Assembly (NCBI GenBank): GCA_035326705.1
Contig: DAOLES010000001.1
Coordinates: forward strand, 116,762-180,761
Source of the DNA: Oligoflexia bacterium
GTDB lineage: Bacteria > Bdellovibrionota_G > JALEGL01
Direction: 5' to 3'
DNA: 64,000 bases
Shown here: piece after piece, positions 1 to 64,000 of the stretch
How positions within the stretch are numbered: position 1 is the stretch's first letter
Layout of the letters: each line of letters opens with the position of its first letter
Notes under the pieces: generated by a model
Seen by the model: the letters and a program-made list of their open reading frames with translations, nothing else
What the model was told of the DNA's origin: nothing
The model's database searches: none
Made by a program: the position numbers and the translations under genes

Positions 1-2
1 TC

Positions 3-1214
3 ATTAATTATCTTTATCGTCAAGATAGCAGTTTTTACTATTTGTCCGGTTTTGACGAGGCAGATGCTTGTATGGCCATTGTAAAAACCAACAATCAACA
101 CAAATTTATTCTTTTTGCTCAAGATAGAGAGCCTAGCAAAGAGTTATGGGATGGTGAACGTTATGGTTTAAAAAGAATTAAGGAAGTTTTTTCAGCTGAT
201 GAAGTTTATCATTTAACCGACTTAGAAAAAGAGTTAGCAAAGGTTTTATCAGAGCATAAAAACGTTTATTACAGCTATGGGCATAATGAAGTATTTGATA
301 AAAAAGTATTTTCCACACTGGATATTGTTCGCAAAATGCGGGGTAGAAGTGGCAAAGGTCTGTTAACATTAAAAGATCCCGTTGAAATATTAGGTGAGTT
401 GAGAATTATTAAAAAAACAGAAGAAATAGAGAAAATCAGACGTGCATGTGATGCTTCTGTCATTGGGCATAACGCTATTTTAAGCCAAGCAAAAGCGGGT
501 ATGACAGAAAGACAAGTGGAAGCAATTTTTGAATACAATGCAAAAATGAATGGCTGTAGTAAAACTGGTTACTCCAGTATTGTTGCAGCAGGTGCAAATG
601 CAACTTGTCTTCACTATGTTAGAAACAGTGATGAATTAAAAGAAGGTGATTTATGTTTGGTTGATGCAGGAGGAGAATATGATTATTATTCTGCTGATAT
701 TACCAGAACTTTTCCTGTCTCTGGTAAGTTTAGCCAAGAGCAAAAAGAAATTTATGAATTGGTTTTAAAGGCACAAAAGGCCACAATTGCAGCACTAAAG
801 CCTGGAGTACTTTATGAAAATAATTATAAGGTTTCTTGTGAGGTTATGACCCAAGGTTTGATAGATCTGGGTATTTTACATGGAAGCTTAGAAGAAAACC
901 TTGAAAAAATGACTGTAAAAAAGTTTTTTCCTCATAATATTGGCCACTGGTTAGGGCTTGATATCCATGATGTGGGCTTGTATTTAGATGAGGATGGTCG
1001 TTCTAGAACTTTACAAGAAGGTATGTTTTTGACGGTAGAGCCAGGTTTGTATTTTAATCCCGAAGACGATTCGTATCCTGAAAAATATAAAGGTATTGGG
1101 GTAAGAATAGAGGATGATATTTTGATTACAGCAGATGGCCATGAAAACTTAACAAGAGGTGTGCCTAAAGAAGTTGAAGAGATTGAAGCTGTTCGACAAC
1201 ATGCATTTAAATAA
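3..1214 (+). CDS. pepP: Xaa-Pro aminopeptidase (PepP, M24B), 5'-partial at window edge
   Basis: Reading frame is open to the window start. N-domain motif FYYLSGF, C-domain HGxSHWLGLDVHD and EPGxY...GIRIEDD match E. coli PepP along its length. Confidence 0.85.
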   Translation: MNYLYRQDSSFYYLSGFDEADACMAIVKTNNQHKFILFAQDREPSKELWDGERYGLKRIKEVFSADEVYHLTDLEKELAKVLSEHKNVYYSYGHNEVFDKKVFSTLDIVRKMRGRSGKGLLTLKDPVEILGELRIIKKTEEIEKIRRACDASVIGHNAILSQAKAGMTERQVEAIFEYNAKMNGCSKTGYSSIVAAGANATCLHYVRNSDELKEGDLCLVDAGGEYDYYSADITRTFPVSGKFSQEQKEIYELVLKAQKATIAALKPGVLYENNYKVSCEVMTQGLIDLGILHGSLEENLEKMTVKKFFPHNIGHWLGLDIHDVGLYLDEDGRSRTLQEGMFLTVEPGLYFNPEDDSYPEKYKGIGVRIEDDILITADGHENLTRGVPKEVEEIEAVRQHAFK

Positions 1215-1227
1215 TGTTTGGTAAATA

Positions 1228-2022
1228 ATGTATAGTAAATATGAATTGTATGAGGCTTCTGTTCAAGATCCTCAAGCGGAAGTCGAGTTTTGGCAGCAGG
1301 CAAGTCAGGAGTTAAGAGGGAAACCTGTGCGTAGTATGCGTGAAGACTTCTGTGCCACTTTTTGGAACGCGGCAACATGGGTCAAACAACATCATGATAA
1401 TACAGCAGTAGCCGTTGATATATCTGAAGATGTACTAGACTACGGTAAAAAAAAACATTTTAATCAACTGTCTTCTTCAGAGCAAAGTCGATTACATGTC
1501 ATTCAAGGTGATGTGATGAAAGTCAATGATCCAAAAGTTGATATGGTAACAGTATCTAACTTTTCTATTTTCTTTTTCAAAGAGCGTCAGAAACTATTGG
1601 CCTATTTAAAAAAAACACTAAGTGTAATCAATGACAATGGCTTTATTTGTGTTGATGTATTAGGTGGAACACAATCTGAAGATGATGACTATGAAGAGCG
1701 AGAGTTTAACATCCCTGGACATAAGGAAGATATAACCTATGTCTGGGAACAAGAAGCTTATAATCCAATTACACGCGAAACCAAGTATTCAATTCATTAC
1801 AAATTTAAAAATAAGAAAAAAATGAAGCGGGCATTTACATATGATTGGCGGATGTGGAGTATTCCTGAGTTAAAAGACTTAATGCTAGAAGCCGGCTTTA
1901 AAGATGTTGTGATTTATTGGGAAGAAGATGATGAAGATGGTGAAGGTAGTGGTGTTTACTCAAGACATGATGACGCAGAAAACTGTGCTTCATGGATTGC
2001 TTATGTGATTGGGTTAAAATAA
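1228..2022 (+). CDS. Class I SAM-dependent methyltransferase-like protein
   Basis: AVDISEDVLDYG and VMKVNDPKVDMV resemble MTase motifs I and post-I. Acidic C-terminus. Weak family call. Confidence 0.4.
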   Translation: MYSKYELYEASVQDPQAEVEFWQQASQELRGKPVRSMREDFCATFWNAATWVKQHHDNTAVAVDISEDVLDYGKKKHFNQLSSSEQSRLHVIQGDVMKVNDPKVDMVTVSNFSIFFFKERQKLLAYLKKTLSVINDNGFICVDVLGGTQSEDDDYEEREFNIPGHKEDITYVWEQEAYNPITRETKYSIHYKFKNKKKMKRAFTYDWRMWSIPELKDLMLEAGFKDVVIYWEEDDEDGEGSGVYSRHDDAENCASWIAYVIGLK

Positions 2023-2096
2023 AATGCTTACACTGAGGACTAACAGTAGAATACAATAGCTTCTTTGTTATTTTGGCGCTGTTATAATAGCTTAGG

Positions 2097-2528
2097 TTAC
2101 TGGCATTTAAATTCCATTGTGACCTGGTAGTTTTCACCTAAAATTGTGTCTGTAGCAATACCACTCATCCCAACAATTTCTCCAGCATTCTGACCTGATG
2201 AATTGTCACTTGTTGTAAAAATACCCGCGCCAACAATTTCTGCAGCTTTACTAACTTTTTTTGCTGCCTTATAAGTACTTTCATCCATTTCACCAACATA
2301 CTTTTGTTCTTCAGAAACAATAGCATAACCCTTTCTTTCATTTTTTTTACAAAAGCGCTTTGCTTGTTTTAAAGCATTTTGGGCACCTTGTTGCTTTGTT
2401 TCAGCTTTAACCGAGACTTTATGCAAATTGTTTAAGCCAGGTCTAACATCCTTATAACCTCCACAAGACATAATCATTACTGTTAATAATGTGCAAAAAA
2501 TAGTATGGGTTTGTTTTTTCATTTTCAT
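2097..2528 (-). CDS. Small lipoprotein of unknown function
   Basis: Signal peptide plus lipobox (LTVMIMSCGG). Start taken at the internal MKMKK. K/A-rich mature part. Confidence 0.4.
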   Translation of the reverse strand: MKMKKQTHTIFCTLLTVMIMSCGGYKDVRPGLNNLHKVSVKAETKQQGAQNALKQAKRFCKKNERKGYAIVSEEQKYVGEMDESTYKAAKKVSKAAEIVGAGIFTTSDNSSGQNAGEIVGMSGIATDTILGENYQVTMEFKCQ

Positions 2529-2616
2529 ATTCCTTATCAATCTATTTTATACGGTAAATATAATCAATTAAAATGAACTGAAAATGAACAGAAGCAATTA
2601 TAGTTTAAAATATACT

Positions 2617-3246
2617 TTACATTAAGCCCAACTCTAAACGTGCGGCTTCACTGATCATATCTTTATGCCATGGGGGTTCCCAAGTAAGATCTATCTTTAC
2701 ATCTTTTACTGTTGGAACAGACTTGGCTTTTTGTTCAATTTCTGCGGGTAGAGTTTCAGCAGCAGGACAGTTGGGGGTGGTCAGGGTCATTGTTATGGTT
2801 GCAACATTGTCTTTATCAAGAGTGATATTATAAATTAAACCTAAATCATAAACATTTACTGGAATTTCAGGGTCATAAACAGTTTTTAATTCTTCAATAA
2901 TCATTTGTTCTAGCTCTGTATTATTAGAAGGTAATTTAGGTTTATTAGGGTTTTCTATAGCAAAACCTTCCATGTTATCTTGACGTTTCCAATCTACTTT
3001 TGCGCCATATAAGTTTTGGGCACTTTTTGCATCAATATGAGTAGTAAAATGTTCTAACTGAATCACAACATCATCAGGTTTTTTTTGATGTACTTCTTCT
3101 AAAGAAAAATAATATTTATATTTATCAATTAACGTTTCAGTAATTTGTATTCTAAGAACCATATGGTCTTTATTAGAAGCTTCAATAAAAGCTAAAACTT
3201 TTTCTTTTGCAAGATCGCTAAATTTTATATTAAGTGAGTTATTCAT
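2617..3246 (-). CDS. sufT: Fe-S assembly protein with C-terminal DUF59/SufT (MIP18) domain and a ~100-aa N-terminal extension
   Basis: C-terminal YDPEIPVNVYDLGLIY...TMTLTTPNCPAAE is the classic DUF59 signature. Start overlaps the sufS stop by 1 nt (operon). Confidence 0.65.
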   Translation of the reverse strand: MNNSLNIKFSDLAKEKVLAFIEASNKDHMVLRIQITETLIDKYKYYFSLEEVHQKKPDDVVIQLEHFTTHIDAKSAQNLYGAKVDWKRQDNMEGFAIENPNKPKLPSNNTELEQMIIEELKTVYDPEIPVNVYDLGLIYNITLDKDNVATITMTLTTPNCPAAETLPAEIEQKAKSVPTVKDVKIDLTWEPPWHKDMISEAARLELGLM

Positions 3247-4499
3247 TATTTTCCTAACATTTTAATAGCTTTTCTAAGCGCGGTTATAAAATAATCAACT
3301 TCATTAAGTGTGTTGTACATTGCAAAGGAAGCCCTACAAGACGAGTTGATTTTAAAATGATCCATAATAGGTTGAGCACAATGATGGCCTGAACGAACAG
3401 CTATACCCATTTGGTCTAGAATCATTGCAATATCGTTAGAATGAATATTTTCATGATAAAAAGAAAGTATGGCTGATTTATTTTGTGTATGACCTAATAT
3501 TTTAATTCCAGGAATAGTTTTTATTAACTCTTGAGCTGATTCTAGTAAACGATGTTCGTGAAGTTCAAGTTCATCAATATTGAATTGATTAAAGTAGTCA
3601 AGACTTGCTCCAAATGCAACCGCACCCATAATATTTGGTGTCCCAGCTTCAAAACGTGCTGGAGCAAGCTTATAGGTAGATTTAAGTGTGGTAACTTGAT
3701 CAATCATTTCACCTCCACCATGAAACGGAGGTAAAGAGTTAAGAAGGTTCTCTTTACCATAAAGGGCACCAAAACCTGTTGGGCCGTAAAGTTTATGAGC
3801 AGAAAACATCAAAAAATCACAGTTTATGTCTTGGACGTCTATTTTTTTATGAGCAACACTTTGAGCAGCATCAAGAATAGTTAAAGCATTATGTTCATGA
3901 GCTAGGTCAATAATGTTTTTTATTGGGTTAATTGTTCCTAAGGCATTTGATATATGTGAGAAAGCCACAAGTTTAGTTTTAGAATTAAGAAGAGATTTAT
4001 AAGATTCTAAATTTAATTCTCCCATATCATTGATTGGGATTACTTTTATTTGAGCTCCAGTTGATTGAGCAAGCATTTGCCAGGGAACAATATTAGAATG
4101 GTGTTCCATTTCAGTGATGATAATTTCATCATTAGGATTTATTGTTGATTGCAAAACATGGGCAAGCAAATTACTGGCTTCAGTTACACCACGTAAAAAA
4201 ATAATTTCATTTTCAGATTGAGCTCCCAGCAATGTTTGAATTTTTTTGCGAGTATCTTCTAATAATAATGTGGAACGTTGGCTTAAAGTATGAATGCCAC
4301 GATGAACATTTGCATAGTCATGCTTTAAAAAGTTACACAATTGATCAATCATTTGGTTTGGTTTTTGTGTAGATGCTGCGTTATCAAAATATACCAAAGG
4401 TTTAGAGTTGATTGTTTGATTTAAGATTGGAAAATCTTTTCTAACGCTATCAATATCAAACTTTTTCTTATTAGTAATATCTTTTTGTTGCATATACAT
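3246..4499 (-). CDS. sufS: Cysteine desulfurase SufS (class V aminotransferase)
   Basis: PLP-lysine region SFSAHKLYGPTG and persulfide-cysteine region RSGHHCAQP. Located in the suf operon. Confidence 0.9.
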   Translation of the reverse strand: MYMQQKDITNKKKFDIDSVRKDFPILNQTINSKPLVYFDNAASTQKPNQMIDQLCNFLKHDYANVHRGIHTLSQRSTLLLEDTRKKIQTLLGAQSENEIIFLRGVTEASNLLAHVLQSTINPNDEIIITEMEHHSNIVPWQMLAQSTGAQIKVIPINDMGELNLESYKSLLNSKTKLVAFSHISNALGTINPIKNIIDLAHEHNALTILDAAQSVAHKKIDVQDINCDFLMFSAHKLYGPTGFGALYGKENLLNSLPPFHGGGEMIDQVTTLKSTYKLAPARFEAGTPNIMGAVAFGASLDYFNQFNIDELELHEHRLLESAQELIKTIPGIKILGHTQNKSAILSFYHENIHSNDIAMILDQMGIAVRSGHHCAQPIMDHFKINSSCRASFAMYNTLNEVDYFITALRKAIKMLGK

Positions 4500-4508
4500 G
4501 GTATCTTA

Positions 4509-5738
4509 TTAAAAAAGTTTTTTTAGAAATGAGTCATTAATATAATCTTTAACAAAATTGACTTCACACAGCTCTGTAATTTCATTAGCATAGGCTTTGA
4601 CAAGTGCAAGCTTTGCTTCATGTTCAGAAAATCCTCTTGATCTTAAGTAAAACAGTTCATCAGGGTTTAATTCACCCACAGTCGATCCATGCGCACATTT
4701 AACATCATCAGCAAATATCTCAAGTTGTGGAACAGAGTATGCACTTGCATCATCAGAAAGCATTAAATTTCGGTTCATTTGTTTTGATTCAATTTTCTGA
4801 GCATTCTTTTCTACATATATTTTCCCAGCAAAAGCTGCTTCAGCATGGTCATTTAATATACCTTTAAATAGTTCTTGGCTAAAAGTATTAGCATGACCAT
4901 GGTAAATGTTTGTGTAGTGGTCATGAAATTGTTTATCTTTGGCAATATAAAGACCTGACAAGTTACTCTGGGCATTATCTTGTAGCAGTTGAATGGAAGC
5001 ATCAAGCCGTGAGCGGTAGGCACCAAGTGAGAAATGAATGATTTTAGTTGAACTATTTTTTTCTTGAAAAACATCAATGCTGCTTTGGTGTATGGCATTG
5101 TTGGCATCATCTTGTACACGAATTAATGTTAAGTGCGCATTTTCTTTACAATGAATGCTTAAGGTTTGGTTTTGAAAGTAACTCAAGGAATTTTGTTCGC
5201 TACTAAAAAACTCTACCAGAGTAATAGAGCTGCCTGCATTTAACGTGATTTGATTGTTATTGTTAATGGCATAGCCTTCAGCATTTTTATCAACCCTATG
5301 TTGAATGACTAAAGGAGAATCACTTGTTTTGTTTTGCGGAACATCAATGCTGTAACCGTGTTTTGAAAATGCGTGATTTAAATGATGCAATGAATTCCAA
5401 TTATCAGTTGTTTGATTACTGTTTTTTAAAACAACAGTTTGTTCAGTTAATGAAGGTTGAACAGTATAGTTTTCATCGTTTATTATGGTTAAAGGCTTAA
5501 GGTAACCATTGTATAGCTGTACATGGATTGGGTGCATTTTGTTTTGTGATATTACAGTTTTAGCGTCACTTATTTTATCTAAATAATTAAACTGCTCATA
5601 CTCATTTTGGGATAGTTTATTGTATTTAAATGCCTCAACTTTTTTATTAGGAAAACCGCTTGCAACAAACTTTGACCATGCTTTTTCTTGTACAAGATCT
5701 GAAGGAGTATTTTTTTTATATTGATCAACAATGTTCAC
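4509..5738 (-). CDS. sufD: Fe-S cluster assembly protein SufD
   Basis: Position between sufC and sufS. SufB/D family C-terminal region (KCAHGSTVGELNPDELFYLRSRG). Confidence 0.8.
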   Translation of the reverse strand: MNIVDQYKKNTPSDLVQEKAWSKFVASGFPNKKVEAFKYNKLSQNEYEQFNYLDKISDAKTVISQNKMHPIHVQLYNGYLKPLTIINDENYTVQPSLTEQTVVLKNSNQTTDNWNSLHHLNHAFSKHGYSIDVPQNKTSDSPLVIQHRVDKNAEGYAINNNNQITLNAGSSITLVEFFSSEQNSLSYFQNQTLSIHCKENAHLTLIRVQDDANNAIHQSSIDVFQEKNSSTKIIHFSLGAYRSRLDASIQLLQDNAQSNLSGLYIAKDKQFHDHYTNIYHGHANTFSQELFKGILNDHAEAAFAGKIYVEKNAQKIESKQMNRNLMLSDDASAYSVPQLEIFADDVKCAHGSTVGELNPDELFYLRSRGFSEHEAKLALVKAYANEITELCEVNFVKDYINDSFLKKLF

Positions 5739-5739
5739 T

Positions 5740-6510
5740 TTAAACTCCAGGAAGAGAAACAGTATTTGAATGGTTTGTTAACCAAGCATAGCCTTTTTCT
5801 TCTAATTCTAAAGCTAGAGACTTATCACCTGTTTTGATGATTTTACCATTGGCTAGAACATGAACAACGTCAGGAACAATATAATCCAATAAACGTTGGT
5901 AGTGGGTAATGATCAGCATGCTTCTATCTTTAGATTTTAAACTGTTAACTCCTTGAGCTACAACTTTTAAGGCATCAATATCAAGGCCTGAATCAGTTTC
6001 GTCTAAAACGGCAAAATCTGGTTCAAGCAGGGCCATCTGTAAAATCTCATTGCGTTTTTTTTCACCACCAGAAAAGCCATCATTAACAGAACGGTTTAGC
6101 AAGTCTTTAGGGAGGTCAAGTAGCTCTGTTTTGGTTTTTAAAACTTTTAAAAAATCAGCAGCATTAAGCTCTTCTTTTCCTTGCGCTTTAAGTTTTGCAT
6201 TAAGACATGTTCTCAAAAAAACAGTGTTTTTAATACCGGCTATAGCAACAGGATATTGAAACGCTAAAAATATACCCATCCAAGCGCGTTCTTCAGGCGC
6301 AAGGTCATTGATGTTTTGGCCCTTGTACTCAATGCTACCTTGGCTTATTTCATAGCCTTCTTTTCCTGCTAAAACATAAGAGAGTGTACTTTTGCCAGAA
6401 CCGTTTGGACCCATGATAGCATGAATTTCACCCGGTTTTATTTCAAGGTTAATTCCTTTTAAAATTTCTTTGCCATCAACATTAACGTGTAAGTTATTTA
6501 TTTTAATCAT
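5740..6510 (-). CDS. sufC: Fe-S cluster assembly ATPase SufC
   Basis: Walker A GPNGSGKST, ABC signature FSGGEKKR, Walker B AVLDETDSGLD. 256 aa. Confidence 0.95.
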   Translation of the reverse strand: MIKINNLHVNVDGKEILKGINLEIKPGEIHAIMGPNGSGKSTLSYVLAGKEGYEISQGSIEYKGQNINDLAPEERAWMGIFLAFQYPVAIAGIKNTVFLRTCLNAKLKAQGKEELNAADFLKVLKTKTELLDLPKDLLNRSVNDGFSGGEKKRNEILQMALLEPDFAVLDETDSGLDIDALKVVAQGVNSLKSKDRSMLIITHYQRLLDYIVPDVVHVLANGKIIKTGDKSLALELEEKGYAWLTNHSNTVSLPGV

Positions 6511-6537
6511 TACTTAATTCCCTTTAAAAATAATTTT

Positions 6538-8001
6538 TTATCCAACGCTTCCTTCTAAACTAACCTCTAGAAGTTTTTTTGCTTCCACAGCAAACTCCAT
6601 AGGAAGCTCTTTAAATACAGACTCACAAAAACCATGCACAATCATTTTTACAGCTTGCTCTGCGTCTAAACCTCTTTGCTGACAGTAAAACAGTTGATCC
6701 TCACCAATTTTAGCTGTTGTCGCTTCATGCTCTACTTGCGTGCTAGAATTTTTTATCTCTAAGTAAGGAAAAGTATGTGCACCGCATTGATCTCCCAATA
6801 ATAAAGAATCACATTGTGAATAGTTTCTAGCATTTTTGGCATTTTTCATAACTTTTACTAAACCTCTGTAAGAGTTATGACTTTTACCAGCAGATATACC
6901 CTTAGAGATAATCGTACTTTTACTGTTTTCTCCAAGATGAATCATTTTTGTGCCAGTATCGGCTTGTTGGTAATTGTTGGTTACCGCTACGGAATAAAAT
7001 TCACCCACGGAGTTTTTGCCTTTTAATATACAGCTAGGGTATTTCCAGGTTATAGCAGAGCCGGTTTCCACTTGAGTCCATGAAATCTTTGATGACTCGC
7101 CAGCACAAATCCCTCGTTTGGTCACAAAATTATAAATACCACCTTTACCGTGTTTATCTCCAGGATACCAATTTTGCACAGTAGAGTATTTTATTTCAGA
7201 TCTTTCTTTAGCTACAAGTTCAACAACAGCGGCGTGCAATTGGTTTTCATCTCGCATTGGGGCAGTACAGCCTTCAAGATAGCTAACATAAGAGTCATCA
7301 TCTGCAATAATTAAGGTTCTTTCAAACTGACCCGTATTCATAGCATTGATTCTAAAATAAGTAGAAAGTTCCATGGGGCAGCGGACACCTTTTGGGATGT
7401 AAACAAATGAACCATCAGAAAAAACAGCTGAGTTTAAAGCAGCATAAAAATTATCTGTGTATGGAACAACCGTACCTAAATATTGTTTTATGAGTTGTGG
7501 ATGGTCTTGTGCGGCTTCGGAAAATGAACTGAAAATAATTCCTTTTTCCGCCAACTCTTTTTTGTATGTTGTAGCCACAGAGACACTGTCAAAAACTGCA
7601 TCGATGGCAACATTGGCATTGGCTACGCCAGCTAAAGCTGCGCGTTCATGCAAAGGAATACCAAGCTTCTCATACATTTCTAAAAGTTCTGGATCAACTT
7701 CATCTAAACTTTGTGGTTTTTGATCATTGGATTTAGGAGCGGAGTAGTAGACAATATCTTGATAGTTGATTTTTGGAATTTTTAAATTTTGCCAGGACGG
7801 AACGGTTAAAGTTTTCCAATGTTCAAAGGCTTTAAGTCTCCAATCCAATAAAAATTGAGGTTCTTTTTTTATGGCTGAAAGTTTTACAATGGTCTCTTCA
7901 TCCAACCCTGGAGCAAAAGAGTGAGCTGCGATATCGGATGAAAAACCGTACTTATACTGTGATTGTGTTAATGTTTCTATATGAGCATTGTCTTTAGACA
8001 T
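6538..8001 (-). CDS. sufB: Fe-S cluster assembly scaffold SufB
   Basis: 487 aa with strong SufB similarity throughout (…[18 protein letters not shown]…[11 protein letters not shown]). Confidence 0.95.
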
Positions 8002-8019
8002 TGATTTATTCCTTTTAAT

Positions 8020-8499
8020 TTATTGACTCATAGGAAGCTTAGATAAGCTCATAGAGCTTTCTACATCATGAGAGTTTTGAGGGAGGATTAAAGATTTTTT
8101 TAATAAGTCGTATAACATTAGTTTTGCTAAAGTTTGTTTAACGCTTTGATTAATTACTTTCCAATGGGGTTTAATAAAACACTCAGTATGAATATTACAA
8201 GAAGATGCGTCGTCTGTAGAACACTCTGTTAAGGTAACAGGGTTATCCAAAGCTTCTAAAATTTCAATTAAAGAAATGTCTTTTGCGTTTTTTAACAAAC
8301 AATAACCACCTTTATTGCCTTGAGTAGAGATTACTAGCTTGTGTTGACTTAAAATTTTTAATATTTTAGCAGTCATAGGGCTAGAAATATTGGTTGCAGA
8401 TGCAATTTTACTTGCGGATAATGCACCATGCGTCTGGTTTTTTGCAAGATAGGCCATGATTACCATGCCATAGTCAGCTTGTTTACTTAGTTGAATCAT
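8020..8499 (-). CDS. Rrf2-family transcriptional regulator (IscR/SufR-like), probable repressor of the downstream suf operon
   Basis: MIQLSKQADYGMVIM aligns with the Rrf2 N-terminus (IscR MRLTSKGRYA). wHTH plus Cys cluster (ECSTDDASSCNIHTEC). The ORF track's TTG at 8511 adds 4 residues. ATG at 8499 preferred. Confidence 0.75.
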   Translation of the reverse strand: MIQLSKQADYGMVIMAYLAKNQTHGALSASKIASATNISSPMTAKILKILSQHKLVISTQGNKGGYCLLKNAKDISLIEILEALDNPVTLTECSTDDASSCNIHTECFIKPHWKVINQSVKQTLAKLMLYDLLKKSLILPQNSHDVESSMSLSKLPMSQ

Positions 8500-8503
8500 A
8501 ATC

Positions 8504-8520
8504 AGTACCAAACTGGTACT
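8504..8520. promoter_or_regulatory. Perfect 7-3-7 inverted repeat AGTACCA-AAC-TGGTACT at the translation start of the Rrf2 gene, downstream of a TTGACA -35-like box
   Basis: Palindrome read directly from the sequence. Rrf2 regulators typically autoregulate through palindromes overlapping their own promoter. Confidence 0.4.
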
Positions 8521-8603
8521 ATTAATGTGCTTTTATGTCAAGGAGCAAGCCATAAAAACAGGTGTAAGTCCGTGTAAATATTAAATAATATTGATAATTA
8601 GAA

Positions 8604-9782
8604 TCAATTACGCTTAAAATTTAATGACCGAAGCCACTCTTGAAATTTTAGAAGATTGGGGAGCAAATGGTTGTCTTTAAATGTAACTAGGGTTTCGTAT
8701 TGAAAAAACCACATATAAGCTAAGGCAGAGCCTATACACAAGAAAGCTACAAACAGCAGGGTGAAAAATGATTTTTTTGGACTATCATAGTTGATGATTT
8801 TGGTTTTATAGAGATGCAGCGACTTTTCTGGTGATGAAAGCTCTTTAATAAGTTCATTGGGAAATAGTTTTTTAACTTCTTTGACATGACCTTCTTTGAG
8901 TAGATAGTTCTGTAAATGAATTTTTGCATTAGAGATGTTGTTTTTTTTAAAATATCGTTCGCACCAATTTCTGATTTTTTTAGCTGAATCAGGTCTTTGG
9001 TTAGGATCTTTTTTCATGCATTGATGAATAAGATTGCGTTGAGACCAGGAAAATCTTCGTGAAAGTTTTAAATGCTGGCCCTGAGCAACTTCTTTAAGAA
9101 GTTTCTCTAAAGTACCTGATTTAAAAGGTTTAAATCCTTCTAGAAGTTCAAACCAGACAACACCCAGTGAATAAATATCAACTCTTGCATCTATATTTTC
9201 TTTACCTAAAGCTTGTTCAGGAGACATGTAAGCAGGAGTACCCATTATACTTCCTGGTATGGTGAATGACTCTAGTTCAGCACAAAATGAAACACCAAAA
9301 TCCATCAGCTTGATATTTCCATCACTGCGAACAAAAATATTGGCAGGTTTTATGTCTCTATGAATGATATTGTAGTTATGAAGATATTCCAAGGCACATG
9401 AAATTTGGTAAACTATACAAACACTAATATCTAAAGGGATACGGACTGATTTATCCATGAGTTCTCTTAAGTCTAGACCATGACAATATTCAAGCACAAT
9501 GTATTGAGCTTTTTTTGTCTTTATATAATCATAAAGATGAACCAAATTTTCATGACTTAGGTGCGCCCAAATGGCGGCTTCACGATTGAAGCGAGCACTG
9601 AGGTCAACATTTTCACCATAGCTTTCTGGTGAAAAACGTTTAATAGCAACCTCTCTATTTAGAGAAATCTGATTGGCAAGGTAAACTGTTGCTGTAGATC
9701 CGCTGCCTAAAACTTTTTTTATTTGATAATCTGGAAGATCTTTTTGAAGGAGACTCTCAGGTTTTTGGTGCGTAGATGACAT
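8604..9782 (-). CDS. Hanks-type (eukaryotic-like) Ser/Thr protein kinase with C-terminal TM anchor
   Basis: GSGSTATVY...AIK (subdomains I-II), HRDIKPANI (VIb), DFGVS (VII), GTPAYMSPE (VIII). Hydrophobic helix near the C-terminus. Confidence 0.85.
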   Translation of the reverse strand: MSSTHQKPESLLQKDLPDYQIKKVLGSGSTATVYLANQISLNREVAIKRFSPESYGENVDLSARFNREAAIWAHLSHENLVHLYDYIKTKKAQYIVLEYCHGLDLRELMDKSVRIPLDISVCIVYQISCALEYLHNYNIIHRDIKPANIFVRSDGNIKLMDFGVSFCAELESFTIPGSIMGTPAYMSPEQALGKENIDARVDIYSLGVVWFELLEGFKPFKSGTLEKLLKEVAQGQHLKLSRRFSWSQRNLIHQCMKKDPNQRPDSAKKIRNWCERYFKKNNISNAKIHLQNYLLKEGHVKEVKKLFPNELIKELSSPEKSLHLYKTKIINYDSPKKSFFTLLFVAFLCIGSALAYMWFFQYETLVTFKDNHLLPNLLKFQEWLRSLNFKRN

Positions 9783-9853
9783 GAATTAATTTTCATTCTA
9801 ACAGCACAACACAAAAATGAAAATAAATGAAAAGTTTTAACTGTCGATTTTTA

Positions 9854-10174
9854 TTATTTGTTTTTAAGGTGTTTTTTAAGCGTGGCGTAGGCGGCGTTAA
9901 TGCTTTGCATTTTAGGGTCATTTGCACTTGAATTAGCATTGGTATCAGGATGGTACTTTTTTGATAACGTTCTATACTGACTTTTAACTTCTTCTAAAGA
10001 AGCATTGGGTTGTAGATTTAAAACTTTGTATGCAGCTTGAATGCTGTTTTGAGAAAGATTGATATTAAGTTTATTGGTCTGAAAAAAGATTTTTTTCAAA
10101 TAATAAAATAGAAAATAAATCGCTAAAATAAAAAGAATTTTCCTTAGTAACAACATAAAACTGTATACGATCAT
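9854..10174 (-). CDS. Small membrane-anchored J-domain (DnaJ-like) protein
   Basis: N-terminal TM helix. C-terminal J domain with YKVLNL...YRTLSKKYHPDTN (HPD motif). Confidence 0.7.
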   Translation of the reverse strand: MIVYSFMLLLRKILFILAIYFLFYYLKKIFFQTNKLNINLSQNSIQAAYKVLNLQPNASLEEVKSQYRTLSKKYHPDTNANSSANDPKMQSINAAYATLKKHLKNK

Positions 10175-10293
10175 AGCTGTAAATAAAGCTCAATATAAAA
10201 TTAAAAAATAATTCTTATCAAAGCCATTGCACGAAATTGGCTATTGTAGACTGAAAAGCTTGATTTTTTTTGCTGCTAGCATAGGTTGAATGC

Positions 10294-10671
10294 ATGTTTT
10301 GGTTAAGGTGGTCTGTAGCTCAATGTGGTTTAGCAGTTGTTTTTGGCGCATTTGCGGCACATTGGCTTAAATCATCTTTATCTGCCTATGAATTACAAGT
10401 ATTTGAAAAGGCAGTTCGCTATCAATTTTTCCATGGTTTGGCCATGATAGCGGTAGTTCTCATTATTAAGCAATATGCTTTGCAACTCAATAAAGTTCTT
10501 TCTTGTTTTGGACTAGGTAGCATAGCATTTTGTGGCTCATTGTATTGTTATACGTTATTTAAAATAAAGATCTTTGTGTTTATTACTCCCTTTGGTGGGG
10601 TTCTATGGACCATAGGCTGGTTGTTGTTATTTCTAAAATTAAAAAAGGTTAAAGGTAACACATATACATAG
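10294..10671 (+). CDS. DUF423 family membrane protein
   Basis: 4 TM helices. LAVVFGAFAAHWLK resembles the DUF423 N-terminal signature. Confidence 0.55.
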   Translation: MFWLRWSVAQCGLAVVFGAFAAHWLKSSLSAYELQVFEKAVRYQFFHGLAMIAVVLIIKQYALQLNKVLSCFGLGSIAFCGSLYCYTLFKIKIFVFITPFGGVLWTIGWLLLFLKLKKVKGNTYT

Positions 10672-10729
10672 TGATAATTATGAATAACAGTAAGCAAGGT
10701 AAAGCTTAATGTTTTGAAAGTAGGTTGGT

Positions 10730-11623
10730 TTGTTTAAAAAACTCAACATTTTAATTATTGGTGGGAATCGTTTTTTTGGAAAAAAATTAGCCCAGATATT
10801 ATCAAAGCAAGGGCATAGAGTAACATTGCTTAATCGTGGAAATATGCATGATAACTTGGGTGATGCAGTGAAAAGAATTGTTTGTGATCGATTGGATTTG
10901 CCAAAGATGAAACAACTGACTTCTGGTTTACAGTGGGATGTTGTATTTGATCAAGTTTGTTTTGATTATAAAACTGCAAAACAGAGCTGTGAGATTTTTA
11001 AACAAAAAGTTAAAAAATATATTTTTATTTCATCGCAGTCAGTATACGACCTTGCTTCAAACCTTATAGAAGAAGATTTTGTAGCCAAAAAGCATCAAAT
11101 AAAATCTTATAAAAGTAAAGATCAAAATTATGCAGAAGCCAAAAGGCAAGCAGAATATGCTTTTGAAAAGTATGCTGAGTTTCAAACAGTTATGGTTCGT
11201 TTTCCAATAGTTTTAGGAAATGATGATTATACACAAAGATTTCAATGGCACATAAGAGCAGTGCAGACAAAAAAAACAATTTATTTTTTAAACTCACGAG
11301 CAAAAATGTCTATGATTAGTTCAGACTTGGCTGCTGAGGCATTAAATCAATTAATTTTTATAGACCATCAAGGACCTTTGAATATTGCAAGTTCAAAAGC
11401 TTTAGCTTTGTCTGATTTTATGCAGCTGCTTGCCAAAGAATTAAATGTTGAGCGACCAAAGCTTGAAAATACGGACAACATTGTGGATAAAGATGTATCT
11501 CCATATGCAATTGAAAAAGATTGGTATATGAACTGTGAAAAAATGCTTGGCTTGGGAATTAACCTGCCTGAAGTAAAACAGTGGTTGCCTCACATGCTTG
11601 AAAAATCGATTAAGCTTAGTTGA
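10730..11623 (+). CDS. NAD(P)-dependent epimerase/dehydratase-family (extended SDR) protein
   Basis: N-terminal Rossmann motif ILIIGGNRFFGKKL. TTG start. Confidence 0.6.
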   Translation: MFKKLNILIIGGNRFFGKKLAQILSKQGHRVTLLNRGNMHDNLGDAVKRIVCDRLDLPKMKQLTSGLQWDVVFDQVCFDYKTAKQSCEIFKQKVKKYIFISSQSVYDLASNLIEEDFVAKKHQIKSYKSKDQNYAEAKRQAEYAFEKYAEFQTVMVRFPIVLGNDDYTQRFQWHIRAVQTKKTIYFLNSRAKMSMISSDLAAEALNQLIFIDHQGPLNIASSKALALSDFMQLLAKELNVERPKLENTDNIVDKDVSPYAIEKDWYMNCEKMLGLGINLPEVKQWLPHMLEKSIKLS

Positions 11624-11645
11624 ATTAAGTGTTGTGTATGTTTTT

Positions 11646-12701
11646 TTATTTAGAAATATGTTCAACAATGTAACGAGTACATTGAGACTCTTGTTTGAGT
11701 TGAAAAATATTGGAGTGATCAGTAGGATTTTGTTGATTGTTTATCCACATGTGCGCCTCATTCATGTTGTGTAAGGCTCTAAAGTATGAAGTTCCAGAAA
11801 AACGTGGATTGATTTCAAAAATATAAAACTTTCCATTGATCCAACGCCCTTGAAAGTTTAATGCACAGCTAGACTCTAGAGTTTGTGCAATTTTGATACA
11901 TTGTTTTTGAATTTCTTGATGATCCATTAAAATCCCCTGACTAAAGCCTGAACTGATCTTTAATGCATTTCCTAATTCTTGTTTTGAACTCATATTATCA
12001 ACAGATGTTTTAACACTCAAAGGGTTAGAGAGGTTTCTGTGTAAAGTAACTGCGCCCAGTAATTGTTTTTTTGCACTATGCAATACACCAACTGTAAACT
12101 CCTGCTCCCAAGAGCCAACATATTGTTGGATATAAAATAGAGAAGGATCAATTTTTGAGAGCGTTAGGGTAGCTTGGATATCGTCAAAATTTTGGACTAT
12201 ATACGTATGTTTTGATCCACCAGAACCTTGATAGGGTTTTAAAATAAGTGGAAAATCACTGTCATTAATAGAATCAAGATTTTTAAATGTTTTAGGTGTG
12301 TAGAAACCATTATTTAATAAAAATTCTGATAAAAGTAACTTATTGCTACACGTTTTAAGTACTTTTTCAGAGTTGCTAATCCATTGAATAGAGTTTTTAA
12401 TTAATTTTTCTCTATTTGTATTTAGTTGCTGTTGCTCTGGTTCTGAGCCATCAATCAAATAGTCAATATTAAAGTTTTTATAGATTTCAATAATTGTGTT
12501 TATATAGTTAGGGTCAGAAGCCAAGGGAACTTGTTTAAATGCAGATAATTTAATTTTTGGATGCATAAAAATATTACTTGAAGCATCAACACCAAAAATA
12601 TTATAGTATTTATTCATAAGCGATAGACTTTTAGCAACTTGAGCGCCATAACTATTGCCAGATATGGCGGTGATTAAAATATTTAATGGTTTCTTTTCCA
12701 T
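11646..12701 (-). CDS. ATP-grasp domain protein (carboxylate-amine ligase type)
   Basis: Central PLILKPYQGSGGSKHTYIV plus downstream FEINPRFSG (ATP-grasp Mg/ATP region). Overlaps the upstream metallophosphoesterase gene by 19 nt. Confidence 0.55.
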   Translation of the reverse strand: MEKKPLNILITAISGNSYGAQVAKSLSLMNKYYNIFGVDASSNIFMHPKIKLSAFKQVPLASDPNYINTIIEIYKNFNIDYLIDGSEPEQQQLNTNREKLIKNSIQWISNSEKVLKTCSNKLLLSEFLLNNGFYTPKTFKNLDSINDSDFPLILKPYQGSGGSKHTYIVQNFDDIQATLTLSKIDPSLFYIQQYVGSWEQEFTVGVLHSAKKQLLGAVTLHRNLSNPLSVKTSVDNMSSKQELGNALKISSGFSQGILMDHQEIQKQCIKIAQTLESSCALNFQGRWINGKFYIFEINPRFSGTSYFRALHNMNEAHMWINNQQNPTDHSNIFQLKQESQCTRYIVEHISK

Positions 12702-13339
12702 ACGGCAGTAATTTCCTGTTCAAGGTCTTGATGTGTTTGAGCAATATGCTGCAGTGATGCTCTGATGTCAAAACGTTCAATTGTAAATGAGTTACTGAGG
12801 GCATCATAAATACCAAATGAGCCTAAGTGACCTTGGTCTCTTGGAAATCCACAGCTTCCGACATTAACAACTAAAGTGTCATCTATTTGTTTTGTGAATG
12901 GTCTATGTGTTGCGCCAAATACCAAGAGGTCTATACCCTTAGGTGGGGTGATGTCAGAATCAGTATAAGTGTAACCATAGATTGGATCGTTTAAAGAGCC
13001 ATGTTGTATTTGTATTTTTTTATTTATAAGTTGAAACTCTAATTGGGTGGGCCAAGTTTTTATAGTTGGAATAATTGAAGTGTTAAGGTGTTGTTTTAAA
13101 CGGTAATACTTTTCTTTATTATCGGGTATCTGATTATCTATAAGCATTTGTTCATGATTGCCACGGACTGCAATGATTTTATGTTGGTGAATCATGTTAA
13201 CAATGTCTGGGCTATCAAAATAACCTACGGCATCACCCAAAAAAAATATTTTTTCTACATGGTATTTTTTTAGAAGTTCAAGAGCTTGAGAAAAAGCATT
13301 TATGTTTCCATGAGCATCAGATAAAAAACCAACTAACAT
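12683..13339 (-). CDS. Metallophosphoesterase (calcineurin-like, YfcE/MJ0936 type)
   Basis: SDAHGN, FFLGDAVGY, RGNHE and late GATH motifs. Confidence 0.75.
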   Translation of the reverse strand: MLVGFLSDAHGNINAFSQALELLKKYHVEKIFFLGDAVGYFDSPDIVNMIHQHKIIAVRGNHEQMLIDNQIPDNKEKYYRLKQHLNTSIIPTIKTWPTQLEFQLINKKIQIQHGSLNDPIYGYTYTDSDITPPKGIDLLVFGATHRPFTKQIDDTLVVNVGSCGFPRDQGHLGSFGIYDALSNSFTIERFDIRASLQHIAQTHQDLEQEITAVWKRNH

Positions 13340-13440
13340 CTTAATATACTATTGTACGCATATAATCATAGTGCAACAATATTTTTTTAAGTTTGTTTTT
13401 TTGTTGTCAGATAAATTAAATAATTTTTTTAGCAGAAACA

Positions 13441-14220
13441 GTGCAGCTTTATAGAAGTAATGGTTTACATATCTATTGCCTATGCTTTTATTGTCAGGTA
13501 GTATATTTCGTCGTGTCATCGGATGTACAATCACCCATTAACTCTTTAAGTGTTGTTGTTACTGCTTATAATGAAGAAGAATGTTTGGAAATTTTTATTT
13601 CCGAGCTGCTAGAGTTTTTAAATACCCAATCACAACAATATGAAATCATCATTGTAGATGATGGATCAACAGATGATACGCCAAGTATCATTGACAAGTT
13701 GCAACATCAGTTTAAAACAATAAATGCATTGCGCTTGGAAAAAAATACTGGAATGGGAGCAGCATTAAAGGCAGGTTTTAAGTGTTCAAGATTGGATTGG
13801 ATAACTTTTTTTCCTGCAGATGGACAAATAAAGCCTACAGAACTTATGACAATGGCCCAAGCTGTTTTAAATGAGGACTTAGATTGTGTTACTAGTATGT
13901 ACTTTAAAAGAAACTATAATTTAAAACGCAAAATTATCAGTGCCGTTATTCATAATTTGACAAAGTTTATTCTAGGTAGGGACCCTCAAACTCAGGGTAT
14001 TTATATGCTTAAAAAATCGGTGTATGACGCTCTTAATCTTTACTCAAACACATTTCTATTTAATCTTGAACTGCCTGTTAAAGTCCAAAATGCTGGTTAT
14101 AAGTTTAGGTCAGTTAAAATTAGGTTGAGTCCAAGGATAGCAGGAGTGTCAAAAGCGATGCAAAAACCAAGAATCATGTCTACACTTTTGGAAATGCTAT
14201 TGGTGCGTTTAAAAGGCTAA
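13441..14220 (+). CDS. Family 2 glycosyltransferase (DPM/DPG-synthase-like)
   Basis: SVVVTAYNEEE...IIIVDDGSTDDT (GT-A DxD region). Alternative in-frame GTG start at 13513 would remove an odd Cys/aromatic-rich 24-aa leader. Confidence 0.7.
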   Translation: MQLYRSNGLHIYCLCFYCQVVYFVVSSDVQSPINSLSVVVTAYNEEECLEIFISELLEFLNTQSQQYEIIIVDDGSTDDTPSIIDKLQHQFKTINALRLEKNTGMGAALKAGFKCSRLDWITFFPADGQIKPTELMTMAQAVLNEDLDCVTSMYFKRNYNLKRKIISAVIHNLTKFILGRDPQTQGIYMLKKSVYDALNLYSNTFLFNLELPVKVQNAGYKFRSVKIRLSPRIAGVSKAMQKPRIMSTLLEMLLVRLKG

Positions 14221-14340
14221 ATTACCTGATATAGCATTAATATTTAAAACCACCTTTGAAGTACGCAGCGAGTCATTTGCCCTTTTAGAGACTATCTATC
14301 TGTTTTTTTTATATTTTTATATGTGTTTTTGTTTTTATAG

Positions 14341-14372
14341 TTGACAAATACAGTTGCCCTACATTACATTAT
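14341..14372 (+). promoter_or_regulatory. Sigma70-like promoter candidate (TTGACA -N17/18- TACATTAT) for the 14459 gene
   Basis: Perfect -35 hexamer and an extended A/T-rich -10 read from the sequence. AAGGAG RBS at 14445-14450, 8 nt before the TTG start. Confidence 0.4.
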
Positions 14373-14458
14373 ACCGCACTAGAATAGTACGCATGTAAAG
14401 TGATTTTTTGAGTATGTCGAAAACATCAATTTGCGCCACCTTTTAAGGAGATATTATT

Positions 14459-15208
14459 TTGAAAAATAAAACATCATCTACCCAAACCCAAATTGTGCCC
14501 CCAATTACGGATGAAGATTTAAATACAGATGCTTTTTTTAGTGAGTTGGATATTGCTTTTGAAGAAATTCAAATGGATCCAACGCCAGTAAAGAAAAAAG
14601 TTGATAAATCAAAAGCCAGAAAATCGGCTTTTGCTAGAAGAACAGCTAAATCTGGGGCGCTAGAAGTGGGTCCAATGCAGCAAACATATGTTTCACTTGC
14701 AAAAGAACACCTAAAACCAATTTCTAGATACCTAAAAGCAATTAGGCAAGGGATAAGTTCTAAAGAATTACTTGAAGTTATTACTCTTATTGTTGAGCCA
14801 TTGAGCGTTAAAACCAAAAAAGTGGGTTTATCTCAGCATGCTAAGTCTCTGCGTGACTTTAATAAAGTTGTTAAGAACATTTTAGCTGTAAAACAAAAGA
14901 AAATTAAAGCTTCTGAAATTAAAAGTTTGGTATTTGCTTATGCCTTGGTTAAAAAAGATTTTGGATTAAACTATAGAGGACACTCAACGGCAGTTTTAAA
15001 TGTATTGGCATTTTATAGAACATTAAAGAAAAGCAAAAAAGTAAAAGACCTAGATATAAAGCGTTTATTTTCTATTGGAGTGCCATCTATCACCATGCTA
15101 AGGCAAACTTCACTTGAAGAGCTATCTAGCTTAACCGGTATTTCTATTGATAAAGTCAAAGACTTACGTGATCTGGCTCGCAATTTTACCTTGTTTGAGC
15201 TTGTTTAA
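14459..15208 (+). CDS. Hypothetical protein with lysine/arginine-rich N-terminal region and C-terminal helix-hairpin-helix-like motif
   Basis: TTG start with strong AAGGAG RBS. Basic tract KKKVDKSKARKSAFARR. C-terminal LEELSSLTGISIDKVKDL resembles HhH DNA-binding motifs. No confident family. Confidence 0.45.
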   Translation: MKNKTSSTQTQIVPPITDEDLNTDAFFSELDIAFEEIQMDPTPVKKKVDKSKARKSAFARRTAKSGALEVGPMQQTYVSLAKEHLKPISRYLKAIRQGISSKELLEVITLIVEPLSVKTKKVGLSQHAKSLRDFNKVVKNILAVKQKKIKASEIKSLVFAYALVKKDFGLNYRGHSTAVLNVLAFYRTLKKSKKVKDLDIKRLFSIGVPSITMLRQTSLEELSSLTGISIDKVKDLRDLARNFTLFELV

Positions 15209-15250
15209 ATCTATTAATCTGGAAAACTTACTTTCCACCTTGTCCTAGTA

Positions 15251-15281
15251 AAAGGGAGCTGAGAAATCAACTCCCTTTTTT
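15251..15281 (+). terminator. Rho-independent terminator candidate (8-bp AAAGGGAG/CTCCCTTT stem, 12-nt loop, T6)
   Basis: Hairpin and T-tract read from the sequence. Lies between the 14459 gene and the Pif1-like gene, abutting the latter's ATG. Confidence 0.45.
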
Positions 15282-16592
15282 ATGATCTATGGTATAAGAA
15301 AACTGCAAATGCAAAGAGAGCAAATAGTTCAGTTAAGTGAAGAACAGCAGAATGCGATGAACACAATTGTTGAGGAAGGTAATTATTTTATTACTGGCCC
15401 CGCAGGAGCAGGTAAAAGCTTTTTTGTTAAATATTATATCACTCAACTACTGAAGAAGTATTCTAAAAAAGAAATCGTTGTTCTTGGTAGTACAGGCGCG
15501 GCCGCAATTTTGGTGGGGGGGAGAACTTTCCATAGTTTTTTTGGTTTAGGGATAGGCCAAGGCACACATGAGCAAATCGTTAGTAGAGCTGTGGACAATA
15601 AACGGGTTGCATGGCGTTTACGCAAAGCAAGAGTTATTATTATTGATGAAGTATCTATGATACCAGGACAGCTTTTGGCTGCTTCGGAGCATGTTGCAAG
15701 ACTTGTAAGAGAAACTGACCAGCCATGGGGTGGTTTAAAAATAATATGTGTTGGAGATTTTGCGCAATTGCCTCCGGTATCACAAGACTATCAAAAGCCT
15801 TGGGCCTTTATGCATCCAGTTTGGCAGTACAGTGGTTTTGAGCCAATTATTTTTGATAAAAGTATACGCAGCGAAGACGCATATTTTTTAGAACATCTAC
15901 ATCAAATTAGAAAAGGTACATTTTCACAAACCACAGCTAGTTTTTTAGATAGTTTGATGGAGCATGAGCAAAAAGAATTTTCTACGCACTTGTATGCTAG
16001 AAAAAATCAAGTGGCTGCCTACAATGCTGCAAAACTAAATGAAATAGATGAGAGCAGTAGTTTTTTTACTACAGTTTATCAAGGGAATGAACGTTATTTA
16101 GAAGGCTTTAAAAGAAGTTTACCTATTGAGGATATTATTGAACTTAAAGTGGGTGCTTTGGTGATGATTAGAATCAATGATCCTAAAATGCGCTATGTTA
16201 ATGGTACGCTTGCAAGGGTTGTTAAAACTGAACCTGAACTACTCCATTTGTTGACTGAAAAAGGACAAACAATTGAACTTGAAAAAGTAAAATTTTCTTT
16301 GCTTAATGCTGACGCGGAAATTGCATTAACTGCTGAAAATTTTCCTGTGAGCTTGGCTTGGGCTTCAACCATTCATAAAATCCAGGGTGCAACAATAGAT
16401 AGAATTAGGGTTGGGATAGAAAACTTATGGGAACCGGGGCAGGCTTATGTTGCTTTATCAAGAGTAAGAAAAGCAGAAGATATTGAGTTGATCTCATGGG
16501 ATGAAAAGAGTCTTATGGCAGATCCTATGGTGATGCAGTTTTATGATGAAGGGTGTCCAGTTGATTTTAGTGATAGGTTTGAGATTTTCTAA
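15282..16592 (+). CDS. Pif1/RecD-family 5'-3' DNA helicase (AAA_30 + Pif1-like)
   Basis: Walker A GPAGAGKS. Pif1 signature-like VLGSTGAAAILVGGRTFHSFFGL. Walker B IIIDEVSM. C-terminal SRVRKAEDIEL. Confidence 0.8.
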   Translation: MIYGIRKLQMQREQIVQLSEEQQNAMNTIVEEGNYFITGPAGAGKSFFVKYYITQLLKKYSKKEIVVLGSTGAAAILVGGRTFHSFFGLGIGQGTHEQIVSRAVDNKRVAWRLRKARVIIIDEVSMIPGQLLAASEHVARLVRETDQPWGGLKIICVGDFAQLPPVSQDYQKPWAFMHPVWQYSGFEPIIFDKSIRSEDAYFLEHLHQIRKGTFSQTTASFLDSLMEHEQKEFSTHLYARKNQVAAYNAAKLNEIDESSSFFTTVYQGNERYLEGFKRSLPIEDIIELKVGALVMIRINDPKMRYVNGTLARVVKTEPELLHLLTEKGQTIELEKVKFSLLNADAEIALTAENFPVSLAWASTIHKIQGATIDRIRVGIENLWEPGQAYVALSRVRKAEDIELISWDEKSLMADPMVMQFYDEGCPVDFSDRFEIF

Positions 16593-16681
16593 AAAAAGTC
16601 GCAGTATTTAACTTAAGTATACGTATACAGTCTTGAATTTATTGATCTATACTTGGAATGAAATTTGCTTTATAGTGACCT

Positions 16682-17341
16682 ATGTTAGCACTCATGGAAA
16701 AGCTTTTTAGAAAACAAGTAAAAGCCAGTATAATTTTACCAACATATAATAGAAAAAATTTTTTAAAACGAGCTATAAACTCAGTATTAATGCAAGAATA
16801 TATGCATTGGGAGTTGATCATTGTAGATGATGGAAGCACAGATGGTACGTATCAGTATTTGTGGCAAAATTATAATCAGTTCACCAACATTAAAATACTA
16901 CAAATTCAAAACTCTGGACCTGCAATTGCAATGAATATTGGAGCCAAAGAGGCCACTGGAGAAATATTATTTTTTTTAGGAAGCGATGATGCGATAGTTA
17001 ATAATCATCTATCTTTTAGGATGAAAATGCATATTCAAAACCCTAATACAGATATATTTCATGGTGGCATAAAAGTTATTGGTGATCATTGGGTGGTAGA
17101 TAAATACAATCCAGGGCAAAAAGTTAATATTTATCAATGTTTTGCTGGAGGCACTTTTTCTGTCAAAAAACGTGTTTTTCATACGTTAAATGGGTTTAAA
17201 AATTTAAAGTTTGCATCAGATACAGATTTTATTGAAAGAGCAATAAAACAATTTCAAGTTACAAAAATAGATCTTCCCACAACTTATATTTATTACCGAG
17301 ACCATGATAATACGATAACAAAAAATATACTCTCAGATTAA
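16682..17341 (+). CDS. Family 2 glycosyltransferase
   Basis: ASIILPTYNRKNFL...LIIVDDGSTDGT GT-A motifs. Confidence 0.75.
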   Translation: MLALMEKLFRKQVKASIILPTYNRKNFLKRAINSVLMQEYMHWELIIVDDGSTDGTYQYLWQNYNQFTNIKILQIQNSGPAIAMNIGAKEATGEILFFLGSDDAIVNNHLSFRMKMHIQNPNTDIFHGGIKVIGDHWVVDKYNPGQKVNIYQCFAGGTFSVKKRVFHTLNGFKNLKFASDTDFIERAIKQFQVTKIDLPTTYIYYRDHDNTITKNILSD

Positions 17342-17380
17342 AAAACAAGCTTTTTTGCCTGGAAAAGGTATATAGGCCGC

Positions 17381-18847
17381 ATGCACTTAGAAAAACTTTA
17401 CCGAGTTTTGGTTTTGGCCAATGTGCTTTTTTTTAGCTCTTATAGTCAAGCGCAAACTGTGGTTGACCTGTCTATAAATAATATTTTTCAACGTCTTGAG
17501 CGTGTATCGTTTGACTATCAATTGGCGGTGCTAGAAACTAAAATTTTAGAAAGCCAGCGTGAAAGCCTTTTAGGAGTATATGATCCAACCCTGAATACGC
17601 AATTGGGCTATCAATTGGATGCCAGTGATCCAGTTAATGCTGTTTTTGGTACTCGTAATGATACATTATCCTATACTGCGAATGTTCAAAAAAACTTTAA
17701 ATATGGTACTTCTGTAGAGTTTGGATTTTTAGGTTCTAGTCAATCTAGTAATAGTCCTTTTGTTGCCCTTGATCCAGCAATCGATAATCAATGGTATTTG
17801 AAATTAAGACAGTCACTGTGGAAAAACGGCTTAGGTGGAAATATTATTCGTGAAATAAAAGCGCTTGAGAATAGAACTGAAGGTTCAAAAATATTAAGCC
17901 AAAGAAGAAAAGAAATGCTTTTGGCCAGTATATTATTAAGTATTGTTCAATTAGAATACAGTAACAGTGAACAATTAATTTTAAGTCAAGCCTATCAAAG
18001 AGCTTTAGACTTGTACGATAACACAGAAAAAAGACGGCGTTTAGGAGTAGCTAATAAATCTGATGTTATGGCAAGTTCTGCTAATACTTTGACTAGAGAG
18101 CAAAATCTGCAACAGTCTGACAGTCAGTACAGTAATGCCTGTAGAGAACTTTTGTATTTACTTGCATACAATTTAGATCAATACCAATGTAAAAGAAATA
18201 ACTCTCTGGATGTCAAGATTTGGCAATATCTAGAACAGTCAAAACCGGATGCTCAACATGGAGAACTGATTAAAATTGAAAAAGATATTTTAGCCCAACA
18301 ATTAATTGTTGAAACATTTAAGAATCGTTTAAAGCCAGATTTAAACTTAATTTTAGAACTTGCCTCCAACGGAGTTAATGATGATTGGGCAGCATCCTTT
18401 AAAGAAAGCTTAAGTGTGAGTAACCCTAATTTTTTTGCAGGTATAGAACTCAGTGTCCCCTTAGGGAACAAAAAAAACAAAAATGATCTTAAACGTGAAA
18501 AAATCATCAATGATCAATTGAAATTACAACTACAACGTTTACAGTTAATGATAGAGAAAGACTATTTAAATGCGTATCAAAACTATAAGGGCTATAAAAA
18601 ACAATGGGAGCTTTCACTTAAGCAAGTTGATATTGAAGAAAAAAAATTAAAAGAAAAAGATAATGATTTTAAGATAGGTCGCGCAGAAATTGCAGATGTT
18701 ATTTTATATCAACAAGATGTTTTAAGTGCTCAATTGAATGTTAAACGAAATGAAACTCAGATGCATATTGCAATGATTAATAAAGCATTGGCTGAAGGTA
18801 GTTTACTTAATTTATTGAAGGAAGCTCAAAATAGGAACAAGCAATGA
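17381..18847 (+). CDS. TolC-family outer membrane efflux protein
   Basis: Signal peptide. Two-repeat coiled-coil/beta architecture typical of OMF proteins. Translationally coupled (ATGA) to the downstream RND gene. Confidence 0.75.
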   Translation: MHLEKLYRVLVLANVLFFSSYSQAQTVVDLSINNIFQRLERVSFDYQLAVLETKILESQRESLLGVYDPTLNTQLGYQLDASDPVNAVFGTRNDTLSYTANVQKNFKYGTSVEFGFLGSSQSSNSPFVALDPAIDNQWYLKLRQSLWKNGLGGNIIREIKALENRTEGSKILSQRRKEMLLASILLSIVQLEYSNSEQLILSQAYQRALDLYDNTEKRRRLGVANKSDVMASSANTLTREQNLQQSDSQYSNACRELLYLLAYNLDQYQCKRNNSLDVKIWQYLEQSKPDAQHGELIKIEKDILAQQLIVETFKNRLKPDLNLILELASNGVNDDWAASFKESLSVSNPNFFAGIELSVPLGNKKNKNDLKREKIINDQLKLQLQRLQLMIEKDYLNAYQNYKGYKKQWELSLKQVDIEEKKLKEKDNDFKIGRAEIADVILYQQDVLSAQLNVKRNETQMHIAMINKALAEGSLLNLLKEAQNRNKQ

Positions 18848-21800
18848 AGTGGGTAGAGTTCTCAGTTAAAAATAGTTTAGTGGTTAACTTGTTGGCTGTG
18901 TTTGTGACGGTAGCCGGGTTGCTTACTGCTTTATCTATGAATAGAGAAGCTTTTCCTTTATTTTCATTTGATATTGTTTCTATAAATACACGTTATCCAG
19001 GAGCTACACCTGAGGAAGTTGAAAAATTAATTACCCAACCTATAGAAGAAGAGCTCAGAAGCATAGCTGATTTAGATAAAGTTGAGTCTATTTCAGCTGA
19101 AGGATACAGTTTAATTTATGTAACCATTGATTCCGATGCTAAAAATAAAAGTAGAATAGTTACAGAAATTCAACAGGCTGTAGATAGGGTAGAAGGTTTG
19201 CCTGCAGATCTAGAGGATGATCCAATAGCTACAGAAATACGAACTCAAGATAGCCCTATTATAGAACTAGTTTTGTTTGGTGATATGAACCGAGTTGATT
19301 TGCAAGCTCAGGCAGAAGAAATTGAAAAGCAGTTATTAGATATCCCTTTGGTTGCGGATATTCAAAGGAAAGGCTGGAAAGAACAAGAGATTTGGGTAGA
19401 GCTAAACCCTAAAAAACTTAACCTTTATCAACTTTCAATTAATGAAGTCTCAGATGCAATTAAAGCAAGAAATATCAATGTTCCCGGAGGAATCTTTGAT
19501 GATGGTAACCAAGAACTTTTAGTTAGAACCAATGCTGAGTTTACAAAACCTGAAGAAATTGATGAAATTGTTGTAAGAGCCAATACCTCTGGAAGAGTGA
19601 TTCAAGTTAAAGATGTAGGCCAGGCACGCTATGCTTTTGAAGATGCGGACACTACTGTTCGAGTCAATGGTGAAAACTCAGTGAGCTTAGTGGTGGTTAA
19701 AAAAGCTGTTGGAGATACAATTAACTTGGTTGAACAAGTACAACGAGTTACAGAAAACTTTATAGAGAACTCGCATTCAAAAATTCAATACAGCTTTATC
19801 AATGATGTTTCTGTTTATGTTAAACGAAGGCTTAACATTTTATTGAGCAATGGTTGGATTGGGTTACTGCTGGTTATTATATCATTGTTTGTATTTTTAA
19901 GCCCACGTGTAGCTTTATGGACAGCTTTAGGCTTACCCATGGCTATGGGTATGGGTTTATGGATGATGGGGGTTTTTGACATTACCATTAACTTGATTTC
20001 TATGTTTGGGTTGATTCTGATTTTAGGGATGCTGGTTGATGATAGTATTGTTGTTGCTGAGAGTATTTATAGATTTTTGGAGCAAGGAAAAAGTCCAGTT
20101 GAAGCAGCTATTTTAGGGACAAAAGAAGTTGTTAAACCTGTTATTATGACTGTTTTAACAACTGTGGTATTTTTCTTGCCTTTGGCTTTTATGTCAGGGA
20201 TTTTTGGAAAATTTCTTAAACCTATACCCATTGTGGTTATTATTACTTTATTAGCAAGCTTGGTAGAGTGTTTTATTATTTTGCCTAGCCATTTAGCAGA
20301 TTTCGGTGCAAGTAAAAAACACAAAGCTGATCCTTCTGGAATTAAGACAAAACAATACTCAAAATGGTTTGAAGCATTTAAAGATTTTTATGGTCGATGC
20401 ATGCAATTAATTTTTAGAGCTTATTTTTTAGTTACAGTATTGGCAATAGTAATATTGGTGGGGGGGATTTATCATGGCATAAAGACTACACCAATTAATC
20501 TCTTTCCGGGAAAAGATATTGAAATCTTTTTTGTAAGGGCAGAAGGTAAAGTAGGTACTGCTTTAAAAGTAACTGAAGAAAAAATAAAACAAATAGAAAA
20601 TTTAATTAAAGATCTACCTAAAGATGAGCTTAAAGATTATGCAACACAGATTGGTTTGGTGCAACAAGATCCTAATGATCCAGCAACCTTGAGAGGTAGT
20701 CATGTTGCCCAAATTGCTGTTTATCTGACAGCAAAAGAAAAAAGAGAAAGAGAAACCAAACAAATAACTGATCAACTTAGGGAGAAAATAAAAAGTATTC
20801 AAGGTTTTGAGAGAGTTTGGATTGATGAGGTAAAGCCGGGCCCACCACAAGGGAAAGCAGTAAGTTTAAGAATAAGAGGGCCAAATTTTGAAACCTCTAG
20901 AGAAATCGTTGCTCAAATTAAAGAGGATTTAAAAAACACTCCTGGTGTTAGAGATATTAGGGATGATTTTGAGCCGGGTAAAAAAGAAGTTCAAGTACTT
21001 CTTAATGAAAAAAATATTGCTCGAGCGTCTTTATCTCCATTAATGGTTGCTAAAACCGTTAGATCGGCAGTGGATGGTGATTTAGCTGCTGTCATTAAAG
21101 AAGGTGAAGATGAGGTTAATGTTTTTGTAAAGCTGGATGAAAACTTAAACTCATCGTATAAAGTTTTAAACGATATGTATGTCAAGAATCCCTTTGGCTT
21201 TCAAGTACCACTTTCTAAGCTTGTGTCTTTTAATGAAGGGCAAAGTATTAGTCAAATCAAACATTACGACTTTAAACGGGTAGTAGGGGTGAGTGCAAAT
21301 ATAGACGAAGATGTCACCAGTTCAAAAGAGGTCAACGAGACAATTCGAAAAAAATACAGTAATTTGGGGCAAAAATATTTTGGCTACGATTTATTTTTTG
21401 GAGGAGAGGAAAAAGATACACAAGAATCTTTAGATAGTTTGATGCGTGCGGCAGTATTAGCCTTAATGATGGCATTTTTTATTTTAGCAGCGGCATTTAA
21501 TTCATTATCACAACCGTTATTGATTTTATTGGCTATTCCCTATGGTTTATTTGCAGCGATATACGCATTAAAATTTCATGATGAACCTTTAAGCTTTTTA
21601 GCGTTTTTGGGTTTAATTGGTTTATCTGGGGTGACCGTTAATGATTCAGTTATTTTGATTGATTATATCAACCAAACAAGAAAGACCTGTGAAGACAAAG
21701 TAGAAGCTGTTTTGATAGCTTGTAAAACCAGGCTTAGACCAGTTATCCTGACCAGTGTTACAACAGTTTTAGGTTTAGCACCCGTTGCATATGGTGTTGG

Positions 21801-21945
21801 TGGAAATGACCCCTTTTTAAAACCTATGGCATTAACCATGACTTGGGGCCTGGCTTTTGGCACTGTGTTAACCTTAGTTTTAATTCCCTGTGCTTATCTG
21901 AGCTTGGATAGTTTTATATCTATTTTTAAAAGAAATAGGCAATAA
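18844..21945 (+). CDS. RND efflux transporter, AcrB/HAE1 family inner-membrane component
   Basis: 1033 aa, 12-TM topology. N-terminus aligns with AcrB (…SxxYPGA…). Conserved GMLVDDSIVV region in TM4. Confidence 0.95.
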   Translation: MKWVEFSVKNSLVVNLLAVFVTVAGLLTALSMNREAFPLFSFDIVSINTRYPGATPEEVEKLITQPIEEELRSIADLDKVESISAEGYSLIYVTIDSDAKNKSRIVTEIQQAVDRVEGLPADLEDDPIATEIRTQDSPIIELVLFGDMNRVDLQAQAEEIEKQLLDIPLVADIQRKGWKEQEIWVELNPKKLNLYQLSINEVSDAIKARNINVPGGIFDDGNQELLVRTNAEFTKPEEIDEIVVRANTSGRVIQVKDVGQARYAFEDADTTVRVNGENSVSLVVVKKAVGDTINLVEQVQRVTENFIENSHSKIQYSFINDVSVYVKRRLNILLSNGWIGLLLVIISLFVFLSPRVALWTALGLPMAMGMGLWMMGVFDITINLISMFGLILILGMLVDDSIVVAESIYRFLEQGKSPVEAAILGTKEVVKPVIMTVLTTVVFFLPLAFMSGIFGKFLKPIPIVVIITLLASLVECFIILPSHLADFGASKKHKADPSGIKTKQYSKWFEAFKDFYGRCMQLIFRAYFLVTVLAIVILVGGIYHGIKTTPINLFPGKDIEIFFVRAEGKVGTALKVTEEKIKQIENLIKDLPKDELKDYATQIGLVQQDPNDPATLRGSHVAQIAVYLTAKEKRERETKQITDQLREKIKSIQGFERVWIDEVKPGPPQGKAVSLRIRGPNFETSREIVAQIKEDLKNTPGVRDIRDDFEPGKKEVQVLLNEKNIARASLSPLMVAKTVRSAVDGDLAAVIKEGEDEVNVFVKLDENLNSSYKVLNDMYVKNPFGFQVPLSKLVSFNEGQSISQIKHYDFKRVVGVSANIDEDVTSSKEVNETIRKKYSNLGQKYFGYDLFFGGEEKDTQESLDSLMRAAVLALMMAFFILAAAFNSLSQPLLILLAIPYGLFAAIYALKFHDEPLSFLAFLGLIGLSGVTVNDSVILIDYINQTRKTCEDKVEAVLIACKTRLRPVILTSVTTVLGLAPVAYGVGGNDPFLKPMALTMTWGLAFGTVLTLVLIPCAYLSLDSFISIFKRNRQ

Positions 21946-22016
21946 TAAAATTTATTTTTATGCTAACTAATTAAAAAATGTTTAAATCTTTTACTAAATA
22001 TTGATACTCAATGAAC

Positions 22017-23696
22017 TCATAGTTCATAAATATCATATTGTGGGTCCCACATTTTTGCTTCTATGATATCTCTACTTTTACTGTTAAATGGATTACGGTT
22101 AATGCCTAGTCTGTCAGCTTCTTCCCAAACTCTGTAGGCAATGTTTTTACTGGTTTCTCTAAGTTTTGATAAAGGAGGGAGCAATTGTCCTTTGTCAATA
22201 TCATCTTGTGTCATCATTTCACCAATTGCTTTTGCAGCTACAGTAAACATACCTTCTGTGATGGTTCTTGTTCCAGATACAATAGCGCCTAAACCTATAC
22301 CAGGAAATACATATACGTTGTTACCTTGGCTGATTGTGTAAAGTGTGTTTTTATATTCAACTTTTCCAAATGGGCTGCCGGTAGCAACAATTGCCTTTCC
22401 ATCTGACCATTCTATGAGATCTTGAGGCGTTGCTTCAGAATTAGTGTTAGGGTTTGAAAAAGGAAAAATAATGGGAGTCTCAGTATAAGAAAGCATGCAA
22501 TTAACTATTGTTTTATTGATTAAGCCTTTTTGTCCTGAGGTACCAATAATGATTGTAGGTTTGTATTTTTTAACCATGGTTTCAAGATTGTTTAAATCTT
22601 CGGTTTGAATATTATACTGTTCTTGCGTAGTTTTTGACCAAGCAAGCGTTTGTTTTTCTTCATCATGATCAGGATCTTCAATTAATAACCCCTTGCTATC
22701 AGTGAGCGCAATGCGAGTGTTGATTTCTTGTTTGCTTAATTTTTTAAATTGGTAATATTGTTTTAATAGGTCAGCAATGCCCAAACCAGCAGCTCCAGCT
22801 CCAACAATAAGTACTCTATGGTTTAGCAGTTTAGTTTTTGTTTTTTTACAGGCGGATCGCATACAAGCCATTGCAACAGCAGCGGTACCTTGGATGTCAT
22901 CATTAAAGTTTGGAATTCTGTTTTTATGTCTTTTCAACAGCATGGAAGCATTTTCTTTTTTAAAGTCTTCCCATTGGATCAATGCTTTTGGAAAAACTTG
23001 CTTAACAGCAAAAACAAATTCATCTAGGATTTCTTTATAGTTACTGCCTTCAATTCTTTTTTGTGGCCAGCCAAGATACTTTTTGTCATTGAGTAAGTCT
23101 TGATTGTTGGTTCCTAAATCAAGACTGATCGCTAATGTTTGTGATGGATGGATGCCTGCTGCAATCACATACAGAGCAAGCTTTCCAATAGGAATCCCCA
23201 TGCCTCCTGCTCCTAAGTCTCCTAAACCTAAAATACGTTCATTGTCGGTCACAACAATCAAACGAATATTTTTATTAGGATAATTCTCTAAGGTTTCAAG
23301 AATAGACCCTTTATGGTCTGGCGTGATCCAAACTCCTTGCATTTGTCTATATATGTGACTGAACTTTTGACATGCTTCTCCTACAGTCGGTGTATAAACA
23401 ATTGGCATAAGCTCGTCTAAATATGTACTTAGAACTTTATAATACAAAGTTTCATTGCGGTTTTGTAGAGCAACCAATGCAATATGTTTTTCTAAGTCAG
23501 AGTTTTTCTTTTGGATTTCATCATATATACGTTGGCATTGCTCATCTAAAGTACTTACTCTGTGAGGTAGTAAACCATTTAGTTTAAATTTTGCTCGCTC
23601 TTCTTTACTGAATGCTGTTCCTTTATTAAGTTTTGGGTTACTAAGTAACGCTGTGCCAAAACTGTTTATCTTAATGGTTTTCATTATGGACTCCAT
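22017..23696 (-). CDS. maeA: NAD-dependent malic enzyme
   Basis: 559 aa. Malic_M/NAD-binding motifs (VVTDNERILGLGDLG, GAGAAGLGIA). Confidence 0.9.
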   Translation of the reverse strand: MESIMKTIKINSFGTALLSNPKLNKGTAFSKEERAKFKLNGLLPHRVSTLDEQCQRIYDEIQKKNSDLEKHIALVALQNRNETLYYKVLSTYLDELMPIVYTPTVGEACQKFSHIYRQMQGVWITPDHKGSILETLENYPNKNIRLIVVTDNERILGLGDLGAGGMGIPIGKLALYVIAAGIHPSQTLAISLDLGTNNQDLLNDKKYLGWPQKRIEGSNYKEILDEFVFAVKQVFPKALIQWEDFKKENASMLLKRHKNRIPNFNDDIQGTAAVAMACMRSACKKTKTKLLNHRVLIVGAGAAGLGIADLLKQYYQFKKLSKQEINTRIALTDSKGLLIEDPDHDEEKQTLAWSKTTQEQYNIQTEDLNNLETMVKKYKPTIIIGTSGQKGLINKTIVNCMLSYTETPIIFPFSNPNTNSEATPQDLIEWSDGKAIVATGSPFGKVEYKNTLYTISQGNNVYVFPGIGLGAIVSGTRTITEGMFTVAAKAIGEMMTQDDIDKGQLLPPLSKLRETSKNIAYRVWEEADRLGINRNPFNSKSRDIIEAKMWDPQYDIYEL

Positions 23697-23734
23697 TTAA
23701 AGTATAATAGTAAAATATACGCTAGAAAAATTAA

Positions 23735-25330
23735 TCAATCGCCAGACATAACATGTTTGTATGTTGATGGAAATGGCTTTTTTAACAATATTCCTTTTTC
23801 TATTTTAGGAAATAATTGTGCATAATTTTTAACATGAGTTGGATCTACACGCCTAAAAATATGTTCTGGTTTAAGTTGACAGGGGGTGTCTAAGCCCATA
23901 GAACTTAACATTTCACCAAAACATTTTAAGGTCTCTTTATGAAACTCCGCAATCCGTTTTGCTTTTAAATCAACATCTAAACCTTTTACCAAGCTTTGTT
24001 TTTGTGTGGCAACACCTGTAGGACAGGTGTTGTTATTGCATTTAAGTGCTTGGATACAACCCAGAGCTAGCATCATTGCGCGTGCGCTGTAGCAGGCATC
24101 AGCACCCAGAGCAATTAATTTTACCATATGAAAACTTGTAAGCACTTTGCCGGATGCCAAAACTTTTATTTTATCTCTAATATCAAATCCACATAGTGTT
24201 TGGTGAGCAAATACAAGACCATCAATTAAAGGCATTCCCACAGAGTTTGTGTATTCAATTGGAGCAGCTCCTGTACCACCTTCTCCACCGTCAATGGCAA
24301 AATAGTCGGGATATATGCCGGTTTTAAGAATACTTTTACAGATATCAATAAATTCACTGGGTTTACCTACGCATAGTTTTATGCCTACAGGTTTGCCCCC
24401 ACTCAATTCCCTTAAGTTTTGGATAAAGTGTAGCATTTCTGTAGTATTTGAAAATGCAGAATGCGAAGGCGGAGATAAAACATCTTGCCCCATAGGAACT
24501 TTTCTAATGGCTGCCAATTCAGGGGTTAATTTCTTTGCTGGCAGTATACCTCCATGTCCTGGCTTTGCTCCTTGTGATAATTTAAGCTCGATGACTTTAA
24601 TATTTGGATGGCTTGCTTGATCCTTAAAGTTTTCAGGACAAAAATCACCATTTTGTTTTCTTGCACCAAAATAACCTGTTCCGATTTGCCAAATTAAATC
24701 TCCACCATACTTTAAGTGGTAAGGTGAAACTCCTCCTTCACCGGTATTGTGAGCAAAGTTTCCAATTTTTGCACCTTTGTTTAAGGCCATAATAGCATTG
24801 CTACTTAATGAACCAAAGCTCATGGCTGATATGTTAAGTAAACTCATGCTGTAGGGTTGTTTGCACTGTTGGTTACCCAAACTAAATTTCAAGTGATGTT
24901 CAAAAAATGGCTTGGTAAAAATGGAGTGGCTGACCCATTCATAACCTTCTTCATATACATCTCTTTTGGTTCCAAAAGGGACAGTATCCAATTGATCTTT
25001 AGATCGTTGATAAACCACAGATCTATATTCACGGTTGATGGGGGCACCATTGGTATCAGATTCAATAAAATATTGACTGATTTCTGGGCGAATATTTTCA
25101 AAGATATATCTTAAATGCCCTAAAATTGGGAAGTTACGAAGTATGGTATGTTTTTTTTGAACAACATCCCATAAAGCAATAAAAGTTAGAGGTATCAGTA
25201 TGTATAGAAAACCAAGATAAACTTTTGATAACTGACTCAGCAAAAAGATAAACAGATAAAGTGCAATAATAACTGAAAATATCAATGTTCTCATGAACAC
25301 ATAAATGAATGACTTGGGTGATCTTGTCAA
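23735..25330 (-). CDS. Membrane-anchored FMN-dependent glutamate-synthase-domain (GltB domain 2-like, PF01645) protein
   Basis: N-terminal TM helices followed by Glu_synthase FMN-binding region (…IKLSQGAKPGHGG…ITIDGGEGGTGAAP). Confidence 0.7.
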   Translation of the reverse strand: MTRSPKSFIYVFMRTLIFSVIIALYLFIFLLSQLSKVYLGFLYILIPLTFIALWDVVQKKHTILRNFPILGHLRYIFENIRPEISQYFIESDTNGAPINREYRSVVYQRSKDQLDTVPFGTKRDVYEEGYEWVSHSIFTKPFFEHHLKFSLGNQQCKQPYSMSLLNISAMSFGSLSSNAIMALNKGAKIGNFAHNTGEGGVSPYHLKYGGDLIWQIGTGYFGARKQNGDFCPENFKDQASHPNIKVIELKLSQGAKPGHGGILPAKKLTPELAAIRKVPMGQDVLSPPSHSAFSNTTEMLHFIQNLRELSGGKPVGIKLCVGKPSEFIDICKSILKTGIYPDYFAIDGGEGGTGAAPIEYTNSVGMPLIDGLVFAHQTLCGFDIRDKIKVLASGKVLTSFHMVKLIALGADACYSARAMMLALGCIQALKCNNNTCPTGVATQKQSLVKGLDVDLKAKRIAEFHKETLKCFGEMLSSMGLDTPCQLKPEHIFRRVDPTHVKNYAQLFPKIEKGILLKKPFPSTYKHVMSGD

Positions 25331-25428
25331 AAATAATAGTGAGCAATAATTTAATTTATATTTTAAGAAAGATGTTTAATTTTATTTAAATTGTTGACGC
25401 ATAAAAAAAATTACGATTAGCAGGTTCA

Positions 25429-27327
25429 ATGCAAGCAAATAAAATTAAAGAGTTTTCGTTTTTTTCAGTTTTTTTAGGCATTATTTTGTCTATTGTTATG
25501 GGAGCAGCCAATGTTTATCTTGGTTTAAAGGTGGGGATGACCGTCAGCGCTTCTATTCCAGCGGCTGTTATCGCTTTAGGAATTTTGCGTGGGGTGTTTA
25601 GACGAAAATCAATCTTAGAAGCCAATTTGGTTCAAACAGCAGCTTCTGCGGGGGAATCTCTGGCCGCGGGTGTTATTTTTACCATGCCAGCACTTATTAT
25701 AATTGGTATTTGGACTGAATTTGATTTTTGGATGACAACTTTGGTCAGTATGACTGGGGGGTTACTAGGAGTTTTGTTCATGATTCCCATGCGTAAAGTT
25801 TTTGTGGTTGAGTCTACGGAATTAAAATTTCCTGAAGGTGTCGCTTGTGCTGAAATATTGACTGCCAGTGAAGATGATGAGGAAGATAGCACTTCCAATT
25901 TAAAAATGCTTTTTGCTGCAGTGGGAATTGGCGGTATTTTTGAGTTTGGTAAAAAGTTTTTTCATATCATTGCTTCAACCGTGGAAGGTGCTGCAGTTTT
26001 TGGCAAAAAGTTATTTTGCTTTGGTTTTGATGTGTCGCCTGCTTTGATCGGTGTTGGCTATATTGTAGGCTTATCGGTTGCAACGCAGGTTTTTCTTGGT
26101 GGATGTATAGGCTGGTTGATTGCAATTCCTGTGATTTCTAACGTAGATCCTGCTCAAATGGATGGTTCTGCAATTGATATGGCTTATGGTTTATGGAGTA
26201 CAAAAATTAGATACATTGGGGTGGGAGCTATGATTATTGGAGGAATAGCTTCTATTTTTAAGGTGCGTCACAGTATGGTTGGGGCGGTTAAAGAACTTTT
26301 TGCACAAATGTCTAATCTATCAGGTTCACAAGACGTGCCTGAGACAGAAAGAAATATTCCTGGGAAAGCAATTATAGGTCTGACGGTTGCTACTTTGCTC
26401 ACAGTTGCCGCTACTTACTATCAACTGTTAAACCATGATATAAAAATTACTGTACTGACAACCGTCATTATTTTTATTGCAGCGTTCTTTTTTACGGCTG
26501 TTGCAAGTTACATTGTGGGCTTGGTGGGTAATTCTAATAGTCCAGTTTCAGGAATGACAATCACTGCAGTATTAATGACAGGCTTGTTGTTGTACGTTTT
26601 TGGTTTTACAGGAACCCAAGGTATTGTTGCAGTTTTGGTTGTAGCAGGAGTAGTTTGTTGTGTGTGTTGTACAGCAGGAGATGTTTGTAATGATTTAAAA
26701 ACCGGACAGTTGGTTGGAGCAAGTCCAAGAAAACAACAATGGATGCAAATCATTGGTGTTATTGTTGCTTCTTTTGTTATGGCGCCAGTATTAACAGCAA
26801 TCCATGAAGGTTCTATTAATGCGGGTACAGGTGGAATAGGGGGAAAAGATCTGCCTGCTCCACAAGCTGGTCTTTTTGCATCTTTGGCAGAGGGCTTTTT
26901 TGGTGATGTCGCGTTACCATGGGAATATATTGCTGTTGGTGCAGCAATCGCAATTTTAATTTTAATTGTGAACATGTCTCTTGAAGCCAATAAAAGCTCA
27001 ATTAAACTGTATGTTATGCCGGTAGCTGTAGGTATTTATTTGCCGGTTGGTATTTCTGTACCCATCATGTTGGGCGGAGTCATGCATTATTTAGTTTCTA
27101 AAGCTGGCAACAACAATAAAAATAGCCTTAAAAAAGGTACATTAATCTCATCTGGGTTGATTGCCGGAGAGTCTTTGATGGGGGTTTTCTTGGCCATTTT
27201 TGCGTATAAAAATATTACGGGTCCTGCTTGGGAAGTTTCTGAAGCAGTCACAGTTGTTCTTGGAACCTTGGTCACAATTGGAGTGGCTTGTTGGATTTAT
27301 CAAGCATCCAGAACCAAAAGCCAATAA
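25429..27327 (+). CDS. OPT-family oligopeptide transporter
   Basis: 632 aa, ~15 TM helices, Gly-rich OPT-like segments. Confidence 0.75.
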   Translation: MQANKIKEFSFFSVFLGIILSIVMGAANVYLGLKVGMTVSASIPAAVIALGILRGVFRRKSILEANLVQTAASAGESLAAGVIFTMPALIIIGIWTEFDFWMTTLVSMTGGLLGVLFMIPMRKVFVVESTELKFPEGVACAEILTASEDDEEDSTSNLKMLFAAVGIGGIFEFGKKFFHIIASTVEGAAVFGKKLFCFGFDVSPALIGVGYIVGLSVATQVFLGGCIGWLIAIPVISNVDPAQMDGSAIDMAYGLWSTKIRYIGVGAMIIGGIASIFKVRHSMVGAVKELFAQMSNLSGSQDVPETERNIPGKAIIGLTVATLLTVAATYYQLLNHDIKITVLTTVIIFIAAFFFTAVASYIVGLVGNSNSPVSGMTITAVLMTGLLLYVFGFTGTQGIVAVLVVAGVVCCVCCTAGDVCNDLKTGQLVGASPRKQQWMQIIGVIVASFVMAPVLTAIHEGSINAGTGGIGGKDLPAPQAGLFASLAEGFFGDVALPWEYIAVGAAIAILILIVNMSLEANKSSIKLYVMPVAVGIYLPVGISVPIMLGGVMHYLVSKAGNNNKNSLKKGTLISSGLIAGESLMGVFLAIFAYKNITGPAWEVSEAVTVVLGTLVTIGVACWIYQASRTKSQ

Positions 27328-27347
27328 AACAGCTTTAAAAATAATCT

Positions 27348-27395
27348 GTTTTAACCGATTTTAATGCTTTATTTTTAGAATTAAATCGGTTAAAA
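27348..27395. repeat. ~15-bp-arm inverted repeat (TTTTAACCGATTTTAA ... TTAAATCGGTTAAAA) between OPT stop and hipB-like start
   Basis: Read from the sequence. No downstream T-tract on the + strand. Ends 7 nt before the hipB-like ATG. Confidence 0.4.
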
Positions 27396-27402
27396 TAGAT
27401 TT

Positions 27403-27750
27403 ATGAATTTAGAGCTTTTGTCAGATCAACAAATTTTAAAAATTTTAGGTGAGCGTTTTGAGGATTACCGTAGGGTCCAACAGATGCAGGACCAAGATAT
27501 CTTTAAAAGGGGTGGCGTTAAAAAAGACGCGCTGGCAAGTTTTAAAAAAGGCAGAAATATTTCTTTACTCAATTTTATAAAAATTCTTAGAGGGGCAGGT
27601 TTGTTAAGTCATTTAGAAACAATGATTCCTGAAAATGAAAAATTTAGCCCAATCAATGAGATAGAAAATAAGTCAAAAGAACACCCGGCAAGAATACATA
27701 AAAAGAAAAATAAAAAAGAGCCTACATTTCATTGGGGAGATGAACAATGA
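27403..27750 (+). CDS. hipB: XRE-family HTH protein, putative HipB-like antitoxin
   Basis: HTH-like segment. 4-nt ATGA overlap with the downstream HipA gene. Confidence 0.5.
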   Translation: MNLELLSDQQILKILGERFEDYRRVQQMQDQDIFKRGGVKKDALASFKKGRNISLLNFIKILRGAGLLSHLETMIPENEKFSPINEIENKSKEHPARIHKKKNKKEPTFHWGDEQ

Positions 27751-29069
27751 CGCCCCCATGCAGTATTCATTTATGGGGTACAACAATAGGAGCTGTGTCC
27801 TATAAAAAAAATGATCAGAGTCTTGCACTATTTGAATATCATCCCAAGTTTTTAAATTCTAATATTCAACTGTCACCAATCTCTATGCCGCTAAGACCTG
27901 GGGTCTTTTCTTTTCCCAATATAAGTCAAAGAACATTCAAAGGTTTACCAGGTATTTTGGTAGATAGTTTGCCAGATAAATTTGGTAATCAGTTGATAGA
28001 TCAACATATGGCCAGCAAAGGTTATGCTTCAAATGAAATCAGTGCGATAGACCGTTTACTTTATGTTGGGCAACGTGGGATGGGAGCACTTGAATATCAG
28101 CCAGCTCTCAATATGAATGAAAATGATGGATATATGGGAGGCATGTTAGATTTGAATGCATTGGCAGAATTAAGCCAAGTTATATTATCCAGAGAACAAA
28201 AATTTCTACAAAAAATAAAAAACAGCAAAGACCAACAAGTGGTGTTTGATCTTCTAAGAGTTGGAACAAGTGCTGGGGGCGCTAGAGCAAAAGCTTTAGT
28301 AGCTATTCATAAAAAAAATGGAGACGTTTTACCACCCAATGTGATGAACCCACAAGACTACAGCCATTGGTTGGTTAAATTTGATGGGGTGGATAACAAT
28401 CAAGATAGAGATGGTAAAGATCCTAAAGGTATGACTGTTGTGGAGTATATCTATTCAATGATAGCCCAGAAGTGCGGTATTGATATGCCAAGATGTCAAT
28501 TGTTAGAAATACACGGGCAAAGGCATTTTTTAATAGAACGTTTTGATAGAGTTTTAAAAAATGAAAAGTTGGATAAACTGCATTACGCTTCATGGTGTGG
28601 CTTAGCACATGCCCATAGAGATGAAACACTGGCTTATAGCTATGAACAATTGGTTTTACTGATGCGTCAATTGAACTTACCACAGAGCGATATCGTTAAG
28701 CTTTTTAAGCGGGCAATGTTTAATATTATTGGTAGAAATCAAGATGATCATACTAAAAATTTTGGCTTCTTGATGGATAGAACAGGGCAGTGGTCGTTAT
28801 CACCGGCGTTTGATATGACTTACGCCTATGATCCAACAGGACAGTGGACTAAGACTCATCAAATTACACTGAATGGCAAAGGAAATGACTTTCAACAACA
28901 GGACTTATTGAGTTTTGCACAATATTGTAACCTGTCAAAACGACAAGCAAAGGATATCATACAAAATACAATAGATGCCTTTTCTCAGTTTGAAAAATTA
29001 GCTAAAGAATATGATTTGAATAAACCTTTAACAAAAACTATCAGCAGTACGTTAAGATTAAAATTATAA
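27747..29069 (+). CDS. hipA: HipA-family Ser/Thr kinase toxin (full length: HipA_N coupling domain + HipA_C)
   Basis: N-terminal GLPGILVDSLPDKFGNQL and C-terminal catalytic NQDDHTKNFGFL...SPAFDMT motifs. 440 aa. Confidence 0.85.
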   Translation: MTPPCSIHLWGTTIGAVSYKKNDQSLALFEYHPKFLNSNIQLSPISMPLRPGVFSFPNISQRTFKGLPGILVDSLPDKFGNQLIDQHMASKGYASNEISAIDRLLYVGQRGMGALEYQPALNMNENDGYMGGMLDLNALAELSQVILSREQKFLQKIKNSKDQQVVFDLLRVGTSAGGARAKALVAIHKKNGDVLPPNVMNPQDYSHWLVKFDGVDNNQDRDGKDPKGMTVVEYIYSMIAQKCGIDMPRCQLLEIHGQRHFLIERFDRVLKNEKLDKLHYASWCGLAHAHRDETLAYSYEQLVLLMRQLNLPQSDIVKLFKRAMFNIIGRNQDDHTKNFGFLMDRTGQWSLSPAFDMTYAYDPTGQWTKTHQITLNGKGNDFQQQDLLSFAQYCNLSKRQAKDIIQNTIDAFSQFEKLAKEYDLNKPLTKTISSTLRLKL

Positions 29070-29301
29070 ACATTTGTTTTATTTACGAGGGGGCTGCTAT
29101 GCACAGGATACAATAATAACAGATTGTAACTGTATCTATAGTGGTTTAAAAAATATTTAGGACAAATTATATTTTATGAATACTCAGCTGATCCGGCTTA
29201 CGCCCTCAAGGCTTTCGCTTTTCATAAAATATAAATTTCTCCTCGTGCACCATGACTTTATTAAATGACTATAAAAGCGATTCACCCTAAAAACAAACAA
29301 A

Positions 29302-31506
29302 TCAGTTAAAAATTTCTTTAAAGTTAATATCTTCGCTGGCCAAAGTAATACAGGTTAAGGGTAATTTTTCTGTCTTCTTTCTTAGTGAAGTGTAATAATC
29401 AATGTATGAGTCAACACTCTCTTCTGCTTGAGGAGAGCGCATGCCAAGAAAAACTAAATCTGCTCCGTTAGAGTTTTGTTGAATTACTTCAAATGGATTT
29501 TGATTTTTTTCACAAATAAATACTTCTGGCGTAATATTCAAACGGCCAGACTTTACAAATTGTTTTAAAACTTCTAAAGCTTGCTCTTGATCTTCACCTT
29601 CTCGAGTTGTTGTTTTTAAGAAGATATTGGTTTTGCCTTGAGGAGAGAATTGTTGCATGAGATGAGCTAACGCCAACATTAGATTTGCATTTTGTTGCTC
29701 ACGACCCCACCAGATATCAATCCTTTTTAAAGATAGATGTTGTGATAATTCTAATTCTTCTTTTTCATCATCATTTCTATTTTTTAAAATGAGAACATTT
29801 TTTTCTTTTCTGTAACAAGATTGTATTAAAGAAATATAATCAGGTAAGTTTTCATCTTTATCACAATCACCAAAAAGTATGGTGTTGGGTCTAATAGGGC
29901 CCATGCCGTAACTAAAAATACTGTTTTTTATACTTTTCCAAGTGTTTTCACCAATCGTAACGGAAACCAAAGCTGATATATGCTTTTTATTTAGAAAGTC
30001 TTTGATTGATTTTTCAAGTTGAACACTTCTGTCATCAGTAAACTTATCACCAGTAATGCTGGCACCAAGGCTCAAAAAACCTTTATCTTTAGTAAGCATG
30101 TTTGCAAATTGAACAAGAGACCAACGACTTTTGGGTGAGCCAGTAAGAGCATAAATATTGGGTCGCCATGAACGTGCATCCGGTTCCATACCGTCAAGCC
30201 TATAAATAGCATTTCTGACCACGCTCATCCATAAACCTCTTCTAATATCAGACCAATGACTGCCTAAATTTCTTTTTTTTGTGATGATATAAATGCTAGC
30301 AACACAAGCTATTGCAATAAAAGTGGCGCCAGCATTAATCATAAGCATGGCTGCCAAACAACCAATAGCACCAAACAAACTGGTTAGAAAATGAGTTTTA
30401 AACTCAGGACGCCATGATGGGTTGCCCATCAATTGTTCAAAAGCAGCAGATAAATTAAGAAAACCATATGAAGTTAAAAAGAACATAGATAAAATGGATG
30501 CAATTGCATTTAGGTCACCCAAGAAAAAAACACAGGCAGCAACAAGTAAAGAAAAAAATGTGGCACGTTGGGGGATGTCTTTTTCATCTGAGCCTTTAGC
30601 AAAAAATGAAAAAACAACTCTATCTTTTGCCAATGCTTGCAAAGTTCTTGGGGCACCTAGCATTGCACCCAATGCACTTGATAAAGTTGACCCCCATAAT
30701 CCCAAGATTACAAACAAAGGAATCAAGGCGACTGTTTTAATAATAAGGGAATCGCTTAATAAAACATCATTTGTAAGGTCTAAACTATCTAATTTAATGA
30801 CGAATAGTGCATAAACGATGAATCCAGTAATGACAGCCAATAGAGTGCCAATAGGTAATGCCTTGGAAGCATTTTTTAAATCACCTGACATGGATAAACC
30901 GGCTTCTATACCCGTAACGGCAGGAAAAAAAACCGCAAATACTGCCCAAAAAGAAGCTTTGGGTTGAATCAGAGTGTCAAGGCTAGAGCTATAACTGGTA
31001 TCTTGCCCAAGAAAAAATGATGCAATCGATATTGCAATCAAAACTAAAATGATGCCCTGAGTTCTTAATGCAAAGTCAGTAGATTTATAAGCTGTAAAGC
31101 CTGTCAGACCAAGAAATAAAAGCTTTAGTGGAAGCTCAGGAATAAAGGGAAATAACATTATGACTGACTCAGCAAAACCTGTGATATAAAAGGCAATGCC
31201 TAAGCTTTGGGCAAAAAATAAAGGTATTCCAACTGCAGCACCTGCTTCAAGACCAAATGATCTTGAGATCATGAAGTAAGCACCGCCACCTTCAATTTTC
31301 ATGTTTGTGGCTGTAGAAGCAATGGATAGAGCTGTTAGAAATGTTATTAAGGATGATAAAGTTACAATAATTAAGGAGGACACTAACCCTACTTGTCCCA
31401 ACATCCAACCCATTCTTAAGAACATAACTGCACCAAAAATAGTCAGTATGCTTGGAATATAAACACCCTTTACCCAGCCAAATTTTTGTTTGTTATCTGT
31501 CAGCAT
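29302..31506 (-). CDS. SLC12-like cation-chloride cotransporter family protein (APC superfamily) with C-terminal cytoplasmic domain
   Basis: N-terminal KFGWVKGVYIPSILTIFGAVMFLRMGWMLGQVG matches the SLC12 (NKCC/KCC) signature. 12 TM plus ~300-aa soluble C-domain. Confidence 0.7.
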   Translation of the reverse strand: MLTDNKQKFGWVKGVYIPSILTIFGAVMFLRMGWMLGQVGLVSSLIIVTLSSLITFLTALSIASTATNMKIEGGGAYFMISRSFGLEAGAAVGIPLFFAQSLGIAFYITGFAESVIMLFPFIPELPLKLLFLGLTGFTAYKSTDFALRTQGIILVLIAISIASFFLGQDTSYSSSLDTLIQPKASFWAVFAVFFPAVTGIEAGLSMSGDLKNASKALPIGTLLAVITGFIVYALFVIKLDSLDLTNDVLLSDSLIIKTVALIPLFVILGLWGSTLSSALGAMLGAPRTLQALAKDRVVFSFFAKGSDEKDIPQRATFFSLLVAACVFFLGDLNAIASILSMFFLTSYGFLNLSAAFEQLMGNPSWRPEFKTHFLTSLFGAIGCLAAMLMINAGATFIAIACVASIYIITKKRNLGSHWSDIRRGLWMSVVRNAIYRLDGMEPDARSWRPNIYALTGSPKSRWSLVQFANMLTKDKGFLSLGASITGDKFTDDRSVQLEKSIKDFLNKKHISALVSVTIGENTWKSIKNSIFSYGMGPIRPNTILFGDCDKDENLPDYISLIQSCYRKEKNVLILKNRNDDEKEELELSQHLSLKRIDIWWGREQQNANLMLALAHLMQQFSPQGKTNIFLKTTTREGEDQEQALEVLKQFVKSGRLNITPEVFICEKNQNPFEVIQQNSNGADLVFLGMRSPQAEESVDSYIDYYTSLRKKTEKLPLTCITLASEDINFKEIFN

Positions 31507-31526
31507 AATTGTTTTAATGTATAGTC

Positions 31527-32969
31527 TTACAAAAGTTTTATTTTAAGATCAAACAGTTCTTCAAATGATTTTTTTATTTGATCAAATTGTTTTTGTTGCA
31601 AAAAGCTTGTTATTGGAATTTTTATTAAAAATGTTTTTTTAGAAATTTTATAATTTTTAATCCATTGTGGATTTTTATCAAAGCACCAAAGAAAGAGTTT
31701 TAAAGCAATAGCAATTTTTTTATATGTATATGTTTCTTTTTTTTGAGGTTTAATCGCGGTCATCTCAAGCATTAATTTAAAAATAGAAACAATAGAAGAG
31801 TAGTCATTTTTAGAATTATAAAAAGGGAAATCTTGTGCCAGAGCTTGGTAATCAGAAAAACGGTAAGTTGGTTTTTTTGAATTGCAGATTAAGCCAATGA
31901 CAAGAGCAATCATGGATAGGTTGATCAAGTCTTTATCCGCATCCAATAATTTTTTAAAAAGTTTATTAAATAGAACTAAGGATTGTCTTTGATATGGGGA
32001 TAAAATATGATGTTTAAAAAATGAAGAAGAAAAATCAATGTTTTGTACTTTGACATATTTAGTTTTTTTAGTTTTTAGAGTTAGATTGAGTAAACCTTCT
32101 TTCAAGGCAATATCTGTGTAGCGCAAGCTTGCACAATTAAAAAACTTTAAAATTTCATCTAGAAGTATGTTGCCTCCGGTGAACATATCAATTCTTTTTT
32201 CTTCTAAATAAGGAACTTTTTTGAGCTGTTCGTAGCTATAGGTAGAAGTTTTTTTAATTAATTTTGATAAGCTGTTAGGAGAGCATTTTTTATCAATATA
32301 GTCACCACTATTTAATACTTTAACAATACCTTTGACCGTTCCACTTGAACCGTATGCTTCTAATGAGCTTACTTTTGGCCATTTAGCTAAATGTTTTTTT
32401 AAATAACCAGTGATATGATCTTGAAACAGTTGAAGTTCTTGAGTAGAGGGGGGAGAGCTTTTAATAAATTGTTCTTTAATCAAAGATGATCCAAGAGGAA
32501 TGCTATGATGAAATACTTTTGATTTATTGTTGAGAGTAATTTCAGTGCTGCCACCGCCAATATCTACACATATAAAATTTTGTTGTTGAGGTTGGTTAAT
32601 GTGTTGTTTTAGCCCTTGATAAATAATTTTTGCTTCTTGATGGCCACTAATTTCAATTAGTTTAATGCTAGAATTTTTAAAAACTGCATTGATAAGCAGT
32701 TTCTTATTTTTTGCTTGTCTTACAGCAGCGGTAGCATAAGCATAAGTTTGATCAACACCCAAGCTTTGGCAAATTTGATTAAAATGTTTAAAAACTTGGA
32801 CTGTGTTATGAATGGTTGGCTTAGAAAAGTAACCTTGAGAAAAAACATCTTTTCCTAGTTTAATCATCAGTTTTTCACTGTACAGTTTTTGGTAATCTAG
32901 ATTGCCGTACAGTTGGTAAACATCAAATCTTACGGAATTACTGCCAAGATCAATAATGCTGAGTCTCAT
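31527..32969 (-). CDS. Ppx/GppA-family phosphatase (exopolyphosphatase / guanosine pentaphosphate phosphohydrolase-like)
   Basis: N-terminal IDLGSNSVRFDVYQ and DIGGGSTE actin-like ATPase motifs. 4-nt start/stop overlap with the upstream MFS gene. Confidence 0.7.
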   Translation of the reverse strand: MRLSIIDLGSNSVRFDVYQLYGNLDYQKLYSEKLMIKLGKDVFSQGYFSKPTIHNTVQVFKHFNQICQSLGVDQTYAYATAAVRQAKNKKLLINAVFKNSSIKLIEISGHQEAKIIYQGLKQHINQPQQQNFICVDIGGGSTEITLNNKSKVFHHSIPLGSSLIKEQFIKSSPPSTQELQLFQDHITGYLKKHLAKWPKVSSLEAYGSSGTVKGIVKVLNSGDYIDKKCSPNSLSKLIKKTSTYSYEQLKKVPYLEEKRIDMFTGGNILLDEILKFFNCASLRYTDIALKEGLLNLTLKTKKTKYVKVQNIDFSSSFFKHHILSPYQRQSLVLFNKLFKKLLDADKDLINLSMIALVIGLICNSKKPTYRFSDYQALAQDFPFYNSKNDYSSIVSIFKLMLEMTAIKPQKKETYTYKKIAIALKLFLWCFDKNPQWIKNYKISKKTFLIKIPITSFLQQKQFDQIKKSFEELFDLKIKLL

Positions 32970-34198
32970 TGTATATCCTCTTTATGAAGCTCATCCAAGT
33001 TCCATAAACTTGGGAATAATTTTTTCCATGATAGTGCAATTAAAATTGTGCCTATACCTCCCAATGCAGCCGCCCAAATTGTACCAAACCATTTTGCGGT
33101 TATACCAGATTCAAATTCTCCTAACTCATTGGATGCTCCAATAAACATGAGGTTGATGGCACTTATTCTACCACGCATGTTTGAAGGAGTTAAAACTTGT
33201 ACCAAGGTTCCTCTGGTAACAACGCTGATAATATCACTTGCTCCCATACAAAATAAGAAAAAAATACTTAAGATAAAGGATTTAGACAAAGCAAAGCCTA
33301 AAGTAAATAGCCCAAAACATAATACTGCAAGTAACATACGTTTCCCAATATTACGTTTAATAGGTTTGTAACTTAATAATATTGCCATTAAAGTTGCTCC
33401 AAGAGCAGGGGCACTTTTTAAAACACCTAAACCTTGAGGCCCAACGTGTAAAATGTCTTTTGCATAAATGGGGAGAAGTGCCGTTGCACCACCAAGCAGT
33501 ACTGCAAATAAATCAAGAGATATAGCCCCCAAAAGTCTTGATTCTTTTTTTAGAAAAATAAAACCTTCTTTGATCTGATTAAAAAAAGAGCTGCTTAAGG
33601 CTTGACTTATAGAAGAGCTTTCAATGCTAATAAAGCAAAGTAAGGATAAGAATAAAAAAACACCAGAAATGAGATAAGTCATGTAAATTGCATTGATAAA
33701 GTAAGCATACAAAAATCCTCCTAACGATGGGCCTATAATGATAGCAATTTGCCATGCCGAGCTTGTTTTTGCTACATGTTGAGAAAATTCATTTTTTGCA
33801 ACAATATTGGGTAAAAAAGATTGGGTGGCGGCACCAACAAAAGCTCTTACAACTCCCAAGGCAGTCATTAAAAGGTAGATAGCATTTTGATTTAAATTGT
33901 TGTTGTAACTTAGACCAGCTAAAGCAAATGATATGCAGGTACCAAAAAAAAAGCATGTTCTAATGATGTTTTTTTTATCGTACTTATCTGCGCAGGTTCC
34001 AGCATAGGGAGAAAAAAATGCCATCGGCAAAAACTGACTTAAGCCAATATAGCCTAGGCTTAAAGGGTCTGAAGTTAAATCATAAATAAACCAAGCAATA
34101 GCAAGGGACTGTATTTGAAAGGATATAACAGAAAAAAACCTTGCAACAATAAACTTAATGAAGTCAAGGCGATGCGTGGTATCTGCAAATGATTTCAT
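32966..34198 (-). CDS. MFS transporter (EntS/MFS_3-like efflux)
   Basis: 12 TM. MFS motif-A-like loop GTCADKYDKKNIIR. Confidence 0.75.
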   Translation of the reverse strand: MKSFADTTHRLDFIKFIVARFFSVISFQIQSLAIAWFIYDLTSDPLSLGYIGLSQFLPMAFFSPYAGTCADKYDKKNIIRTCFFFGTCISFALAGLSYNNNLNQNAIYLLMTALGVVRAFVGAATQSFLPNIVAKNEFSQHVAKTSSAWQIAIIIGPSLGGFLYAYFINAIYMTYLISGVFLFLSLLCFISIESSSISQALSSSFFNQIKEGFIFLKKESRLLGAISLDLFAVLLGGATALLPIYAKDILHVGPQGLGVLKSAPALGATLMAILLSYKPIKRNIGKRMLLAVLCFGLFTLGFALSKSFILSIFFLFCMGASDIISVVTRGTLVQVLTPSNMRGRISAINLMFIGASNELGEFESGITAKWFGTIWAAALGGIGTILIALSWKKLFPSLWNLDELHKEDIQ

Positions 34199-34277
34199 AG
34201 GGCTTTTAATACAAACAAAATAAATTGAACAAAAAAGTTGAATAATTTCCCAGTCTTTGCTTTTGTAAAAAACATTA

Positions 34278-34805
34278 ATGAAAGCTTATATTCAATTTAT
34301 ATTACTTATACCAATTTTTTCCATCATTGGGGTACTTTATCCATCAACAACAGAAAAAATTAATAATGATAATTATTACAATGTAGGTGTGGGTGACGTT
34401 GAACTCGATTTAAAGCTCAATAGTAGCTTTTATGGTGATAATGCGGGGCCAAGTGTTTTCACCTTTCAAGTTGGAGGCAACTATTTTATATCTAAAAACT
34501 TGGCTCCGGGGATTGAACTGTTTATACAAGATGTAGATAGTCAGTCACAATTTAGAGTCTTACCCAATATTAAACTTTATCTTCCTGATCATGACCGAAT
34601 CTTACCCTATGCGCAAGTAGGCTTAGGTGTAGCCAATGTGCCGCAAGGAGGTGGGCTAAATTTAAGGCTGGGTGCTGGGGTCAACTACTTGTTGACGCGT
34701 TCTGTGGCAATAGGACTTTCACTGCAATATGATTTTTTAATGTCTGATGAGGCACTTCATCGTATAGAGATACCCGTAGGGTTTCATTTTTATTTTAAAT
34801 ATTAA
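34278..34805 (+). CDS. Small outer-membrane beta-barrel protein (OmpW/OmpA-like 8-strand)
   Basis: Signal peptide. Alternating hydrophobic strands. Aromatic C-terminus GFHFYFKY. Confidence 0.45.
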   Translation: MKAYIQFILLIPIFSIIGVLYPSTTEKINNDNYYNVGVGDVELDLKLNSSFYGDNAGPSVFTFQVGGNYFISKNLAPGIELFIQDVDSQSQFRVLPNIKLYLPDHDRILPYAQVGLGVANVPQGGGLNLRLGAGVNYLLTRSVAIGLSLQYDFLMSDEALHRIEIPVGFHFYFKY

Positions 34806-34846
34806 ATGGCTGACTTTATAGTCTAAAAAGGTAAGGAAAAGTAAAT

Positions 34847-36382
34847 ATGGGAAAAAACAATAGAGAGTCATGGGGATCTAAATTAGGCGTTATCATGGCC
34901 GTTGCAGGCTCAGCAGTTGGTTTGGGGAACTTTTTAAGGTTTCCTGGGCAAGCTGCCCAAAACGGTGGTGGAGCATTTATGATTCCATACTTTGTTTCTC
35001 TCTTGCTGATAGGCATCCCTTTGGCTTGGGCAGAGTGGACCATGGCAAGATACGGTGGGCTAAAAGGTTTTCATAGTGCTCCAGGCGTTTTTCAAAGCTT
35101 GTGGAAAAATAGAATTTCTAAATATTTAGGGTCTTTGGCCATACTGATTCCTTTGGTTATTTTTATGTACTATGTTGTGATTGAGGCTTGGTGCTTAAGT
35201 TACGCCCTAGATTATCTAAGTGGAAGTTTAATGAAAGGCAACGATGCCAAAGCTTACAGCGATTTTTTTGCGCAACAGGTTGGTATTTCTGCAGATGGTG
35301 CTCTTTTTCATGGTGGTAGTATTAAGGTTATTTTAGTCTTAGCATTTACCTTTGCCTTTAATTTCTTTTTGATTGCAAAGGGACTCATGTCCGGTATTGA
35401 GCGTTTTGTTAAAGTCGCCATCCCCATTATGACAGTGTGTGCATTATGTGTCCTGATTAGAGTATTGACCTTAAAGACACCTGATCCAAGCTTACCTGAG
35501 CAGTCTGTTATTGGTGGTTTAGGTTTTATGTGGAATCCAAACTTTTCTAAGCTTACAGACCCTCAAACATGGTTGGCAGCAGCCAGCCAAATCTTTTTCA
35601 GTTTATCAGTTGGTTTTGGGGTTATCATTAATTACGCCAGTTACCTGAGAGAAAAAGATGATGTAGTTTTAAGTGGCTTGACTGCGTGTAGCATGAACGA
35701 GTTTTTTGAAGTTTGTCTTGGAGGATTAATTACACTACCGGCTGCATTTATCTTTATGGGAGCAGGTTTGGCGAGTGTTTCTGGCTCTACCTTTGGTTTA
35801 GGTTTTAATGCTTTACCTAATGTATTTGCACAAATGCCCGCAGGTCAGTTTTTTGGCTTTTTGTGGTTTTTTATGCTGTTTTTAGCGGCGGTGACCAGTA
35901 GTTTGTCTATGATTCAGCCTGTATTTGCCTTTGTAAAAGAAATTGGGGTTGAACATAAAAAAGCCATTAAAAGCGTTGCCTTGGTCAGTGCCATTGGTGC
36001 AGGGTTTGTTGTGTATTTTTCTAAAGATCTAAAAGCTCTGGACACCATGGATTTTTGGGTTGGAACCTTTTTAATTTTTGTTTTAGCCATGATTCAGTCT
36101 ATTATTTTTGCTTGGATCTTTGGTGTGGATAAAGGGTTTGAAGAAGCCCATAAAGGTGCCAGCATCAATATTCCAGGCTTTGTTAAACCTATTTTAAAGT
36201 ATGTTACACCCATCTATTTATTGGTTATATTTATTGGCTTTTCAATCAATAATGCGCCAGCATATTTTAAAAGCTTGGTTAGCGATGGAATTGCTGGGGT
36301 AAGTGTTGCTTTTATTGGCGTGATTTTGGCCGGCATTTTGTTTTTAATACATAAACACCGAAAATTATGGGAACAGATATAA
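34847..36382 (+). CDS. Neurotransmitter:sodium symporter (NSS/SNF) family transporter
   Basis: N-terminal [25 protein letters not shown] is the canonical NSS TM1 signature. Confidence 0.9.
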
Positions 36383-36432
36383 TTAATAAATAAGTTTATT
36401 GGCTTGCTATACAACGTATTGAAGGAGATGTT

Positions 36433-36522
36433 ATGACATTAGGTGGCTGGATAATGATGAGTTTATCGATATCAACAGTGTTAATATTGATTAGTTTTTG
36501 TTTGTATAAAGTGTTTAAATAA
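36433..36522 (+). CDS. 29-aa hydrophobic micro-ORF (MTLGGWIMMSLSISTVLILISFCLYKVFK) with GAAGGAG RBS, upstream of nupC
   Basis: Hand-translated. Below the ORF-track length cutoff. Strong SD 5 nt upstream. Single predicted TM helix. Confidence 0.3.
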   Translation: MTLGGWIMMSLSISTVLILISFCLYKVFK

Positions 36523-36533
36523 AGGGTTGGAAA

Positions 36534-37823
36534 ATGTTGTATAACTTAGTGTCTTTATTGGGTATAGTCGGTATTATTGGTATCGCATGGTTGATGTCAA
36601 ACAATAAAAAAGCATTTCCATGGCGTCAAGTTCTGTGGGGATTAGGCTTACAATTTCTCATTGCCATTTTTGTTTTTGTTTTGCCTGTAGGTAAAACTTT
36701 ATTTCTTTGGATGAATGATTTAGCGGTGACTTTAATTGGATACGCTACAGAGGGCGGAAAATTTGTTTTTGGTGGTTTGGCAACCCGTAGTATGGCTACT
36801 AAAGAAGGTGCTGCGCCTGGATCAGATTTTGTGTTTGCCTTTGAAGTTCTGACAACGGTTATTTTCTTTTCCTCATTGATTGGTGTTCTTTATTATATAA
36901 AAGTTATGCAAGTACTGGTTAAAGCTTTTGCTTGGGTGATGCAAAAAACCATGAAAGTATCAGGTGCTGAAGCTTTGACAGCGTCGGCCAATATTTTCTT
37001 TGGCCAGTCTGAAGCCCCTATTGCAGTAAAACCTTATATTCCTAAGATGACTCAATCAGAAATCATGTCCATGATGACAGGTGGATTTGCTACCGTTGCT
37101 GGCGGTGTTATGGCAGCGTATATTGGAATGCTACATGAGGTGTTTCCAAACATTGCAGGACATTTGATTTCTGCATCGGTTTTATCTGCTCCAGCAGCAT
37201 TGATGCTAGCCAAGGTAGTTTTTCCTGAAACTGAAAAACCCTTAACTCAAGGTGAAGTTGCTATGAATGTAGAAACTGAAGATGTGAATGTTTTGGATGC
37301 AGCGGCTACAGGAGCTGCCTCTGGATTACACTTAGCTTTAAACATTGGCGCCATGTTGATAGCTTTTATGGCTTTATTGGCTATGATTAATGCCATTATT
37401 GGTTACTTTGGCTCTATGCTAGGCATTGATAGTTTAAGTTTGCAAAAAATCTTGGGTTGGACGCATTACCCTATTGCTTTGATGATGGGGGTTTATCCTC
37501 AGGATGCCATGACCGTAGCAACGCTTCTAGGAGAGAAGTTGATCTTAACAGAATTTGTGGGTTACTTAAACTTGACTCATATTTTAAAGGAAGGTGTGAT
37601 TCAATTGCATCCTAGGTCAGTTGTGATTGTAACCTATGGCTTATGTGGCTTTGCTAACTTTGCTTCCATCGCGATTCAAATTGGCGGTATAAGAGCAATT
37701 GCCCCTAGTAGATCTTCTGACTTAGCTAAGTTAGGTTTAAAAGCGATGTTTACTGGGGCACTGGCAGCCTATTTAACTGGAAATATTGCTGGGATCTTTT
37801 TTTCTGGTAATACTATTTTATAG
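36534..37823 (+). CDS. nupC: Concentrative nucleoside transporter NupC family
   Basis: CNT family length and topology. Nucleoside_tran N and C regions (…GGFATVAGGVMAAYIGM…). Confidence 0.85.
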   Translation: MLYNLVSLLGIVGIIGIAWLMSNNKKAFPWRQVLWGLGLQFLIAIFVFVLPVGKTLFLWMNDLAVTLIGYATEGGKFVFGGLATRSMATKEGAAPGSDFVFAFEVLTTVIFFSSLIGVLYYIKVMQVLVKAFAWVMQKTMKVSGAEALTASANIFFGQSEAPIAVKPYIPKMTQSEIMSMMTGGFATVAGGVMAAYIGMLHEVFPNIAGHLISASVLSAPAALMLAKVVFPETEKPLTQGEVAMNVETEDVNVLDAAATGAASGLHLALNIGAMLIAFMALLAMINAIIGYFGSMLGIDSLSLQKILGWTHYPIALMMGVYPQDAMTVATLLGEKLILTEFVGYLNLTHILKEGVIQLHPRSVVIVTYGLCGFANFASIAIQIGGIRAIAPSRSSDLAKLGLKAMFTGALAAYLTGNIAGIFFSGNTIL

Positions 37824-37855
37824 AATCATGAGCTGATTAAAAGCACGACTCTCAT

Positions 37856-37893
37856 AAAAAAAGCCTATGCAGTTTTCAGTGCATAGGCTTTTT
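37856..37893. terminator. Bidirectional rho-independent terminator (A7-AGCCTATGCA-GTTTTCAG-TGCATAGGCT-T4/5), copy 1
   Basis: 10-bp perfect stem, 8-nt loop, A-tract 5' and T-tract 3'. Lies between convergent nupC and deaminase genes. Confidence 0.75.
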
Positions 37894-37923
37894 ATTGATG
37901 ATAACGTTAACTATTCAGCTTTA

Positions 37924-38742
37924 CTAATTTGATCCAAGCTTGGCATCAATTTCCTCACGAGTTGTAGAAAATATTTTTTCACTGAGGTTTATAAGATCTT
38001 TATCATCCGTTGAGAGTTGCTTAAAACTAAGATTTTGACCGCCAGCAATCCATTGCCATACAAATGGGTTGTATTTGAATTTTTCGCCAATCGCCATGGC
38101 ACCAGCATTTGAGGTTTTTTGAAGGGAATCTTTCCCTAAGAACTCATTTTGAACCAGATCACCATCTATGGCGGATGAAATAGATAGATTTGCTTTAGCA
38201 TTGATAATCATCACCATACACATGGGACAAGGCTCTAAAGTTCCATAAACGTAATAGCCATCTTTACTAAATTGTTGAGTGCCTTTGTTTGTATTGACAG
38301 GGTAACTGGTAACAGGCTCAACTAGGTTAGATCGAGCTATGTTTTCTTCACTCATTTCAAGATTGTATTGGTTTTTGCCATTATTTAAGTAATGTTTATA
38401 GGCAACTGCATCTTCTAAAGCTCTTGCTTCGGCATGGTCAGTTATACCAGGGCCTGTTACCATTGCGTTACGTCCGGGAAACTCATAAATAACACCATCA
38501 TTAACTAAAAGTACAAGGGCACCAATACCGTAGTTACCTTCATTAAAGGCCGCTAAAGCTGAAGCCAATGCTTTTCTTGCGTAGTAAGCATGTTGCCCAA
38601 TTTGATAAGTATTTATTGTTTTTGCTAAGTAACGCTCAACTTGATTAGCTATATGTACATCGTCAGTATTGGTTTGAGCAATAGCAGATTGATGACTGAA
38701 AATTAGAAAACAAATGCTAAATAATAAAGATAGTTTTTTCAT
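37924..38742 (-). CDS. Secreted (Sec signal peptide) cytidine/deoxycytidylate-deaminase-fold zinc enzyme
   Basis: Signal peptide MKKLSLLFSICFLIFSHQSAIA. HAE (…DHAEARALE…) and PCxxC (…EPCPMCM…) CDA-fold zinc motifs. GGGGG RBS 8 nt upstream of the chosen ATG. Confidence 0.65.
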   Translation of the reverse strand: MKKLSLLFSICFLIFSHQSAIAQTNTDDVHIANQVERYLAKTINTYQIGQHAYYARKALASALAAFNEGNYGIGALVLLVNDGVIYEFPGRNAMVTGPGITDHAEARALEDAVAYKHYLNNGKNQYNLEMSEENIARSNLVEPVTSYPVNTNKGTQQFSKDGYYVYGTLEPCPMCMVMIINAKANLSISSAIDGDLVQNEFLGKDSLQKTSNAGAMAIGEKFKYNPFVWQWIAGGQNLSFKQLSTDDKDLINLSEKIFSTTREEIDAKLGSN

Positions 38743-38860
38743 TGTAAACCCCCAATTCAATTATGGTTATATTGAAGTCTTAATAGCAGGTTATATGTGA
38801 TGCTTCAAATGAAAATGATTAAAAATTAGCTCTAGGTTGTGTTTTAAAGGCTTACAATAT

Positions 38861-39727
38861 ATGTCAGCCAACATGATTGATGTAGAAATATTGAGAGCAA
38901 AAATAAAGACTGCAGTGGAATATTTATCAGATGCTAATGTAGCGAATATAAAAGCAAAATATCTCATTGTTTTGGGTTCTGGGCTCAGTGAAGCGATTGA
39001 TGATTGGGAAATGATTCATGCATTTGCATATAAAGAAATTCCCGGGTTTCCTGAACATATAATAGAGGGGCACAAAGGTGAAGTGAGGCTTTATAAAATT
39101 AATGGTAGTGATGACTATGCCTGGGTATTAACTGGAAGATTTCATAGTTATCAAGGTTATGACCCTGCTGAGTGTGCTATACCTATTAGAGTTGCTGCTG
39201 GATTAGGGGTGAGCCATGTTATTCTTACTTGTGCAGCTGGAGGAATTAATGAAAACTACAATCCAGGCGATATTATGTTCTTAAATGATCATATCAATAG
39301 TACTGGAATGAGTCCATTTAGAGGGCCAAATTTGGATGAGTTTGGACCAAGATTTTTAGATCTAACAGAAGTTTATGATGATGCTTTTTTACAAGACTTA
39401 AAAAGAGCTGCAAAACAAGCAGATATTTTTACCCAAGAAGGTGTTTATGTTTGGCACTGGGGCCCAGAGTACGAGACACCTGCAGAGATAAAGCGTTGGG
39501 CAATTTTAGGTGCAGATGCAATTGGAATGTCTATGGTTCCTGAAGCTATGGTGGCAAGACATCATCAGCTAAAAGTGGCAGGTATTGCTTGTATCAGCAA
39601 TAAAGCGGCAGGTATGTCAGAAAAAGGAAGAAAAGGTAAGCTTGACCATAAAGAAGTATTAGAGGTTGGTCAGCAAAGCAGCCAAAAGCTCAAAAATATT
39701 TTAAATCAGTATTTTCAAAAAAATTAA
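38861..39727 (+). CDS. Purine nucleoside phosphorylase, PNP/MTAP family 2
   Basis: GSGLS…GRFHSYQGY…LTCAAGGIN…GDIMFLNDHIN motifs of PNP-I/MTAP enzymes. ATG at 38861 preferred over the track's TTG at 38837. Confidence 0.75.
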   Translation: MSANMIDVEILRAKIKTAVEYLSDANVANIKAKYLIVLGSGLSEAIDDWEMIHAFAYKEIPGFPEHIIEGHKGEVRLYKINGSDDYAWVLTGRFHSYQGYDPAECAIPIRVAAGLGVSHVILTCAAGGINENYNPGDIMFLNDHINSTGMSPFRGPNLDEFGPRFLDLTEVYDDAFLQDLKRAAKQADIFTQEGVYVWHWGPEYETPAEIKRWAILGADAIGMSMVPEAMVARHHQLKVAGIACISNKAAGMSEKGRKGKLDHKEVLEVGQQSSQKLKNILNQYFQKN

Positions 39728-39734
39728 GAGGTAG

Positions 39735-40289
39735 ATGACTATGTTAGATTATCCAAAAGATTACTTTTTACCTGCACTTATTAGCCAAGAACAACTAAAA
39801 AAGAAAATACATGAATTAGGACAGCAAATTACAAGAGACTATCAAGATAAAGAGATTTTATGTATTGGTGTTTTAAACGGAGCAGTTCAATTTTTAGTGC
39901 ATTTAATTGAAGAAATTAAATTACCGCTTAATATAGATTTTATATCAGTCTCAAGTTATGGCGACTCAACTGAATCAAGTGGAAAACTATCGTGGCGTCT
40001 TAACTTATTGCAAGATATTAGCAATAAACATGTGATTATTGTTGAGGATATTATTGATACCGGCATTACATTGCATGAGGTTAAAAAAGAGTTTTTAAAG
40101 CAAAATCCAAAGTCATTAAAGATAGCGTCACTGTTCTCTAAACCTTCGAGACGAGAAATAGATGTAGATATAGATTATCTTGGGTTTGAAATTGAAAATC
40201 ATTATGTTGTCGGCTTTGGCTTTGATTATCAAGGCTATTACAGAAACTTACCGCACGTAGCAATCCTGCCTGAAGACAGGTACAAATAA
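39735..40289 (+). CDS. hpt: Hypoxanthine-guanine phosphoribosyltransferase
   Basis: PRPP-binding motif VIIVEDIIDTGIT. 184 aa. Confidence 0.9.
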   Translation: MTMLDYPKDYFLPALISQEQLKKKIHELGQQITRDYQDKEILCIGVLNGAVQFLVHLIEEIKLPLNIDFISVSSYGDSTESSGKLSWRLNLLQDISNKHVIIVEDIIDTGITLHEVKKEFLKQNPKSLKIASLFSKPSRREIDVDIDYLGFEIENHYVVGFGFDYQGYYRNLPHVAILPEDRYK

Positions 40290-40330
40290 TAATTATAGAT
40301 TAATGATTAATCATAACTTTTTCATGTAAT

Positions 40331-40369
40331 AAAAAAAGCCTATGCAGTTTTCAGTGCATAGGCTTTTTT
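40331..40369. terminator. Bidirectional rho-independent terminator, copy 2 (identical 38-nt core to 37856-37893)
   Basis: Same AGCCTATGCA/TGCATAGGCT hairpin with flanking A- and T-tracts. Lies between convergent hpt and rpsD. Confidence 0.75.
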
Positions 40370-40391
40370 AAAGGATATTGTAAAGAACAGC

Positions 40392-41012
40392 TTATTTAAC
40401 CAATCTAGAATAATACTCGATGACCATTGGAATTTCCACTACAAATGGAAAGTCTTCTCTACCCGGTGTTGAGGTTAAGGTTGCTGTCATGTTTGCATCA
40501 TCATAACGTGACCATTCTGGGTGGTTGCCAGTTGCTTTGCGTTCTTCAACTTCAGACTGAACAAAAATCATTTTTTTACCTTTTTCAGTCAAAGATATTT
40601 CTTCACCTTGTTTGGTTTGGTAAGAGGCAACATCTACACGTTTACCATTGACTAAGATTTTACCATGAGCTACCAATTGACGAGCAGCTGCAATTGAAGG
40701 AGCAAAACCAACGCAATATACAACGTTGTCTAAACGTCTTTCTAAAATATCTAACAAGTTTTTACCAGGATCACCTTTTTTACGGAAAGACTGAGAAACA
40801 GCTCTTCTTAATTGTCTTTCACCTAAACCGTAGTTGTAACGTACTTTTTGCTTTTCAATTAGCTGTGTACCATATACACTTTTCTTTTTCCGTTTATCAC
40901 CATGTTGTCCTGGTGGGTAAGGGCGACGCTCTGGTCTTTTTCTTGATAGACCGGGCAAATCTGCACCCAGTGCACGCATAACTTTCAATCTTGGTCCTGT
41001 ATATCTTGCCAT
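40392..41012 (-). CDS. rpsD: 30S ribosomal protein S4
   Basis: MARYTGPRLK…S4 domain. 206 aa. Confidence 0.95.
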   Translation of the reverse strand: MARYTGPRLKVMRALGADLPGLSRKRPERRPYPPGQHGDKRKKKSVYGTQLIEKQKVRYNYGLGERQLRRAVSQSFRKKGDPGKNLLDILERRLDNVVYCVGFAPSIAAARQLVAHGKILVNGKRVDVASYQTKQGEEISLTEKGKKMIFVQSEVEERKATGNHPEWSRYDDANMTATLTSTPGREDFPFVVEIPMVIEYYSRLVK

Positions 41013-41140
41013 TTAAGTTTCCTTATACATGAGCTTTTTGCTCGTAAAATCAGTAATTTATATTCAATAATGTATCCCAAAAATCTATTTGGAAGTAGTC
41101 GTAGATATCATGTTGAGAGCCATTGTCAAGCCTGATAAGA

Positions 41141-41770
41141 TTATTTTTTACTCAGTCTTGAGCTTATAACGCCACCAAAGACTGGAATAAGTGAGATGAA
41201 GATAATCAGTAAAACAGCTTTTTCAAAGTTTTGTTTAATAATGGGTACATTGCCTAAAAAGTAACCTGCCATAGTCATTGAGGTGATCCATGCAATACCA
41301 CCAAATATATTATAACTAACAAACTTTTTATAATTCATATTTGCCATGCCAGCCACAAAGGGAGCAAAAGTCCTTACAATTGGAACAAAACGCGCCAATA
41401 CAATGGTTTTACCACCATGCTTATTGTAAAACGCTTGAGTTTTTTCAAGGTGAGACTTTTTAAAAAAAAGAGAATTGTCTTTGAATTGTATACGGTCCCC
41501 TGAGGTTCTACCTAAAAAATAGCCAACCGTATCCCCTACAATGGCCGCAATAATCAGTAAAATATTAAGCCAAACAATATTTAGAATGCCCGTACTTGCT
41601 GCAAATCCAGTAATGAACAAAAGGGAATCACCAGGGAAAAAAAAACCAATTAATAAGCCTGTCTCTGCAAAAATAATGGCAAATAAAATAGGATAGGATA
41701 ACCACCCCCAGTTTTCCATAAATATAGGGAGCTGTTGTAAGTCGAAGAGGGTTTTTATTTGTTCTATCAT
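41141..41770 (-). CDS. DedA/SNARE-associated family membrane protein
   Basis: FFPGDSLLF and GRF motifs of DedA proteins. 4-nt overlap with upstream NhaC-family gene. Confidence 0.8.
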   Translation of the reverse strand: MIEQIKTLFDLQQLPIFMENWGWLSYPILFAIIFAETGLLIGFFFPGDSLLFITGFAASTGILNIVWLNILLIIAAIVGDTVGYFLGRTSGDRIQFKDNSLFFKKSHLEKTQAFYNKHGGKTIVLARFVPIVRTFAPFVAGMANMNYKKFVSYNIFGGIAWITSMTMAGYFLGNVPIIKQNFEKAVLLIIFISLIPVFGGVISSRLSKK

Positions 41771-43347
41771 GAGGGGTCGCTTGCGTTAGTTTTTCCAAAA
41801 ATATTGACAGTTGCAATTAATATTACAATTCCTAACAATAAGCTAATAAAGGGTGAAAAACCCAAAATTAATGCAGATTCTCCCACCAATAAACCCACTA
41901 ATGCAACCAATAAAGCATAGGGAAGTTGGGTTTGAACGTGGGTCATTAAATTACACTCTGATGAAGAAGCTGACATTACGGTTGTATCAGAAATTGGAGA
42001 ACAATGATCTCCAAAAATAGATCCAGCTAATACTGAACCAACGCTTGCGGTTACCAACATTTGAATATCTGCGGGACTTATGCCAGACTCAGAAGCTATA
42101 GAGTAAGCCAATGGAGCTGAAATAGGCATGATGATTGCCATGGTTCCATAACTTGTTCCAGTAGCAAAAGAAACAATTGCCGCAGTTAAAAAGGTCATAG
42201 CTGGAATAAAGTAAGGTGAAATCTTGCCTTGCAAGAGTTGTAAAATATACTCAGCACTTTTTAAGTCTTTAGTGACTTGCGCTAAGGCCCATGCCAAAAC
42301 CAAAATAACACAAGCAGGAAGCATGCTCTCAAAACCATTCATGATAGCTTGCATAGACTTTTCTGTATTTAAGGTTTTTCCAAATAAGCTAAAAAGAATG
42401 GTAAACACTAAACTTAAACTTGTTCCCCAAATTAAGCTTTTGTATGCATCAGCATTACCTAAAGCTTCTTGAAGAAAACCAATTCCACTCAAACCATGAT
42501 TTTGGCCAAGAGATTGATAACCAGTAATAAACAAGCTGGTTAAACACGATAAAATTAAAAACAATAAAGGAACAATCGCAAAAATACTGGAAGATGTGTT
42601 GTTATAGATATCATCGTGACTTGTATCAATGCGGGTGCTGATATCAATGGGTGAGTCACTCAGCTTTGAATACTTTGCCATGGTCCAAAGATCTTTACCT
42701 TTGTAGATAGTGTAAAATACAAAAAAGATCATGAGTAAAGGGTAAAATCTATAAGGCAAAGAGTTGATAAACATTTGATAGGCACTGACAGGACTCTCAA
42801 AATGCATATCTTTTAAGGCATCACCAATGAGACCCACTTCTGTACTGATCCAAGTTGATACCAAGGCAATACTTGCAATGGGAGCACTGGTAGCATCAAC
42901 AATGAAAGCCAGTTTTTCTCTTGATATTTTATACTTGTCATATAGGGGACGCATGGTTTTACCTAAGATTAAACTATTGGCATAATCATCAAAGAAAATA
43001 CAAAGACCAAGAAACCAAGTACTCAGCTGAATACTTTTAGCACCTTTAGCTTTTGAACTGATCCAGTTGACCATAGCACGAGTGCCACCATTATATTGAA
43101 TGAGACTGCTAATAGCTCCAATAAAAAGAGTACTGATTAATATTGCTGCATGGTCACCGTCGCCCAAAGCATTTAATAAATAGGTATCAAAGCTTTTAAA
43201 AAAAGCAGAAAAGATACTGCCATCATGCAATAAAAACGCACCCAACCAAATACCTGCCAACAAAGAAATATAGACTTGCTTGGTAACAAAACCTAAAATA
43301 ATAGCTAAAATAGGAGGTAATAAACTGCTAAAGCTTGGATTATTCAT
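41767..43347 (-). CDS. NhaC-family Na+/H+ antiporter-like transporter
   Basis: 526 aa polytopic protein with NhaC-like N- and C-terminal repeats. Family call moderate. Confidence 0.6.
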   Translation of the reverse strand: MNNPSFSSLLPPILAIILGFVTKQVYISLLAGIWLGAFLLHDGSIFSAFFKSFDTYLLNALGDGDHAAILISTLFIGAISSLIQYNGGTRAMVNWISSKAKGAKSIQLSTWFLGLCIFFDDYANSLILGKTMRPLYDKYKISREKLAFIVDATSAPIASIALVSTWISTEVGLIGDALKDMHFESPVSAYQMFINSLPYRFYPLLMIFFVFYTIYKGKDLWTMAKYSKLSDSPIDISTRIDTSHDDIYNNTSSSIFAIVPLLFLILSCLTSLFITGYQSLGQNHGLSGIGFLQEALGNADAYKSLIWGTSLSLVFTILFSLFGKTLNTEKSMQAIMNGFESMLPACVILVLAWALAQVTKDLKSAEYILQLLQGKISPYFIPAMTFLTAAIVSFATGTSYGTMAIIMPISAPLAYSIASESGISPADIQMLVTASVGSVLAGSIFGDHCSPISDTTVMSASSSECNLMTHVQTQLPYALLVALVGLLVGESALILGFSPFISLLLGIVILIATVNIFGKTNASDPS

Positions 43348-44521
43348 AACTTATCTCCTTAATAGTTTTATGAGTATTTGTCATATTTTTGTAATGATTA
43401 TTTTGGATAAAGTTTTTTTTGATTGGACAATGACCAAGACGGGTCATTATATTGTATGAAACTGTATTTTCCCATCCAGCAAGGTCATCAAAACCAATTT
43501 GTTCGTTTCCTTGTTGACCAATTAAGATGACATCGTCATCTAATTTAACATTTTGAATTTGACTTACATCGATCATACATGCATCCATTGCATTACCGCC
43601 AACGATAGGAGCTTTTTGCCCATGGATTAACACATAACCTTTGTTTCTTATTCTTGGGTAGCCTTGGCCATAACCTAAAGGTATTGCAGCAATAATTGCA
43701 GTAGATTTTACTTTGTAATGCATTCCGTAACCAATACAGTCGCCTGGGTAAAATTTTTTAATAGAACATATTTTTGTTTTCAAAGTTAAGATAGGTTCTA
43801 ACTCTTTAAGCTGTCGACAGGTATTTGAAGGGTGGAGTCCAGATAAAAGGATACCAAGCCGTACCATGTCAAAGTGAGCCATAGGTATGTCCAAATAACC
43901 ACCTGAATTACAAGCATGAACTATTGGTTTATTCTGCTTTATAAATGAAGATATACTGTTAAGGCAGAGTTTAAAGCGTGAAAGTTGTAAGTTGGCATAG
44001 TCTTTATTATTTGCATCAGACTGGGCAAAATGAGTCATTAACCCTGAGATAATAAGGTTAGGATAATTTAGAATTTGATTGAAAAAAAAATTAAAATCAT
44101 TGTGACGTACTCCAAACCTTCCAAGACCCGTATCAATATTAATATGACAATGAGTAACTTTTCCAAGTTTAGAAGAAATTTTATTTGAATACTGAGCTTG
44201 CCATAATGTGGAAATTGTAAAAATAAAACCGTTATCAATACAGTAGGGGATGCTTTGTAAACTAGGTTCACCTAGAACAAGAATGGGTGTGTTTTTTGCG
44301 TAGGGTTTTATTTTTAAAGCTTCAGTTATATTGGCCACAGCAAACATATAAGGATTTAAATGCTTTGTTAAAAAACTAACCATTTGACATGCATCGTGAC
44401 CATAAGCGTTGTCCTTGACTACACAGCAGATCTTTAGGTTTTTTGGCATATCTTGAGTTATAATTTTAAGATTATTCTTAAGTGCATCAAAATTAATATC
44501 AATTTGGTTGGGTGAAATCAT
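43340..44521 (-). CDS. Alanine-racemase-family PLP enzyme (fold type III)
   Basis: CVVKDNAYGHD (PLP-lysine motif AVVKANAYGHG). MTHFA, IPLGYGQGYPR and GGNAMDACMIDV motifs. Start set at MISPNQ (alignment with Alr N-terminus). Track ORF extends to 44608. Confidence 0.75.
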   Translation of the reverse strand: MISPNQIDINFDALKNNLKIITQDMPKNLKICCVVKDNAYGHDACQMVSFLTKHLNPYMFAVANITEALKIKPYAKNTPILVLGEPSLQSIPYCIDNGFIFTISTLWQAQYSNKISSKLGKVTHCHINIDTGLGRFGVRHNDFNFFFNQILNYPNLIISGLMTHFAQSDANNKDYANLQLSRFKLCLNSISSFIKQNKPIVHACNSGGYLDIPMAHFDMVRLGILLSGLHPSNTCRQLKELEPILTLKTKICSIKKFYPGDCIGYGMHYKVKSTAIIAAIPLGYGQGYPRIRNKGYVLIHGQKAPIVGGNAMDACMIDVSQIQNVKLDDDVILIGQQGNEQIGFDDLAGWENTVSYNIMTRLGHCPIKKNFIQNNHYKNMTNTHKTIKEISYE

Positions 44522-44531
44522 GTAGTGTCTC

Positions 44532-45734
44532 TTATAAAGGCCAAAGGGTTTTACCAATATCGGTTCTATAAAAACTTCCATAAGACTGAATATCTTTTGC
44601 ATAGTCATATAGCTTCTTTAAACAAGCGTTTAAATTATCATCTGATGCAATGATGTTAACAATACTGTGACCTTGTTTTGCATGTAAAGAGTTCCCTTTT
44701 TTAATGACATCCTCCCAAAAATAAGCACAGTCAGCATGTGTTTTTTTTTGAATAGGATAATGATAGTGTTGGTTTTTATTTGGATATTGGTGCGATACGA
44801 TATGAAGTAGACATGAATAAGTTTTATTTGCTTTAATTTTTATATCAAAAGCTTTACTAAGGTGTAGTTTTTTAAAAGTATTAAAAAAATTATCTATACT
44901 TAGCATAATCATGGGGCCAGAACTAACGCCCAAACGAGTGTTAAATTCTAATACCTGCCATAGATTATTGCTTCTTATTGCAGTTACTTGCAAAGGACCG
45001 CAATAATTAATTTTTTTAAACCAAGGTTTAAGTGGTGTAATAAGTTGCTTCACCAATTGGTAACGATCATTTTGATCCATTTCAATAAGTCCACCCATTG
45101 GTGTAGATAATGTTTCACCTAAATTGCCTGTGTATAGTTTTTTATACTCTTGGTTGGTGCATAGAGGATAAATCTTTCCATGGTTGATAAATACCGTATG
45201 ACCGGCTTCATTTTGTCCAGCATACTTTTGCAAAAAAACACCATCGCTGCAGTCAGTTTGCTTTAATAAGGTCAGTGTTTGTGCATAACTGGTACAAACA
45301 GTTGTTTTTACTTTACTCATTGGAGATGAAAATCTATTTTTAATGACATAGGCGGCAGGATTTTTTTTTATGAAATTTAAGGCATTGTTTTGATTGCAAA
45401 AAGCATAAGAATCAACAAAAGCTATATTGTATGTATCACATAAAGTTTTAGCAAAAAATCGATCTTTTTCAATTGCTAGGGCATGTTGATTCACGGCTAA
45501 CGTTTTTATATTGTGTGTTTTAAGGAAAGCTTCATCTATAAAATCACGCCAGTTTATGGATGTCGGGTATAAGTAATCTATACGATGTTGAATAATGTAA
45601 TCATGTAGATCTTTTTTAGTTAAGACATCATGCGTTGACAAGTAATGTATGTCTAGATTTTTATTGTTAGATTCACAGTTTTTAAGGGCTTCATACAAAA
45701 TATTATTGCCTAGAATGAGTAAACGTTGTTGCAT
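44532..45734 (-). CDS. PurD-like (phosphoribosylamine-glycine ligase family) ATP-grasp enzyme, divergent
   Basis: QEYKKLYTGNLGETLSTPMGG vs PurD QDHKRVGDKDTGPNTGGMG. VLEFNTRLGVSSGPMIM vs PurD VIEFNCRFGDPETQPIM. N-terminal GGREHA motif replaced by NNILYEA. Confidence 0.55.
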   Translation of the reverse strand: MQQRLLILGNNILYEALKNCESNNKNLDIHYLSTHDVLTKKDLHDYIIQHRIDYLYPTSINWRDFIDEAFLKTHNIKTLAVNQHALAIEKDRFFAKTLCDTYNIAFVDSYAFCNQNNALNFIKKNPAAYVIKNRFSSPMSKVKTTVCTSYAQTLTLLKQTDCSDGVFLQKYAGQNEAGHTVFINHGKIYPLCTNQEYKKLYTGNLGETLSTPMGGLIEMDQNDRYQLVKQLITPLKPWFKKINYCGPLQVTAIRSNNLWQVLEFNTRLGVSSGPMIMLSIDNFFNTFKKLHLSKAFDIKIKANKTYSCLLHIVSHQYPNKNQHYHYPIQKKTHADCAYFWEDVIKKGNSLHAKQGHSIVNIIASDDNLNACLKKLYDYAKDIQSYGSFYRTDIGKTLWPL

Positions 45735-45773
45735 AAGCTTGCTCCAAATTTTTTAATGAAAAATCTCAGGCTA

Positions 45774-46757
45774 CTAAGATAGCTGTTGGTACAAAAAATT
45801 TAAGTGTTGTTTGAGATCAGATTTTGTTAGATCATGAATCTCTGTACTATGTTTGTGAAAAATAAACTTAATGTGTGAAAGGTTTGTGTTTTTCTGTAAG
45901 ACTTTAAAGGTTTCTTTAGGTTTGTTGTTAGGATTACCTACAACAATAATTTTGTACAAACCATTGATTTGTTGCTGGTATAAAATACCAATAAGAGATT
46001 GATTGTTGCTAAGATTGGTGTGAATTTCAGTTGTTAGATTTTTTTTAACGGGGGAGGTGAGAAAAAGTTTTATTTGATGGTCTTGGGCATATTGTATCGC
46101 TTTTTCATGAATAACAGGGCTGGTATTTTTAGAGAATAATTTTAATTGTTCGTAATCTAGATTAGATATTATTTTTGCTTCTTTGACCATCTTAGGATTG
46201 CAAATGTATAAGGGACCAGGGTTTTTTAAAAAAATACATTGTTCAGCATTATAAAGATGTGCAAGATGAACCGCGCTTACATCCGAGCAATCAAAGCTCA
46301 TGGCTTGATAGCCACATTGTTTTGAGTGGCCAATGAAGCCAGGGATGATAGGTATTATGTTTTTAGTTAAACACTGTGATATAAGATTTTGATTAATTGT
46401 ATCGATTTCCCATTCATTGTTATTTTTCTGCAGGTGTATAGGTGTTTGCTCAAAAATCAATGCTTTGGATTTTAGCTGACTTTGATTAATATAAGTTTCA
46501 ATGAGATTGCATGAAAAAAACTCTGCATGACAAAAAACATTGTTGTAATCATTTTGATGATTTGGACTAAGGTTCTCAACAATTTTTTTAATTTTTCTAC
46601 TATGCCCAGATAAGGCTGAAGCAAGGAGAATGATTTGTTTATTCTGCTTTTGTAAGTGGCTTAAGAAATCAATAATTTTTGGCAATGTGTTTTTTAGGTC
46701 TTTGCTTTTACCTAAGCTAGATTCACCTAACTTAACAACAACAATATCGTGATGCAT
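45774..46757 (-). CDS. Amino-acid-kinase (AAK) family protein, aspartokinase-like catalytic domain without ACT domains
   Basis: N-terminal IVVVKLGESSLG (cf. VVxKFGGTSV) and IPIIPGFIG (cf. VPVVTGFIG). Confidence 0.45.
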   Translation of the reverse strand: MHHDIVVVKLGESSLGKSKDLKNTLPKIIDFLSHLQKQNKQIILLASALSGHSRKIKKIVENLSPNHQNDYNNVFCHAEFFSCNLIETYINQSQLKSKALIFEQTPIHLQKNNNEWEIDTINQNLISQCLTKNIIPIIPGFIGHSKQCGYQAMSFDCSDVSAVHLAHLYNAEQCIFLKNPGPLYICNPKMVKEAKIISNLDYEQLKLFSKNTSPVIHEKAIQYAQDHQIKLFLTSPVKKNLTTEIHTNLSNNQSLIGILYQQQINGLYKIIVVGNPNNKPKETFKVLQKNTNLSHIKFIFHKHSTEIHDLTKSDLKQHLNFLYQQLS

Positions 46758-46959
46758 GTGTCTGTCCTCAGATTTAAAATTTTATAGGGTAAAAGTCTAT
46801 TTGGACTAAGCGATCAGCTTACTCAATTGATATCAAAAAAAAATATCATGTCAATCATTTTATCTTGCATAATCTTAAAAAAAAATAGAGTGTTAATTTA
46901 AGCAGACTGCTTTTGCGCTGAGCGCCAATAAAACCTTATAAATTAAGGAGCTCAGTATC

Positions 46960-48063
46960 ATGCAAGAAAATCGTTTCTCATCCTATTTTAATACATTGAA
47001 ATATTATGAAATATTAAATGAGTCTGGTTGTATAAATCAAAAAAATGATTGGTTTTTACATTTGCTGATAGTTGGAGATAAGCACTCTAAAATCATACAA
47101 TGTAAGAGTCTAAAAAGTTTAAAACCTTACTCCAATAAAAACGATGCGATTACACCTTTTTTTATAAGACATTTTTCAAATGATGATTTTTCACATGATG
47201 ATTTTTGTCTTAATCATTATGAAAAAGTAACAAAAAATATATACTATCCCAAAATACAACTTTGTTTACCTTATGTTCCTATTGAGGGGGATAAACTAAT
47301 CTTTAATAATATGATGAATGAGCGCAATACAATAAAAATGTATTCTTTGCTTTTAGCTTGGGCAAAACATAAAAAATATAATTCGATACATGTCACTTTA
47401 CCAAAGCAACAAGATTATAAAATTCTTAAAAATATAGGTTTTTTTAGCTCACAAAAACAACTGTGTTATTGGTATAATAAAAGTTATAAAAACTTTGATG
47501 ATTTTTTAAACAAACTTAAATCTAAATACCGTTGCCAAATCAAAAAAGAAAGAACTCATATAGAAGATAAAGGTTACCTGAGCCATAGTGTTACAGGCAA
47601 TGAACTAAAAAAAAGTCATATTGATTTATTTTGGCAATTGTTTGAATTAACCCATTATAGAAAAAACTGGATCATGTCTAAATTAAACAAACAGTTTTTT
47701 TATCAAGCATGGCTAAAAAGTCCCAATCATATTGTTTTGAATTTTTTAACAAAAGATAAAAAAACCGTTGCTGTATCATGGTCTTTCCTGCATGAGAACA
47801 TGTTATGTGGTCGTTTTTGGGGAAGTCTTTTTGATCATGACTATGTTCATTTTGAAGTTATGTATTATTTGCTGATAGACTATGCAATTAAACATAATCT
47901 TAATAGCATAGAAATAGGGTTTGCTAACTTACATAAAATAATTAGAGGTTTTGAACCGCAATCAAGATGTAATTTTCACTATTTTTTTGATGACAAATAC
48001 AATCAAGATTTAAAAAATTATTCAGTAAAGCATCAGAACTATAAAAATATTTTTTTACAATGA
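46960..48063 (+). CDS. DUF482 / BioF2-like (FemAB-type GNAT-fold) acyltransferase family protein
   Basis: DFLNKLKSKYRCQIKKERTHIEDKG and LCGRFWGSLFDHDYVHFEVMYYLLIDYAIKHNLNSIEIGFANLHKIIRGFEP closely follow the PF04339 consensus. AAGGAG RBS. Confidence 0.6.
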   Translation: MQENRFSSYFNTLKYYEILNESGCINQKNDWFLHLLIVGDKHSKIIQCKSLKSLKPYSNKNDAITPFFIRHFSNDDFSHDDFCLNHYEKVTKNIYYPKIQLCLPYVPIEGDKLIFNNMMNERNTIKMYSLLLAWAKHKKYNSIHVTLPKQQDYKILKNIGFFSSQKQLCYWYNKSYKNFDDFLNKLKSKYRCQIKKERTHIEDKGYLSHSVTGNELKKSHIDLFWQLFELTHYRKNWIMSKLNKQFFYQAWLKSPNHIVLNFLTKDKKTVAVSWSFLHENMLCGRFWGSLFDHDYVHFEVMYYLLIDYAIKHNLNSIEIGFANLHKIIRGFEPQSRCNFHYFFDDKYNQDLKNYSVKHQNYKNIFLQ

Positions 48064-48081
48064 GAAAAACTTTGCGATTTA

Positions 48082-49407
48082 TTATTGCGAGGGTGATTTT
48101 TCAAAGTAAGCGATTAATTCTATATGGTATGTTTGTGGAAACATATCCAATGGATCTACTTGCTTTAATTGATAACCCATATCCGTCAAGTGTTTAGCAT
48201 CTCTAGCAAAGGTTGTAGGGTTACATGAGATATAAGCAATATGTTGGGTATTTAACTGTTCAATTTGTTTGAAAATATCTTTATCTAAACCTTTGCGTGG
48301 AGGATCAAGGGTTATGGCATCAAAACATTCATCATTTTCAAGTATTGTTTCTAGAGCTTTATTGACTTTGTTTGCAACAAAGAAAGAATATTTACTTAAA
48401 CCGGTATTTAAAGCATGCTCTTTAGCACAATCAACAGCGTCTTCATTGACTTCAACCCCTAAACTATAAATTTTGTTTTGAGCTAAGGCAAAACTAAATA
48501 AACCGGCTCCACAATAGAGGTCCAGATTTTTTTTGATTTTATTATTCTTTGCCCAACTAACAATTTTGTTGGCCATGCTTTGGGCAATGTCTGGATTGTT
48601 CTGCCAAAAAATAAAAGGCCAAATATTTATGCTTTTATTGAGGATACTTTCATTGATTTTTTCTGGACCATCTAAATGAATCATATCATTGCTAAAGGGA
48701 GAAAAATGTTTTTCTTTGTTGATTAAGCATAAATAGAGACTTGTTTTTGGATTGACTTTACATTTGGTTTGTACCCATTGCGCAGCTTGTTCTACGGTGT
48801 AGGTGTCACTAAAACTAAAGATAATAGCCTCACCACGATTTGAAGATCGCAAAGTAATATAAAGAAGTTCCGGGCATGCGTTATTGGCTAAAGCCAATTT
48901 AAGAGGGGTAATTAATTGATTAATATTATGCGAAGCGATAGGACATTGATCAATGGCTAAAAAGTTGTTGTTAATATCCATATAGCCTAACTCTTGGCCT
49001 TGATGAACATGTAATGTGACTTTATTTCGATAATGAAAAGGTTTGTCAGTGGTTATAGGTGTAATGTTGATGTCGTTTAAATTAGATATTTTTTCTAGAC
49101 TCTCTTTAACCTGTTTTTCTTTGGTTTCATCCTGAAGATGTTTATCTAAATGTTGATAGTGGCAACCACCACATTGAGAAAAATATGTACAGTTTGGATT
49201 TTTCCTGAGTTTTGAAGGTGTATGAATATTATCAATGATAGCATGGACATGATTTTTTTGAACATCGTCAATGATAACGTTAAGCTTATCACCGGGCGCT
49301 GAAAATGGAACAAAAATATGTGCTCTACCTTCTTGCTTTGAAATACCTTCTCCACCATAAGATAAAGTTTCAATTGAAATGTCTTTGACCTGGTCACCTT
49401 TTTGCAT
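48082..49407 (-). CDS. rlmD: 23S rRNA (uracil-5)-methyltransferase RlmD/RumA family (TRAM + Fe-S + MTase)
   Basis: TRAM domain. Cys cluster CTYFSQCGGCHYQH. SAM-MTase motif LDLYCGAG. Nucleophile region ISCNP. Start at MQKGDQ preferred. Confidence 0.8.
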   Translation of the reverse strand: MQKGDQVKDISIETLSYGGEGISKQEGRAHIFVPFSAPGDKLNVIIDDVQKNHVHAIIDNIHTPSKLRKNPNCTYFSQCGGCHYQHLDKHLQDETKEKQVKESLEKISNLNDINITPITTDKPFHYRNKVTLHVHQGQELGYMDINNNFLAIDQCPIASHNINQLITPLKLALANNACPELLYITLRSSNRGEAIIFSFSDTYTVEQAAQWVQTKCKVNPKTSLYLCLINKEKHFSPFSNDMIHLDGPEKINESILNKSINIWPFIFWQNNPDIAQSMANKIVSWAKNNKIKKNLDLYCGAGLFSFALAQNKIYSLGVEVNEDAVDCAKEHALNTGLSKYSFFVANKVNKALETILENDECFDAITLDPPRKGLDKDIFKQIEQLNTQHIAYISCNPTTFARDAKHLTDMGYQLKQVDPLDMFPQTYHIELIAYFEKSPSQ

Positions 49408-49551
49408 CCGAAAAGTTATATCAGACTTATGACTAAGAGCATAAAATATTACCAAGCGCAAAAAGGAAAAATAGTAGTTTGCCAATAAACCTTGAGTGTA
49501 GACAATTAAAAAAATCTTTTGCAGTTATGCACAGTTTGATATGAAGTAAAC

Positions 49552-50604
49552 ATGAGTTTAATAGCCAGTATTCAAGATATTTTACAAAATGACAGTCACT
49601 TATTAGAGCATGAGTGCAAAACAATAGATAAAAGCCTATTGCATCATCCCAATCCAGACTTTATTAATCAGGTCTGGAGTGTTTCTGATCGTCCAATCAA
49701 TGTTTTGCGAAACTTGCAAAGTATGTATGATCATGGTCGTTTAAGTAATAGTGGTTATATTTCTATATTACCTGTTGATCAGGGCATAGAGCACTCAGCA
49801 GGGGCTTCTTTTGCGCCCAATCCCATTTATTTTGATCCTGAGAATATTGTTAAACTGGCTATTGAGGGGGGCTGCAATGCGGTAGCAACAACCAGTGGCG
49901 TGTTAGGTGCGGTTGCGCGCAAATATGCGCATAAAATTCCATTTATTTTGAAGATCAATCATAATGAACTGTTGTCTTATCCCAATAGATATGAACAAAT
50001 TATGTTTGCAGACATAGAACAAGCTTACACTATGGGCTGCGCAGGTATAGGTGCTACTATTTATTTTGGTTCAGAAGATTCTAATCGGCAGATTGTTGAA
50101 GTCTCTGAGGCTTTTGCTATGGCCCATGAGTTGGGTATGTTTACAGTTTTATGGTGTTACTTGCGTAACAATGAATTTAAAAAAGATAAAGACTATCATG
50201 TGGCAGCAGATTTAACTGCACAAGCCAATCATTTAGGGGTTACTATTCAAGCGGATATCATCAAACAAAAAATGCCAGAAAACAATGGTGGTTACAATGC
50301 TATTAAATTTGGTAAGACATCACCGATAGTATACGATCAACTGAGTTCAGATCATCCCATTGATTTAACCCGTTACCAAGTGGCCAACTGTTATATGGGA
50401 AGAGCAGGTTTAATTAACTCTGGGGGTGCATCTGGTAAAAATGATCTTCATGATGCGGTTAAAACAGCAGTGATCAATAAAAGAGCGGGTGGTATGGGAT
50501 TGATTAGTGGGAGAAAAGCTTTTCAAAAACCTATGGATGAGGGTGTTAAATTGCTCAACGCCATTCAAGATGTGTATCTTTGTAAACAGGTGACGCTAGC
50601 ATAA
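49552..50604 (+). CDS. fbaB: Class I fructose-bisphosphate aldolase (DhnA/FbaB type)
   Basis: 350 aa, near colinear with E. coli FbaB (…[23 protein letters not shown]…[16 protein letters not shown]…[12 protein letters not shown]…). Confidence 0.9.
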
Positions 50605-50623
50605 GTTTTTTTAAGGAGAAGGC

Positions 50624-51067
50624 ATGCAACAAAATTTTATTAAAATTACTTTTATGATTTCCATGGTTTTTTTATTAAACTCATGTGATCGTATTACAGG
50701 TTTTTTTCAAAAAAAGGAAAATACGACATCTCAGAGTGAGCTCCAAAAATCAATTGAAGACTCTTTTGAAGTTTTTAAAGGAAAATATATTTATGGTCAT
50801 GAAGTCAGCTCATTTCAGGCATGTAAGGATACTAAAAAATATTGGTTGGCCTACTATTTGGATTATAGTGAGCCTATCACTAAGCTAGAGGAAGAGTACG
50901 TAAAATTAACCAAAGATGCAAAAGAACCTTACCAAGAAGTTTATGTTGAACTTACTGCTTACAGAGGTCCAAGACCAAACGAGGGATTTACAGAAGGTTA
51001 TGATGGTTTGATGTTGATGAAATCATACCAAAAAATAGAGCTGTTGACGGATCAATGCAGTAAATAA
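50624..51067 (+). CDS. Lipoprotein of unknown function
   Basis: Signal peptide plus lipobox LLNSC. Confidence 0.4.
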   Translation: MQQNFIKITFMISMVFLLNSCDRITGFFQKKENTTSQSELQKSIEDSFEVFKGKYIYGHEVSSFQACKDTKKYWLAYYLDYSEPITKLEEEYVKLTKDAKEPYQEVYVELTAYRGPRPNEGFTEGYDGLMLMKSYQKIELLTDQCSK

Positions 51068-51134
51068 TAGCTTGAAAAATTCTATTGACGGCGGCCTTCT
51101 GCTTTATTTAACTGCAAAAAAAACCTTAAAAATT

Positions 51135-52481
51135 TTATTTGCAAAATAAATGGGTAAAAGCGTAAACGCCCCCTTGCATTTGCTGCCAAGCAAACGATTC
51201 ATCTGGTCCATGGTAGCTATCTTCAGGCAAGCTAATGCCTAAAAAGCCAATTGGTTTTTGAATAATATTCTGCATACTAACAATTGCACCAATAGATCCA
51301 CCTTCCCTTATTTTAACAGGGCGTTTACCAAAACCAAACTCAATGGCGTCTTCAATTTTTGGAATTAAAGGAGTTTCTAAATTACAGCTAAAGGGTTGTG
51401 CGGCTCTTTCTTTTTCCAAAGTACAATCAGGAATAATTTGTTTGGCGTAAGCCGCAAATAAATCATACACTTTGTCAGGATCTTGGCCTGGAACCACTCT
51501 AAAACTTATTTTGGCTTCTGCACGTGGGGGAACAACAGTTTTTACGCCTTCACCTTGATAGCCACCAACAATACCATGCACTTCAAAAGTGGGTTTGGCC
51601 CAAACGGCTTCCATGATATCTAAAGGATCATTAGAGCGTAGGCTGGTTAAGCCATGTGCCCGCTTAAAATAGTCAATTGAAAATCCAGATTGAATGTAAC
51701 CAGCTTTTTCCTGTTCAGAGATAGGGGTCCATGTGTCTTCAAAGCCTGGAATGGTGATGTTGCCCTGTTTATCCACACATTTAGCAATAAGCTCAGATAA
51801 TTCAGACAAAGGGTTTCTGGCTGGACCACCAGCCATACCAGAGTGAACATCTTTTGTGCCTACTTCCAATTTAACAATAGCCGCCACATTGCCGCGTAAG
51901 GACATGCTCATGGCAGGTTGAGTATCAGAAGCCCAGATGGTATCAGAAATTACAATGTTATCAGCGGTGACTACTTTTTTATTGAGAAAATCTTCAAAGT
52001 TTGGACTACCAATTTCTTCTTCTAGCTCCCATATAAACTCCACATTGGTTTTTGCACCTAATGTTTTAGCAATGCTTGCAGCCCATAATGCGGTCATGGC
52101 GGGGCCTTTATCATCTGTGGCTCCTCTTGAGTAAAAGCGACCCTTGTCAAAGGTAAAGTCAAAAGGGTCACGTGTCCAACCATCCTTGCCTTTTTCAGCG
52201 GGTTGAACATCTAGGTGGTTGTAGATGGCAATGGTCTCAGCTTGTGGATCATTTTCTATCTTTCCATAAACAACTGGATTGCCTGAAGTAGGAATAATTT
52301 GCGCTTGGCCGCCATGTTTTTCAATCAGTCTAACGGCAATTTCTGCTGTTTCTTTAATATAAGGTTTATGTGATTGTAGGGCAGAGATAGAGGGTGACTC
52401 CACGATTGTTTTATAATCATTGAGTAAGTCGTCTTTGCTACGTTCAATTTGATTGGCAATATCTTGTTTGTTTAAATCCAT
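51135..52481 (-). CDS. M20-family metallopeptidase (dipeptidase / ArgE-DapE-ACY1-CPG2 superfamily)
   Basis: HLDVQP and GATDDKG metal-binding motifs. 448 aa. Confidence 0.85.
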   Translation of the reverse strand: MDLNKQDIANQIERSKDDLLNDYKTIVESPSISALQSHKPYIKETAEIAVRLIEKHGGQAQIIPTSGNPVVYGKIENDPQAETIAIYNHLDVQPAEKGKDGWTRDPFDFTFDKGRFYSRGATDDKGPAMTALWAASIAKTLGAKTNVEFIWELEEEIGSPNFEDFLNKKVVTADNIVISDTIWASDTQPAMSMSLRGNVAAIVKLEVGTKDVHSGMAGGPARNPLSELSELIAKCVDKQGNITIPGFEDTWTPISEQEKAGYIQSGFSIDYFKRAHGLTSLRSNDPLDIMEAVWAKPTFEVHGIVGGYQGEGVKTVVPPRAEAKISFRVVPGQDPDKVYDLFAAYAKQIIPDCTLEKERAAQPFSCNLETPLIPKIEDAIEFGFGKRPVKIREGGSIGAIVSMQNIIQKPIGFLGISLPEDSYHGPDESFAWQQMQGGVYAFTHLFCK

Positions 52482-52532
52482 GGTTCAAGGTATAAATTGT
52501 AAACAGTAAATTTGCAAGATTAAGGAGTAGCT

Positions 52533-53162
52533 GTGAGCAAGATTGATGGTATTGATAGTCTTATTTTTGATTTGGATGGAACGCTTTGGGATAGCACTGC
52601 TGCATGTGCTCAAACCATCAATCGCCAATTGCAAAATAAAAAAATTAATATTACACCCATCAAGCAACAGGATGTGGCCAGTGCCATGGGCTTGCCACAT
52701 AATGAATATATAGAAAAAGTGTTTGCAAAGGCAACTCTTGAAGAGAAGAAAATTTTAGCGCAACAGGTTTTTGATCATACACATATTAGTATGGAAGATA
52801 GTTTACTTTATGATGGGGTAGAGCAAGGGATCAATGCCTTAAGTCAACAGTATCCATTGTATATTGTTAGTAATTGTGAGTCTGGTTATATAGAGAATTT
52901 TTTAAATATATCGGGTTTAAAGAGTTATTTTAAAGATTTTGAGTGTTGGGGAAACACGGGACAAGAAAAATATAAAAATATTGAAGCTGTTATTCAAAGA
53001 AATAATCTGCAAAATCCAATCTATATTGGCGATACACAAGGAGATAAATTTGCGGCCGAAAAAGCGGGTGTTTCATTTATTGCTGCAAATTATGGTTTTG
53101 GACAAGTTGAAGGTTTGTACACATTGAATCATTTTTCAGAACTGTTAGAGCTTATGTTATGA
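52533..53162 (+). CDS. HAD-superfamily hydrolase (phosphoglycolate-phosphatase-like, subfamily IA)
   Basis: Motif I LIFDLDGTLWDS. Motif IV-like GDTQGD. Confidence 0.8.
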   Translation: MSKIDGIDSLIFDLDGTLWDSTAACAQTINRQLQNKKINITPIKQQDVASAMGLPHNEYIEKVFAKATLEEKKILAQQVFDHTHISMEDSLLYDGVEQGINALSQQYPLYIVSNCESGYIENFLNISGLKSYFKDFECWGNTGQEKYKNIEAVIQRNNLQNPIYIGDTQGDKFAAEKAGVSFIAANYGFGQVEGLYTLNHFSELLELML

Positions 53163-53767
53163 ATAGTTTACTCAAACTTATTGTTAAGACAGTCTTTTTT
53201 CTTTGTGTATTCGTTTATGCACAAAACTTTAAAGGGGATGATTTGGCGCGCTATGCATTTGAGCGTACTAAAAAAAATATACAATACAACAGTCAATATT
53301 TTAGTATTGACTATCCGGGGGGTGATATCCCTAAACAGTATGGGGTATGTACAGATGTTTTGATTCGGAGTTTGAGAAAACTAGGTATTGATTTACAAAA
53401 ACTTGTGCATGAAGATATGACAGCAAATTTTTCAAGTTATCCCTCTAAAAAAAATTGGGGCTTGACAAAAGCTGATAAAAACATTGATCATAGGCGAGTT
53501 CCCAATCTACAAACTTTTTTTAAAAGAGAAGGTAAAGCACGCCCTATTACCCAAAACAGTTCAGATTATTTACCTGGGGATATTGTTACATGGAACTTGG
53601 CAAGTGAGAAAAAAAGTATTCCTCATATTGGTATTGTTAGTCAGTTTAAATCCAAAGACGGGGTACCTTTAGTGGTGCATAATATAGGTCAAGGCGTAAA
53701 GTTAGAAAACATACTATTTGCATATTCAATCACAGGCCATTATCGATATTTTCCAAGATTAAATTAA
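53159..53767 (+). CDS. DUF1287 family secreted protein
   Basis: Signal peptide. Conserved …GVCTDVLIRSLR…GDIVTW…HIGIV… pattern of DUF1287. ATGA overlap with the HAD gene. Confidence 0.6.
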   Translation: MNSLLKLIVKTVFFLCVFVYAQNFKGDDLARYAFERTKKNIQYNSQYFSIDYPGGDIPKQYGVCTDVLIRSLRKLGIDLQKLVHEDMTANFSSYPSKKNWGLTKADKNIDHRRVPNLQTFFKREGKARPITQNSSDYLPGDIVTWNLASEKKSIPHIGIVSQFKSKDGVPLVVHNIGQGVKLENILFAYSITGHYRYFPRLN

Positions 53768-53885
53768 AAATTATGTGCAGCAAGAGCAAGTTCAAAAAGT
53801 TGAGTTGTTTATGAAAAATCAACTTTATAAAGGGTTATTATTAGGTAATACTTTTTTACTTAAATCTTGGATATAACTTTTTTTT

Positions 53886-55031
53886 TTATTTTCTATCAAA
53901 AATTTCTTTGGCAATAATAAGTCTTTGAATTTGGCTGGTTCCTTCATAAATTTGGAAAATCTTTGCATCGCGCATGAGTTTTTCAACTGGGTATTCCGTA
54001 TTAAAGCCATAACCACCAAAAACCTGAACGGCATCGGTTGCAACACGCATTGCAGTATCTGCGGCAAAGGCTTTAGCATAGGCAGCTTCTAAAGTGTTGC
54101 GTTGCTTGTTGTCTATTTTACTTGCGGCCAACCAAGTTAACAAACGTGCGGCTTCAATGTCTTTGGCCATATCTGCAATCATGAAGGCTACAGCCTGATG
54201 TTTAGCTATGGGTTTTTTAAAGCTAGTTCTTTGTTTTGCGTACTCAACAGCATATTCCATAGCGGCTCTGGCTAAACCCACCGCACCAGCTGCTACTAAA
54301 GGTCTACTATGGTCAAAAGCCGCCATGGCAATCATGAAGCCTTGGCCTTCTTGCCCAACTCTGTATTTTTCAGGAATTTTTACGTCATTAAAAGTAATGC
54401 CACGCGTATCGGAGCAACGTTGACCCATATTAATTTCTTTTTTACCCACCTCAATGCCAGGTGTGTCGGCAGGAACAATAAATGCACTCATGCCTTTATG
54501 ACCTTGGCTAACATCAGTATAGGCAAGAACAAAGTACCAACTGGCAACTGAACCAGAAGTAATCCACATTTTTTGACCATTGATAACATAATCTGAACCG
54601 GTTTTAACCGCAGTGGTTTGAATACCTTGTACGTCTGAGCCAGCAGCAGGTTCAGTAACACAATATGCTGCAAACATAAACTCTTGGGTTAAGGGTGAGA
54701 GAAACTGTTTTTTTTGTTCTTCAGTTCCACCTACCAAGATAGGCGCACTGGATAGCATATTGGCTTCCATGGCCGTAGTGATTCCCGTGCAACCGGCACC
54801 AGTTTCCTCAGCAATAATACAACCGTCCACCACACTTAGGCCAGGTCCACCCAATGATTCAGGTATTTGGTTATTCATAAGCCCGGTTTCCCAGGCCTTT
54901 TTTAAGATTTCTTTAGGAAATTCTCCTGTTTGATCATGATGTGCCGCTTTAGGAATAACCTCGTTCTGAGTAAATTCACGGGCCAATTGTTTAAGTTGTT
55001 CTTGTTCTTGAGAAAGTTGAAAGTTGATCAT
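53886..55031 (-). CDS. Acyl-CoA dehydrogenase (short/branched-chain type)
   Basis: 381 aa. ACAD signatures (…[11 protein letters not shown]…, QVFGGYGF, catalytic E near C-terminus IYEGTSQIQ). Confidence 0.9.
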
Positions 55032-55176
55032 GGTGAAATGATGACCTTAATTTTTAACAAAAGCAAGTTTTTAACATAAACAAAGATCTACAGATATGCT
55101 TTGAGTTAAATACATATTGTTTATGTAATTAAGAAAACTTTGCTGGATAGTTTTTTTTTGTTATGTTGGCCCAATC

Positions 55177-55899
55177 ATGAAAAAAATAAATACACTATCA
55201 TTCATTATATTATTGGGGGTTAGCCTTGTCTCTTGCGATCAAATTAAGGGTAAGGCTTCAAAAAATGTAAACCTTTCAACTGATAAAGCCAAAAGAAGTT
55301 ATGCAATTGGTTTACAGGTTGGAAGAACACTCAAATCACAAAAAGTTGATTTAGATGTGAACGTTATTGCAGCAGCAATTTCAGATGAACTTTCAGGTAA
55401 AGAAGCTAAGATGACTGAAGCGCAAATCAGAGAAACAATGATGGCCATGCGTGAAGATCAGCGTAAAAAAATTGAAGAAGAAAAAGTCATGAATGCCAAA
55501 GCTGGTGCAGAATACCTTGAAAAAAATAAAACTCAAGAGGGTGTAAAAACCACAGCTTCTGGACTGCAATATAAACATGTTACTGAAGGTAACGGCGCAA
55601 CTCCAAAAGAAACTGATAAAGTTAAAGTTCACTATAAGGGTACTTTAATTGATGGAACAGAGTTTGATAGTTCTTATAAAAGAAATCAACCAGCTGAGTT
55701 TAATGTAAACCGAGTCATTAAAGGTTGGACTGAAGGTTTACAACTCATGAAAGTTGGAGGTAAATCGATCTTTTATATCCCTGCTGAATTAGCATATGGA
55801 GCTGTACCAAGGCCACAGATTCCTGCAAACTCTGTTTTGGTTTTTGAAGTAGAGTTGTTGGATATTGTTGATGAACAAAAAAATCCGAAAACAAAATAA
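55177..55899 (+). CDS. FKBP-type peptidyl-prolyl cis-trans isomerase, Mip/FkpA-like lipoprotein
   Basis: Lipobox LVSC. N-terminal dimerisation helix plus C-terminal FKBP domain (…GLQYKHVTEGNG…YKGTLIDGTEFDSS…IKGWTEGLQLM…LAYG…) colinear with Legionella Mip. Confidence 0.85.
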   Translation: MKKINTLSFIILLGVSLVSCDQIKGKASKNVNLSTDKAKRSYAIGLQVGRTLKSQKVDLDVNVIAAAISDELSGKEAKMTEAQIRETMMAMREDQRKKIEEEKVMNAKAGAEYLEKNKTQEGVKTTASGLQYKHVTEGNGATPKETDKVKVHYKGTLIDGTEFDSSYKRNQPAEFNVNRVIKGWTEGLQLMKVGGKSIFYIPAELAYGAVPRPQIPANSVLVFEVELLDIVDEQKNPKTK

Positions 55900-58174
55900 G
55901 CGATTTCGTTTAAAAAAAAATAATCGAATAAAGAAAAGCAAGGTTCATACTTTTAAGTGGACCTTGCTTTTTATTTTTTTAGTTGGTGTATTAGGTGTTT
56001 TTATTCAGACCTACCTATCTCTTCGTCTGATTGTTAATAAATTTTCAAAACCACTACAATGGGAAATTAGTTCACAAGTCTATTCTGATGAAAGCGTAAT
56101 TTATTCTGGGGAGTATTTTAAAAAAGATTATATTACGGAATATCTTAAGCTTTTATCTTACAAAGAAGTAAAACAGCAAAAAGATATTGCACATGCACGT
56201 TTTTATGAAAATAAGACAACCAATTCTGTCCTTGTGTACTTTCATCAACCGAAGAAGAAAATAGTATTCAAATTCAATGATAAACAATTTTTAGATAGCA
56301 TTGTTGATGTCAGTCAGAGTTTAGAAAAAGAATTAAATCATATTGAGCTGCCTAGAGTATTATTAGGTGAGTTTTATGGTGATAAGAGAGAGAAACGAAC
56401 TATTTTAGAGTTTGGTGAGTTTCCAGAAACCTTAAAGCGATCTATTATAGCAATGGAGGACAGAAGTTTTTATAGTCATCATGGAGTAAGTATTAAAGGT
56501 GTATTGAGAGCTTTGATTACCAATATTACTAAAAAATCATATGCACAGGGTGGAAGTACTCTAACTCAACAGCTTATGAAAAACTTTTTTTTAAGTCATA
56601 AAAAGACTCTTTGGAGAAAATGGAAAGAATTGGTTTTAGCTTTAATCGTTGATAAAATGTACAGTAAAGAAAAAATTTTTCAAATGTACCTTAATGAAAT
56701 TTATTTAGGTCAAGTAGGTACGGTTTCTATTCATGGTTTTGAAGAAGCATCACAGCTTTATTTTCATGATAGTGTAAAAAATTTATCTATATCTCAACAA
56801 GCAATGTTAGTAGGACTAATAAGTTCTCCAGGGAGGTATTCACCATTTAATAATTTTGAACGTTCATTGAGTCGTAGAGATTTAGTTTTAAAAAAAATAT
56901 TTGATGAAAAAATTATAAACCAAAAACAGTACATTAATGCTAGAGATGAAAAAATATACTTAGCTAAAAAGAGAGAAGTTTTTGAGCAGAGTTTATCATT
57001 AAAAAATAGTGTTTTATATGAATTAAATGAACATTTTTCTGAATTAGATTTAAAAGAAAATGGTTATAAAGTATTCACATCAATTGATCCTATTTTTCAA
57101 AAAAGTCTTAGAATTCAAAGTCAAAAAATATATAAAGAGATATTAACCCAACAAAAATTCAATAGTGAAGATTTACAAATGGGTGCAATTAGCATTAATC
57201 CTACTTCAGGCGCAATAAAAGCAGTATTAACAGGGGGAGGAAATCAAAATCAATACAATCATGTATATCAAATGAGAAGGCCTATTGGGTCCTTAATTAA
57301 GCCTTTAATTTTAGCCTATATGGTAGAAAAATATAAAAATGATTCTGAAAAGTATATTTCTAATACTCGTTTACTTAATGATAAAAAGACAACAATCAAA
57401 TATGATGAAAAAGAGTGGCAACCTAAAAACTATGCCAATCAATATTTTGGAAAAGTTAGTTTAAGAACTGTAGTTGAAAAATCTTTGAACTCAGGTTTTT
57501 TAGATTTAATACAGCAGTATTCTTTTGAAGATATTTATGCAATGGCCAAACAATATGGCTTTACTGGATACCAAGAAGTTCCAGCTTTAGCATTAGGTGC
57601 ATTAGAGTCTAACCCATATCAAATGGCCGGACTATATAGTATGTTTGTAAACTCTGGGTCAGCATTAACACCGAGTTTAGTGCAAAAAGTTACAAATGAA
57701 GCGGAATCAATACAGTCAAGACAGTTAAAAAGTAAAAAGTTTATTTCAGAAGAGGTTGCTTACCAAATTTTAAGCTTAATGCAAGGTGTGTTAAAAGACG
57801 GTACAGGTAAGAGTTCAAAAGCATATAATTTAAAATACAGCTATGCTGGAAAAACTGGAACCAGTAATGACAATAGAGATGCTTGGTTTATAGGTTTATC
57901 AAAGGATTTGATTACAGTTGTATGGTTTGGATTAGAAGGAGATCACAAGAGTAGTTTGACTGGGGCAAATTCAGCATTGCAGATATGGCTCAATTATATT
58001 AAAAAAATAGAAACCTATGTAAGAAGTGAGTCGTTTAAGCCGGCAGAAAAAATAAAAATAAAAAAAATAGATAAAGAAAAAGCATGTAGATGGAGTTTAT
58101 TTAAAAGTAAACGTAATAATTTTGAAGAAGTTTTTTTATCAAATTATTCAATCAGGAGATGTAGCAATGAATAA
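55865..58174 (+). CDS. Class A penicillin-binding protein (GT51 transglycosylase + transpeptidase), PBP1A-like
   Basis: N-terminal TM. GT51 motifs (EDRSFYSHHGV, GGSTLTQQL). TP motifs SLIKP (SxxK), SLNS (SxN), KTGT. Confidence 0.85.
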   Translation: MLMNKKIRKQNKRFRLKKNNRIKKSKVHTFKWTLLFIFLVGVLGVFIQTYLSLRLIVNKFSKPLQWEISSQVYSDESVIYSGEYFKKDYITEYLKLLSYKEVKQQKDIAHARFYENKTTNSVLVYFHQPKKKIVFKFNDKQFLDSIVDVSQSLEKELNHIELPRVLLGEFYGDKREKRTILEFGEFPETLKRSIIAMEDRSFYSHHGVSIKGVLRALITNITKKSYAQGGSTLTQQLMKNFFLSHKKTLWRKWKELVLALIVDKMYSKEKIFQMYLNEIYLGQVGTVSIHGFEEASQLYFHDSVKNLSISQQAMLVGLISSPGRYSPFNNFERSLSRRDLVLKKIFDEKIINQKQYINARDEKIYLAKKREVFEQSLSLKNSVLYELNEHFSELDLKENGYKVFTSIDPIFQKSLRIQSQKIYKEILTQQKFNSEDLQMGAISINPTSGAIKAVLTGGGNQNQYNHVYQMRRPIGSLIKPLILAYMVEKYKNDSEKYISNTRLLNDKKTTIKYDEKEWQPKNYANQYFGKVSLRTVVEKSLNSGFLDLIQQYSFEDIYAMAKQYGFTGYQEVPALALGALESNPYQMAGLYSMFVNSGSALTPSLVQKVTNEAESIQSRQLKSKKFISEEVAYQILSLMQGVLKDGTGKSSKAYNLKYSYAGKTGTSNDNRDAWFIGLSKDLITVVWFGLEGDHKSSLTGANSALQIWLNYIKKIETYVRSESFKPAEKIKIKKIDKEKACRWSLFKSKRNNFEEVFLSNYSIRRCSNE

Positions 58175-58676
58175 AATACGCATAATTGTAATATCTGGGC
58201 TATTATTGTTTATAGGCTGCCGTCCAGCAAAACAAGCTTATCAAGCACAAGAACAGGTAGTTTTAGAGCAGATGTATCATAATGAAAGTGAAGCAAAAGC
58301 AAAAATAGCTGTGAAATATTTAATAGAAGCCGAAAAAAGCTTGAAAGTTGATCAATATAAAAAAGCAGAATTGGTTTTATTAAAAGCATTGGAGACTCAA
58401 GAGTATAGAGATTTAGTGAACTATTATTTAGCACAAACGTTTTATTATATGAAAAGATACGATGAAGCATTTTCTACTGTTGATAACATTGATACAGAAT
58501 TTAATCATTACCCAAGATATAGATATTTATTACAACGTTTAAAAGCCGATATCCACTTAGCAATGGGTAAAAATGAAGATGCCTTAAATGCCTACAAGAA
58601 GTGTTTAAATATGCACTCTGATGATGTTTATGTTAAAGAAAAGATAAAATTATTAAGTGTATCAAATAATAATTAA
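58167..58676 (+). CDS. TPR-repeat lipoprotein
   Basis: AGGAG RBS 8 nt upstream of ATG at 58167. Lipobox LLFIGC. TPR-like helices. Overlaps PBP gene stop by 8 nt. Confidence 0.55.
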   Translation: MNKIRIIVISGLLLFIGCRPAKQAYQAQEQVVLEQMYHNESEAKAKIAVKYLIEAEKSLKVDQYKKAELVLLKALETQEYRDLVNYYLAQTFYYMKRYDEAFSTVDNIDTEFNHYPRYRYLLQRLKADIHLAMGKNEDALNAYKKCLNMHSDDVYVKEKIKLLSVSNNN

Positions 58677-58719
58677 AAATTTAAGTACCTGATTTTAATG
58701 GTTATTTTGAGAGGGAGTT

Positions 58720-59310
58720 ATGAGTCAGTTGTCATTGCTTAGTGGATTAGATTCTAATCAGTATAAAATTTTGTATTTTGATTTAGAAACCAAGAAATCA
58801 GCTGAAGAAGTAGGCGGGTGGTCAAATATTAAAGATATGGGGATGGCATGTGGTGTTTTATATGATTCTGAAGACGACCTATACCATGTTTACTTAGAAG
58901 ACCAAGTTCATGAAATGATCAAACACATAAAATCTGCGGATTTAATTGTAGGTTTTAATCATATCTATTTTGATTATAAAGTTTTAACGGCATATGATAA
59001 TTTTAATTACAATAGATTAAATAACTTTGATTTATTATTGGATATTGAAATGCTATTAGGCAGAAGATTAAAACTAGATGCCTTAGCAAAAACTACCTTA
59101 AAAAAGCAAAAAACTGCTGATGGATTACAAAGTTTACAGTGGGTTAAAGAAGGAAAAATAGATCAGGTCATCGATTACTGCAAGGCTGATGTTGAAGTAA
59201 CAAAAGATTTATTTTTATTTGGAGTTGAAAATAATTTTATTTTATACCCAGATAGAGGTCAAAAAGCTCAGCTTAACGTGAATTGGAATATTGATAAGTT
59301 GGTTAAGTAA
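58720..59310 (+). CDS. DEDDy-type 3'-5' exonuclease (DnaQ-like/RNase D-like fold)
   Basis: Exo I LYFDLET. Exo II LIVGFNHIYFDYKVL. Exo III YCKADVEVTKDLF. Confidence 0.6.
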   Translation: MSQLSLLSGLDSNQYKILYFDLETKKSAEEVGGWSNIKDMGMACGVLYDSEDDLYHVYLEDQVHEMIKHIKSADLIVGFNHIYFDYKVLTAYDNFNYNRLNNFDLLLDIEMLLGRRLKLDALAKTTLKKQKTADGLQSLQWVKEGKIDQVIDYCKADVEVTKDLFLFGVENNFILYPDRGQKAQLNVNWNIDKLVK

Positions 59311-62300
59311 TGAAAATGAAACGTTCAGTCGACATTTTTTTATTTGTAACTTTTTTGCTGGCTTTATCAGTATTTGCAAAATCAAATTCTTATTTAAATT
59401 TTCAAGAACGTCGCCAGTTATTTAAAGATGAGTTGCAGTTCAATGACTCACATGAAGTTTTACGTTATGCAAGTAGTCATTTGCATCAACATGAATATTA
59501 CTACGGCAGTAGCGGGGATCTTTTTGAGCAATTTGTTCAGTTTTTATTTCCACTGACTGGAAGAGAAAATAGGATTATGTTTATGCCACTTTCTGCTTGG
59601 GGCCCTAAAAAACCTCAGTATAAAAAATTTGATTGGCAAAGATATGAGTCTCAACACTTTGTATTTTATTATGATAAAAATGCTTACTCTTCATTTAAAA
59701 AAGCGCATGCATTTTTAGAAGATGATTTTGCACGTAACAACGAAATTTTTTCAGTTAGAAATAAGTTTTTAAAAAAGATTCCCATTATAATTTATCAGTC
59801 AAGAAAAGATTTTGAACAAACAAATATTGTAAGTGGTCCAGTGCCAGAGGGCTTAGGAGGTGTAACCGAAATTTTTTCATGGAAAAGAGCCGTATTTCCC
59901 TTTGAAGGTGAAATGTCAACTTTTGAACATGTGACCAAACATGAAGGTACGCATATCTATCAAATAGCTAAGGGAGCAAAAAACTTACCATTATGGTTTA
60001 TTGAAGGTTCTGCTGAAACTAATTCAATATACTGGGATGCTGATGCGGAACAATTTATTAGAGATGCGTATTTAAATGATCTGTTTTTTGATATTGATGA
60101 TTTATGGCAAATTCGTGGCACTTGGTTGATGTATAAAATTGGCAACTATATTTGTAATTTTATTCGTGAAAAGTACGGTGAGAGAGCTTTGCAAAAAATT
60201 TATCAAAATTCAGTTTCCTTGAATTTTAATGAAAACATTAAATTATCTTTAGGAGTGTCTTTGCAAGAACTCAATAGAATGGTGCAAGCATCATTATCTA
60301 TGAAATATGGGTATTTATATAAAAAAAATAATCCATATGACAAAGCTCTAAAAGTACAAAAGAGATCCGTTGTTTTACATGCATATAAAAACTTTTTTAT
60401 CAGTGGTAAAGGAAATGGCTCTAGTAATGCTTTATACATTAACTATATTGATGAAATGAGTAAAGTACATAAGAAAAAAATAATTTCAGATAAAAAATTA
60501 AATAGTGAATCATTGAATTATTTTAGAAAAGGGGCATGGTTGAATGAATCTAGTTTAGTTTATTCAATAAAAAATGGGTCTCATGATGAAATAAGATTAC
60601 TTAATTATACATTTGATAAAAAAAAGAAACGTTTTAAGTTTGATAAAAAACCACATTTAATTCGTTTTCAGAAGATAAGATCGATTTTTTCACCTGTAAT
60701 AGTTGGTGATAACAAAGTAGTATTTATTGGTATCAAAAACGGTTTTAGCAATATTTATCAATATAATTATATTGAGAAAAAACTTGAACAAATAACAAAA
60801 GATTCTGCACATTATTCAAATTTAGATTACTCAGCTGCTAAAAACACAATAATTTTTTCTAAAGAATTGGAGCGTTCTCAAGATAGAATTTATTATAACA
60901 GAGATATTTTTGAATATGATTTAAAAACTCAGAAAATAATACCAATTACGCAAACTTCAGATATTAGAGAAAATAATCCTAGGTATTCAATATCTGGAAC
61001 TAATATTATATTTTCATCAGATGAAGATGAAACACATAATTTATATTTGTATAACACGTTAACTAGAGCCAAACAAAAATTGACAAATCATCCTTCAGGT
61101 ATAAAAACAGCCGTTTGGTCTCAAAATGAATCATTGTTGTTAAATGTGAATAATCGGTTTGTTTCCGATATTGTGCACATGCCACTTCCTAAACCCTTTG
61201 ATATGCTTAATAATGAAATTAATTTTGATTCTTCAAAATCAATATCAGTTTTTTCAGAAAATAACGCCTATATATATTCTCCAAAAAATTTAGATGAAAA
61301 AACTACAGAAATTGAAGTTGAATTCAACTCAAATAAAAAAATTACCACTGGTAACAATAATACTTTTCTTCAGCACAATGATCAGAAATTTAAAGTTCAA
61401 AAAATTGCTGCTTTTGAAAATGAATTGTTTATTCAGGCCACAAATATAAACGATGATAAAAAAAGAATTCAGTCACTTGAAGATAAAATATTATATTTTA
61501 GGGTTAACAAAAATACCCTTGAATCTATATATGATCCAGTTATTCAAAAAGATTCGTCTTCAAAATCAATTAATCAAAAAATAAGTAAGATATTAAAAGA
61601 TAAAGTCATTATTTCAGTTTGGGAGTTTAAGGATACAGCAGATGCTTTAGTTCTTGTTAATGAAAAACTCAGTACGCAGGATAAGTCACAAAATAATAGT
61701 AAAGCGATAACAAATTTATACTCATGTGATTTGGAAAAAAATAACTGTGAAGTGTTGCGAGGGTCAAGATTAGAAAATTTTAAAAAGGATATTTTTTGGG
61801 TAGCAAAATTAGAGGGGGGCTCTTATTTGTGGACTTTATCTGAAAATAAAAATGGTCCATATGAGATTTTTTTGTATGATCATAAACTAAAAAAAACCAT
61901 AAAAGTAGGTAATGAGGTTTTAAGATTTAAAGTTGCTGAAACTCAAAACTCATTTTCTATGTTGGTAGGATCTGACTTTATTGTTTACGATTTTTCAGAG
62001 GAAAAAGGATGGACTGCAAAACAGTATGAGCCAAATGGCAGTATCATAGGGTATGATTTTTTAAAAAAATCAAATGACTTTATGATTTTAACCAGCCATA
62101 AAAAACATTTAAATATTCATTTACTTAAAAAAGATAAAACAGTTTTAAAAAAAGTAAAACATTCTATCAATAACCTTGTTCTTGCAACAATTAATAAAAA
62201 GACTGGAGATTTTGTTGTTTATGCAAAGTCTCAAAATAACTCAGAGATGATCGATAAGCTTTATTATTATGATAAAAAGACTGAAGAATTTTATGATATA

Positions 62301-63896
62301 TCTATTAGAGGCAAACTCAAAACATTTGATCAAGTTGTTTTTATTGATGATTTCTTAGTCTTTACTGGAAAGAATTTTTCTTATGAAAAGTCTGAAACAT
62401 GGGTTTGGAAAAATAAGGAAAGAAGGCAGCTTAAAAATATTATTGAAGCTAAGAGTTTAAATGATAACCAATCTTGGGTAGTGAACTTAGAAAATGATTT
62501 GTACCTTCTTCAATTTGATAATGATAAGTATAAAAAGATAGTCAGTGATAGTTTTGGTTTTGATGTACATAGTAAAAAAGTTTTTTATGCATCTACAAAC
62601 AATGAAAAATATAATATTTATCAATATGATGTTGATTTAGATAAAAATAGTTTGTTGATAGCCTCTAAAAATCATGCGTTTAAGCCTAAGTTTTTTAAAA
62701 ATAAACTCTATTATCAATCTTATGATGGTAAAGTTATTAATGTAAGAGAGTACGTTTCAGATAAGAATCAAGATTCATTAGCGTTTTCATTGAAAAAACA
62801 TCACGTTGTGATGGATGCAAGTAATGAAAATCTAAAAAGAATGCGTTTTGATTTGTTACCTTATCAAGAATCTATATATTCTGGCCCAGAGTTAACTTCA
62901 CCAAAGTCGTTTCCTATTGAAAACTCCTCCAAACCAGCAAAAGATATTTATAAGCTGCAATCTTTGTTAGCAGCGGCAGCCTATGATGGGAATAACTTTA
63001 GGATCCTTTTAAATGGTTATGTGGATAATATATTTAGTGACAAGGGAGCATTTGTAAATCTTATTTTACTTGGTGAAAATAAATTTGCTGTATTTGGAGT
63101 TTCAAACTTACGAAATGCCACTTCTGCATCTGTTTTTTATAATGACAGAGAAAATATTCAAAATTATGGAATTAACTTTAGCAAACGGTTTAATCTTGAT
63201 CGTTATAGAGCATTTAATATTTTAACTGAATTAGAAAGGCAAGTATATGGTGAATCAACACCTGACACATTAAGTTATGTTGATAGTGACGTTGAAAATA
63301 AAAGCTTTAATGTTGTAAAGCTCTCTAGTACTTATGATCACGATGTAACACTATGGGATAGACATGGTCCTATAAGTGGAAGTAGAGTGTTTTTTAGATT
63401 AAGTAGTGGTTTAGATTTAACTGAACAAAGGCTTGCTTATTACAGTGGAAATGCGGATGTTAGATTTTACAACTCAATACTAAATAAATTTAGCTTGGCA
63501 CATAGGTTGAGCGCAGGAAGCAGTCAAGGTGCTTTACCAGAAGTATATTTAGCTGGGGGAAATATATCTTTTAGAGGTGTTAATTTTGATGATTTACAAG
63601 GTCAGAATTATGCAATTTTTAGCGAAGATGTAAGGTTGCCACTATTTGATTTTATTGGGGCAAAGTTTTTTGATCCTTTAGATAGTTTTGTTGGTTTTTT
63701 AACACGCTTTTTTGATGTTAGAACAGGAGCTTTTATTGATGTGGGAGATGTTTGGTACAATAATGAAGATTTTGAGCTTATGTATGCCAGTGGATTTTTT
63801 GCTAATGTGCCTAGTTTATTAGGGGTGAATTTGAGGTTTCATTACTCAGTTTGGGGTAAGCAAGGCTTTGGTTTTTGGATTGGGAGTAATTGGTAA
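59310..63896 (+). CDS. Giant secreted chimeric protein: N-terminal HExxH peptidase (Peptidase_MA_2-like) + PD40/TolB-like beta-propeller repeats + C-terminal Omp85 (Bac_surface_Ag) outer-membrane beta-barrel
   Basis: Signal peptide MKMKRSVDIFLFVTFLLALSVFA. HEGTH…WFIEGSAE (HExxH + EGxAE). Mid-region PD40-like repeats (…IIFSSDEDETHNLYLY…). C-terminal region with Omp85 loop-6-like YLAGGNISFRGV and aromatic terminus GFGFWIGSNW. TAATG overlap with the upstream exonuclease gene. Confidence 0.65.
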   Translation: MKMKRSVDIFLFVTFLLALSVFAKSNSYLNFQERRQLFKDELQFNDSHEVLRYASSHLHQHEYYYGSSGDLFEQFVQFLFPLTGRENRIMFMPLSAWGPKKPQYKKFDWQRYESQHFVFYYDKNAYSSFKKAHAFLEDDFARNNEIFSVRNKFLKKIPIIIYQSRKDFEQTNIVSGPVPEGLGGVTEIFSWKRAVFPFEGEMSTFEHVTKHEGTHIYQIAKGAKNLPLWFIEGSAETNSIYWDADAEQFIRDAYLNDLFFDIDDLWQIRGTWLMYKIGNYICNFIREKYGERALQKIYQNSVSLNFNENIKLSLGVSLQELNRMVQASLSMKYGYLYKKNNPYDKALKVQKRSVVLHAYKNFFISGKGNGSSNALYINYIDEMSKVHKKKIISDKKLNSESLNYFRKGAWLNESSLVYSIKNGSHDEIRLLNYTFDKKKKRFKFDKKPHLIRFQKIRSIFSPVIVGDNKVVFIGIKNGFSNIYQYNYIEKKLEQITKDSAHYSNLDYSAAKNTIIFSKELERSQDRIYYNRDIFEYDLKTQKIIPITQTSDIRENNPRYSISGTNIIFSSDEDETHNLYLYNTLTRAKQKLTNHPSGIKTAVWSQNESLLLNVNNRFVSDIVHMPLPKPFDMLNNEINFDSSKSISVFSENNAYIYSPKNLDEKTTEIEVEFNSNKKITTGNNNTFLQHNDQKFKVQKIAAFENELFIQATNINDDKKRIQSLEDKILYFRVNKNTLESIYDPVIQKDSSSKSINQKISKILKDKVIISVWEFKDTADALVLVNEKLSTQDKSQNNSKAITNLYSCDLEKNNCEVLRGSRLENFKKDIFWVAKLEGGSYLWTLSENKNGPYEIFLYDHKLKKTIKVGNEVLRFKVAETQNSFSMLVGSDFIVYDFSEEKGWTAKQYEPNGSIIGYDFLKKSNDFMILTSHKKHLNIHLLKKDKTVLKKVKHSINNLVLATINKKTGDFVVYAKSQNNSEMIDKLYYYDKKTEEFYDISIRGKLKTFDQVVFIDDFLVFTGKNFSYEKSETWVWKNKERRQLKNIIEAKSLNDNQSWVVNLENDLYLLQFDNDKYKKIVSDSFGFDVHSKKVFYASTNNEKYNIYQYDVDLDKNSLLIASKNHAFKPKFFKNKLYYQSYDGKVINVREYVSDKNQDSLAFSLKKHHVVMDASNENLKRMRFDLLPYQESIYSGPELTSPKSFPIENSSKPAKDIYKLQSLLAAAAYDGNNFRILLNGYVDNIFSDKGAFVNLILLGENKFAVFGVSNLRNATSASVFYNDRENIQNYGINFSKRFNLDRYRAFNILTELERQVYGESTPDTLSYVDSDVENKSFNVVKLSSTYDHDVTLWDRHGPISGSRVFFRLSSGLDLTEQRLAYYSGNADVRFYNSILNKFSLAHRLSAGSSQGALPEVYLAGGNISFRGVNFDDLQGQNYAIFSEDVRLPLFDFIGAKFFDPLDSFVGFLTRFFDVRTGAFIDVGDVWYNNEDFELMYASGFFANVPSLLGVNLRFHYSVWGKQGFGFWIGSNW

Positions 63897-63901
63897 CTGT
63901 T

Positions 63902-64000
63902 ATGGATCCTAAAAAATTGGATTACTATTATAAGAAAGCCAAGCAAGAGGGACATGTAGCCCGTTCAGTTTATAAATTGGAAGAGATAGATCAGAAATTT
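63902..64000 (+). CDS. rlmE: 23S rRNA 2'-O-ribose methyltransferase RlmE/FtsJ, 3'-partial at window edge
   Basis: YYKKAKQEGHVARSVYKLEEIDQKF matches the FtsJ N-terminus (…KKAKKEGYRSRAAFKLxELD…). Confidence 0.55.
   Translation, partial: MDPKKLDYYYKKAKQEGHVARSVYKLEEIDQKF

Follow-up and report, generated by a model that had tools for sequence, protein, structure and literature searches.

Terminators that are common to convergent genes, and hence have to work in both directions, are the closest described counterparts of the element considered here. Constraint on such terminators is stronger, and they change by way of compensatory switches (PMC5381666). A second body of work concerns the mutations that arise in hairpins. 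One documented source of mutations is template switching at imperfect inverted repeats, which is reported both to create hairpins and to maintain them (PMC7202029, PMC8794818). In the classical quasipalindrome cases, one arm of a hairpin serves as the template for its other arm. Small extragenic palindromes also occur as repeat families of the REP/BIME, Correia and DUS/USS types, which number tens to thousands of copies, have characteristic core words that are over-represented throughout the genome and often come with a cognate transposase (RAYT). Palindromic dispersed repeats of this kind often serve as terminators too. Finally, the attC sites of integron cassettes are imperfect and longer palindromes with extrahelical bases, found beside an integrase and attI.

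The locus described here belongs to an uncultured member of the Oligoflexia (Bdellovibrionota) and was analysed within a 64-kb stretch of DNA, referred to below as the window. An earlier note, made from the letters of the window, had reported an identical 38-nt hairpin at two convergent gene junctions 2.4 kb apart. The 38-mer in question, AAAAAAAGCCTATGCAGTTTTCAGTGCATAGGCTTTTT, indeed has exactly two exact matches in the window, at 37856-37893 and at 40331-40368, and none of 100 dinucleotide-preserving shuffles matched it, even with three mismatches allowed. The note had placed the first copy correctly, while its end point for the second copy, 40369, is off by one base. The 38 nt match exactly, but the full identity is two bases longer. 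An AT is shared on the left as well, so that the exact direct repeat comprises 40 nt, and the two copies are spaced 2475 nt from start to start. The identity ends abruptly; beyond the 40 nt, the sequences next to copy 1 and copy 2 are unrelated (5-40% identical when compared without gaps).

The genes around the repeats had been labelled nupC, deaminase, PNP, hpt and rpsD in the note, and profile and domain matches bear these labels out (Table 1). Both junctions, nupC/deaminase (J1) and hpt/rpsD (J2), are convergent. The nupC product has the Pfam domains Nucleos_tra2_N, Gate and Nucleos_tra2_C. The translated deaminase gene contains HAE and PCxxC motifs, preceded by an N-terminal segment that resembles a signal peptide, and has a weak match to TadA.

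Table 1. Genes, repeat copies and hairpins at the two convergent junctions (positions in the window)
Feature	Coordinates	Strand	Remarks
nupC, NupC/NupG-family nucleoside transporter	36534..37823	+	TIGR00804, E = 3e-127, just below curated cut-off; 3' end faces copy 1
Repeat copy 1 (J1, nupC -> <- deaminase)	37854..37893	.	Predicted bidirectional intrinsic terminator
Copy 1 hairpin	37858-37893	.	14-bp perfect stem; loop GTTTTCAG at 37872-37879
CMP/dCMP-type zinc deaminase gene	37924..38742	-	PF00383; 3' end faces copy 1
Purine-nucleoside phosphorylase (PNP) gene	38861..39727	+	NF006054, E = 3e-88, above cut-off; first of PNP-hpt pair
hpt, hypoxanthine phosphoribosyltransferase	39735..40289	+	TIGR01203, E = 1e-58, above cut-off; 3' end faces copy 2
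Repeat copy 2 (J2, hpt -> <- rpsD)	40329..40368	.	Predicted bidirectional intrinsic terminator
Copy 2 hairpin	40332-40369	.	15-bp perfect stem; loop GTTTTCAG
rpsD, ribosomal protein S4, standing alone	40392..41012	-	NF003717, E = 5e-70; 3' end faces copy 2

In both copies, the stem is built from a 9-bp core, GCCTATGCA/TGCATAGGC, which is extended by A:T pairs and closed by the 8-nt loop GTTTTCAG. The 8-nt loop had been recognized in the earlier note; the 10-bp perfect stem described there corresponds to the core and one A:T pair, and the perfect stem is in fact 14-15 bp long. On the plus strand, copy 1 has an A7 tract upstream and a T5 tract downstream, and copy 2 has tracts of A7 and T6; read on the minus strand, both copies have a T7 tract. 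The first Ts of the T-tract can also pair with the A-tract. As RNA, the 38-mer folds with -18.8 to -19.9 kcal/mol on either strand, and 71-nt contexts fold on both strands with -20 to -24 kcal/mol and z-scores of -4.9 to -5.7 against shuffles. Both hairpins lie outside the coding sequence, just downstream of the stop codons. The hairpin of copy 1 is 35 nt away from the stop of nupC (37823) and 31 nt from that of the deaminase gene (37924), and the hairpin of copy 2 is 43 nt away from the stop of hpt (40289) and 23 nt from that of rpsD (40392).

With respect to anatomy, the two elements are the same as described bidirectional intrinsic terminators. The stem-loop is perfect, stable and contains GC pairs, a U-tract follows directly 3' of the stem, and the position is 23-43 nt past the convergent stops. 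With the A-tract 5' and the T-tract 3' of the hairpin, a hairpin followed by a U-run results on both strands, in agreement with the earlier note, which had taken the element for a terminator of both strands. Each copy is thus predicted to be a Rho-independent terminator that works both ways between its convergent genes, although termination itself is something that we infer from these features. One element would end the transcripts of nupC and of the deaminase gene, the other those of PNP-hpt and of rpsD, in each case with a hairpin and then a run of 5-7 U. What is unusual in comparison with other bidirectional terminators is that two separate ones share 40 identical nt at a distance of 2.4 kb. 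A simple terminator scan did not list either hairpin, probably because the A:T pairs are absorbed into the stem, so that no T-run is left after the fully extended stem. An Rfam scan of the 34-42 kb region found no family above threshold at the hairpins, where only Thr_leader look-alikes scored, with 23-27 bits against a gathering score of 55.

The history of the two junctions can be followed in relatives. We compared the lineage of the window (A) with species B (SRR24874944), species C (GCA_022763185.1) and species E (a TARA contig). A and B are sisters with 81-87% nucleotide identity, and C is an outgroup at 76-78%. The gene order nupC/deaminase/PNP/hpt/rpsD is kept in B and C, at 77-87% nucleotide identity. 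All four, A, B, C and E, have an orthologous hairpin at J2. It reads AAAAAAAAGCCTATGCA[AAA]TGCATAGGCTTTTTTT in C, GCCTATGCA[ATGT]TGCATAGGC in E, and GCCCATGCAATTGCATGGGC in B, where the stem has undergone a compensatory change from T:A to C:G. The J2 hairpins of the relatives are predicted to be stable (-20 to -21 kcal/mol), and their loops are short, with 2-4 nt in each of B, C and E. J2 resembles the terminators of Bacillus cereus, being conserved at an orthologous junction with a compensatory stem change (PMC5381666). At J1, species B has a related yet distinct hairpin in the same place, GCCTATGT[TAATAAC]ACATAGGC. Species C lacks a comparable hairpin in its J1 spacer of 186 nt, where the fold z-scores are -1.1 and -0.7. 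Judged by this comparison, the J2 terminator is old, because the relatives carry the same stem in the same place, and the J1 terminator is younger, because the outgroup lacks it and the hairpin of the sister species is related but not the same. In comparison with B, C and E, lineage A alone has the 8-nt loop GTTTTCAG and the AT prefix, and has them at both sites.

The identity of the two copies is probably best explained by recent copying of a short patch between two terminators that were already similar. The loop GTTTTCAG is restricted to lineage A and present at both of its sites, which excludes identity by descent or by conservation, and indicates that sequence moved between the sites after A had split from B. 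An identity of 40 nt with an abrupt end and unrelated flanks is also what is expected of a short conversion patch. The earlier note had offered a recent duplication of the element as one of its explanations, and the lineage-specific 8-nt loop at both sites favours such recent copying over chance or conservation. In mechanistic terms, a tract of at most 40 nt of one terminator would have been copied over the other within lineage A, leaving behind an exact 40-nt direct repeat. Ectopic gene conversion or a replication template switch would be the likely route, and it may have been primed by the approximately 12-13 nt that were already common to both hairpins on each side (AAAAAAGCCTATG / CATAGGCTTTTT). 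However, 12-13 nt of homology per side are less than RecA-dependent recombination usually needs, according to the MEPS values for E. coli, and the route of copying is therefore uncertain. What we infer about the route, and about the direction of copying, which may have been from J1 to J2 or from J2 to J1, comes from the comparison of sequences.

Short-patch copying would place the locus close to template switching in quasipalindromes. The reports on that process likewise deal with the one-step replacement of a short tract within an inverted repeat, with perfect stems and unchanged flanks as the outcome (PMC7202029, PMC8794818). In contrast to the classical cases, the template would here be a hairpin 2.4 kb away, with the loop in direct orientation, as far as can be concluded by comparison. 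As two-way terminators in uncultured Oligoflexia, the elements are standard and of little import for biology at large. They would nevertheless provide a clean natural example of a short patch copied between two non-allelic terminators, and bear on how perfect hairpins are made and kept by template switching or gene conversion rather than by stepwise compensatory mutation.

Alternatively, the hairpin could be a member of a set of dispersed small palindromic repeats (REP/BIME-, MITE-, Correia- or uptake-sequence-like), two copies of which happen to lie close together. The earlier note had leaned towards a dispersed small repeat of the REP or terminator-cassette type, and the exact identity with its sharp stop at the element edges is in line with it, as is the fact that only about 84 kb were inspected of a genome of at least 1.45 Mb (the length of the longest contig). 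Like the REP/BIME, Correia and DUS/USS elements, this one is a short palindrome outside genes that has more than one copy and possibly acts as a terminator. Nevertheless, we consider membership in such a set improbable. The count of the 38-mer, which the note had envisaged for the genome, was run on the approximately 84 kb and returned the two copies in the window and none further in 10-kb extensions on each side. The word GCCTATGCA and its complement occur in the 64 kb only inside the two hairpins, no word is over-represented in the manner of DUS/USS, and the other strong terminators of the window have unrelated stems. The J2 copy is located where the relatives have an orthologous hairpin, and so was inherited rather than inserted. 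Target-site duplications are lacking, as are terminal inverted repeats other than the stem itself, and no transposase is found among the annotated genes around the block.

In the JGI metagenome and viral collections, nothing matched the exact 26-nt core GCCTATGCAGTTTTCAGTGCATAGGC. A scan of GTDB, with one genome per species and the pattern AAGCCTATGCA-N4-12-TGCATAGGCTT, yielded 40 stretches with one copy each in unrelated taxa (Clostridia, Bacillales, Sphingobacteriia, Shewanella and others). Two genomes gave two stretches each, on separate contigs. The source species was not among the matches, and species C, with its 3-nt loop, was missed on account of the minimum gap of 4. In such a scan, the stem motif is seen to behave as a common terminator shape that recurs by chance. 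If the two copies were the first members of a dispersed terminator-like family specific to this clade, they would be the first sighting of such a family in these uncultured Oligoflexia; if the 40-nt repeats were recombinogenic, with reversible amplification or loss of the 2.5-kb salvage block, they might permit copy-number switching of deaminase-PNP-hpt under changing purine supply. That either of these two ideas applies seems to us decidedly improbable.

Another proposal is that deaminase, PNP and hpt form a 2.5-kb cassette that can move, be excised or be amplified, with the direct repeats as its ends, and that its insertion into a single terminator between nupC and rpsD generated the repeat. 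Direct repeats of 40 nt do flank a functionally coherent block of three genes, and recombination between them could in principle delete the block or amplify it in tandem. The comparison with relatives, which the earlier note had suggested as a check on its idea of an excisable or duplicated unit, went against that idea. The order of nupC, deaminase, PNP-hpt and rpsD is the same in B and C, but there the junction sequences are not identical, or J1 is without a hairpin, and the block thus predates the repeat. Moreover, the block is kept in every long assembly of the species. Its composition shows no anomaly, the GC content being flat at 0.31-0.39 across the block against 0.33-0.41 outside, and neither an integrase nor a transposase or recombinase gene is present in the block or beside it. 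A deletion variant with nupC beside rpsD was not found among assemblies that have an identical NupC or S4 protein, a point which short k=31 contigs cannot resolve. Taken as a whole, an insertion of this kind is very unlikely. An integron has some resemblance to the locus, in that attC sites are hairpin-forming sequences which bracket small groups of genes; it was rejected in view of the perfect terminator stems, the lack of an integrase nearby, the mixed gene orientation and the synteny across species.

Selection might also have kept the two copies identical, as a common 3'-end binding site through which a protein or small RNA co-regulates nucleoside salvage and rpsD. In its favour, each of the four flanking transcripts would have the same structure at its end, and three of the genes belong to one pathway. 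However, in relatives with the same genes the hairpins of J1 and J2 differ, or J1 has no hairpin, and identity is thus not a conserved requirement. The absence of an Rfam family above threshold also speaks against a shared regulatory site, and selection alone, without a copying event, cannot create identical loops and tract lengths. We therefore regard such selection as highly unlikely.

That the repeat is an artefact of assembly or binning, as might be feared for a metagenome-assembled genome, is hardly credible, given that assembly GCA_035327285.1 (L001) contains the two copies and matches the window at 100% identity over 20.5 kb, that all other long assemblies on record keep the gene order around the copies, and that three k=31 contigs of an independent sample, SRR2107182, have their ends exactly within the repeat copies, next to the unique flanks that belong there. 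Among the contigs of that sample, L002 joined the flank to the repeat by sequence, and L049 and L051 by the position of their ends. For assembly in general, the locus makes the point that a 40-nt repeat and a 28-nt perfect palindrome sufficed for k=31 assemblies to break precisely at the two junctions.

The two convergent junctions, J1 between nupC and the deaminase gene and J2 between hpt and rpsD, carry the same hairpin. The 38-mer described in the earlier note is found exactly twice in the 64-kb window (37856-37893 and 40331-40368), and never in shuffles, even with 3 mismatches allowed. A repeat finder extends the identity by 2 bases to 40 nt (ATAAAAAAAGCCTATGCAGTTTTCAGTGCATAGGCTTTTT), and this pair, with a spacing of 2475 nt, is the sole substantial direct repeat in the window. 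Past the 40 nt the flanks are unrelated (5-40% ungapped identity, in AT-rich DNA). The gene labels proposed around both hairpins agree with the annotation, and each hairpin is flanked by the stop codons of two convergent genes, at distances of 23-43 nt.

Features of the window discussed in the text
Feature	Position	Strand	Remark
NupC-family transporter (nupC)	36534-37823	+	
40-nt repeat copy 1	37854-37893		J1
CMP/dCMP-type deaminase	37924-38742	-	
Purine-nucleoside phosphorylase (PNP)	38861-39727	+	
Hypoxanthine phosphoribosyltransferase (hpt)	39735-40289	+	
40-nt repeat copy 2	40329-40368		J2
Ribosomal protein S4 (rpsD)	40392-41012	-	
Terminator-like hairpin with U-tract	15231-15279	+	AAAAGGGAGCTGAGAAATCAACTCCCTTTT
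Terminator-like hairpin with U-tract	55930-55977	+	AAAAGCAAGGTTCATACTTTTAAGTGGACCTTGCTTTTT

The inverted repeat is perfect over 14 bp at copy 1 and 15 bp at copy 2, around an 8-nt loop (GTTTTCAG). The stem consists of a 9-bp GC-containing core (GCCTATGCA/TGCATAGGC) and otherwise of A:T pairs. The RNA of either strand folds with -18.8 to -19.9 kcal/mol, and the 71-nt contexts have fold z-scores of -4.9 to -5.7. As suspected, no sequence feature of a bidirectional intrinsic terminator is missing from either copy, and transcription termination is predicted at both. A simple consensus terminator scan missed both hairpins, probably because the A:T pairs are taken into the stem and no T-run follows. 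An Rfam scan of 34-42 kb found no family for the element, only Thr_leader look-alikes (23-27 bits versus a gathering score of 55). Elements of this kind are known already, and this one adds a newly sampled lineage and, with it, a modest evolutionary curiosity.

The origin of the identity can be traced by comparing species A, the source of the window, with four relatives. Species B (sample SRR24874944; L043, L044) has 81-87% and species C (GCA_022763185.1; L045) 77-78% nucleotide identity to the window. B and C share 76-78% identity, which makes A and B sisters and leaves C as the outgroup. D (L052) is close to B, and the closest relative of E, a TARA Oceans contig (L053), is C. The lineage is isolated: at 90% identity the S4 proteins of A, B and C cluster together, and the next closest ones, from Pseudobacteriovorax, Oligoflexus and metagenome contigs, are only 58-59% identical.

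Junction sequences in window orientation, loops in square brackets where delimited
Species	J1	J2
A	identical 40-mer	A7-GCCTATGCA[GTTTTCAG]TGCATAGGC-T6
B	A6-GCCTATGT[TAATAAC]ACATAGGC-T7	A7-GCCCATGCAATTGCATGGGC-T6
C	186-nt spacer, no comparable hairpin (fold z-scores -1.1 and -0.7)	A8-GCCTATGCA[AAA]TGCATAGGC-T7
D (L052)		contig ends at A9-GC
E		A6-GCCTATGCA[ATGT]TGCATAGGC-T6

The J2 stem is unchanged in A, C and E; in B, a T:A pair has become C:G, a compensatory switch. The J2 loop is 2-4 nt in B, C and E, and longer in A alone. The J2 terminator is thus orthologous and conserved throughout the clade. Terminators that convergent genes share are known to be under tighter constraint than those working one way, and to change through compensatory switches (PMC5381666); the conservation of J2 and the C:G switch in B fit this pattern. 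The J1 hairpin of B is stable (-15.8 to -17.4 kcal/mol), and related to that of A, yet clearly different.

The 8-nt loop and an AT prefix are confined to lineage A, where they occur at both sites, and therefore the identity is due neither to descent from the A/B ancestor nor to conservation. The A7 tract at both A sites was also counted as a lineage-A trait; the J2 tract of B is likewise A7. The comparison points to transfer of sequence between J1 and J2 after the A/B split. The copied tract, at most 40 nt, kept its loop in direct orientation and left the flanks unaltered. The recent duplication suggested previously is right in the sense that some 40 nt were recently copied from one existing terminator to another. 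The two hairpins of B are still alike in their left part, AAAAAAGCC-ATG, and their right part, CAT-GGCTTTTTT; the ancestral pair therefore had a heterologous centre flanked on either side by roughly 12-13 nt of homology. The route of copying is inferred, and either J1 or J2 may have been the donor. The most likely routes would be short-patch ectopic gene conversion between the two terminators, or a replication template switch. In the latter case, a nascent strand would stall at one hairpin, re-anneal at the other, 2.4 kb away, copy through the loop and then return. Mutation by template switching at imperfect inverted repeats is documented, and the process has been put forward as a way in which perfect RNA hairpins arise and are kept (PMC7202029, PMC8794818). 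Because the J1 hairpin of B resembles J2 and C lacks one, J1 itself could perhaps have arisen by copying of J2 already in the A/B ancestor, which is only suggestive.

A dispersed, REP-like repeat would also account for two identical copies, and is not supported. The count for the source genome is two in a sample of about 84 kb; no further copies were found in the 10-kb extensions on each side (L046, L047). The 9-mer stem word is absent from the rest of the window, and the exact 26-nt core has no match in the JGI metagenome and viral collections. The stems of the other strong terminator-like hairpins, near 15.27 kb and 55.95 kb, are unrelated to it; the hairpin near 55.95 kb has a loop of 8 nt and an A-tract as well, and could therefore act both ways. 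A GTDB scan (one genome per species) for the stem around any loop of 4-12 nt gave 40 stretches from unrelated organisms, with one copy each, the source species not among them. Therefore, AAGCCTATGCA...TGCATAGGCTT is a recurrent chance terminator shape and not a shared mobile element. Different Acutalibacteraceae species (MAGs L005, L006, L012, L022, L025, L028, L032, L039, L041) account for nine of the 40 stretches, which may represent one orthologous terminator kept in that family, unrelated to the window.

An excisable salvage unit bracketed by the repeats is contradicted by the same order and orientation of nupC, deaminase, PNP-hpt and rpsD in B and C, wider neighbourhood included, by flat GC content across the block, by the lack of a recombinase among the annotated genes around it, and by retention of the block in all long assemblies of species A. 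In principle, the 2.5-kb block could on rare occasions be deleted or amplified through its 40-nt direct repeats.

The window derives from an uncultured member of the Oligoflexia, and its sequence is also present in GCA_035327285.1 (contig DAOLDQ010000005.1) and in several further assemblies, with contigs up to 1.46 Mb. An assembly artefact is ruled out by the independent sample SRR2107182, where three k=31 contigs terminate inside the repeat copies, each with the correct unique flank (joined by sequence in L002, by where the ends fall in L049 and L051). Logan k=31 contigs stop exactly at the hairpins in this sample (L002, L049, L051) and in SRR24874944 (L043, L044). In species A, the breaks are caused by the length of the repeat, 40 nt and thus more than k; the L043/L044 overlap in species B is a 28-nt perfect palindrome (AAAAGCCCATGCAATTGCATGGGCTTTT). 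Short terminators can thus fragment de Bruijn assemblies.

The N-terminus of the deaminase (MKKLSLLFSICFLIFSHQSAIAQ) resembles a signal peptide, and the protein carries zinc motifs of the HAE and PCxxC types. No NCBIfam model scores above its cut-off (TadA reaches just 26 bits), and only about 50 homologues with E <= 1e-5 are found among 5.8 billion proteins, many with the JGI label TadA. The enzyme may be exported and deaminate nucleosides or bases, acting with NupC, PNP and HPT in purine salvage. The rpsD gene is solitary beside the salvage genes, outside any ribosomal-protein operon, also in B and C. The Rfam scan of 34-42 kb had no match in its 128-nt upstream spacer (41013-41140; with rpsD 40392-41140, - strand), which could hold an S4 autoregulatory leader. 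Beside a conserved SLC12-family permease gene (window 27434-29069 versus L045 19581-20257), A has a 440-aa ORF (27747-29069) and C just a 95-aa ORF with a weak HipA-coupling domain match, possibly a toxin-antitoxin locus in which A and C differ.

Follow-up and report, generated by a model that had tools for sequence, protein, structure and literature searches.

A predicted exported deaminase with a TadA-type core beside purine salvage genes of an Oligoflexia bacterium

Deaminases of the CDA fold all work by one mechanism, in which two cysteines and one histidine hold a zinc-bound water and a glutamate shuttles the proton. One of them, TadA/ADAT2 (COG0590), is a compact cytoplasmic enzyme of ~150–170 aa with a basic C-terminal helix that binds tRNA, a substrate which is not available outside the cytoplasm. 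Another group comprises the guanine and guanosine deaminases GuaD of B. subtilis, NE0047 and plant GSDA, in which a C-terminal Tyr cap is essential. In GSDA this is Tyr185, the final residue, which re-caps the active site and is required (PMC9739398). Guanine and guanosine deamination are the only known free-purine activities of the fold, and none of its enzymes is known to act on free adenosine (PMC9739398). Since there is no known precedent, the prior for such an activity is low.

Insertions in CDA-fold enzymes gate the active site for small substrates; in TadA it is the tRNA that closes the cavity (PMC11963756). An example is the mycobacterial nucleobase deaminase Msd (Msmeg_3575): insertions particular to its lineage act as a gate to the active site and shape its specificity (PMC11963756). 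As a CDA-fold enzyme for small molecules, Msd is similar to the deaminase proposed here.

Free adenosine is the substrate of Add/ADA (PF00962), a TIM-barrel amidohydrolase. ADGF/ADA2 of animals are reported to be secreted and to act on extracellular adenosine (PMC10358891). Finally, the polymorphic-toxin deaminases (MafB19, Bd3614-like, DddA, SsdA) belong to the CDA superfamily and leave the producing cell.

We analysed a 64-kb stretch of DNA from an Oligoflexia bacterium (hereafter the window), in which a deaminase gene lies amid genes of purine nucleoside salvage (Table 1). We estimate a probability of about 0.55 that this gene encodes a Sec-exported, zinc-dependent hydrolytic deaminase derived from a TadA-type core, and that its substrate is a purine in free form, either nucleoside or base and most probably adenosine, so that it feeds NupC, PNP and HPRT.

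Table 1. Features of the deaminase locus (positions in the window; the span of the deaminase gene includes the stop codon)
Feature	Position	Strand	Basis
NupC/CNT nucleoside:cation symporter; proposed importer of the deaminated nucleoside	36534..37823	plus	Pfam Nucleos_tra2_N, Gate, Nucleos_tra2_C
Hairpin with flanking A-run and T-run in the nupC/deaminase gap	37858..37893		MFE -22.2 kcal/mol, z = -6.5, 0/200 shuffles as stable
Gene of predicted exported CDA-fold (TadA-like) deaminase, 272 aa	37924..38742	minus	ORF and translation
P171-C172-P173-M174-C175 codons (two putative zinc-ligand cysteines)	38218..38232	minus	invariant in alignment A1; aligned to TadA PCVMC
Helix alpha2 and family-specific insertion before strand beta3, residues 106–170	38233..38427	minus	spacing statistics; hhalign gap vs TadA
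H103-A104-E105 codons (putative zinc-ligand His, catalytic Glu)	38428..38436	minus	invariant in alignment A1; aligned to TadA H57-A-E59
Predicted signal peptide, residues 1–22 (MKKLSLLFSICFLIFSHQSAIA), predicted signal peptidase I cut after A22	38677..38742	minus	n/h/c architecture and A-x-A; conserved in orthologs P0002 and P0003
Divergent intergenic region, 118 bp, deaminase / PNP-HPRT	38743..38860		contains deaminase Shine-Dalgarno; 87% identity to orthologous region in L001
Trimeric-type PNP, inosine/guanosine family	38861..39727	plus	NF006054 295.8 vs 218; TIGR01697 271 vs 197
Hypoxanthine(-guanine) phosphoribosyltransferase (HPRT)	39735..40289	plus	TIGR01203 197.4 bits vs cutoff 150

The deaminase gene starts with an ATG at 38742, preceded by GGGGG at a spacing of 6 nt. 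Its 272-aa product is the same in public gene calls and has a counterpart of 100% identity, annotated as hypothetical, in an Oligoflexia MAG (Bdellovibrionota). Pfam recognized a PF00383 (dCMP_cyt_deam_1) domain in residues 50–184, with 39.2 bits against a cutoff of 25 (E 6.9e-10). From fold and motifs, this domain is predicted to bind zinc and to deaminate hydrolytically.

The preliminary description of this DNA had pointed out HAE and PCPMC motifs, and both proved to be real: H103-A-E105 and P171-C-P-M-C175 show no variation among 22 aligned homologs. HAE was present in 50 of the 51 homologs from the first search and PCxxC likewise in 50; the exceptions were P0048, without HAE, and P0050, a 161-aa fragment without PCxxC. 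When compared with the ortholog of 78% identity, the gene has a dN/dS of 0.13 (0.09 in the core and 0.19 in the insert), and we therefore consider it to be under purifying selection. Neither a second CDA-fold gene nor a bona fide TadA gene was found within the 64-kb window.

The AlphaFold model built from the family alignment (pLDDT 91.4, pTM 0.85) has the alpha/beta deaminase fold. Structure prediction had been named beforehand as a way to classify the protein within the superfamily; by the model and by profile comparison, it belongs to the clade of TadA, guanosine deaminase and cytosine deaminase. The best matches of the family profile were TadA structures (E 1e-11). With hhalign, residues 50–272 aligned end to end with TadA 7–164 at 96% probability, the E. 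coli TadA sequence used for comparison having been checked only in part against PDB alignments. The alignment takes in the 'xGAA' loop, the C-terminal helix and an Asp that corresponds to TadA D108. Foldseek concurred with the structure comparison, with a match confined to the ~150-residue core (TM 0.45 by query and ~0.75 by target).

As modelled and aligned with hhalign, the protein consists of a TadA core with an additional N-terminal helix, an insertion of ~39 aa and another of ~12 aa, the latter after strand beta4, at residues 194–207. An insert of ~58 aa between the motifs had been claimed earlier; this figure has to be lowered, as the gap from E105 to P171 comprises 65 residues against ~26 in E. 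coli TadA, an excess of ~39 aa. About 13 aa of the excess are common to the whole family and the remainder is particular to a subgroup with long inserts. Within the folded domain, residues 106–170 were modelled with the lowest confidence (pLDDT 77–83). By analogy with other CDA-fold enzymes, the insertions may gate the active site.

These similarities notwithstanding, the protein does not appear to be TadA, since it scored 25.9 bits against a cutoff of 150 for the TadA equivalog NF008113, its mature form has a pI of 5.14 and the helix equivalent to the tRNA-binding one carries a net charge of -1 instead of +4. Unlike TadA/ADAT2, it has a predicted signal peptide, a length of 272 aa, three insertions, an acidic character and salvage enzymes as partners.

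Is it then one of the guanine or guanosine deaminases? According to this reading, the exported enzyme would produce xanthine or xanthosine for XPRT/GuaA or for xanthine dehydrogenase (XDH), in nitrogen or purine catabolism. That would mirror the plant route from GSDA through a nucleoside hydrolase to XDH, and it would rely on the only free-purine activities known from the fold (PMC9739398). However, the C-terminal Tyr cap essential in GSDA and guanine deaminase is missing from the family: our protein ends in ...AKLGSN, and the C-termini of its relatives are variable tails with no conserved terminal Tyr. Additionally, similarity to TadA is stronger by sequence and profile, end to end at 96%, and the closest relative by sequence or structure is not a guanine or guanosine deaminase. 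The insertions differ from those of GuaD, NE0047 and GSDA, and the protein differs from them also in its predicted export and in the fact that, in some genomes, it lies beside a canonical guanine deaminase. In L007 and L021 that neighbour of the exported family members is itself signal-bearing. Fusion to an HGPRT-like domain would be illogical with xanthine as the product, and HPRT salvages guanine without deamination. We regard this reading, the strongest rival to adenosine, as unlikely. The residues Asn92, His103, Glu105, Cys172 and Cys175 are common to the whole clade, adenine- and guanine-type alike.

A Sec signal at the N-terminus had been proposed in the preliminary description, and this claim stood: n-, h- and c-regions and the A-x-A motif were found and are kept in orthologs P0002 and P0003. 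The N-terminus reads MKKLSLLFSICFLIFSHQSAIA, followed after the predicted cut by QTNT. In our rule-based reading it divides into MKK, LSLLFSICFLIF and SHQSAIA, with Ala at -3 and -1, an n-region charge of +2 and 12 hydrophobic residues in the h-region. Thus it has the positive n-region, an h-region within 7–15 residues and the small residues at -3/-1 that characterize Sec signals cleaved by signal peptidase I. The N-terminus contained no lipobox and no Tat motif. The h-region is too short for a membrane-spanning anchor, and by the positive-inside rule the deaminase domain would face outward whether cleaved or anchored. AlphaFold modelled the signal region as an N-terminal helix of lower confidence, detached from the domain. 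Export and signal cleavage are therefore predicted, and the mature protein would be an acidic one of 250 aa.

An objection to this reading is that, in the case of Sec export, the Cys2His zinc site would have to assemble in an oxidising compartment. The Cys content of exported and cytoplasmic family members showed no clear difference.

An export signal on a deaminase also brings to mind a secreted effector that targets nucleic acids or nucleotides, which was one of the two alternatives raised in the preliminary description; such a toxin would mutate or inactivate those of competitors or prey. In its favour, the phylum of the host, Bdellovibrionota, includes predators, nuclease genes occur near some homologs (a divergent SNase/Endonuclease_NS nuclease in L006), and there were weak matches to toxin models. 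Those matches stayed below threshold, at 23.3 against 27 for PF14437 (MafB19-deam) and 12.5 against 38.5 for PF14439 (Bd3614-deam). The solved toxin deaminases DddB, SsdA and DddA are structurally distant from the model, with scores of 3.9–5.4. Only the 22-aa signal peptide precedes the domain, with no trafficking or delivery domain, and the mature protein is acidic. An adjacent immunity gene had been suggested as something to look for; nupC and PNP fill the flanks, no ORF of >=60 aa lies in the gaps between and no PADLOC match was obtained. On the grounds of structural distance, sub-threshold Pfam models and the lack of both an immunity ORF and a PADLOC match, we rejected the toxin reading as extremely improbable.

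We also considered a defence island, as AbiH and a type I restriction system lie upstream of the L002/L003 homolog. This candidate was dropped, as PADLOC gave no match and such a context was not seen repeatedly among the homolog loci.

The family itself is rare. A word-indexed search gave 51 homologs, and when 1.84 billion representatives were searched exhaustively with a profile, only 40 clusters reached E<=1e-30 and only 172 reached E<=1e-10. Members come from Oligoflexia, Planctomycetota (including Singulisphaera), Acidimicrobiia, Saccharimonadales and Microgenomates/Roizmanbacteria, and are labelled either 'hypothetical' or, by COG transfer, 'TadA'. We found no paper on this family, on an exported bacterial CDA-fold purine deaminase or on a CDA-fold deaminase of free adenosine.

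The spacing between HAE and PCxxC is bimodal, with 37–42 residues in short forms and 60–69 in long ones. A hydrophobic N-terminus was present in 15 of the 21 long-insert homologs and in none of the 33 short-insert ones; two of the six long forms without it look N-terminally truncated. This distribution indicates that export, as read from the N-termini, is a derived trait restricted to one subgroup. It occurs in at least two phyla and is not an annotation accident.

With respect to the neighbouring genes, the earlier assignments of NupC, a PNP-family phosphorylase and HPRT were confirmed by Pfam and NCBIfam models. The score of NupC for TIGR00804 (425 bits) is just under the cutoff of 442. The PNP passes both the purine-nucleoside phosphorylase equivalog and the inosine/guanosine/xanthosine subfamily model, matches solved trimeric PNPs at E = 9e-65 and keeps the base-recognition Asn of C-I-S-N-K-A-A-G.

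The deaminase gene adjoins nupC on one side and PNP-HPRT on the other. It is convergent with the former across a strong hairpin and divergent from the latter, and therefore shares an operon with neither. The hairpin is likely a bidirectional terminator, and both promoters presumably lie within the divergent intergenic region. A promoter scan gave no signal above shuffled expectation. The terminator scan run along with it missed the hairpin, which was confirmed by separate folding. Rfam at gathering thresholds had zero matches anywhere in the window, be it a riboswitch or another RNA control element. None of the salvage genes of the window is thus co-transcribed with the deaminase, which counts against our main reading.

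In the 78%-identical Oligoflexia ortholog, synteny with the window is complete. Purine genes accompany more distant homologs as well. In Microgenomates/Roizmanbacteria (CPR), the homolog has on one side an ADA-like gene, past which come GuaB and GuaA, and on the other a PNP together with a PRT of the xanthine/guanine type. In L023 the order is homolog, GuaA, PNP, and in L038 a PRT precedes the homolog.

Several genes with predicted export signals were seen at loci of Planctomycetota. In L010, an IU-nucleoside hydrolase (IU-NH) is separated by 44 nt from the homolog, which is followed by a DUF2608 protein with the HAD motif FDFDNT; all three are signal-bearing, and the block is flanked by xanthine-dehydrogenase subunits, a fused XDH of 1359 aa and XdhC. 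In L007, L021 and L022, two signal-bearing paralogs are accompanied by IU-NH, by an HGPRT-like gene and by a guanine deaminase of the canonical amidohydrolase kind, which scores 571 bits for NF006679 (cutoff 351). This guanine deaminase begins with an export-type signal, ...FRSRRIMIAVLGAILAAIAGPGFSWA.

Among the 140 neighbours of 23 loci, the commonest families were IU-NH, a second deaminase and GNAT acetyltransferases, with three each, before GuaA, PRT and amidohydrolase with two each. Most of the ~24 loci have no purine genes nearby. Linkage to purine salvage is thus recurrent, not universal.

Fusions carry more weight than such counts. In P0055 and P0069, the deaminase homolog is fused to a PNP of the inosine/guanosine (6-oxopurine) family. 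P0052 and P0053 combine an active deaminase copy, a degenerate copy and an HGPRT-like domain in one protein, and a PNP gene of the same orientation ends 27 nt upstream of the gene of P0052. The trio of PNP, deaminase and HPRT seen in the window recurs elsewhere both as separate genes and as fusions.

It is worth stressing that the other alternative of the preliminary description, a periplasmic or extracellular nucleoside or base deaminase that serves salvage, is well supported by these contexts: family members adjoin genes of PNP, HGPRT, IU-nucleoside hydrolase, GMP synthase, ADA-like proteins and xanthine dehydrogenase or are fused to such partners, and certain partner enzymes are likewise signal-bearing. 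The deaminase as a part of a purine-salvage module, linked or fused in unrelated lineages, is supported. The salvage-dependent lifestyle added to that alternative was not established from the window. In general, the family is best described as TadA-derived, previously uncharacterised, with an exported subgroup, and working in purine nucleoside salvage.

The partners also bear on other substrates. An exported cytidine or cytosine deaminase could supply uridine for uptake by NupC or for inosine-uridine nucleoside hydrolases, and CNT carriers often do prefer pyrimidine nucleosides. The specific partners, however, are all purine enzymes (6-oxopurine PNP, HGPRT, GuaA, GuaB, XDH, guanine deaminase and ADA-like), and uridine phosphorylase, UPRT and uridine kinase are not among the families that recur in the 140 neighbours, which makes pyrimidines very unlikely. 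A deaminase of modified purines or heterocycles (isoguanine, N6-methyladenosine, 2,6-diaminopurine, aza-analogues, AMP/dAMP or pterin), serving scavenging or detoxification in the envelope, seems to us quite improbable: the PNP and HGPRT fusions indicate mainstream salvage flux and no efflux or detoxification genes recur among the same 140 neighbours.

This brings us back to adenosine. PNPs of the inosine/guanosine type do not cleave adenosine, IU-nucleoside hydrolases prefer inosine, and the steps of HPRT, GuaB, GuaA and XDH all come after inosine or hypoxanthine. With every partner placed below these compounds in the pathway, adenosine (or adenine) fits best as the substrate, with the adenosine-to-inosine step joining all partners linearly (ADA, PNP, HGPRT, GuaB, GuaA). 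By analogy, the activity of the nearest relatives by sequence and structure, which act on adenine C6, would also favour adenosine or adenine. At the window locus, a nucleoside-level substrate is favoured by the adjoining transporter, which is one for nucleosides and not for bases. From these contexts we infer both the identity of the substrate and the direction of flux.

Adenine comes second in probability, since its deamination would lead directly to the step of the HGPRT fusion and would duplicate neither the ADA-like nor the guanine deaminase neighbours.

Further observations go against adenosine. A chain from PNP through guanine deaminase and (X)PRT to GuaA also makes every partner consecutive. 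Additionally, the ADA-like gene (PF00962) beside the CPR homologs would render another adenosine deaminase redundant there; the CPR ADA-like protein scores under the adenosine deaminase cutoff, and the CPR homologs are only ~30% identical to our protein.

The proposed adenosine pathway would run as follows. In the course of its evolution, a TadA-type core would have gained the N-terminal helix and insertions and lost the basic tRNA-binding surface. Signal peptidase I would cut off residues 1–22, and the acidic 250-aa enzyme would act in the periplasm or beyond, the Oligoflexia host being a diderm. There, a zinc-bound water held by H103, C172 and C175, with E105 as the proton shuttle, would attack the free purine, most probably adenosine or deoxyadenosine and less so adenine. 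The 6-oxo product, inosine, would be taken up by the adjacent NupC-type transporter, split to hypoxanthine by the adjacent 6-oxopurine-specific PNP and turned into IMP by the adjacent HPRT. NupC-type carriers vary in their uptake of inosine.

Thus, the deaminase would fill the slot of adenosine deaminase ahead of PNP and HGPRT, with another fold and in another compartment. The proposed reaction (adenosine to inosine) and the place upstream of PNP and HGPRT would be the same as those of ADA. Pfam found no PF00962 match in the protein, and given its CDA fold it would be a functional analogue of Add/ADA at most.

A further-reaching proposal, which we put forward tentatively and hold to be somewhat less probable than its negation, is that the family constitutes the first CDA-fold, TadA-derived deaminase for free adenosine or adenine, a non-orthologous replacement of the TIM-barrel ADA that acts outside the cytoplasm in Oligoflexia and Planctomycetota. 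Insertions closing the active site would have allowed its recruitment from tRNA editing, and it would belong to an extracytoplasmic purine route including an exported nucleoside hydrolase, guanine deaminase and HAD-type phosphatase.

If this is true, a missing enzyme class is gained, namely a CDA-fold deaminase for free 6-aminopurines, and an RNA-editing scaffold, TadA, would have become a small-molecule enzyme via loop insertions, which is of relevance for enzyme evolution and for the engineering of TadA-based base editors. It would also improve the metabolic reconstruction of Oligoflexia, Planctomycetota, CPR and Acidimicrobiia, in which the gene is now labelled 'hypothetical' or mislabelled 'TadA', and in which genomes seemingly devoid of ADA might wrongly be taken to have a gap in salvage. 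Periplasmic processing of purine nucleosides ahead of uptake, which the proposal would imply, is little documented in bacteria. The PNP and HGPRT fusions render the functional assignment directly testable. The exported purine-processing set of Planctomycetota is unusual; the deaminase chemistry itself is conventional.

Purine enzymes with export-type signals were found at two of the loci that carry homologs of the deaminase family in other genomes (listed with the other features in the table). The guanine deaminase at L007 begins with an export-type signal that includes an RR pair (FRSRRIMIAVLGAILAAIAGPGFSWA, followed by KEP). This signal suggests that guanine may be deaminated in the periplasm, possibly in a Tat-dependent manner, in the Planctomycetota-like organism that carries this locus. 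At L010, from a planctomycete, an IU-nucleoside hydrolase, a family deaminase and a DUF2608 protein with the HAD phosphatase motif FDFDNT make up an apparent operon surrounded by xanthine dehydrogenase genes. It is a candidate extracytoplasmic route from nucleotide through nucleoside to base.

Four homologs (P0052, P0053, P0057 and P0070) carry the family domain twice within a single chain, as a tandem duplication. Inspection of their sequences revealed that HAE/PCxxC-like motifs are retained in copy 1 and absent from copy 2, which reads, for example, DIAASRVLE ... EPDPQAMF. Judged from these motifs, the tandem chain would be a built-in pseudo-dimer of an active and an inactive copy. Such a pairing is reminiscent of ADAT2/ADAT3, and the architecture also recalls that of the two-domain E. 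coli cytidine deaminase.

A second deaminase of 320–331 aa, here called deam2, looks unrelated to the family but turns up repeatedly next to or close to family members. Its sequence contains HAE and TLESCSQC motifs and a conserved C-terminal GKRGTPH[KQ], and matched nothing in NCBIfam or PADLOC. The gene that comes after deam2 at L003 encodes a 1029-aa BNR/Haem_oxygenase_2 protein. Nuclease genes adjoin homologs at L006 and L003, and the N-terminal segment of the L006 nuclease is hydrophobic.

Features at the homolog loci and in the window
Feature	Location	Strand	Remarks
Canonical amidohydrolase guanine deaminase	L007:4366-5817	-	NF006679, 571 bits
Apparent operon	L010:6566-9929		three signal-peptide proteins
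deam2	L003:6741-7733
deam2	L020:1159-2148
deam2	L010:449-1405
SNase + Endonuclease_NS protein	L006:3931-5571		522-547 aa; divergent from homolog
Peptidase_S8 + S1-P1 nuclease protein	L003:10973-12729		downstream of homolog
Hairpin	window 37858-37893		perfect 14-bp stem; A-run and T-run on flanks; between convergent nupC and deaminase genes
HipA-family toxin kinase gene	window 27747-29069	+	Couple_hipA, HipA_C; public gene calls, same contig
AA_permease/SLC12-type protein	window 29302-31506	-	734 aa; cation-chloride cotransporter-like
Very large ORF	window 59310-63896	+	1528 aa; sole Pfam match Tricorn_N
ATP-grasp protein, PurD-like	window 44532-45734	-	400 aa; no matches beyond weak GARS_A/GARS_C

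In the window itself, the hairpin downstream of the deaminase gene is probably a bidirectional intrinsic terminator; a consensus terminator scan missed it. On the other side, the intergenic region between the divergent deaminase and PNP genes (window 38743-38860) is 87% identical to its counterpart in the L001 relative, with long identical blocks including TTCAAATGAAAAAT and GTTTTAAAGGCTTACAATAT. Comparison of the two regions identified no regulator site. It is possible that this region places both genes under shared regulation.

Elsewhere in the window, the SLC12-type gene, whose family is uncommon among bacteria, adjoins a Ppx-GppA phosphatase. Genes for TPR and unannotated small proteins, together with one for a class A PBP, come before the 1528-aa ORF. 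The ATP-grasp ORF, which as listed overlaps an alanine racemase ORF, encodes a possible PurD.

Follow-up and report, generated by a model that had tools for sequence, protein, structure and literature searches.

The window analysed here, meaning the whole 64-kb stretch of DNA under study, comes from an Oligoflexia metagenome-assembled genome and contains six closely spaced genes, whose positions and domains in a first-pass annotation were borne out by open reading frame coordinates and profile searches. Five lie on the minus strand, namely a short aspartokinase-like amino-acid kinase (AAK; 45774–46757, 327 aa, PF00696), a PurD-like ATP-grasp ligase (44532–45734, 400 aa, GARS_A and GARS_C), an alanine racemase (Alr; 43340–44521, 393 aa, TIGR00492), an NhaC-family membrane transporter (41767–43347, 526 aa, PF03553) and a DedA/VTT-domain membrane protein (41141–41770, 209 aa, PF09335). 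The sixth, a FemAB-like tandem-GNAT gene (46960–48063, PF04339/COG3146), lies on the plus strand, divergent from the enzyme genes and separated from the AAK gene by a 202-bp intergenic region (46758–46959).

Along the minus strand, gaps of 39 and 10 bp are followed by overlaps of 8 and 4 bp, where the NhaC gene runs over the Alr stop codon and the DedA gene over the NhaC gene. This spacing suggests that the five genes form one transcript, as first proposed; scans for promoters and terminators added nothing to that proposal because the DNA is AT-rich (47 promoter-like sites observed versus 37 expected), so the argument for a single transcript is one of gene spacing. Both promoters presumably lie in the 202-bp divergent region, where a minus-strand promoter-like site occurs at 46896–46869, with no local enrichment of such sites. 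This region is conserved with the sister genome only, and its comparison with Rfam returned no family at the gathering score and nothing meaningful at E ≤ 1.

The PurD-like ligase and the alanine racemase

The PurD-like protein matched GARS_A (27.6 bits) and GARS_C (31.7 bits), while the Pfam model GARS_N was not found in it. Against the purD equivalog TIGR00877 (cutoff 288 bits) the window protein scored 79.2 bits and its relatives 91.8–112.8 bits, less than 40% of the cutoff; the true PurDs P0007 and P0008 scored 452 and 505 bits. The GARS signature R[LF]GDPE (PROSITE PS00184, R[LF]GDPEx[EQIM]) occurred in none of 69 family members, essentially all of which carry R(L/I)G(V/I)(T/S)S in its place (RLGVSSGP in the window protein). 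The GGREH loop was likewise found in 0 of 69, the GGREHA position reading LGNNILYEA in the window protein and GVGAF(S/T)Q in Verrucomicrobial relatives, and the GLAAGK B-loop is absent from the PurD-like protein. The changed positions are the equivalents of human GARS D295, for which binding or deprotonation of the PRA amine has been proposed, and of Arg13 and Glu14 in the GGREHA loop, proposed to form the PRA phosphate/ribose site (PMC2978367). Identity as a GAR synthetase was rejected, as the TIGR00877 score, the signature motif and the PRA-site residues all fail, in agreement with the initial view that the gene does not serve de novo purine synthesis.

Much of the remaining PurD architecture is retained. 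All 69 members keep E89, R92, K132, Q169, E176, K198, E263, N265, R267 and E196, of which the first six correspond to the ATP/Mg residues of Aquifex PurD (PMC8880213). R267 is the glycine-site arginine, which in PurD holds the glycine carboxylate, and the acidic E196 replaces PurD D212. The structural model adopts the four-domain PurD fold (mean pLDDT 72.5), and its best 15 Foldseek matches were all PurD structures (TM 0.70–0.77), to which the protein is 21–25% identical. From the kept ATP/Mg residues, R267, E196 and the fold, the protein is predicted still to be an active ligase. The GARS_C match and a retained GSYYRTDIG-type motif, together with the missing GGREH loop, also uphold its first description as a PurD-family ligase with C-terminal PurD motifs and no GGREHA. 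Judged by sequence, these proteins are a distinct PurD paralogue family and the core of the module described below.

The adjacent gene encodes a canonical member of its family and a predicted alanine racemase, with Ala_racemase_N and Ala_racemase_C domains and a TIGR00492 score of 296.7 bits (cutoff 168). Its best PDB match was the alanine racemase 4y2w (216 bits), with which the PLP lysine K36 (VVKDNAYGH), the tyrosine of IGYG and the arginine of MVRLG align; score and catalytic residues thus confirm the original assignment to the alanine-racemase-type PLP enzymes. The longest frame extends to 44608, while the 393-aa start at 44521 fits homologues and one gene caller.

Composition and conservation of the module

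Synteny with the sister genome spans 21 kb, taking in rpsD, hpt and PNP, and is too extended to be informative on linkage. Linkage is better seen in a Bdellovibrionales genome, where the FemAB-like gene again stands divergent from AAK, PurD-like and Alr genes, with order and orientation kept, flanks unrelated, and identities of 41%, 34%, 32% and 42% across the four genes. In a third lineage (L102), the FemAB-like gene is divergent from PurD-like and Alr genes beside dapA-lysA-AK and dapB-dapF. The co-conservation of the three enzymes and the PF04339 gene expected from the initial annotation was therefore found, with the cassette recurring in Bdellovibrionales between other flanks and parts of it in further lineages.

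A total of 360 PurD-like relatives were identified among species-representative genomes, and a survey covered 80 representative genomes, nearly all metagenome-assembled, with genes called by a simple ORF script. Among the 74 loci with enough downstream sequence to be informative, Alr lay directly downstream of the PurD-like gene on the same strand in 63 (median gap 57 bp) and no adjacent Alr was present in 11, although these counts are not independent events because most of the 80 loci are from Verrucomicrobiota. Alr was also downstream in 6 of 6 truncated loci, and a gene for a distant Ate/Bpt-type transferase lay nearby in 40 of 65 loci. Proximity to diaminopimelate or envelope genes was observed anecdotally in four lineages, namely L102, L068, L066 and the window itself, which has the DedA gene within the operon and a PBP1-type gene ~8 kb away.

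These distributions bear on whether the genes are ordinary housekeeping neighbours, with a divergent true purD, an alr and an aspartokinase serving peptidoglycan, and an order inherited by synteny. The PurD fold and domain order, an Alr above the alr equivalog cutoff, the 21-kb synteny with the sister genome and one source's label of 'phosphoribosylamine-glycine ligase' for a relative are all in keeping with this explanation. However, the linkage persists where the flanks have been replaced entirely and is seen across phyla, the family scores below 40% of the cutoff for PurD and lacks the GARS signature and GGREH loop, and the 64-kb window contains purine salvage genes (PNP, HPRT and a nucleoside transporter) with no de novo pur gene seen, making the explanation very improbable. 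The conserved linkage contradicts the 'unrelated neighbours' half of the alternative originally offered, a housekeeping alr among unrelated genes; the other half may stand, in that Alr may be the cell's only, general alanine racemase.

The divergent gene was confirmed as PF04339-like (228 bits, 46960–48063, plus strand), with the tandem-GNAT fold common to FemX, FemA and L-PGS. It is predicted from this fold to encode an aminoacyl-tRNA-dependent transferase, at 9–14% sequence identity to the solved enzymes (FemX 4ii9, Sbb17 9wqx, MprF/L-PGS 6lv0 and 4v36). No demonstrated activity for PF04339/COG3146 members was found in the literature searched, and one earlier functional prediction for the family has been invalidated (PMC3223725). 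In the Verrucomicrobial loci, the third gene matched bacterial arginyltransferase models in 10 of 10 members (E-values to 5e-15). The FemAB-like and Ate/Bpt-like proteins share no detectable sequence similarity, and their putative equivalence is an argument from fold class.

The AAK protein matched AA_kinase (PF00696, 102 bits, residues 5–234) and no Pfam ACT domain, and all aspartokinase equivalog models scored far below cutoff (best NF006459, 100.7 bits versus 535). The earlier description of an aspartokinase-like domain without ACT therefore holds at the level of Pfam, but is qualified by a divergent C-terminal tail of ~90 residues, which aligns with the tail of the short-aspartokinase family and whose start can be aligned with ACT1 of Synechocystis aspartokinase (3l76). 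An exhaustive search recovered only 8 representatives at E < 1e-30. The closest relatives (34–63% identity) occur in the PurD-like cassette only, including the nearest outside the sister genome (P0011, 34%), while a short-aspartokinase relative at 27% identity (P0017) is the first gene of an AK-dapA-asd-dapB operon. AAK is missing from most versions of the module and is an addition specific to certain lineages, with a diaminopimelate-pathway aspartokinase as its probable ancestor. In an alignment of the family, the cassette-type proteins carry E at the G of KFGGS and N or E at the D of KDVxG (G and D, respectively, in 13 other members); because these positions are invariant in the nearest family, the cassette-type AAK may not be a normal kinase. 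A phosphorylated product of the module is speculative; AAK belongs to the short-aspartokinase family, at least one member of which is the first gene of a dap operon, and is absent from most module versions.

The NhaC gene (PF03553, 178 bits) was confined to the window lineage and its sister genome (91% identity), being absent from L096, L102 and the 80 other loci; the DedA gene (VTT PF09335, 75 bits; DedA family NF008102, 210 bits versus a cutoff of 236) has an identical distribution. Both are local passengers outside the conserved module. The first-pass annotation had proposed a compact secondary-metabolite cluster without NRPS, making a secreted small molecule (a dipeptide, a pseudopeptide, or an N-acyl or phosphorylated D-amino-acid derivative) exported by NhaC, but export lacks comparative support because the NhaC/DedA pair is confined to the window lineage and its syntenic sister. 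Some features would suit a secreted product: the 8-bp overlap of the NhaC gene with the Alr stop codon, the faster divergence of the four cassette genes (60–71% identical to the sister genome versus 79–94% for neighbours), the rank of Sbb17, an aminoacyl-tRNA-dependent peptide synthase of an antibiotic pathway, as second-best structural match to the FemAB-like model, and the proposal of ATP-grasp and GNAT-type aminoacyl-tRNA ligases as amide-bond formers in phosphonopeptide clusters (PMC8976061). Nevertheless, this origin is unlikely, as NhaC and DedA are missing from every other module version, no gene for export, regulation, immunity or tailoring recurred with the module across the loci surveyed, and the three-gene core sits beside housekeeping genes in hundreds of Verrucomicrobial species, resembling core physiology.

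Proposed reactions and destination

The locus is tentatively interpreted, as the leading of the readings considered, as a conserved peptide-bond-forming module with a core of PurD-paralogue ligase and Alr, to which lineages would add their own tRNA-dependent transferase, a FemAB-like protein in the Bdellovibrionota-type version and, in Verrucomicrobiota and Calditrichota, a distant protein of Ate/Bpt type. Alr, from its family membership, would supply D-alanine. The PurD-like ligase would then use ATP to form the acyl phosphate of a small alpha-amino acid in the PurD glycine site and pass the acyl group to an amine other than phosphoribosylamine, a step proposed on the basis of gene linkage and of which residues are kept or replaced. 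D-alanine is most likely the ligase substrate, given the adjacency of Alr and the changed glycine pocket. Finally, the transferase may add one more amino acid to a free amine of the product, as its fold and linkage would suggest.

Alr with an ATP-grasp ligase is also the chemistry of the Alr–Ddl step, and the PurD-like protein could instead be a second D-alanyl-D-alanine or D-alanyl-D-X ligase, providing together with Alr a different terminus for the peptidoglycan stem, for instance under particular conditions or as a backup tolerant of D-cycloserine or glycopeptides. The tight PurD-like/Alr linkage, the kept amino-acid carboxylate clamp and the position of the L066 PurD-like gene at the end of the dcw cluster are all compatible with such an enzyme. 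It is nonetheless rather improbable, as similarity to Ddl families extends to the shared ATP-grasp fold only, the tRNA-dependent transferase would be left without a role, and no VanX, VanY, VanH or VanS/R-type genes were seen in the window, Bdellovibrionales and L102 loci. In addition, L066 (one genome) encodes a canonical 303-aa Ddl (Dala_Dala_lig_N and Dala_Dala_lig_C) in murG-murB-ddl-ftsQ-ftsA-ftsZ, 3.5 kb from the PurD-like gene; a role of the PurD-like family as Ddl substitute was therefore rejected for that genome.

For the peptide-bond-forming module, modification of the cell envelope or of a peptidoglycan precursor is slightly favoured over a secreted metabolite, because versions of the module repeatedly adjoin diaminopimelate/lysine or cell-division genes. 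For example, the L068 module adjoins dapF and an Orn/DAP decarboxylase, and the L066 PurD-like gene abuts the dcw cluster. The combination of a PurD-derived ligase with Alr in hundreds of bacterial species, in most cases accompanied by a tRNA-dependent peptide-bond enzyme, points to an undescribed route by which D-alanine would be built into a small peptide or a precursor of the cell envelope.

Comparison with known systems

PurD itself (TIGR00877, PS00184; PDB 2YW2, 1GSO and 2QK4) shares with the PurD-like family the four-domain fold, ATP/Mg residues, carboxylate arginine and GSYYRTDIG-type motif, but the family has neither R[LF]GDPE nor the GGREHA and GLAAGK loops, and its linkage is with Alr, not with pur genes. 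In haloarchaea, the additional PurD-like proteins rrnAC0307 and Hlac_1553 were not accepted as genuine GAR synthetases, having no GARS-signature aspartate and a divergent N-terminal loop (PMC3261824). By description, the same grounds for exclusion apply to the PurD-like family, although linkage to Alr or a transferase was not reported for the haloarchaeal proteins.

For the pairing of ligase and transferase, the argolaphos cluster offers AlpC, AlpF and the COG3146 protein AlpO as proposed amide-bond formers, and such phosphonopeptide sets of ATP-grasp and GNAT amidoligases may be a parallel to the module (PMC8976061). Among Fem-type and related transferases (FemX, Sbb17, MprF/L-PGS), the likeness of the FemAB-like protein is one of fold, at the low sequence identity given above.

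In the Alr/Ddl pair, the D-amino acid made by a PLP racemase is passed to an ATP-grasp ligase acting via an acyl phosphate; the Alr of the module is likewise canonical, but its ligase is of PurD type, not Ddl type. In Enterococcus faecium, the Racfm racemase gene adjoins that for Aslfm, an ATP-grasp D-aspartate ligase that attaches the D-amino acid to an amine of the peptidoglycan precursor, a job done in related species by Fem-type tRNA-dependent transferases. Racfm and Aslfm differ from the module in racemase class, ATP-grasp family and Gram-positive host, and the peptidoglycan precursor that is their acceptor would, by analogy, be a candidate acceptor for the module.

Gene layout and conservation of the cassette

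Five of the six genes lie on the minus strand, where AAK (45774-46757; AA_kinase domain) is followed by the PurD-like ATP-grasp gene (44532-45734; weak matches to GARS_A and GARS_C), the alanine racemase gene Alr (43340-44521; passing the alr equivalog model), an NhaC-family gene (41767-43347) and DedA (41141-41770), with successive gaps of 39, 10, -8 and -4 bp, and FemAB_like (46960-48063, plus strand; PF04339) is divergent from AAK across a 202-bp spacer. The ORF coordinates bear out all six reading frames of the first-pass annotation, and both Pfam and NCBIfam confirmed its domain call for each. AA_kinase is the sole domain of AAK (102 bits), which scored far under all aspartokinase equivalog cutoffs, and the PurD-like protein matched only GARS_A and GARS_C in Pfam, both weakly, and reached 79 bits on the NCBIfam purD model (cutoff 288). 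Alr scored 297 bits versus 168 on the alr equivalog model and FemAB_like 228 bits on PF04339. The longest frame of Alr reaches 44608, and a 393-aa form is favoured by its homologues and by one gene caller. Rfam searches upstream of AAK gave neither a riboswitch nor a leader, and promoter and terminator scans of the locus were not usefully above background.

The window derives from an Oligoflexia metagenome-assembled genome. Its GC content is ~33%, and its lowest-GC part (27–30%) holds a 1528-aa ORF and a preceding 196-aa ORF, neither with a Pfam match (59310-63896, plus strand). Elsewhere, a HipA-type toxin kinase (27747-29069, plus strand; Couple_hipA, HipA_C) and the small 115-aa ORF that precedes it are probably a toxin–antitoxin pair, and a class I fructose-bisphosphate aldolase of the PRK09250 type (49552-50604, plus strand; 653 bits on NF006707) is 94% identical to that of the sister genome. 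This genome, GCA_022763185.1, is the only close relative (60–94% identity per protein) and is uninformative on functional linkage because gene order is shared along all 21 kb, rpsD, hpt and PNP included, which leaves linkage and inheritance inseparable.

An exhaustive HMMER search identified P0011 as the nearest AAK relative outside the sister genome (34% identity). Its locus, L096 from the Bdellovibrionales (GC 41%), encodes FemAB_like on the minus strand, then AAK, PurD-like and Alr on the plus strand, matching the window in order and orientation with identities of 41, 34, 32 and 42%, respectively. The flanks of L096 are unrelated to those of the window (Fic, AsmA, methylmalonyl-CoA mutase and biotin carboxylase), and NhaC and DedA are absent from it. 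Similarly, the best non-sister FemAB_like homologue from the protein search (P0163, 42%) occurs in a third lineage (loci L102-L105, GC 40.5%), where FemAB_like diverges from a PurD-like gene with Alr behind it, the short AAK is missing, and a dapA-lysA-aspartokinase operon and dapB-dapF lie 1.4–6 kb off. Between FemAB_like and the dapA-lysA-aspartokinase operon, L102 also carries an AbiEii toxin gene with a small partner ORF (9578-10373). The surroundings of a generic PF04339 gene in Bosea are unrelated, the gene contexts of the proteins P0021 and P0013 were uninformative, and a metagenome scan with the AAK alignment returned only eight loci, none of which (0/8) has a PurD-like or Alr gene.

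A scan with the PurD-like protein alignment identified 360 PurD-like relatives among species-representative genomes, mostly from the Verrucomicrobiota, with some from the Calditrichota and KSB1-type bacteria. Among the best 80 of these 360, with genes called by a simple ORF script, a same-strand Alr homologue (33–43% identity) lies directly downstream of PurD-like in 63 of the 74 loci with at least 1.3 kb of downstream sequence (median gap 57 bp), and the start of an Alr is present in all six truncated loci (6/6), counts that are not independent as the loci come mostly from metagenome-assembled genomes of one phylum. In many loci Alr is followed by a third gene of ~267 aa, which is nearby in 40/65, and none of the best 80 of the 360 PurD-like loci has a counterpart of AAK, FemAB_like, NhaC or DedA.

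From the comparisons with L096, L102-L105 and the species-representative genomes, PurD-like and Alr therefore form the conserved core, usually accompanied by a tRNA-dependent transferase that comes from either of two unrelated families. Only two Bdellovibrionota-type lineages have AAK, and the NhaC/DedA pair is local to the lineage of the window. The enzyme module within the biosynthesis-and-export locus of the first-pass annotation is real; the export part of that reading, which leaned on the lineage-local NhaC/DedA transporter pair, is unsupported, as is the nature of the product that it proposed. The alternative that the module makes a secreted metabolite retains some weight, although the transporter, its sole specific support, is not conserved.

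The PurD-like ligase family

The PurD-like protein has the fold of PurD: its AlphaFold model is of moderate confidence (mean pLDDT 72.5), and the best 15 PDB matches of the model are all GAR synthetases (TM 0.70–0.77), with biotin carboxylases next. On TIGR00877 the Verrucomicrobial members scored 102–113 bits, versus 452 and 505 bits for two true PurDs from the same search, and a rough neighbour-joining tree of a small sample placed all PurD-like members on one long branch apart from these two PurDs. Because no canonical PurD occurs in the flanks of any fetched PurD-like locus, the case for paralogy rests on scores and residues, by which PurD-like is judged a family separate from PurD.

Residues of Aquifex PurD (PMC8880213) were mapped via a phmmer alignment to 2YW2 and counted in the 69 aligned PurD-like members. 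The positions that bind Mg (Aquifex E100, window E89), ATP (K103, R92; K143, K132; E185, Q169; E192, E176) and ATP/Mg (K214, K198) are each invariant in the 69, as are the position for the glycine carboxylate (R287, R267) and one glycine-site position (D212, E196). Also invariant in the 69 are two positions of the LEFN motif (E263 and N265 in the window, no Aquifex residue listed), which has a metal-binding role in PurD. The proposed base for the PRA amine (human D295, Aquifex D290) is V270 in the window and V or I in 69/69, the next position (P291) is S271 and is T or S in 68/69, and the glycine-site E292 is S272 and is S in 65/69. In addition, neither the PROSITE motif R[LF]GDPE nor the GGREH loop occurs in any of the 69 members, and the GLAAGK B-loop is replaced in the window protein. 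For human GARS, it has been proposed that D295 binds the PRA amine and takes up its proton and that R13 and E14 of GGREHA hold the phosphate and ribose, with GLAAGK conserved in the GARS enzymes compared (PMC2978367). By the same criteria, a survey of archaeal purine synthesis did not count "extra" PurD-like proteins among the real GAR synthetases (PMC3261824).

We conclude that PurD-like is predicted to be a competent acyl-phosphate-forming ligase that would still clamp a free alpha-amino acid but whose pocket is remodelled and whose amine partner would differ from that of PurD. Judged by these residues, the PurD copy in the window is probably repurposed, as first proposed. De novo pur genes were not seen within the 64-kb window, and, set beside the residue changes and the recurrent linkage to Alr, it is unlikely that this gene is a true but divergent purD whose neighbours have nothing to do with it. 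A purine/pyrimidine salvage block lies at 36534-40289 and comprises a NupC-type nucleoside transporter, a cytidine/dCMP-deaminase-like protein with a hydrophobic N-terminus, a purine nucleoside phosphorylase (PNP) and a phosphoribosyltransferase (HPRT). A second ATP-grasp protein, unrelated to PurD-like, is also encoded in the window (11646-13339, minus strand; ATPgrasp_Ter/ATP-grasp_3, 351 aa); its gene overlaps the end of a metallophosphatase gene, with glycosyltransferases and an epimerase close by.

In L066, a locus from among the PurD-like relatives, a complete mraY-ftsW-murG-murB-ddl-ftsQ-ftsA-ftsZ cluster ends with ftsZ facing a convergent PurD-like gene that has no adjacent Alr (11074-20964). 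The canonical ddl beside PurD-like there rules out a simple replacement of Ddl; a second ligase of other specificity alongside Ddl is possible.

Kinase, racemase and the two transferase families

AAK belongs to a sparse family of short kinases (314–367 aa) in which a single C-terminal tail of ~90 residues replaces the two ACT domains, and the short aspartokinases have G(F/L)DGSD where others have GRGGSD. For the member P0017, the kinase gene is the first of an AK-dapA-asd-dapB operon that lies next to dapF and an aminotransferase gene (L101, 777-4257). The family therefore includes real diaminopimelate-pathway aspartokinases, and the P0017 type looks like a minimal aspartokinase for that pathway. 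A shift of the AAK substrate off aspartate through the change from GRGGSD to G(F/L)DGSD was accordingly dropped. In the short-aspartokinase alignment (A2), the three cassette-linked AAKs differ from the other 13 at conserved positions, having K(L/V)GES for KFGGS and K(N/E)PG for KDVxG. The window AAK also has a degenerate GAR/K motif and probably derives from an aspartokinase family.

The catalytic lysine, tyrosine and arginine of the window Alr all align with 4y2w, and by score it is a canonical alanine racemase with no mark of a special subfamily. As nothing sets it apart in this way, it may also serve as the housekeeping racemase of the cell.

The FemAB_like protein was modelled with a pLDDT of 84.8. 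An earlier functional prediction for PF04339/COG3146 has been invalidated (PMC3223725), and the literature searched contained no proven activity for any member. The third gene of the Verrucomicrobial loci encodes an Ate/Bpt-like protein, for which 10/10 tested sequences match bacterial arginyltransferase (Ate/Bpt, PRK01305) models with E-values to 5e-15, at scores far under the curated cutoffs. BLASTP and hhalign gave nothing between the two transferase families, so their equivalence is at the level of fold class only, and PDB searches with either profile returned nothing significant.

Proposed reaction and cell envelope context

Family membership and linkage are observed, and from them we infer each substrate of the most economical model, which would run in three steps. 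Alr would supply D-alanine, the PurD-like ligase would activate it in place of glycine and join it to an amine, and the tRNA-dependent transferase would add an amino acid onto a free amine of the ligase product. On a more specific and rather doubtful reading, members of the PurD-like family are D-alanine:amine ligases that, together with Alr and the tRNA-dependent transferase, might build a new D-alanine-containing branch or peptide on an envelope precursor, for instance an intermediate that carries diaminopimelate or lysine. The family spans several hundred species or more, drawn from the Verrucomicrobiota, the Calditrichota and KSB1-type bacteria together with a few Bdellovibrionota.

The locus contexts offer a weak pointer to the cell envelope because of the dapA-lysA-AK and dapB-dapF genes that adjoin L102, the PurD-like locus L068, the putative aspartokinase ancestry of AAK, L066 with its adjoining dcw cluster, and the neighbours in the window, where DedA is in the operon and a PBP1-type gene is nearby. 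In L068 (Bacterium UASB14, 11292-16054), PurD-like is followed, in place of Alr, by a GyrI-like protein, a 331-aa protein, DapF, an Orn/DAP-type decarboxylase and a GNAT; the 331-aa gene resembles a glutamate racemase by eye, has no Pfam match and is not claimed as one.

Searches of the literature, mostly in non-subscription journals, for PF04339/DUF482/COG3146, PurD-like paralogues and ATP-grasp with alanine racemase returned no description of the PurD-like/Alr/transferase module. The module is widely distributed and would pair an ATP-grasp ligase supplied by a racemase, unexpectedly built on PurD, with a tRNA-dependent transferase. PurD-like proteins are named "phosphoribosylamine-glycine ligase" or "hypothetical" in public records, and where one is the sole PurD-type match in a genome, an intact purine pathway could be wrongly inferred. 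If true, the proposed reaction would clearly exemplify the recruitment of a core purine enzyme for amino-acid ligation, accompanied by defined residue changes. The tight coupling, across phyla, to Alr and to tRNA-dependent transferases of two unrelated kinds suggests a product that contains D-alanine, which in these poorly studied phyla could be an envelope modification affecting sensitivity to antibiotics or lysozyme. PF04339/COG3146, a large family without an assigned function, gains a concrete genomic partner and a candidate reaction. In the argolaphos cluster, a COG3146 protein and an ATP-grasp ligase likewise occur together, and each has been proposed to form amide bonds (PMC8976061). A module that made a D-alanine branch in the way suggested here would in effect give Gram-negative bacteria an equivalent of the machinery that builds cross-bridges in Gram-positives.

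Follow-up and report, generated by a model that had tools for sequence, protein, structure and literature searches.

The gene described here (59310..63896, forward strand) lies in a stretch of 64,000 nucleotides from an Oligoflexia bacterium, which we call the window, and encodes a protein of 1528 aa in which a signal-like N-terminus, as judged by eye, is followed by a gluzincin domain, a TolB/PD40 propeller, a region of PD40-like repeats and an Omp85 barrel. Our favoured reading, held with moderate confidence, is that it belongs to the "WD40-like" subfamily of Omp85 proteins as a divergent, long-form member, and that it is a metallopeptidase anchored in the outer membrane and facing the periplasm. 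The preliminary description of the window had recognised these parts from the letters (a signal, an HExxH...E site, a PD40/TolB propeller and an Omp85 barrel with the RG motif in loop 6 and an aromatic terminal residue), and alignments, profiles and structure models bear it out on this point. Its interpretation of the whole as a "type Vd-like passenger" and as "not a described class" has to be given up.

The open reading frame runs uninterrupted from an ATG, overlapped in TAATG by the stop codon of the preceding gene, through 1528 codons to its own stop codon. An Oligoflexia MAG in NCBI encodes a hypothetical protein, PKC21_00840, to which the product is 100% identical over the full length; the annotation of PKC21_00840 starts at the second methionine, giving it 1526 aa. 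A protein of such unusual length, with a poorly conserved and very AT-rich middle region (GC 0.26-0.28), might suggest that two genes, one for a peptidase with propeller and one for an Omp85 protein, have been fused by a frameshift or by chimeric assembly, and a check for such an event had been called for from the start. Against this artefact, 28 full-length orthologues of 1468-1542 aa were found in NCBI, ENA, JGI and Logan assemblies, collinear with our protein from end to end at 95-100% query coverage. The gene occurs in 14 species-representative genomes, in nine or ten of them at approximately its whole length and in the remainder on contigs that end inside it, and one protein from a further assembly (P0001) is 100% identical over its full length. 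Since full-length orthologues recur across independent assemblies, the artefact is refuted and we give it practically no credence.

The N-terminus (MKMKRSVDIFLFVTFLLALSVFA/KS) agrees by eye with the Sec signal claimed for it, and we place a Sec-type signal peptide at aa 1-23 (59310..59378; this and all features below lie on the forward strand). The segment that follows (aa 24-104, 59379..59621) is modelled as low-confidence helices and carries a strongly conserved motif with the consensus GGDLFxQFVRFLFPISGREKRTMFMPLPYWGxKKP. Next comes the metallopeptidase domain (aa ~105-349, 59622..60356), a gluzincin of clan MA(E), whose model combines a small beta-sheet, an active-site helix and a helical subdomain at the C-terminal end in a thermolysin-like catalytic fold. 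It resembles tricorn-interacting factor F3 (M1) in structure, and its nearest structural relatives include secreted M9 collagenases and the M30 peptidase lugdulysin. The catalytic motif consists of HEGTH (aa 211-215) and IEGSAE (aa 231-236), together 59940..60017, and is distributed in the model as expected of a gluzincin: helix 202-221 carries H211-E212-G-T-H215, and the helix after it (228-239) carries E232-G233-S-A-E236. The glutamate E232, 17 residues past H215, is the probable third zinc ligand and may be compared with the glutamate helix of the M1 "NEGFA" motif.

The preliminary description had noticed this HEGTH...IEGSAE pattern and made its worth depend on conservation of HExxH in orthologues. 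H211, E212, H215, E232, G233 and E236 are invariant in 28/28 orthologues (30-81% identity) and also in a set of 34 sequences that includes distant relatives, while in 43 further relatives, at ~20% identity, the HExxH and E232-G233 columns remain invariant and the E236 column is conserved to at least 90%. A motif invariant in the orthologues and matched in the distant relatives is not a chance occurrence, and such strict conservation of the active site across the subfamily argues for an intact zinc-peptidase site and for a predicted real enzyme. One might suppose instead that the domain is a catalytically dead pseudo-peptidase serving as a binding module, given that a loop near the active site (aa 180-191) is modelled at low confidence; but conservation of both HExxH histidines, the general-base glutamate and E232/G233 down to ~20% identity, with E236 at 90% or more, is not expected in an inactive enzyme and makes this supposition very improbable.

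The predicted propeller blades likewise found support. Beta-propeller 1 (aa ~350-655, 60357..61274) is built of TolB/PD40-like blades: strands start at aa 354 in the structure model, the NCBIfam TolB propeller model TIGR02800 matches aa 530-616 at 1.3e-9, PD40 is found in 23/28 orthologues, and the family profile matches TolB in the PDB at E 6e-14, as well as the propellers of S9 peptidases and DPP-IV. The second region of PD40-like repeats (aa ~656-1190, 61275..62879) is probably a second propeller, to judge from sequence profiles and part of a model. It aligns with propeller 1 in hhalign at probabilities of 96.8, 93.6 and 81.8%, profile positions 834-954 give weak matches to the tricorn protease propeller (2.7e-4) and to the LST8 WD40 domain (4e-3), and aa 1100-1185 are modelled as short, evenly spaced antiparallel strands, which we read as propeller blades. 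This is the least conserved part of the protein (conservation 0.31-0.49). The AF2 models, built from 31-34 sequences with pTM 0.58-0.62, cover parts of the protein outside aa 421-1099.

Between these strands and the barrel lies a linker (aa ~1191-1214, 62880..62951) of low confidence or disorder (pLDDT <50 at model residues 92-108), in which the model contains no POTRA-like beta-alpha-alpha-beta-beta unit. The order before the barrel is thus propeller strands, then disordered linker, and at the thresholds used the POTRA model PF07244 matched none of the 28 orthologues and 43 relatives. The barrel itself (aa ~1215-1528, 62952..63893), correctly assigned to Omp85 in the preliminary description, is of the 16-stranded Omp85/BamA type according to AF2, Foldseek and BLASTP. 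In the model of aa 1100-1528 (pLDDT 82), 16 long strands follow from about aa 1215, and the top 50 Foldseek matches in the PDB are all BamA (best E 3.9e-11, probability 1.00), with TM scores of 0.51-0.65 when normalised to barrel-only chains. The equivalent of the Omp85 "VRGF/Y" motif of loop 6, F1421-R1422-G1423 (63570..63578, in the context ...AGGNISFRGV...), stands between strands 11 and 12, and the aromatic terminal strand ends the protein as ...GFWIGSNW. F1421, R1422, G1423 and W1528 are invariant in the 28 orthologues, and the R-G pair of loop 6 is conserved in at least 90% of the 43 distant relatives. Together with the peptidase domain, the barrel is the best-conserved part of the protein, with column identity up to 0.8.

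These domains are visible through family profiles, relatives and structure models, not through a Pfam scan of the protein itself, which gave no significant match to PF01103, PF13485 or PF07676, so that a direct HMM search, as the preliminary description had proposed, would look like a refutation. PF01103 has no match in the 1528-aa protein at E up to 1 and matches 1/28 orthologues (2.2e-3); PF13485 has no match in the protein and matches 2/28 orthologues (4.5e-4). The Pfam search came out positive in the relatives. Hundreds of proteins of ~950 aa are spread over many phyla, including the non-predatory WOR-3, Cloacimonadota, Gemmatimonadota and Bacteroidota; the long clade was found only in Bdellovibrionota/Oligoflexia MAGs. 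Relatives of ~950-1100 aa pass the Pfam thresholds for Peptidase_MA_2, PD40 and Omp85; among the 43 sampled, PD40 is matched by 41, Peptidase_MA_2 by 26 (E 1e-3 or better), Omp85 by 20 and the ShlB/FhaC model by three. Membership in PF01103 is indirectly indicated by sequence, through three relatives that exceed the cut-off of 24 bits: P0031 (45.8 bits), P0033 (57.3) and P0035 (28.8). In BLASTP, aa 1268-1528 of our protein align with the PF01103-positive C-terminal parts of P0031 (5e-8) and P0033 (7e-7), and P0031 also reaches 33.0 bits for PF13485 (cut-off 32.4). BLASTP alignments to the short forms pass over aa ~620-1270, and the second repeat region supplies the ~450-600 aa by which our protein exceeds them. 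Some relatives carry the NCBI label "BamA/TamA family outer membrane protein", others are mis-annotated as "Tol-Pal system protein TolB", and the gene of one short-form relative is followed by a gene for a PQQ_2 propeller protein of 386 aa, a size like that of BamB.

This architecture had been presented as undescribed; the design nevertheless matches the WD40-like proteins, catalogued in 2014 as one of ten Omp85 subfamilies by Heinz and Lithgow (PMC4104836; Front Microbiol 5:370), with examples such as H1XQ58 of Caldithrix, D0MEQ5 of Rhodothermus, A9FGN9 of Sorangium and B0VIY2 of Cloacimonas. Table S3 of that study records, next to matches of the members to a BamA/TamA barrel and to TolB, their "best aminopeptidase hit" (1z5h F3, 4kxd, 4ar1 ColH), and POTRA domains are typically lacking in the WD40-like, Metallo and noNterm subfamilies (PMC4104836). 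Our protein has both features, a PD40/WD40 propeller of TolB type ahead of the Omp85 barrel and an M1/M9-like "aminopeptidase" domain at the N-terminus; the link to the named members is made by their descriptions, and the sequence homology is to unnamed relatives of ~950-1100 aa. The subfamily is mentioned as uncharacterised by Hanson et al. 2024 (PMC11116518).

The gene lies among housekeeping and envelope genes, encoding a class A PBP, a TPR protein, an exonuclease and RlmE, in an order that is conserved at 32-38% protein identity. The order PBP1A-(TPR)-exonuclease-target gene is kept in seven loci, and the exonuclease adjoins the target gene in 12/14; a TolC-like OEP and AcrB encoded in the window mark the host as a diderm. 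Such an order points to a core envelope function rather than to an accessory virulence factor, and by sequence argues for a core gene of this lineage. It may also reflect operon inertia rather than function, because among its genes are those of a cytoplasmic exonuclease and of an rRNA methyltransferase.

How could such a protein work? We infer its topology, activity and substrates from sequence, models and analogy. Because the FRG motif follows strand 11, homology with loop 6 of BamA suggests that strand 1 starts from the periplasm; to our knowledge, its N-terminus is periplasmic in every Omp85 protein of determined topology (BamA, TamA, FhaC, PlpD), so that a peptidase-propeller module of ~1190 residues would hang beneath the outer membrane, into which BAM would insert the barrel via its C-terminal beta-signal. 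The propellers could serve as a substrate-binding or size-filtering device, comparable to those of TolB, tricorn protease, DPP-IV and further S9 peptidases, and present the zinc site with peptides or unfolded polypeptides. The protein would then be an envelope peptidase tethered to the outer membrane, which probably checks the quality of envelope proteins or peptides or processes them; BepA, a metalloprotease that associates with BAM, would be its functional counterpart, except that here peptidase and barrel are one protein. This barrel may be more than an anchor, since insertion or translocation of other proteins is the usual task of Omp85 barrels.

It is tempting to suppose, with the preliminary description, that the protein exports itself in a type Vd-like or autotransporter-like manner, its barrel moving the peptidase-propeller passenger to the surface to be displayed or released as an extracellular protease. 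A catalytic domain N-terminal to an Omp85 barrel is formally PlpD-like, the kinship of the peptidase with secreted collagenases and lugdulysin fits such a role, and some Bdellovibrionota are predators that use secreted hydrolases. The host-associated way of life also suggested in the preliminary description is conjecture for this Oligoflexia MAG. Yet the protein has neither POTRA nor patatin domain: no patatin match was obtained in it or in its 28 orthologues, its N-terminal domain is a gluzincin, and neither Pfam nor the AF2 model places between this domain and the barrel the single POTRA of PlpD. Moreover, surface export of the passenger is disputed even for PlpD, whose own patatin domain was located in the periplasm in 2024, export of the folded 31-kDa domain being judged energetically unfavourable; the module would be still larger here, ~1190 aa with propellers. 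With the occurrence of the family in non-predatory phyla and the position of the gene among housekeeping genes also standing against it, we regard self-export as improbable.

A somewhat better case, though still an unlikely one in our estimation, can be made for the barrel as the working part, acting as a BamA/TamA-like insertase or a TpsB-like translocase while the propellers dock in the manner of BamB or TolB and the peptidase processes or clears clients. Protein assembly or translocation is the work of every Omp85 protein so far characterised, and here the barrel, with its invariant loop-6 RG and many other invariant residues, is as conserved as the peptidase; a BamA-BamB-fusion-like role was proposed for the WD40-like proteins by Heinz and Lithgow (PMC4104836), in line with the PQQ_2 propeller gene beside one short form and the ShlB/FhaC matches of 3/43 relatives. 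On the other side, the protein lacks the POTRA domains with which BamA, TamA and TpsB bind their substrates and partners, no TpsA-like or TamB-like partner gene adjoins in the window or in two further loci (L001 and L002), and the work on PlpD showed that an Omp85 barrel need not be a secretion pore and can instead carry a periplasmic enzyme as its scaffold. From architecture and synteny one may go further and imagine the long Bdellovibrionota form as a proteolytic machine of the outer membrane, in which the barrel would seize stalled or damaged outer-membrane or periplasmic proteins at its lateral seam and pass them on to a tricorn-like chamber of two propellers capped by the gluzincin, and which might be coupled to peptidoglycan synthesis via the class A PBP and the TPR lipoprotein of the conserved neighbourhood, as an alternative to Lpo/CpoB-Tol. 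If true, this would be an Omp85 protein for degradation, not for assembly or secretion; we think it a long shot.

Taken as a periplasm-facing metallopeptidase, the protein gives no grounds for a further class of secretion system. It is of value as a well-delimited example of a predicted outer-membrane-anchored metallopeptidase from one of several Omp85 subfamilies that have no assigned function, to which it adds an active site strictly conserved throughout the subfamily, a long-form clade with a second propeller-like region, and a place as a core gene in its lineage.

Among known systems, BepA of E. coli is a periplasmic, BAM-associated M48 metalloprotease with a TPR domain, active in quality control of envelope proteins. 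The likeness is one of functional analogy only, a zinc metalloprotease placed at an Omp85 barrel: BepA is a separate soluble protein, whereas ours carries an M1/M9-like gluzincin, and no sequence relationship is expected. With tricorn protease, S9 enzymes and DPP-IV our protein shares tandem propellers combined with a peptidase, and faint or weak precomputed matches to Tricorn_N and Tricorn_2nd occur in the family; tricorn and the S9 enzymes, however, are serine peptidases, cytosolic or soluble, while here a zinc gluzincin precedes the propellers in a membrane-anchored protein. In sequence, the middle region matches TolB best and shares its PD40 blades. The protein is nonetheless no TolB equivalog, as the match to TIGR02800 reaches 37.5 bits against a cut-off of 343.15, spans a few blades (model positions 258-343) and misses the N-terminal part of the model; nor is it a soluble periplasmic protein. 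BamA, like TamA, has the same barrel fold, loop-6 RG motif and terminal aromatic residue, but structural alignments with BamA give only 13-18% identity, and in place of POTRA domains there is an enzymatic and propeller region of ~1190 aa; the protein is not the BamA orthologue of this organism, and PF01103 goes undetected in it. PlpD/FplA share with it an enzyme domain N-terminal to a 16-strand Omp85 barrel and, likely, the character of an outer-membrane-tethered hydrolase facing the periplasm; PlpD, however, is a homodimeric patatin phospholipase with one POTRA, as against a gluzincin with propellers. The closest correspondence is with the WD40-like Omp85 proteins, which have in common with it a C-terminal BamA/TamA-type barrel without POTRA, a TolB-like propeller and an N-terminal M1/M9-like domain, a Pfam architecture that its short relatives, some of them from the same phyla such as Cloacimonadota, share exactly. 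Compared with their ~900-1100 aa, what is new in our ~1528-aa protein is a stretch of PD40-like repeats that adds ~450-600 residues after the first propeller and before the barrel, a divergence that takes all three domains past detection by Pfam models, and the conserved housekeeping synteny.

The open reading frame at positions 59310-63896 of the forward strand is uninterrupted and encodes 1528 amino acids. Its ATG and the stop codon of the preceding gene overlap (TAATG), and a hypothetical protein from an Oligoflexia MAG (P0001), whose start in the NCBI annotation is the second methionine, is 100% identical to it over the full length. Every motif quoted in the preliminary description was recovered in the sequence, namely HEGTH (aa 211-215), IEGSAE (aa 231-236), the ISFRGV stretch near the C-terminus, of which the arginine is residue 1422, and the last residues GFWIGSNW, together with an N-terminus that reads by eye as Sec-like. 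The fact that H211, E212, H215, E232, G233, E236, F1421, R1422, G1423, and W1528 are invariant in 28 full-length orthologues (30-81% identity) argues that these motifs are not chance matches. The six peptidase residues are still invariant once distant relatives join the alignment; among 43 much more distant relatives (~20% identity), HExxH and E-G are invariant, while the E236 column and the loop-6 R-G are conserved in at least 90%. We also wondered whether a frameshift or an assembly chimera could have joined separate genes. The 28 orthologues, drawn from NCBI, ENA, JGI, and Logan assemblies, are collinear, measure 1468-1542 aa, and give query coverages of 95-100%; the gene is moreover present in 14 species-representative Bdellovibrionota/Oligoflexia genomes, essentially whole in 9 or 10 of them and, in the others, on contigs ending within the gene. 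Together they exclude such an origin, to which we leave a negligible probability.

The Pfam scan of the protein itself returned no significant match to PF01103, PF13485, or PF07676 (Omp85, Peptidase_MA_2, and PD40, respectively), and the only domain signal from the direct scans was a weak NCBIfam match to the TolB propeller (1.3e-9, aa 530-616), so far under the equivalog cut-off that orthology to TolB was rejected. Taken at face value, this empty scan would wrongly refute the domains proposed by the preliminary description; family profiles, relatives, and structure models were therefore used. The family profile searched against PDB sequences found propeller proteins only, neither BamA nor a peptidase; the two terminal domains lie beyond the reach of sequence profiles. 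The AF2 model of aa 1100-1528, based on a 31-sequence alignment (pLDDT 82), opens with short antiparallel strands at regular intervals, which we read as propeller blades, and passes through a disordered linker; from about aa 1215 onwards, 16 long strands follow one another up to the C-terminus, which bears out the predicted 16-strand barrel. In this model the invariant FRG sits in the loop joining strands 11 and 12, where BamA has its loop 6, and the top 50 Foldseek matches in the PDB are all BamA (E down to 3.9e-11, probability 1.00; TM 0.51-0.65 normalised to barrel-only chains).

The model of aa 1-420 (pLDDT 74, most of the core at 80-97) places HExxH on a helix spanning residues 202-221 and E232/E236 on the next one (228-239), an arrangement that makes the domain a clan MA(E) gluzincin, whose glutamate helix is of the M1-like "xEGxA" type. 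About 25 residues before HExxH lies a near-invariant EGLGG(L/V)TE, GGVTE in our protein (aa 183-187, positions 59856-59870), in a loop modelled at low confidence (pLDDT < 50 at aa 180-191). M1 aminopeptidases carry a GxMEN exopeptidase motif, which this element recalls by its position and which would suggest an aminopeptidase-like anchoring of the substrate. Ahead of the peptidase fold, aa 24-104 (positions 59379-59621) form a strongly conserved stretch (consensus GGDLFxQFVRFLFPISGREKRTMFMPLPYWGxKKP), modelled as low-confidence helices only, that might serve as a pro-segment or a plug, or else in binding a partner. Between the terminal domains, aa ~350-655 are TolB/PD40-like (family profile against TolB of the PDB, E 6e-14; PD40 matched in 23/28 orthologues). 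The region that follows, aa ~656-1190, shows the lowest conservation of the whole protein (column identity 0.31-0.49) and still holds PD40-like blades: hhalign relates it to the first propeller with probabilities of 96.8, 93.6, and 81.8%, weak profile matches lead to the tricorn propeller and LST8, and the AF2 model draws blade-like strands at aa 1100-1185. The number of blades and the choice between one and two propellers are deduced from the hhalign repeats, the models covering aa 1-420 and 1100-1528. Neither the models nor any family member contained a POTRA domain at the thresholds used.

This architecture has a precedent. Heinz and Lithgow (2014, PMC4104836) distinguished ten subfamilies within the Omp85/TpsB superfamily, among them a "WD40-like" one, which pairs a TolB-like propeller with an Omp85 barrel and which they compared to a BamA-BamB fusion. 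PF01103 + PF07676 architectures appear in their Table S2, and the columns of their Table S3 include "best WD40 hit" and "best aminopeptidase hit"; there, H1XQ58, D0MEQ5, A9FGN9, and B0VIY2 reach 99-100 to BamA/TamA and to TolB, and also 99-100 to 1z5h (F3), 4kxd, 3qnf, or 4ar1 (ColH). The tripartite design of peptidase, propeller, and barrel is therefore already catalogued, the peptidase being absent from the main-text discussion of that paper. Thus the preliminary description read the domains rightly, but its "undescribed class" does not hold, and neither does "type Vd-like": Pfam finds no patatin domain in the protein or its orthologues, POTRA is missing from the orthologues and from the AF2 model, and the patatin domain of PlpD, the supposed type Vd passenger, remains periplasmic (Hanson et al. 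2024, PMC11116518). The same authors regard the metalloprotease, WD40-like, and patatin-like subfamilies as still poorly characterised, and our literature search found no paper on the function of any WD40-like member.

BLASTP against relatives of ~970-1100 aa aligns aa ~95-620, that is, the peptidase and the first propeller, and those also matching at the C-terminus align aa ~1270-1528, the barrel. Three relatives (P0031, P0033, and P0035) each match Peptidase_MA_2, PD40, and Omp85 in Pfam, with PD40 and Omp85 over the gathering score in all three and Peptidase_MA_2 over it only in P0031. When aa 60-660 were compared exhaustively by phmmer with 1.84 billion cluster representatives, the search retrieved 187 clusters at E <= 1e-30 and 936 at E <= 1e-10, most of 900-1100 aa, one group of 1270-1320 aa, and long forms of 1450-1640 aa. 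Among 43 sampled relatives, Pfam recognised PD40 in 41, Peptidase_MA_2 in 26, Omp85 in 20, M9 in 7, and ShlB in 3. Family members come from WOR-3, Cloacimonadota, Gemmatimonadota, Bacteroidota, and Edwardsbacteria MAGs under names such as "BamA/TamA family outer membrane protein", "PD40 domain-containing protein", or "WD40 repeat protein", some being wrongly called "Tol-Pal system protein TolB". Our protein therefore belongs to a large tripartite family, in which it forms a long and divergent branch, with ~450-600 extra residues of propeller-like repeats relative to the short forms. As a side observation, the gene of P0031, a short form of 973 aa, is directly followed by one for a 386-aa protein with a PQQ_2 beta-propeller, similar to BamB in size and family (locus L003, 10930-12090), which might point to a connection with BAM-type machinery.

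The family would be familiar to a specialist, though it is uncharacterised; what is new is the long form with its second propeller-like region, and the invariant catalytic site, this variant, and the conserved envelope and housekeeping synteny are useful additions. As far as seen, the long form is confined to Bdellovibrionota-type MAGs; the patterns with which contigs were scanned, drawn from the family alignment, were very specific, so that they retrieve only the long Bdellovibrionota clade (14 loci) and are uninformative on the taxonomy of short forms. Three other long-form relatives (P0030, P0211, and P0213) share the peptidase-propeller N-terminal region, P0030 also aligning over the C-terminal barrel, and NCBI labels among them read "Candidatus Harrisonbacteria" (CPR) and "Nanoarchaeota archaeon". 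An outer membrane is expected in neither group, and the labels probably reflect mis-binning of low-GC, small-genome Bdellovibrionota-like bacteria with CPR/DPANN bins. In Bdellovibrionota bacterium ABC1.34, a relative 26% identical (L017, 7021-8943) matches aa 40-1033 only, the contig ending there, and could represent either another, paralogous lineage or an incomplete record.

In the window, the gene for a lipoprotein-like FkpA-type periplasmic FKBP PPIase (55177-55899, + strand; FKBP_N + FKBP_C, N-terminus …VSLVSC) lies directly upstream of that for a class A PBP (PBP1A, 55865-58174; Transgly + Transpeptidase), an adjacency also found in one relative's locus (L015). Next come a small TPR protein (58122-58676, + strand; Pfam TPR_21, 1.7e-7) and a DEDD-type exonuclease-like protein (58720-59310) immediately upstream of our gene, downstream of which RlmE/FtsJ starts. 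The TPR frame is listed from a TTG overlapping the end of the PBP gene, and an internal methionine gives MNKIRIIVISGLLLFIGC, a lipoprotein-like signal with a lipobox cysteine. Lpo and CpoB are PBP regulators, and the pairing of a small TPR lipoprotein with a class A PBP recalls that type. The order PBP1A-(TPR)-exonuclease-target recurs in seven distinct Bdellovibrionota loci (the window, L001, L004, L007, L008, L010, and L015) whose proteins are only 32-38% identical; the exonuclease adjoins the target in 12/14 loci, and FtsJ follows the homologue in L001 and L002. The gene therefore has the profile of a core gene passed on vertically rather than that of an island-borne virulence factor. Behind this order may stand a functional tie of peptidoglycan synthesis to the outer membrane, or operon inertia only. 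A TolC-like OEP and an adjacent AcrB-family RND transporter (17381-21945, + strand) confirm a diderm envelope.

Established for this protein are an intact, strictly conserved gluzincin site, PD40 propeller repeats, and a 16-strand BamA-type barrel that carries the loop-6 RG and ends in an aromatic residue, POTRA being absent; its architecture and subfamily assignment are very probably correct. We infer that the barrel would be inserted into the outer membrane by BAM. Since loop 6 comes after strand 11 as in BamA, strand 1 would begin at the periplasm and the ~1190-aa module would stay there, like POTRA domains and the enzyme domain of PlpD. That the peptidase-propeller module is instead displayed at the surface or released, as a passenger would be, we consider rather improbable. 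Even less credit goes to a pseudo-enzyme, in view of catalytic residues kept down to ~20% identity. The barrel could also be active itself, as an insertase or a translocase that has docking and processing built in as a module, a role which we judge unlikely but which is not exclusive of a WD40-like long form with periplasmic topology and peptidase function, the reading that we hold to be reasonably probable. The propellers of such a periplasmic long form would serve the zinc site by binding or filtering unfolded polypeptides or peptides, as those of tricorn, DPP-IV, and other S9 peptidases do, and the whole would be an outer-membrane-tethered envelope peptidase, functionally akin to the BAM-associated BepA.
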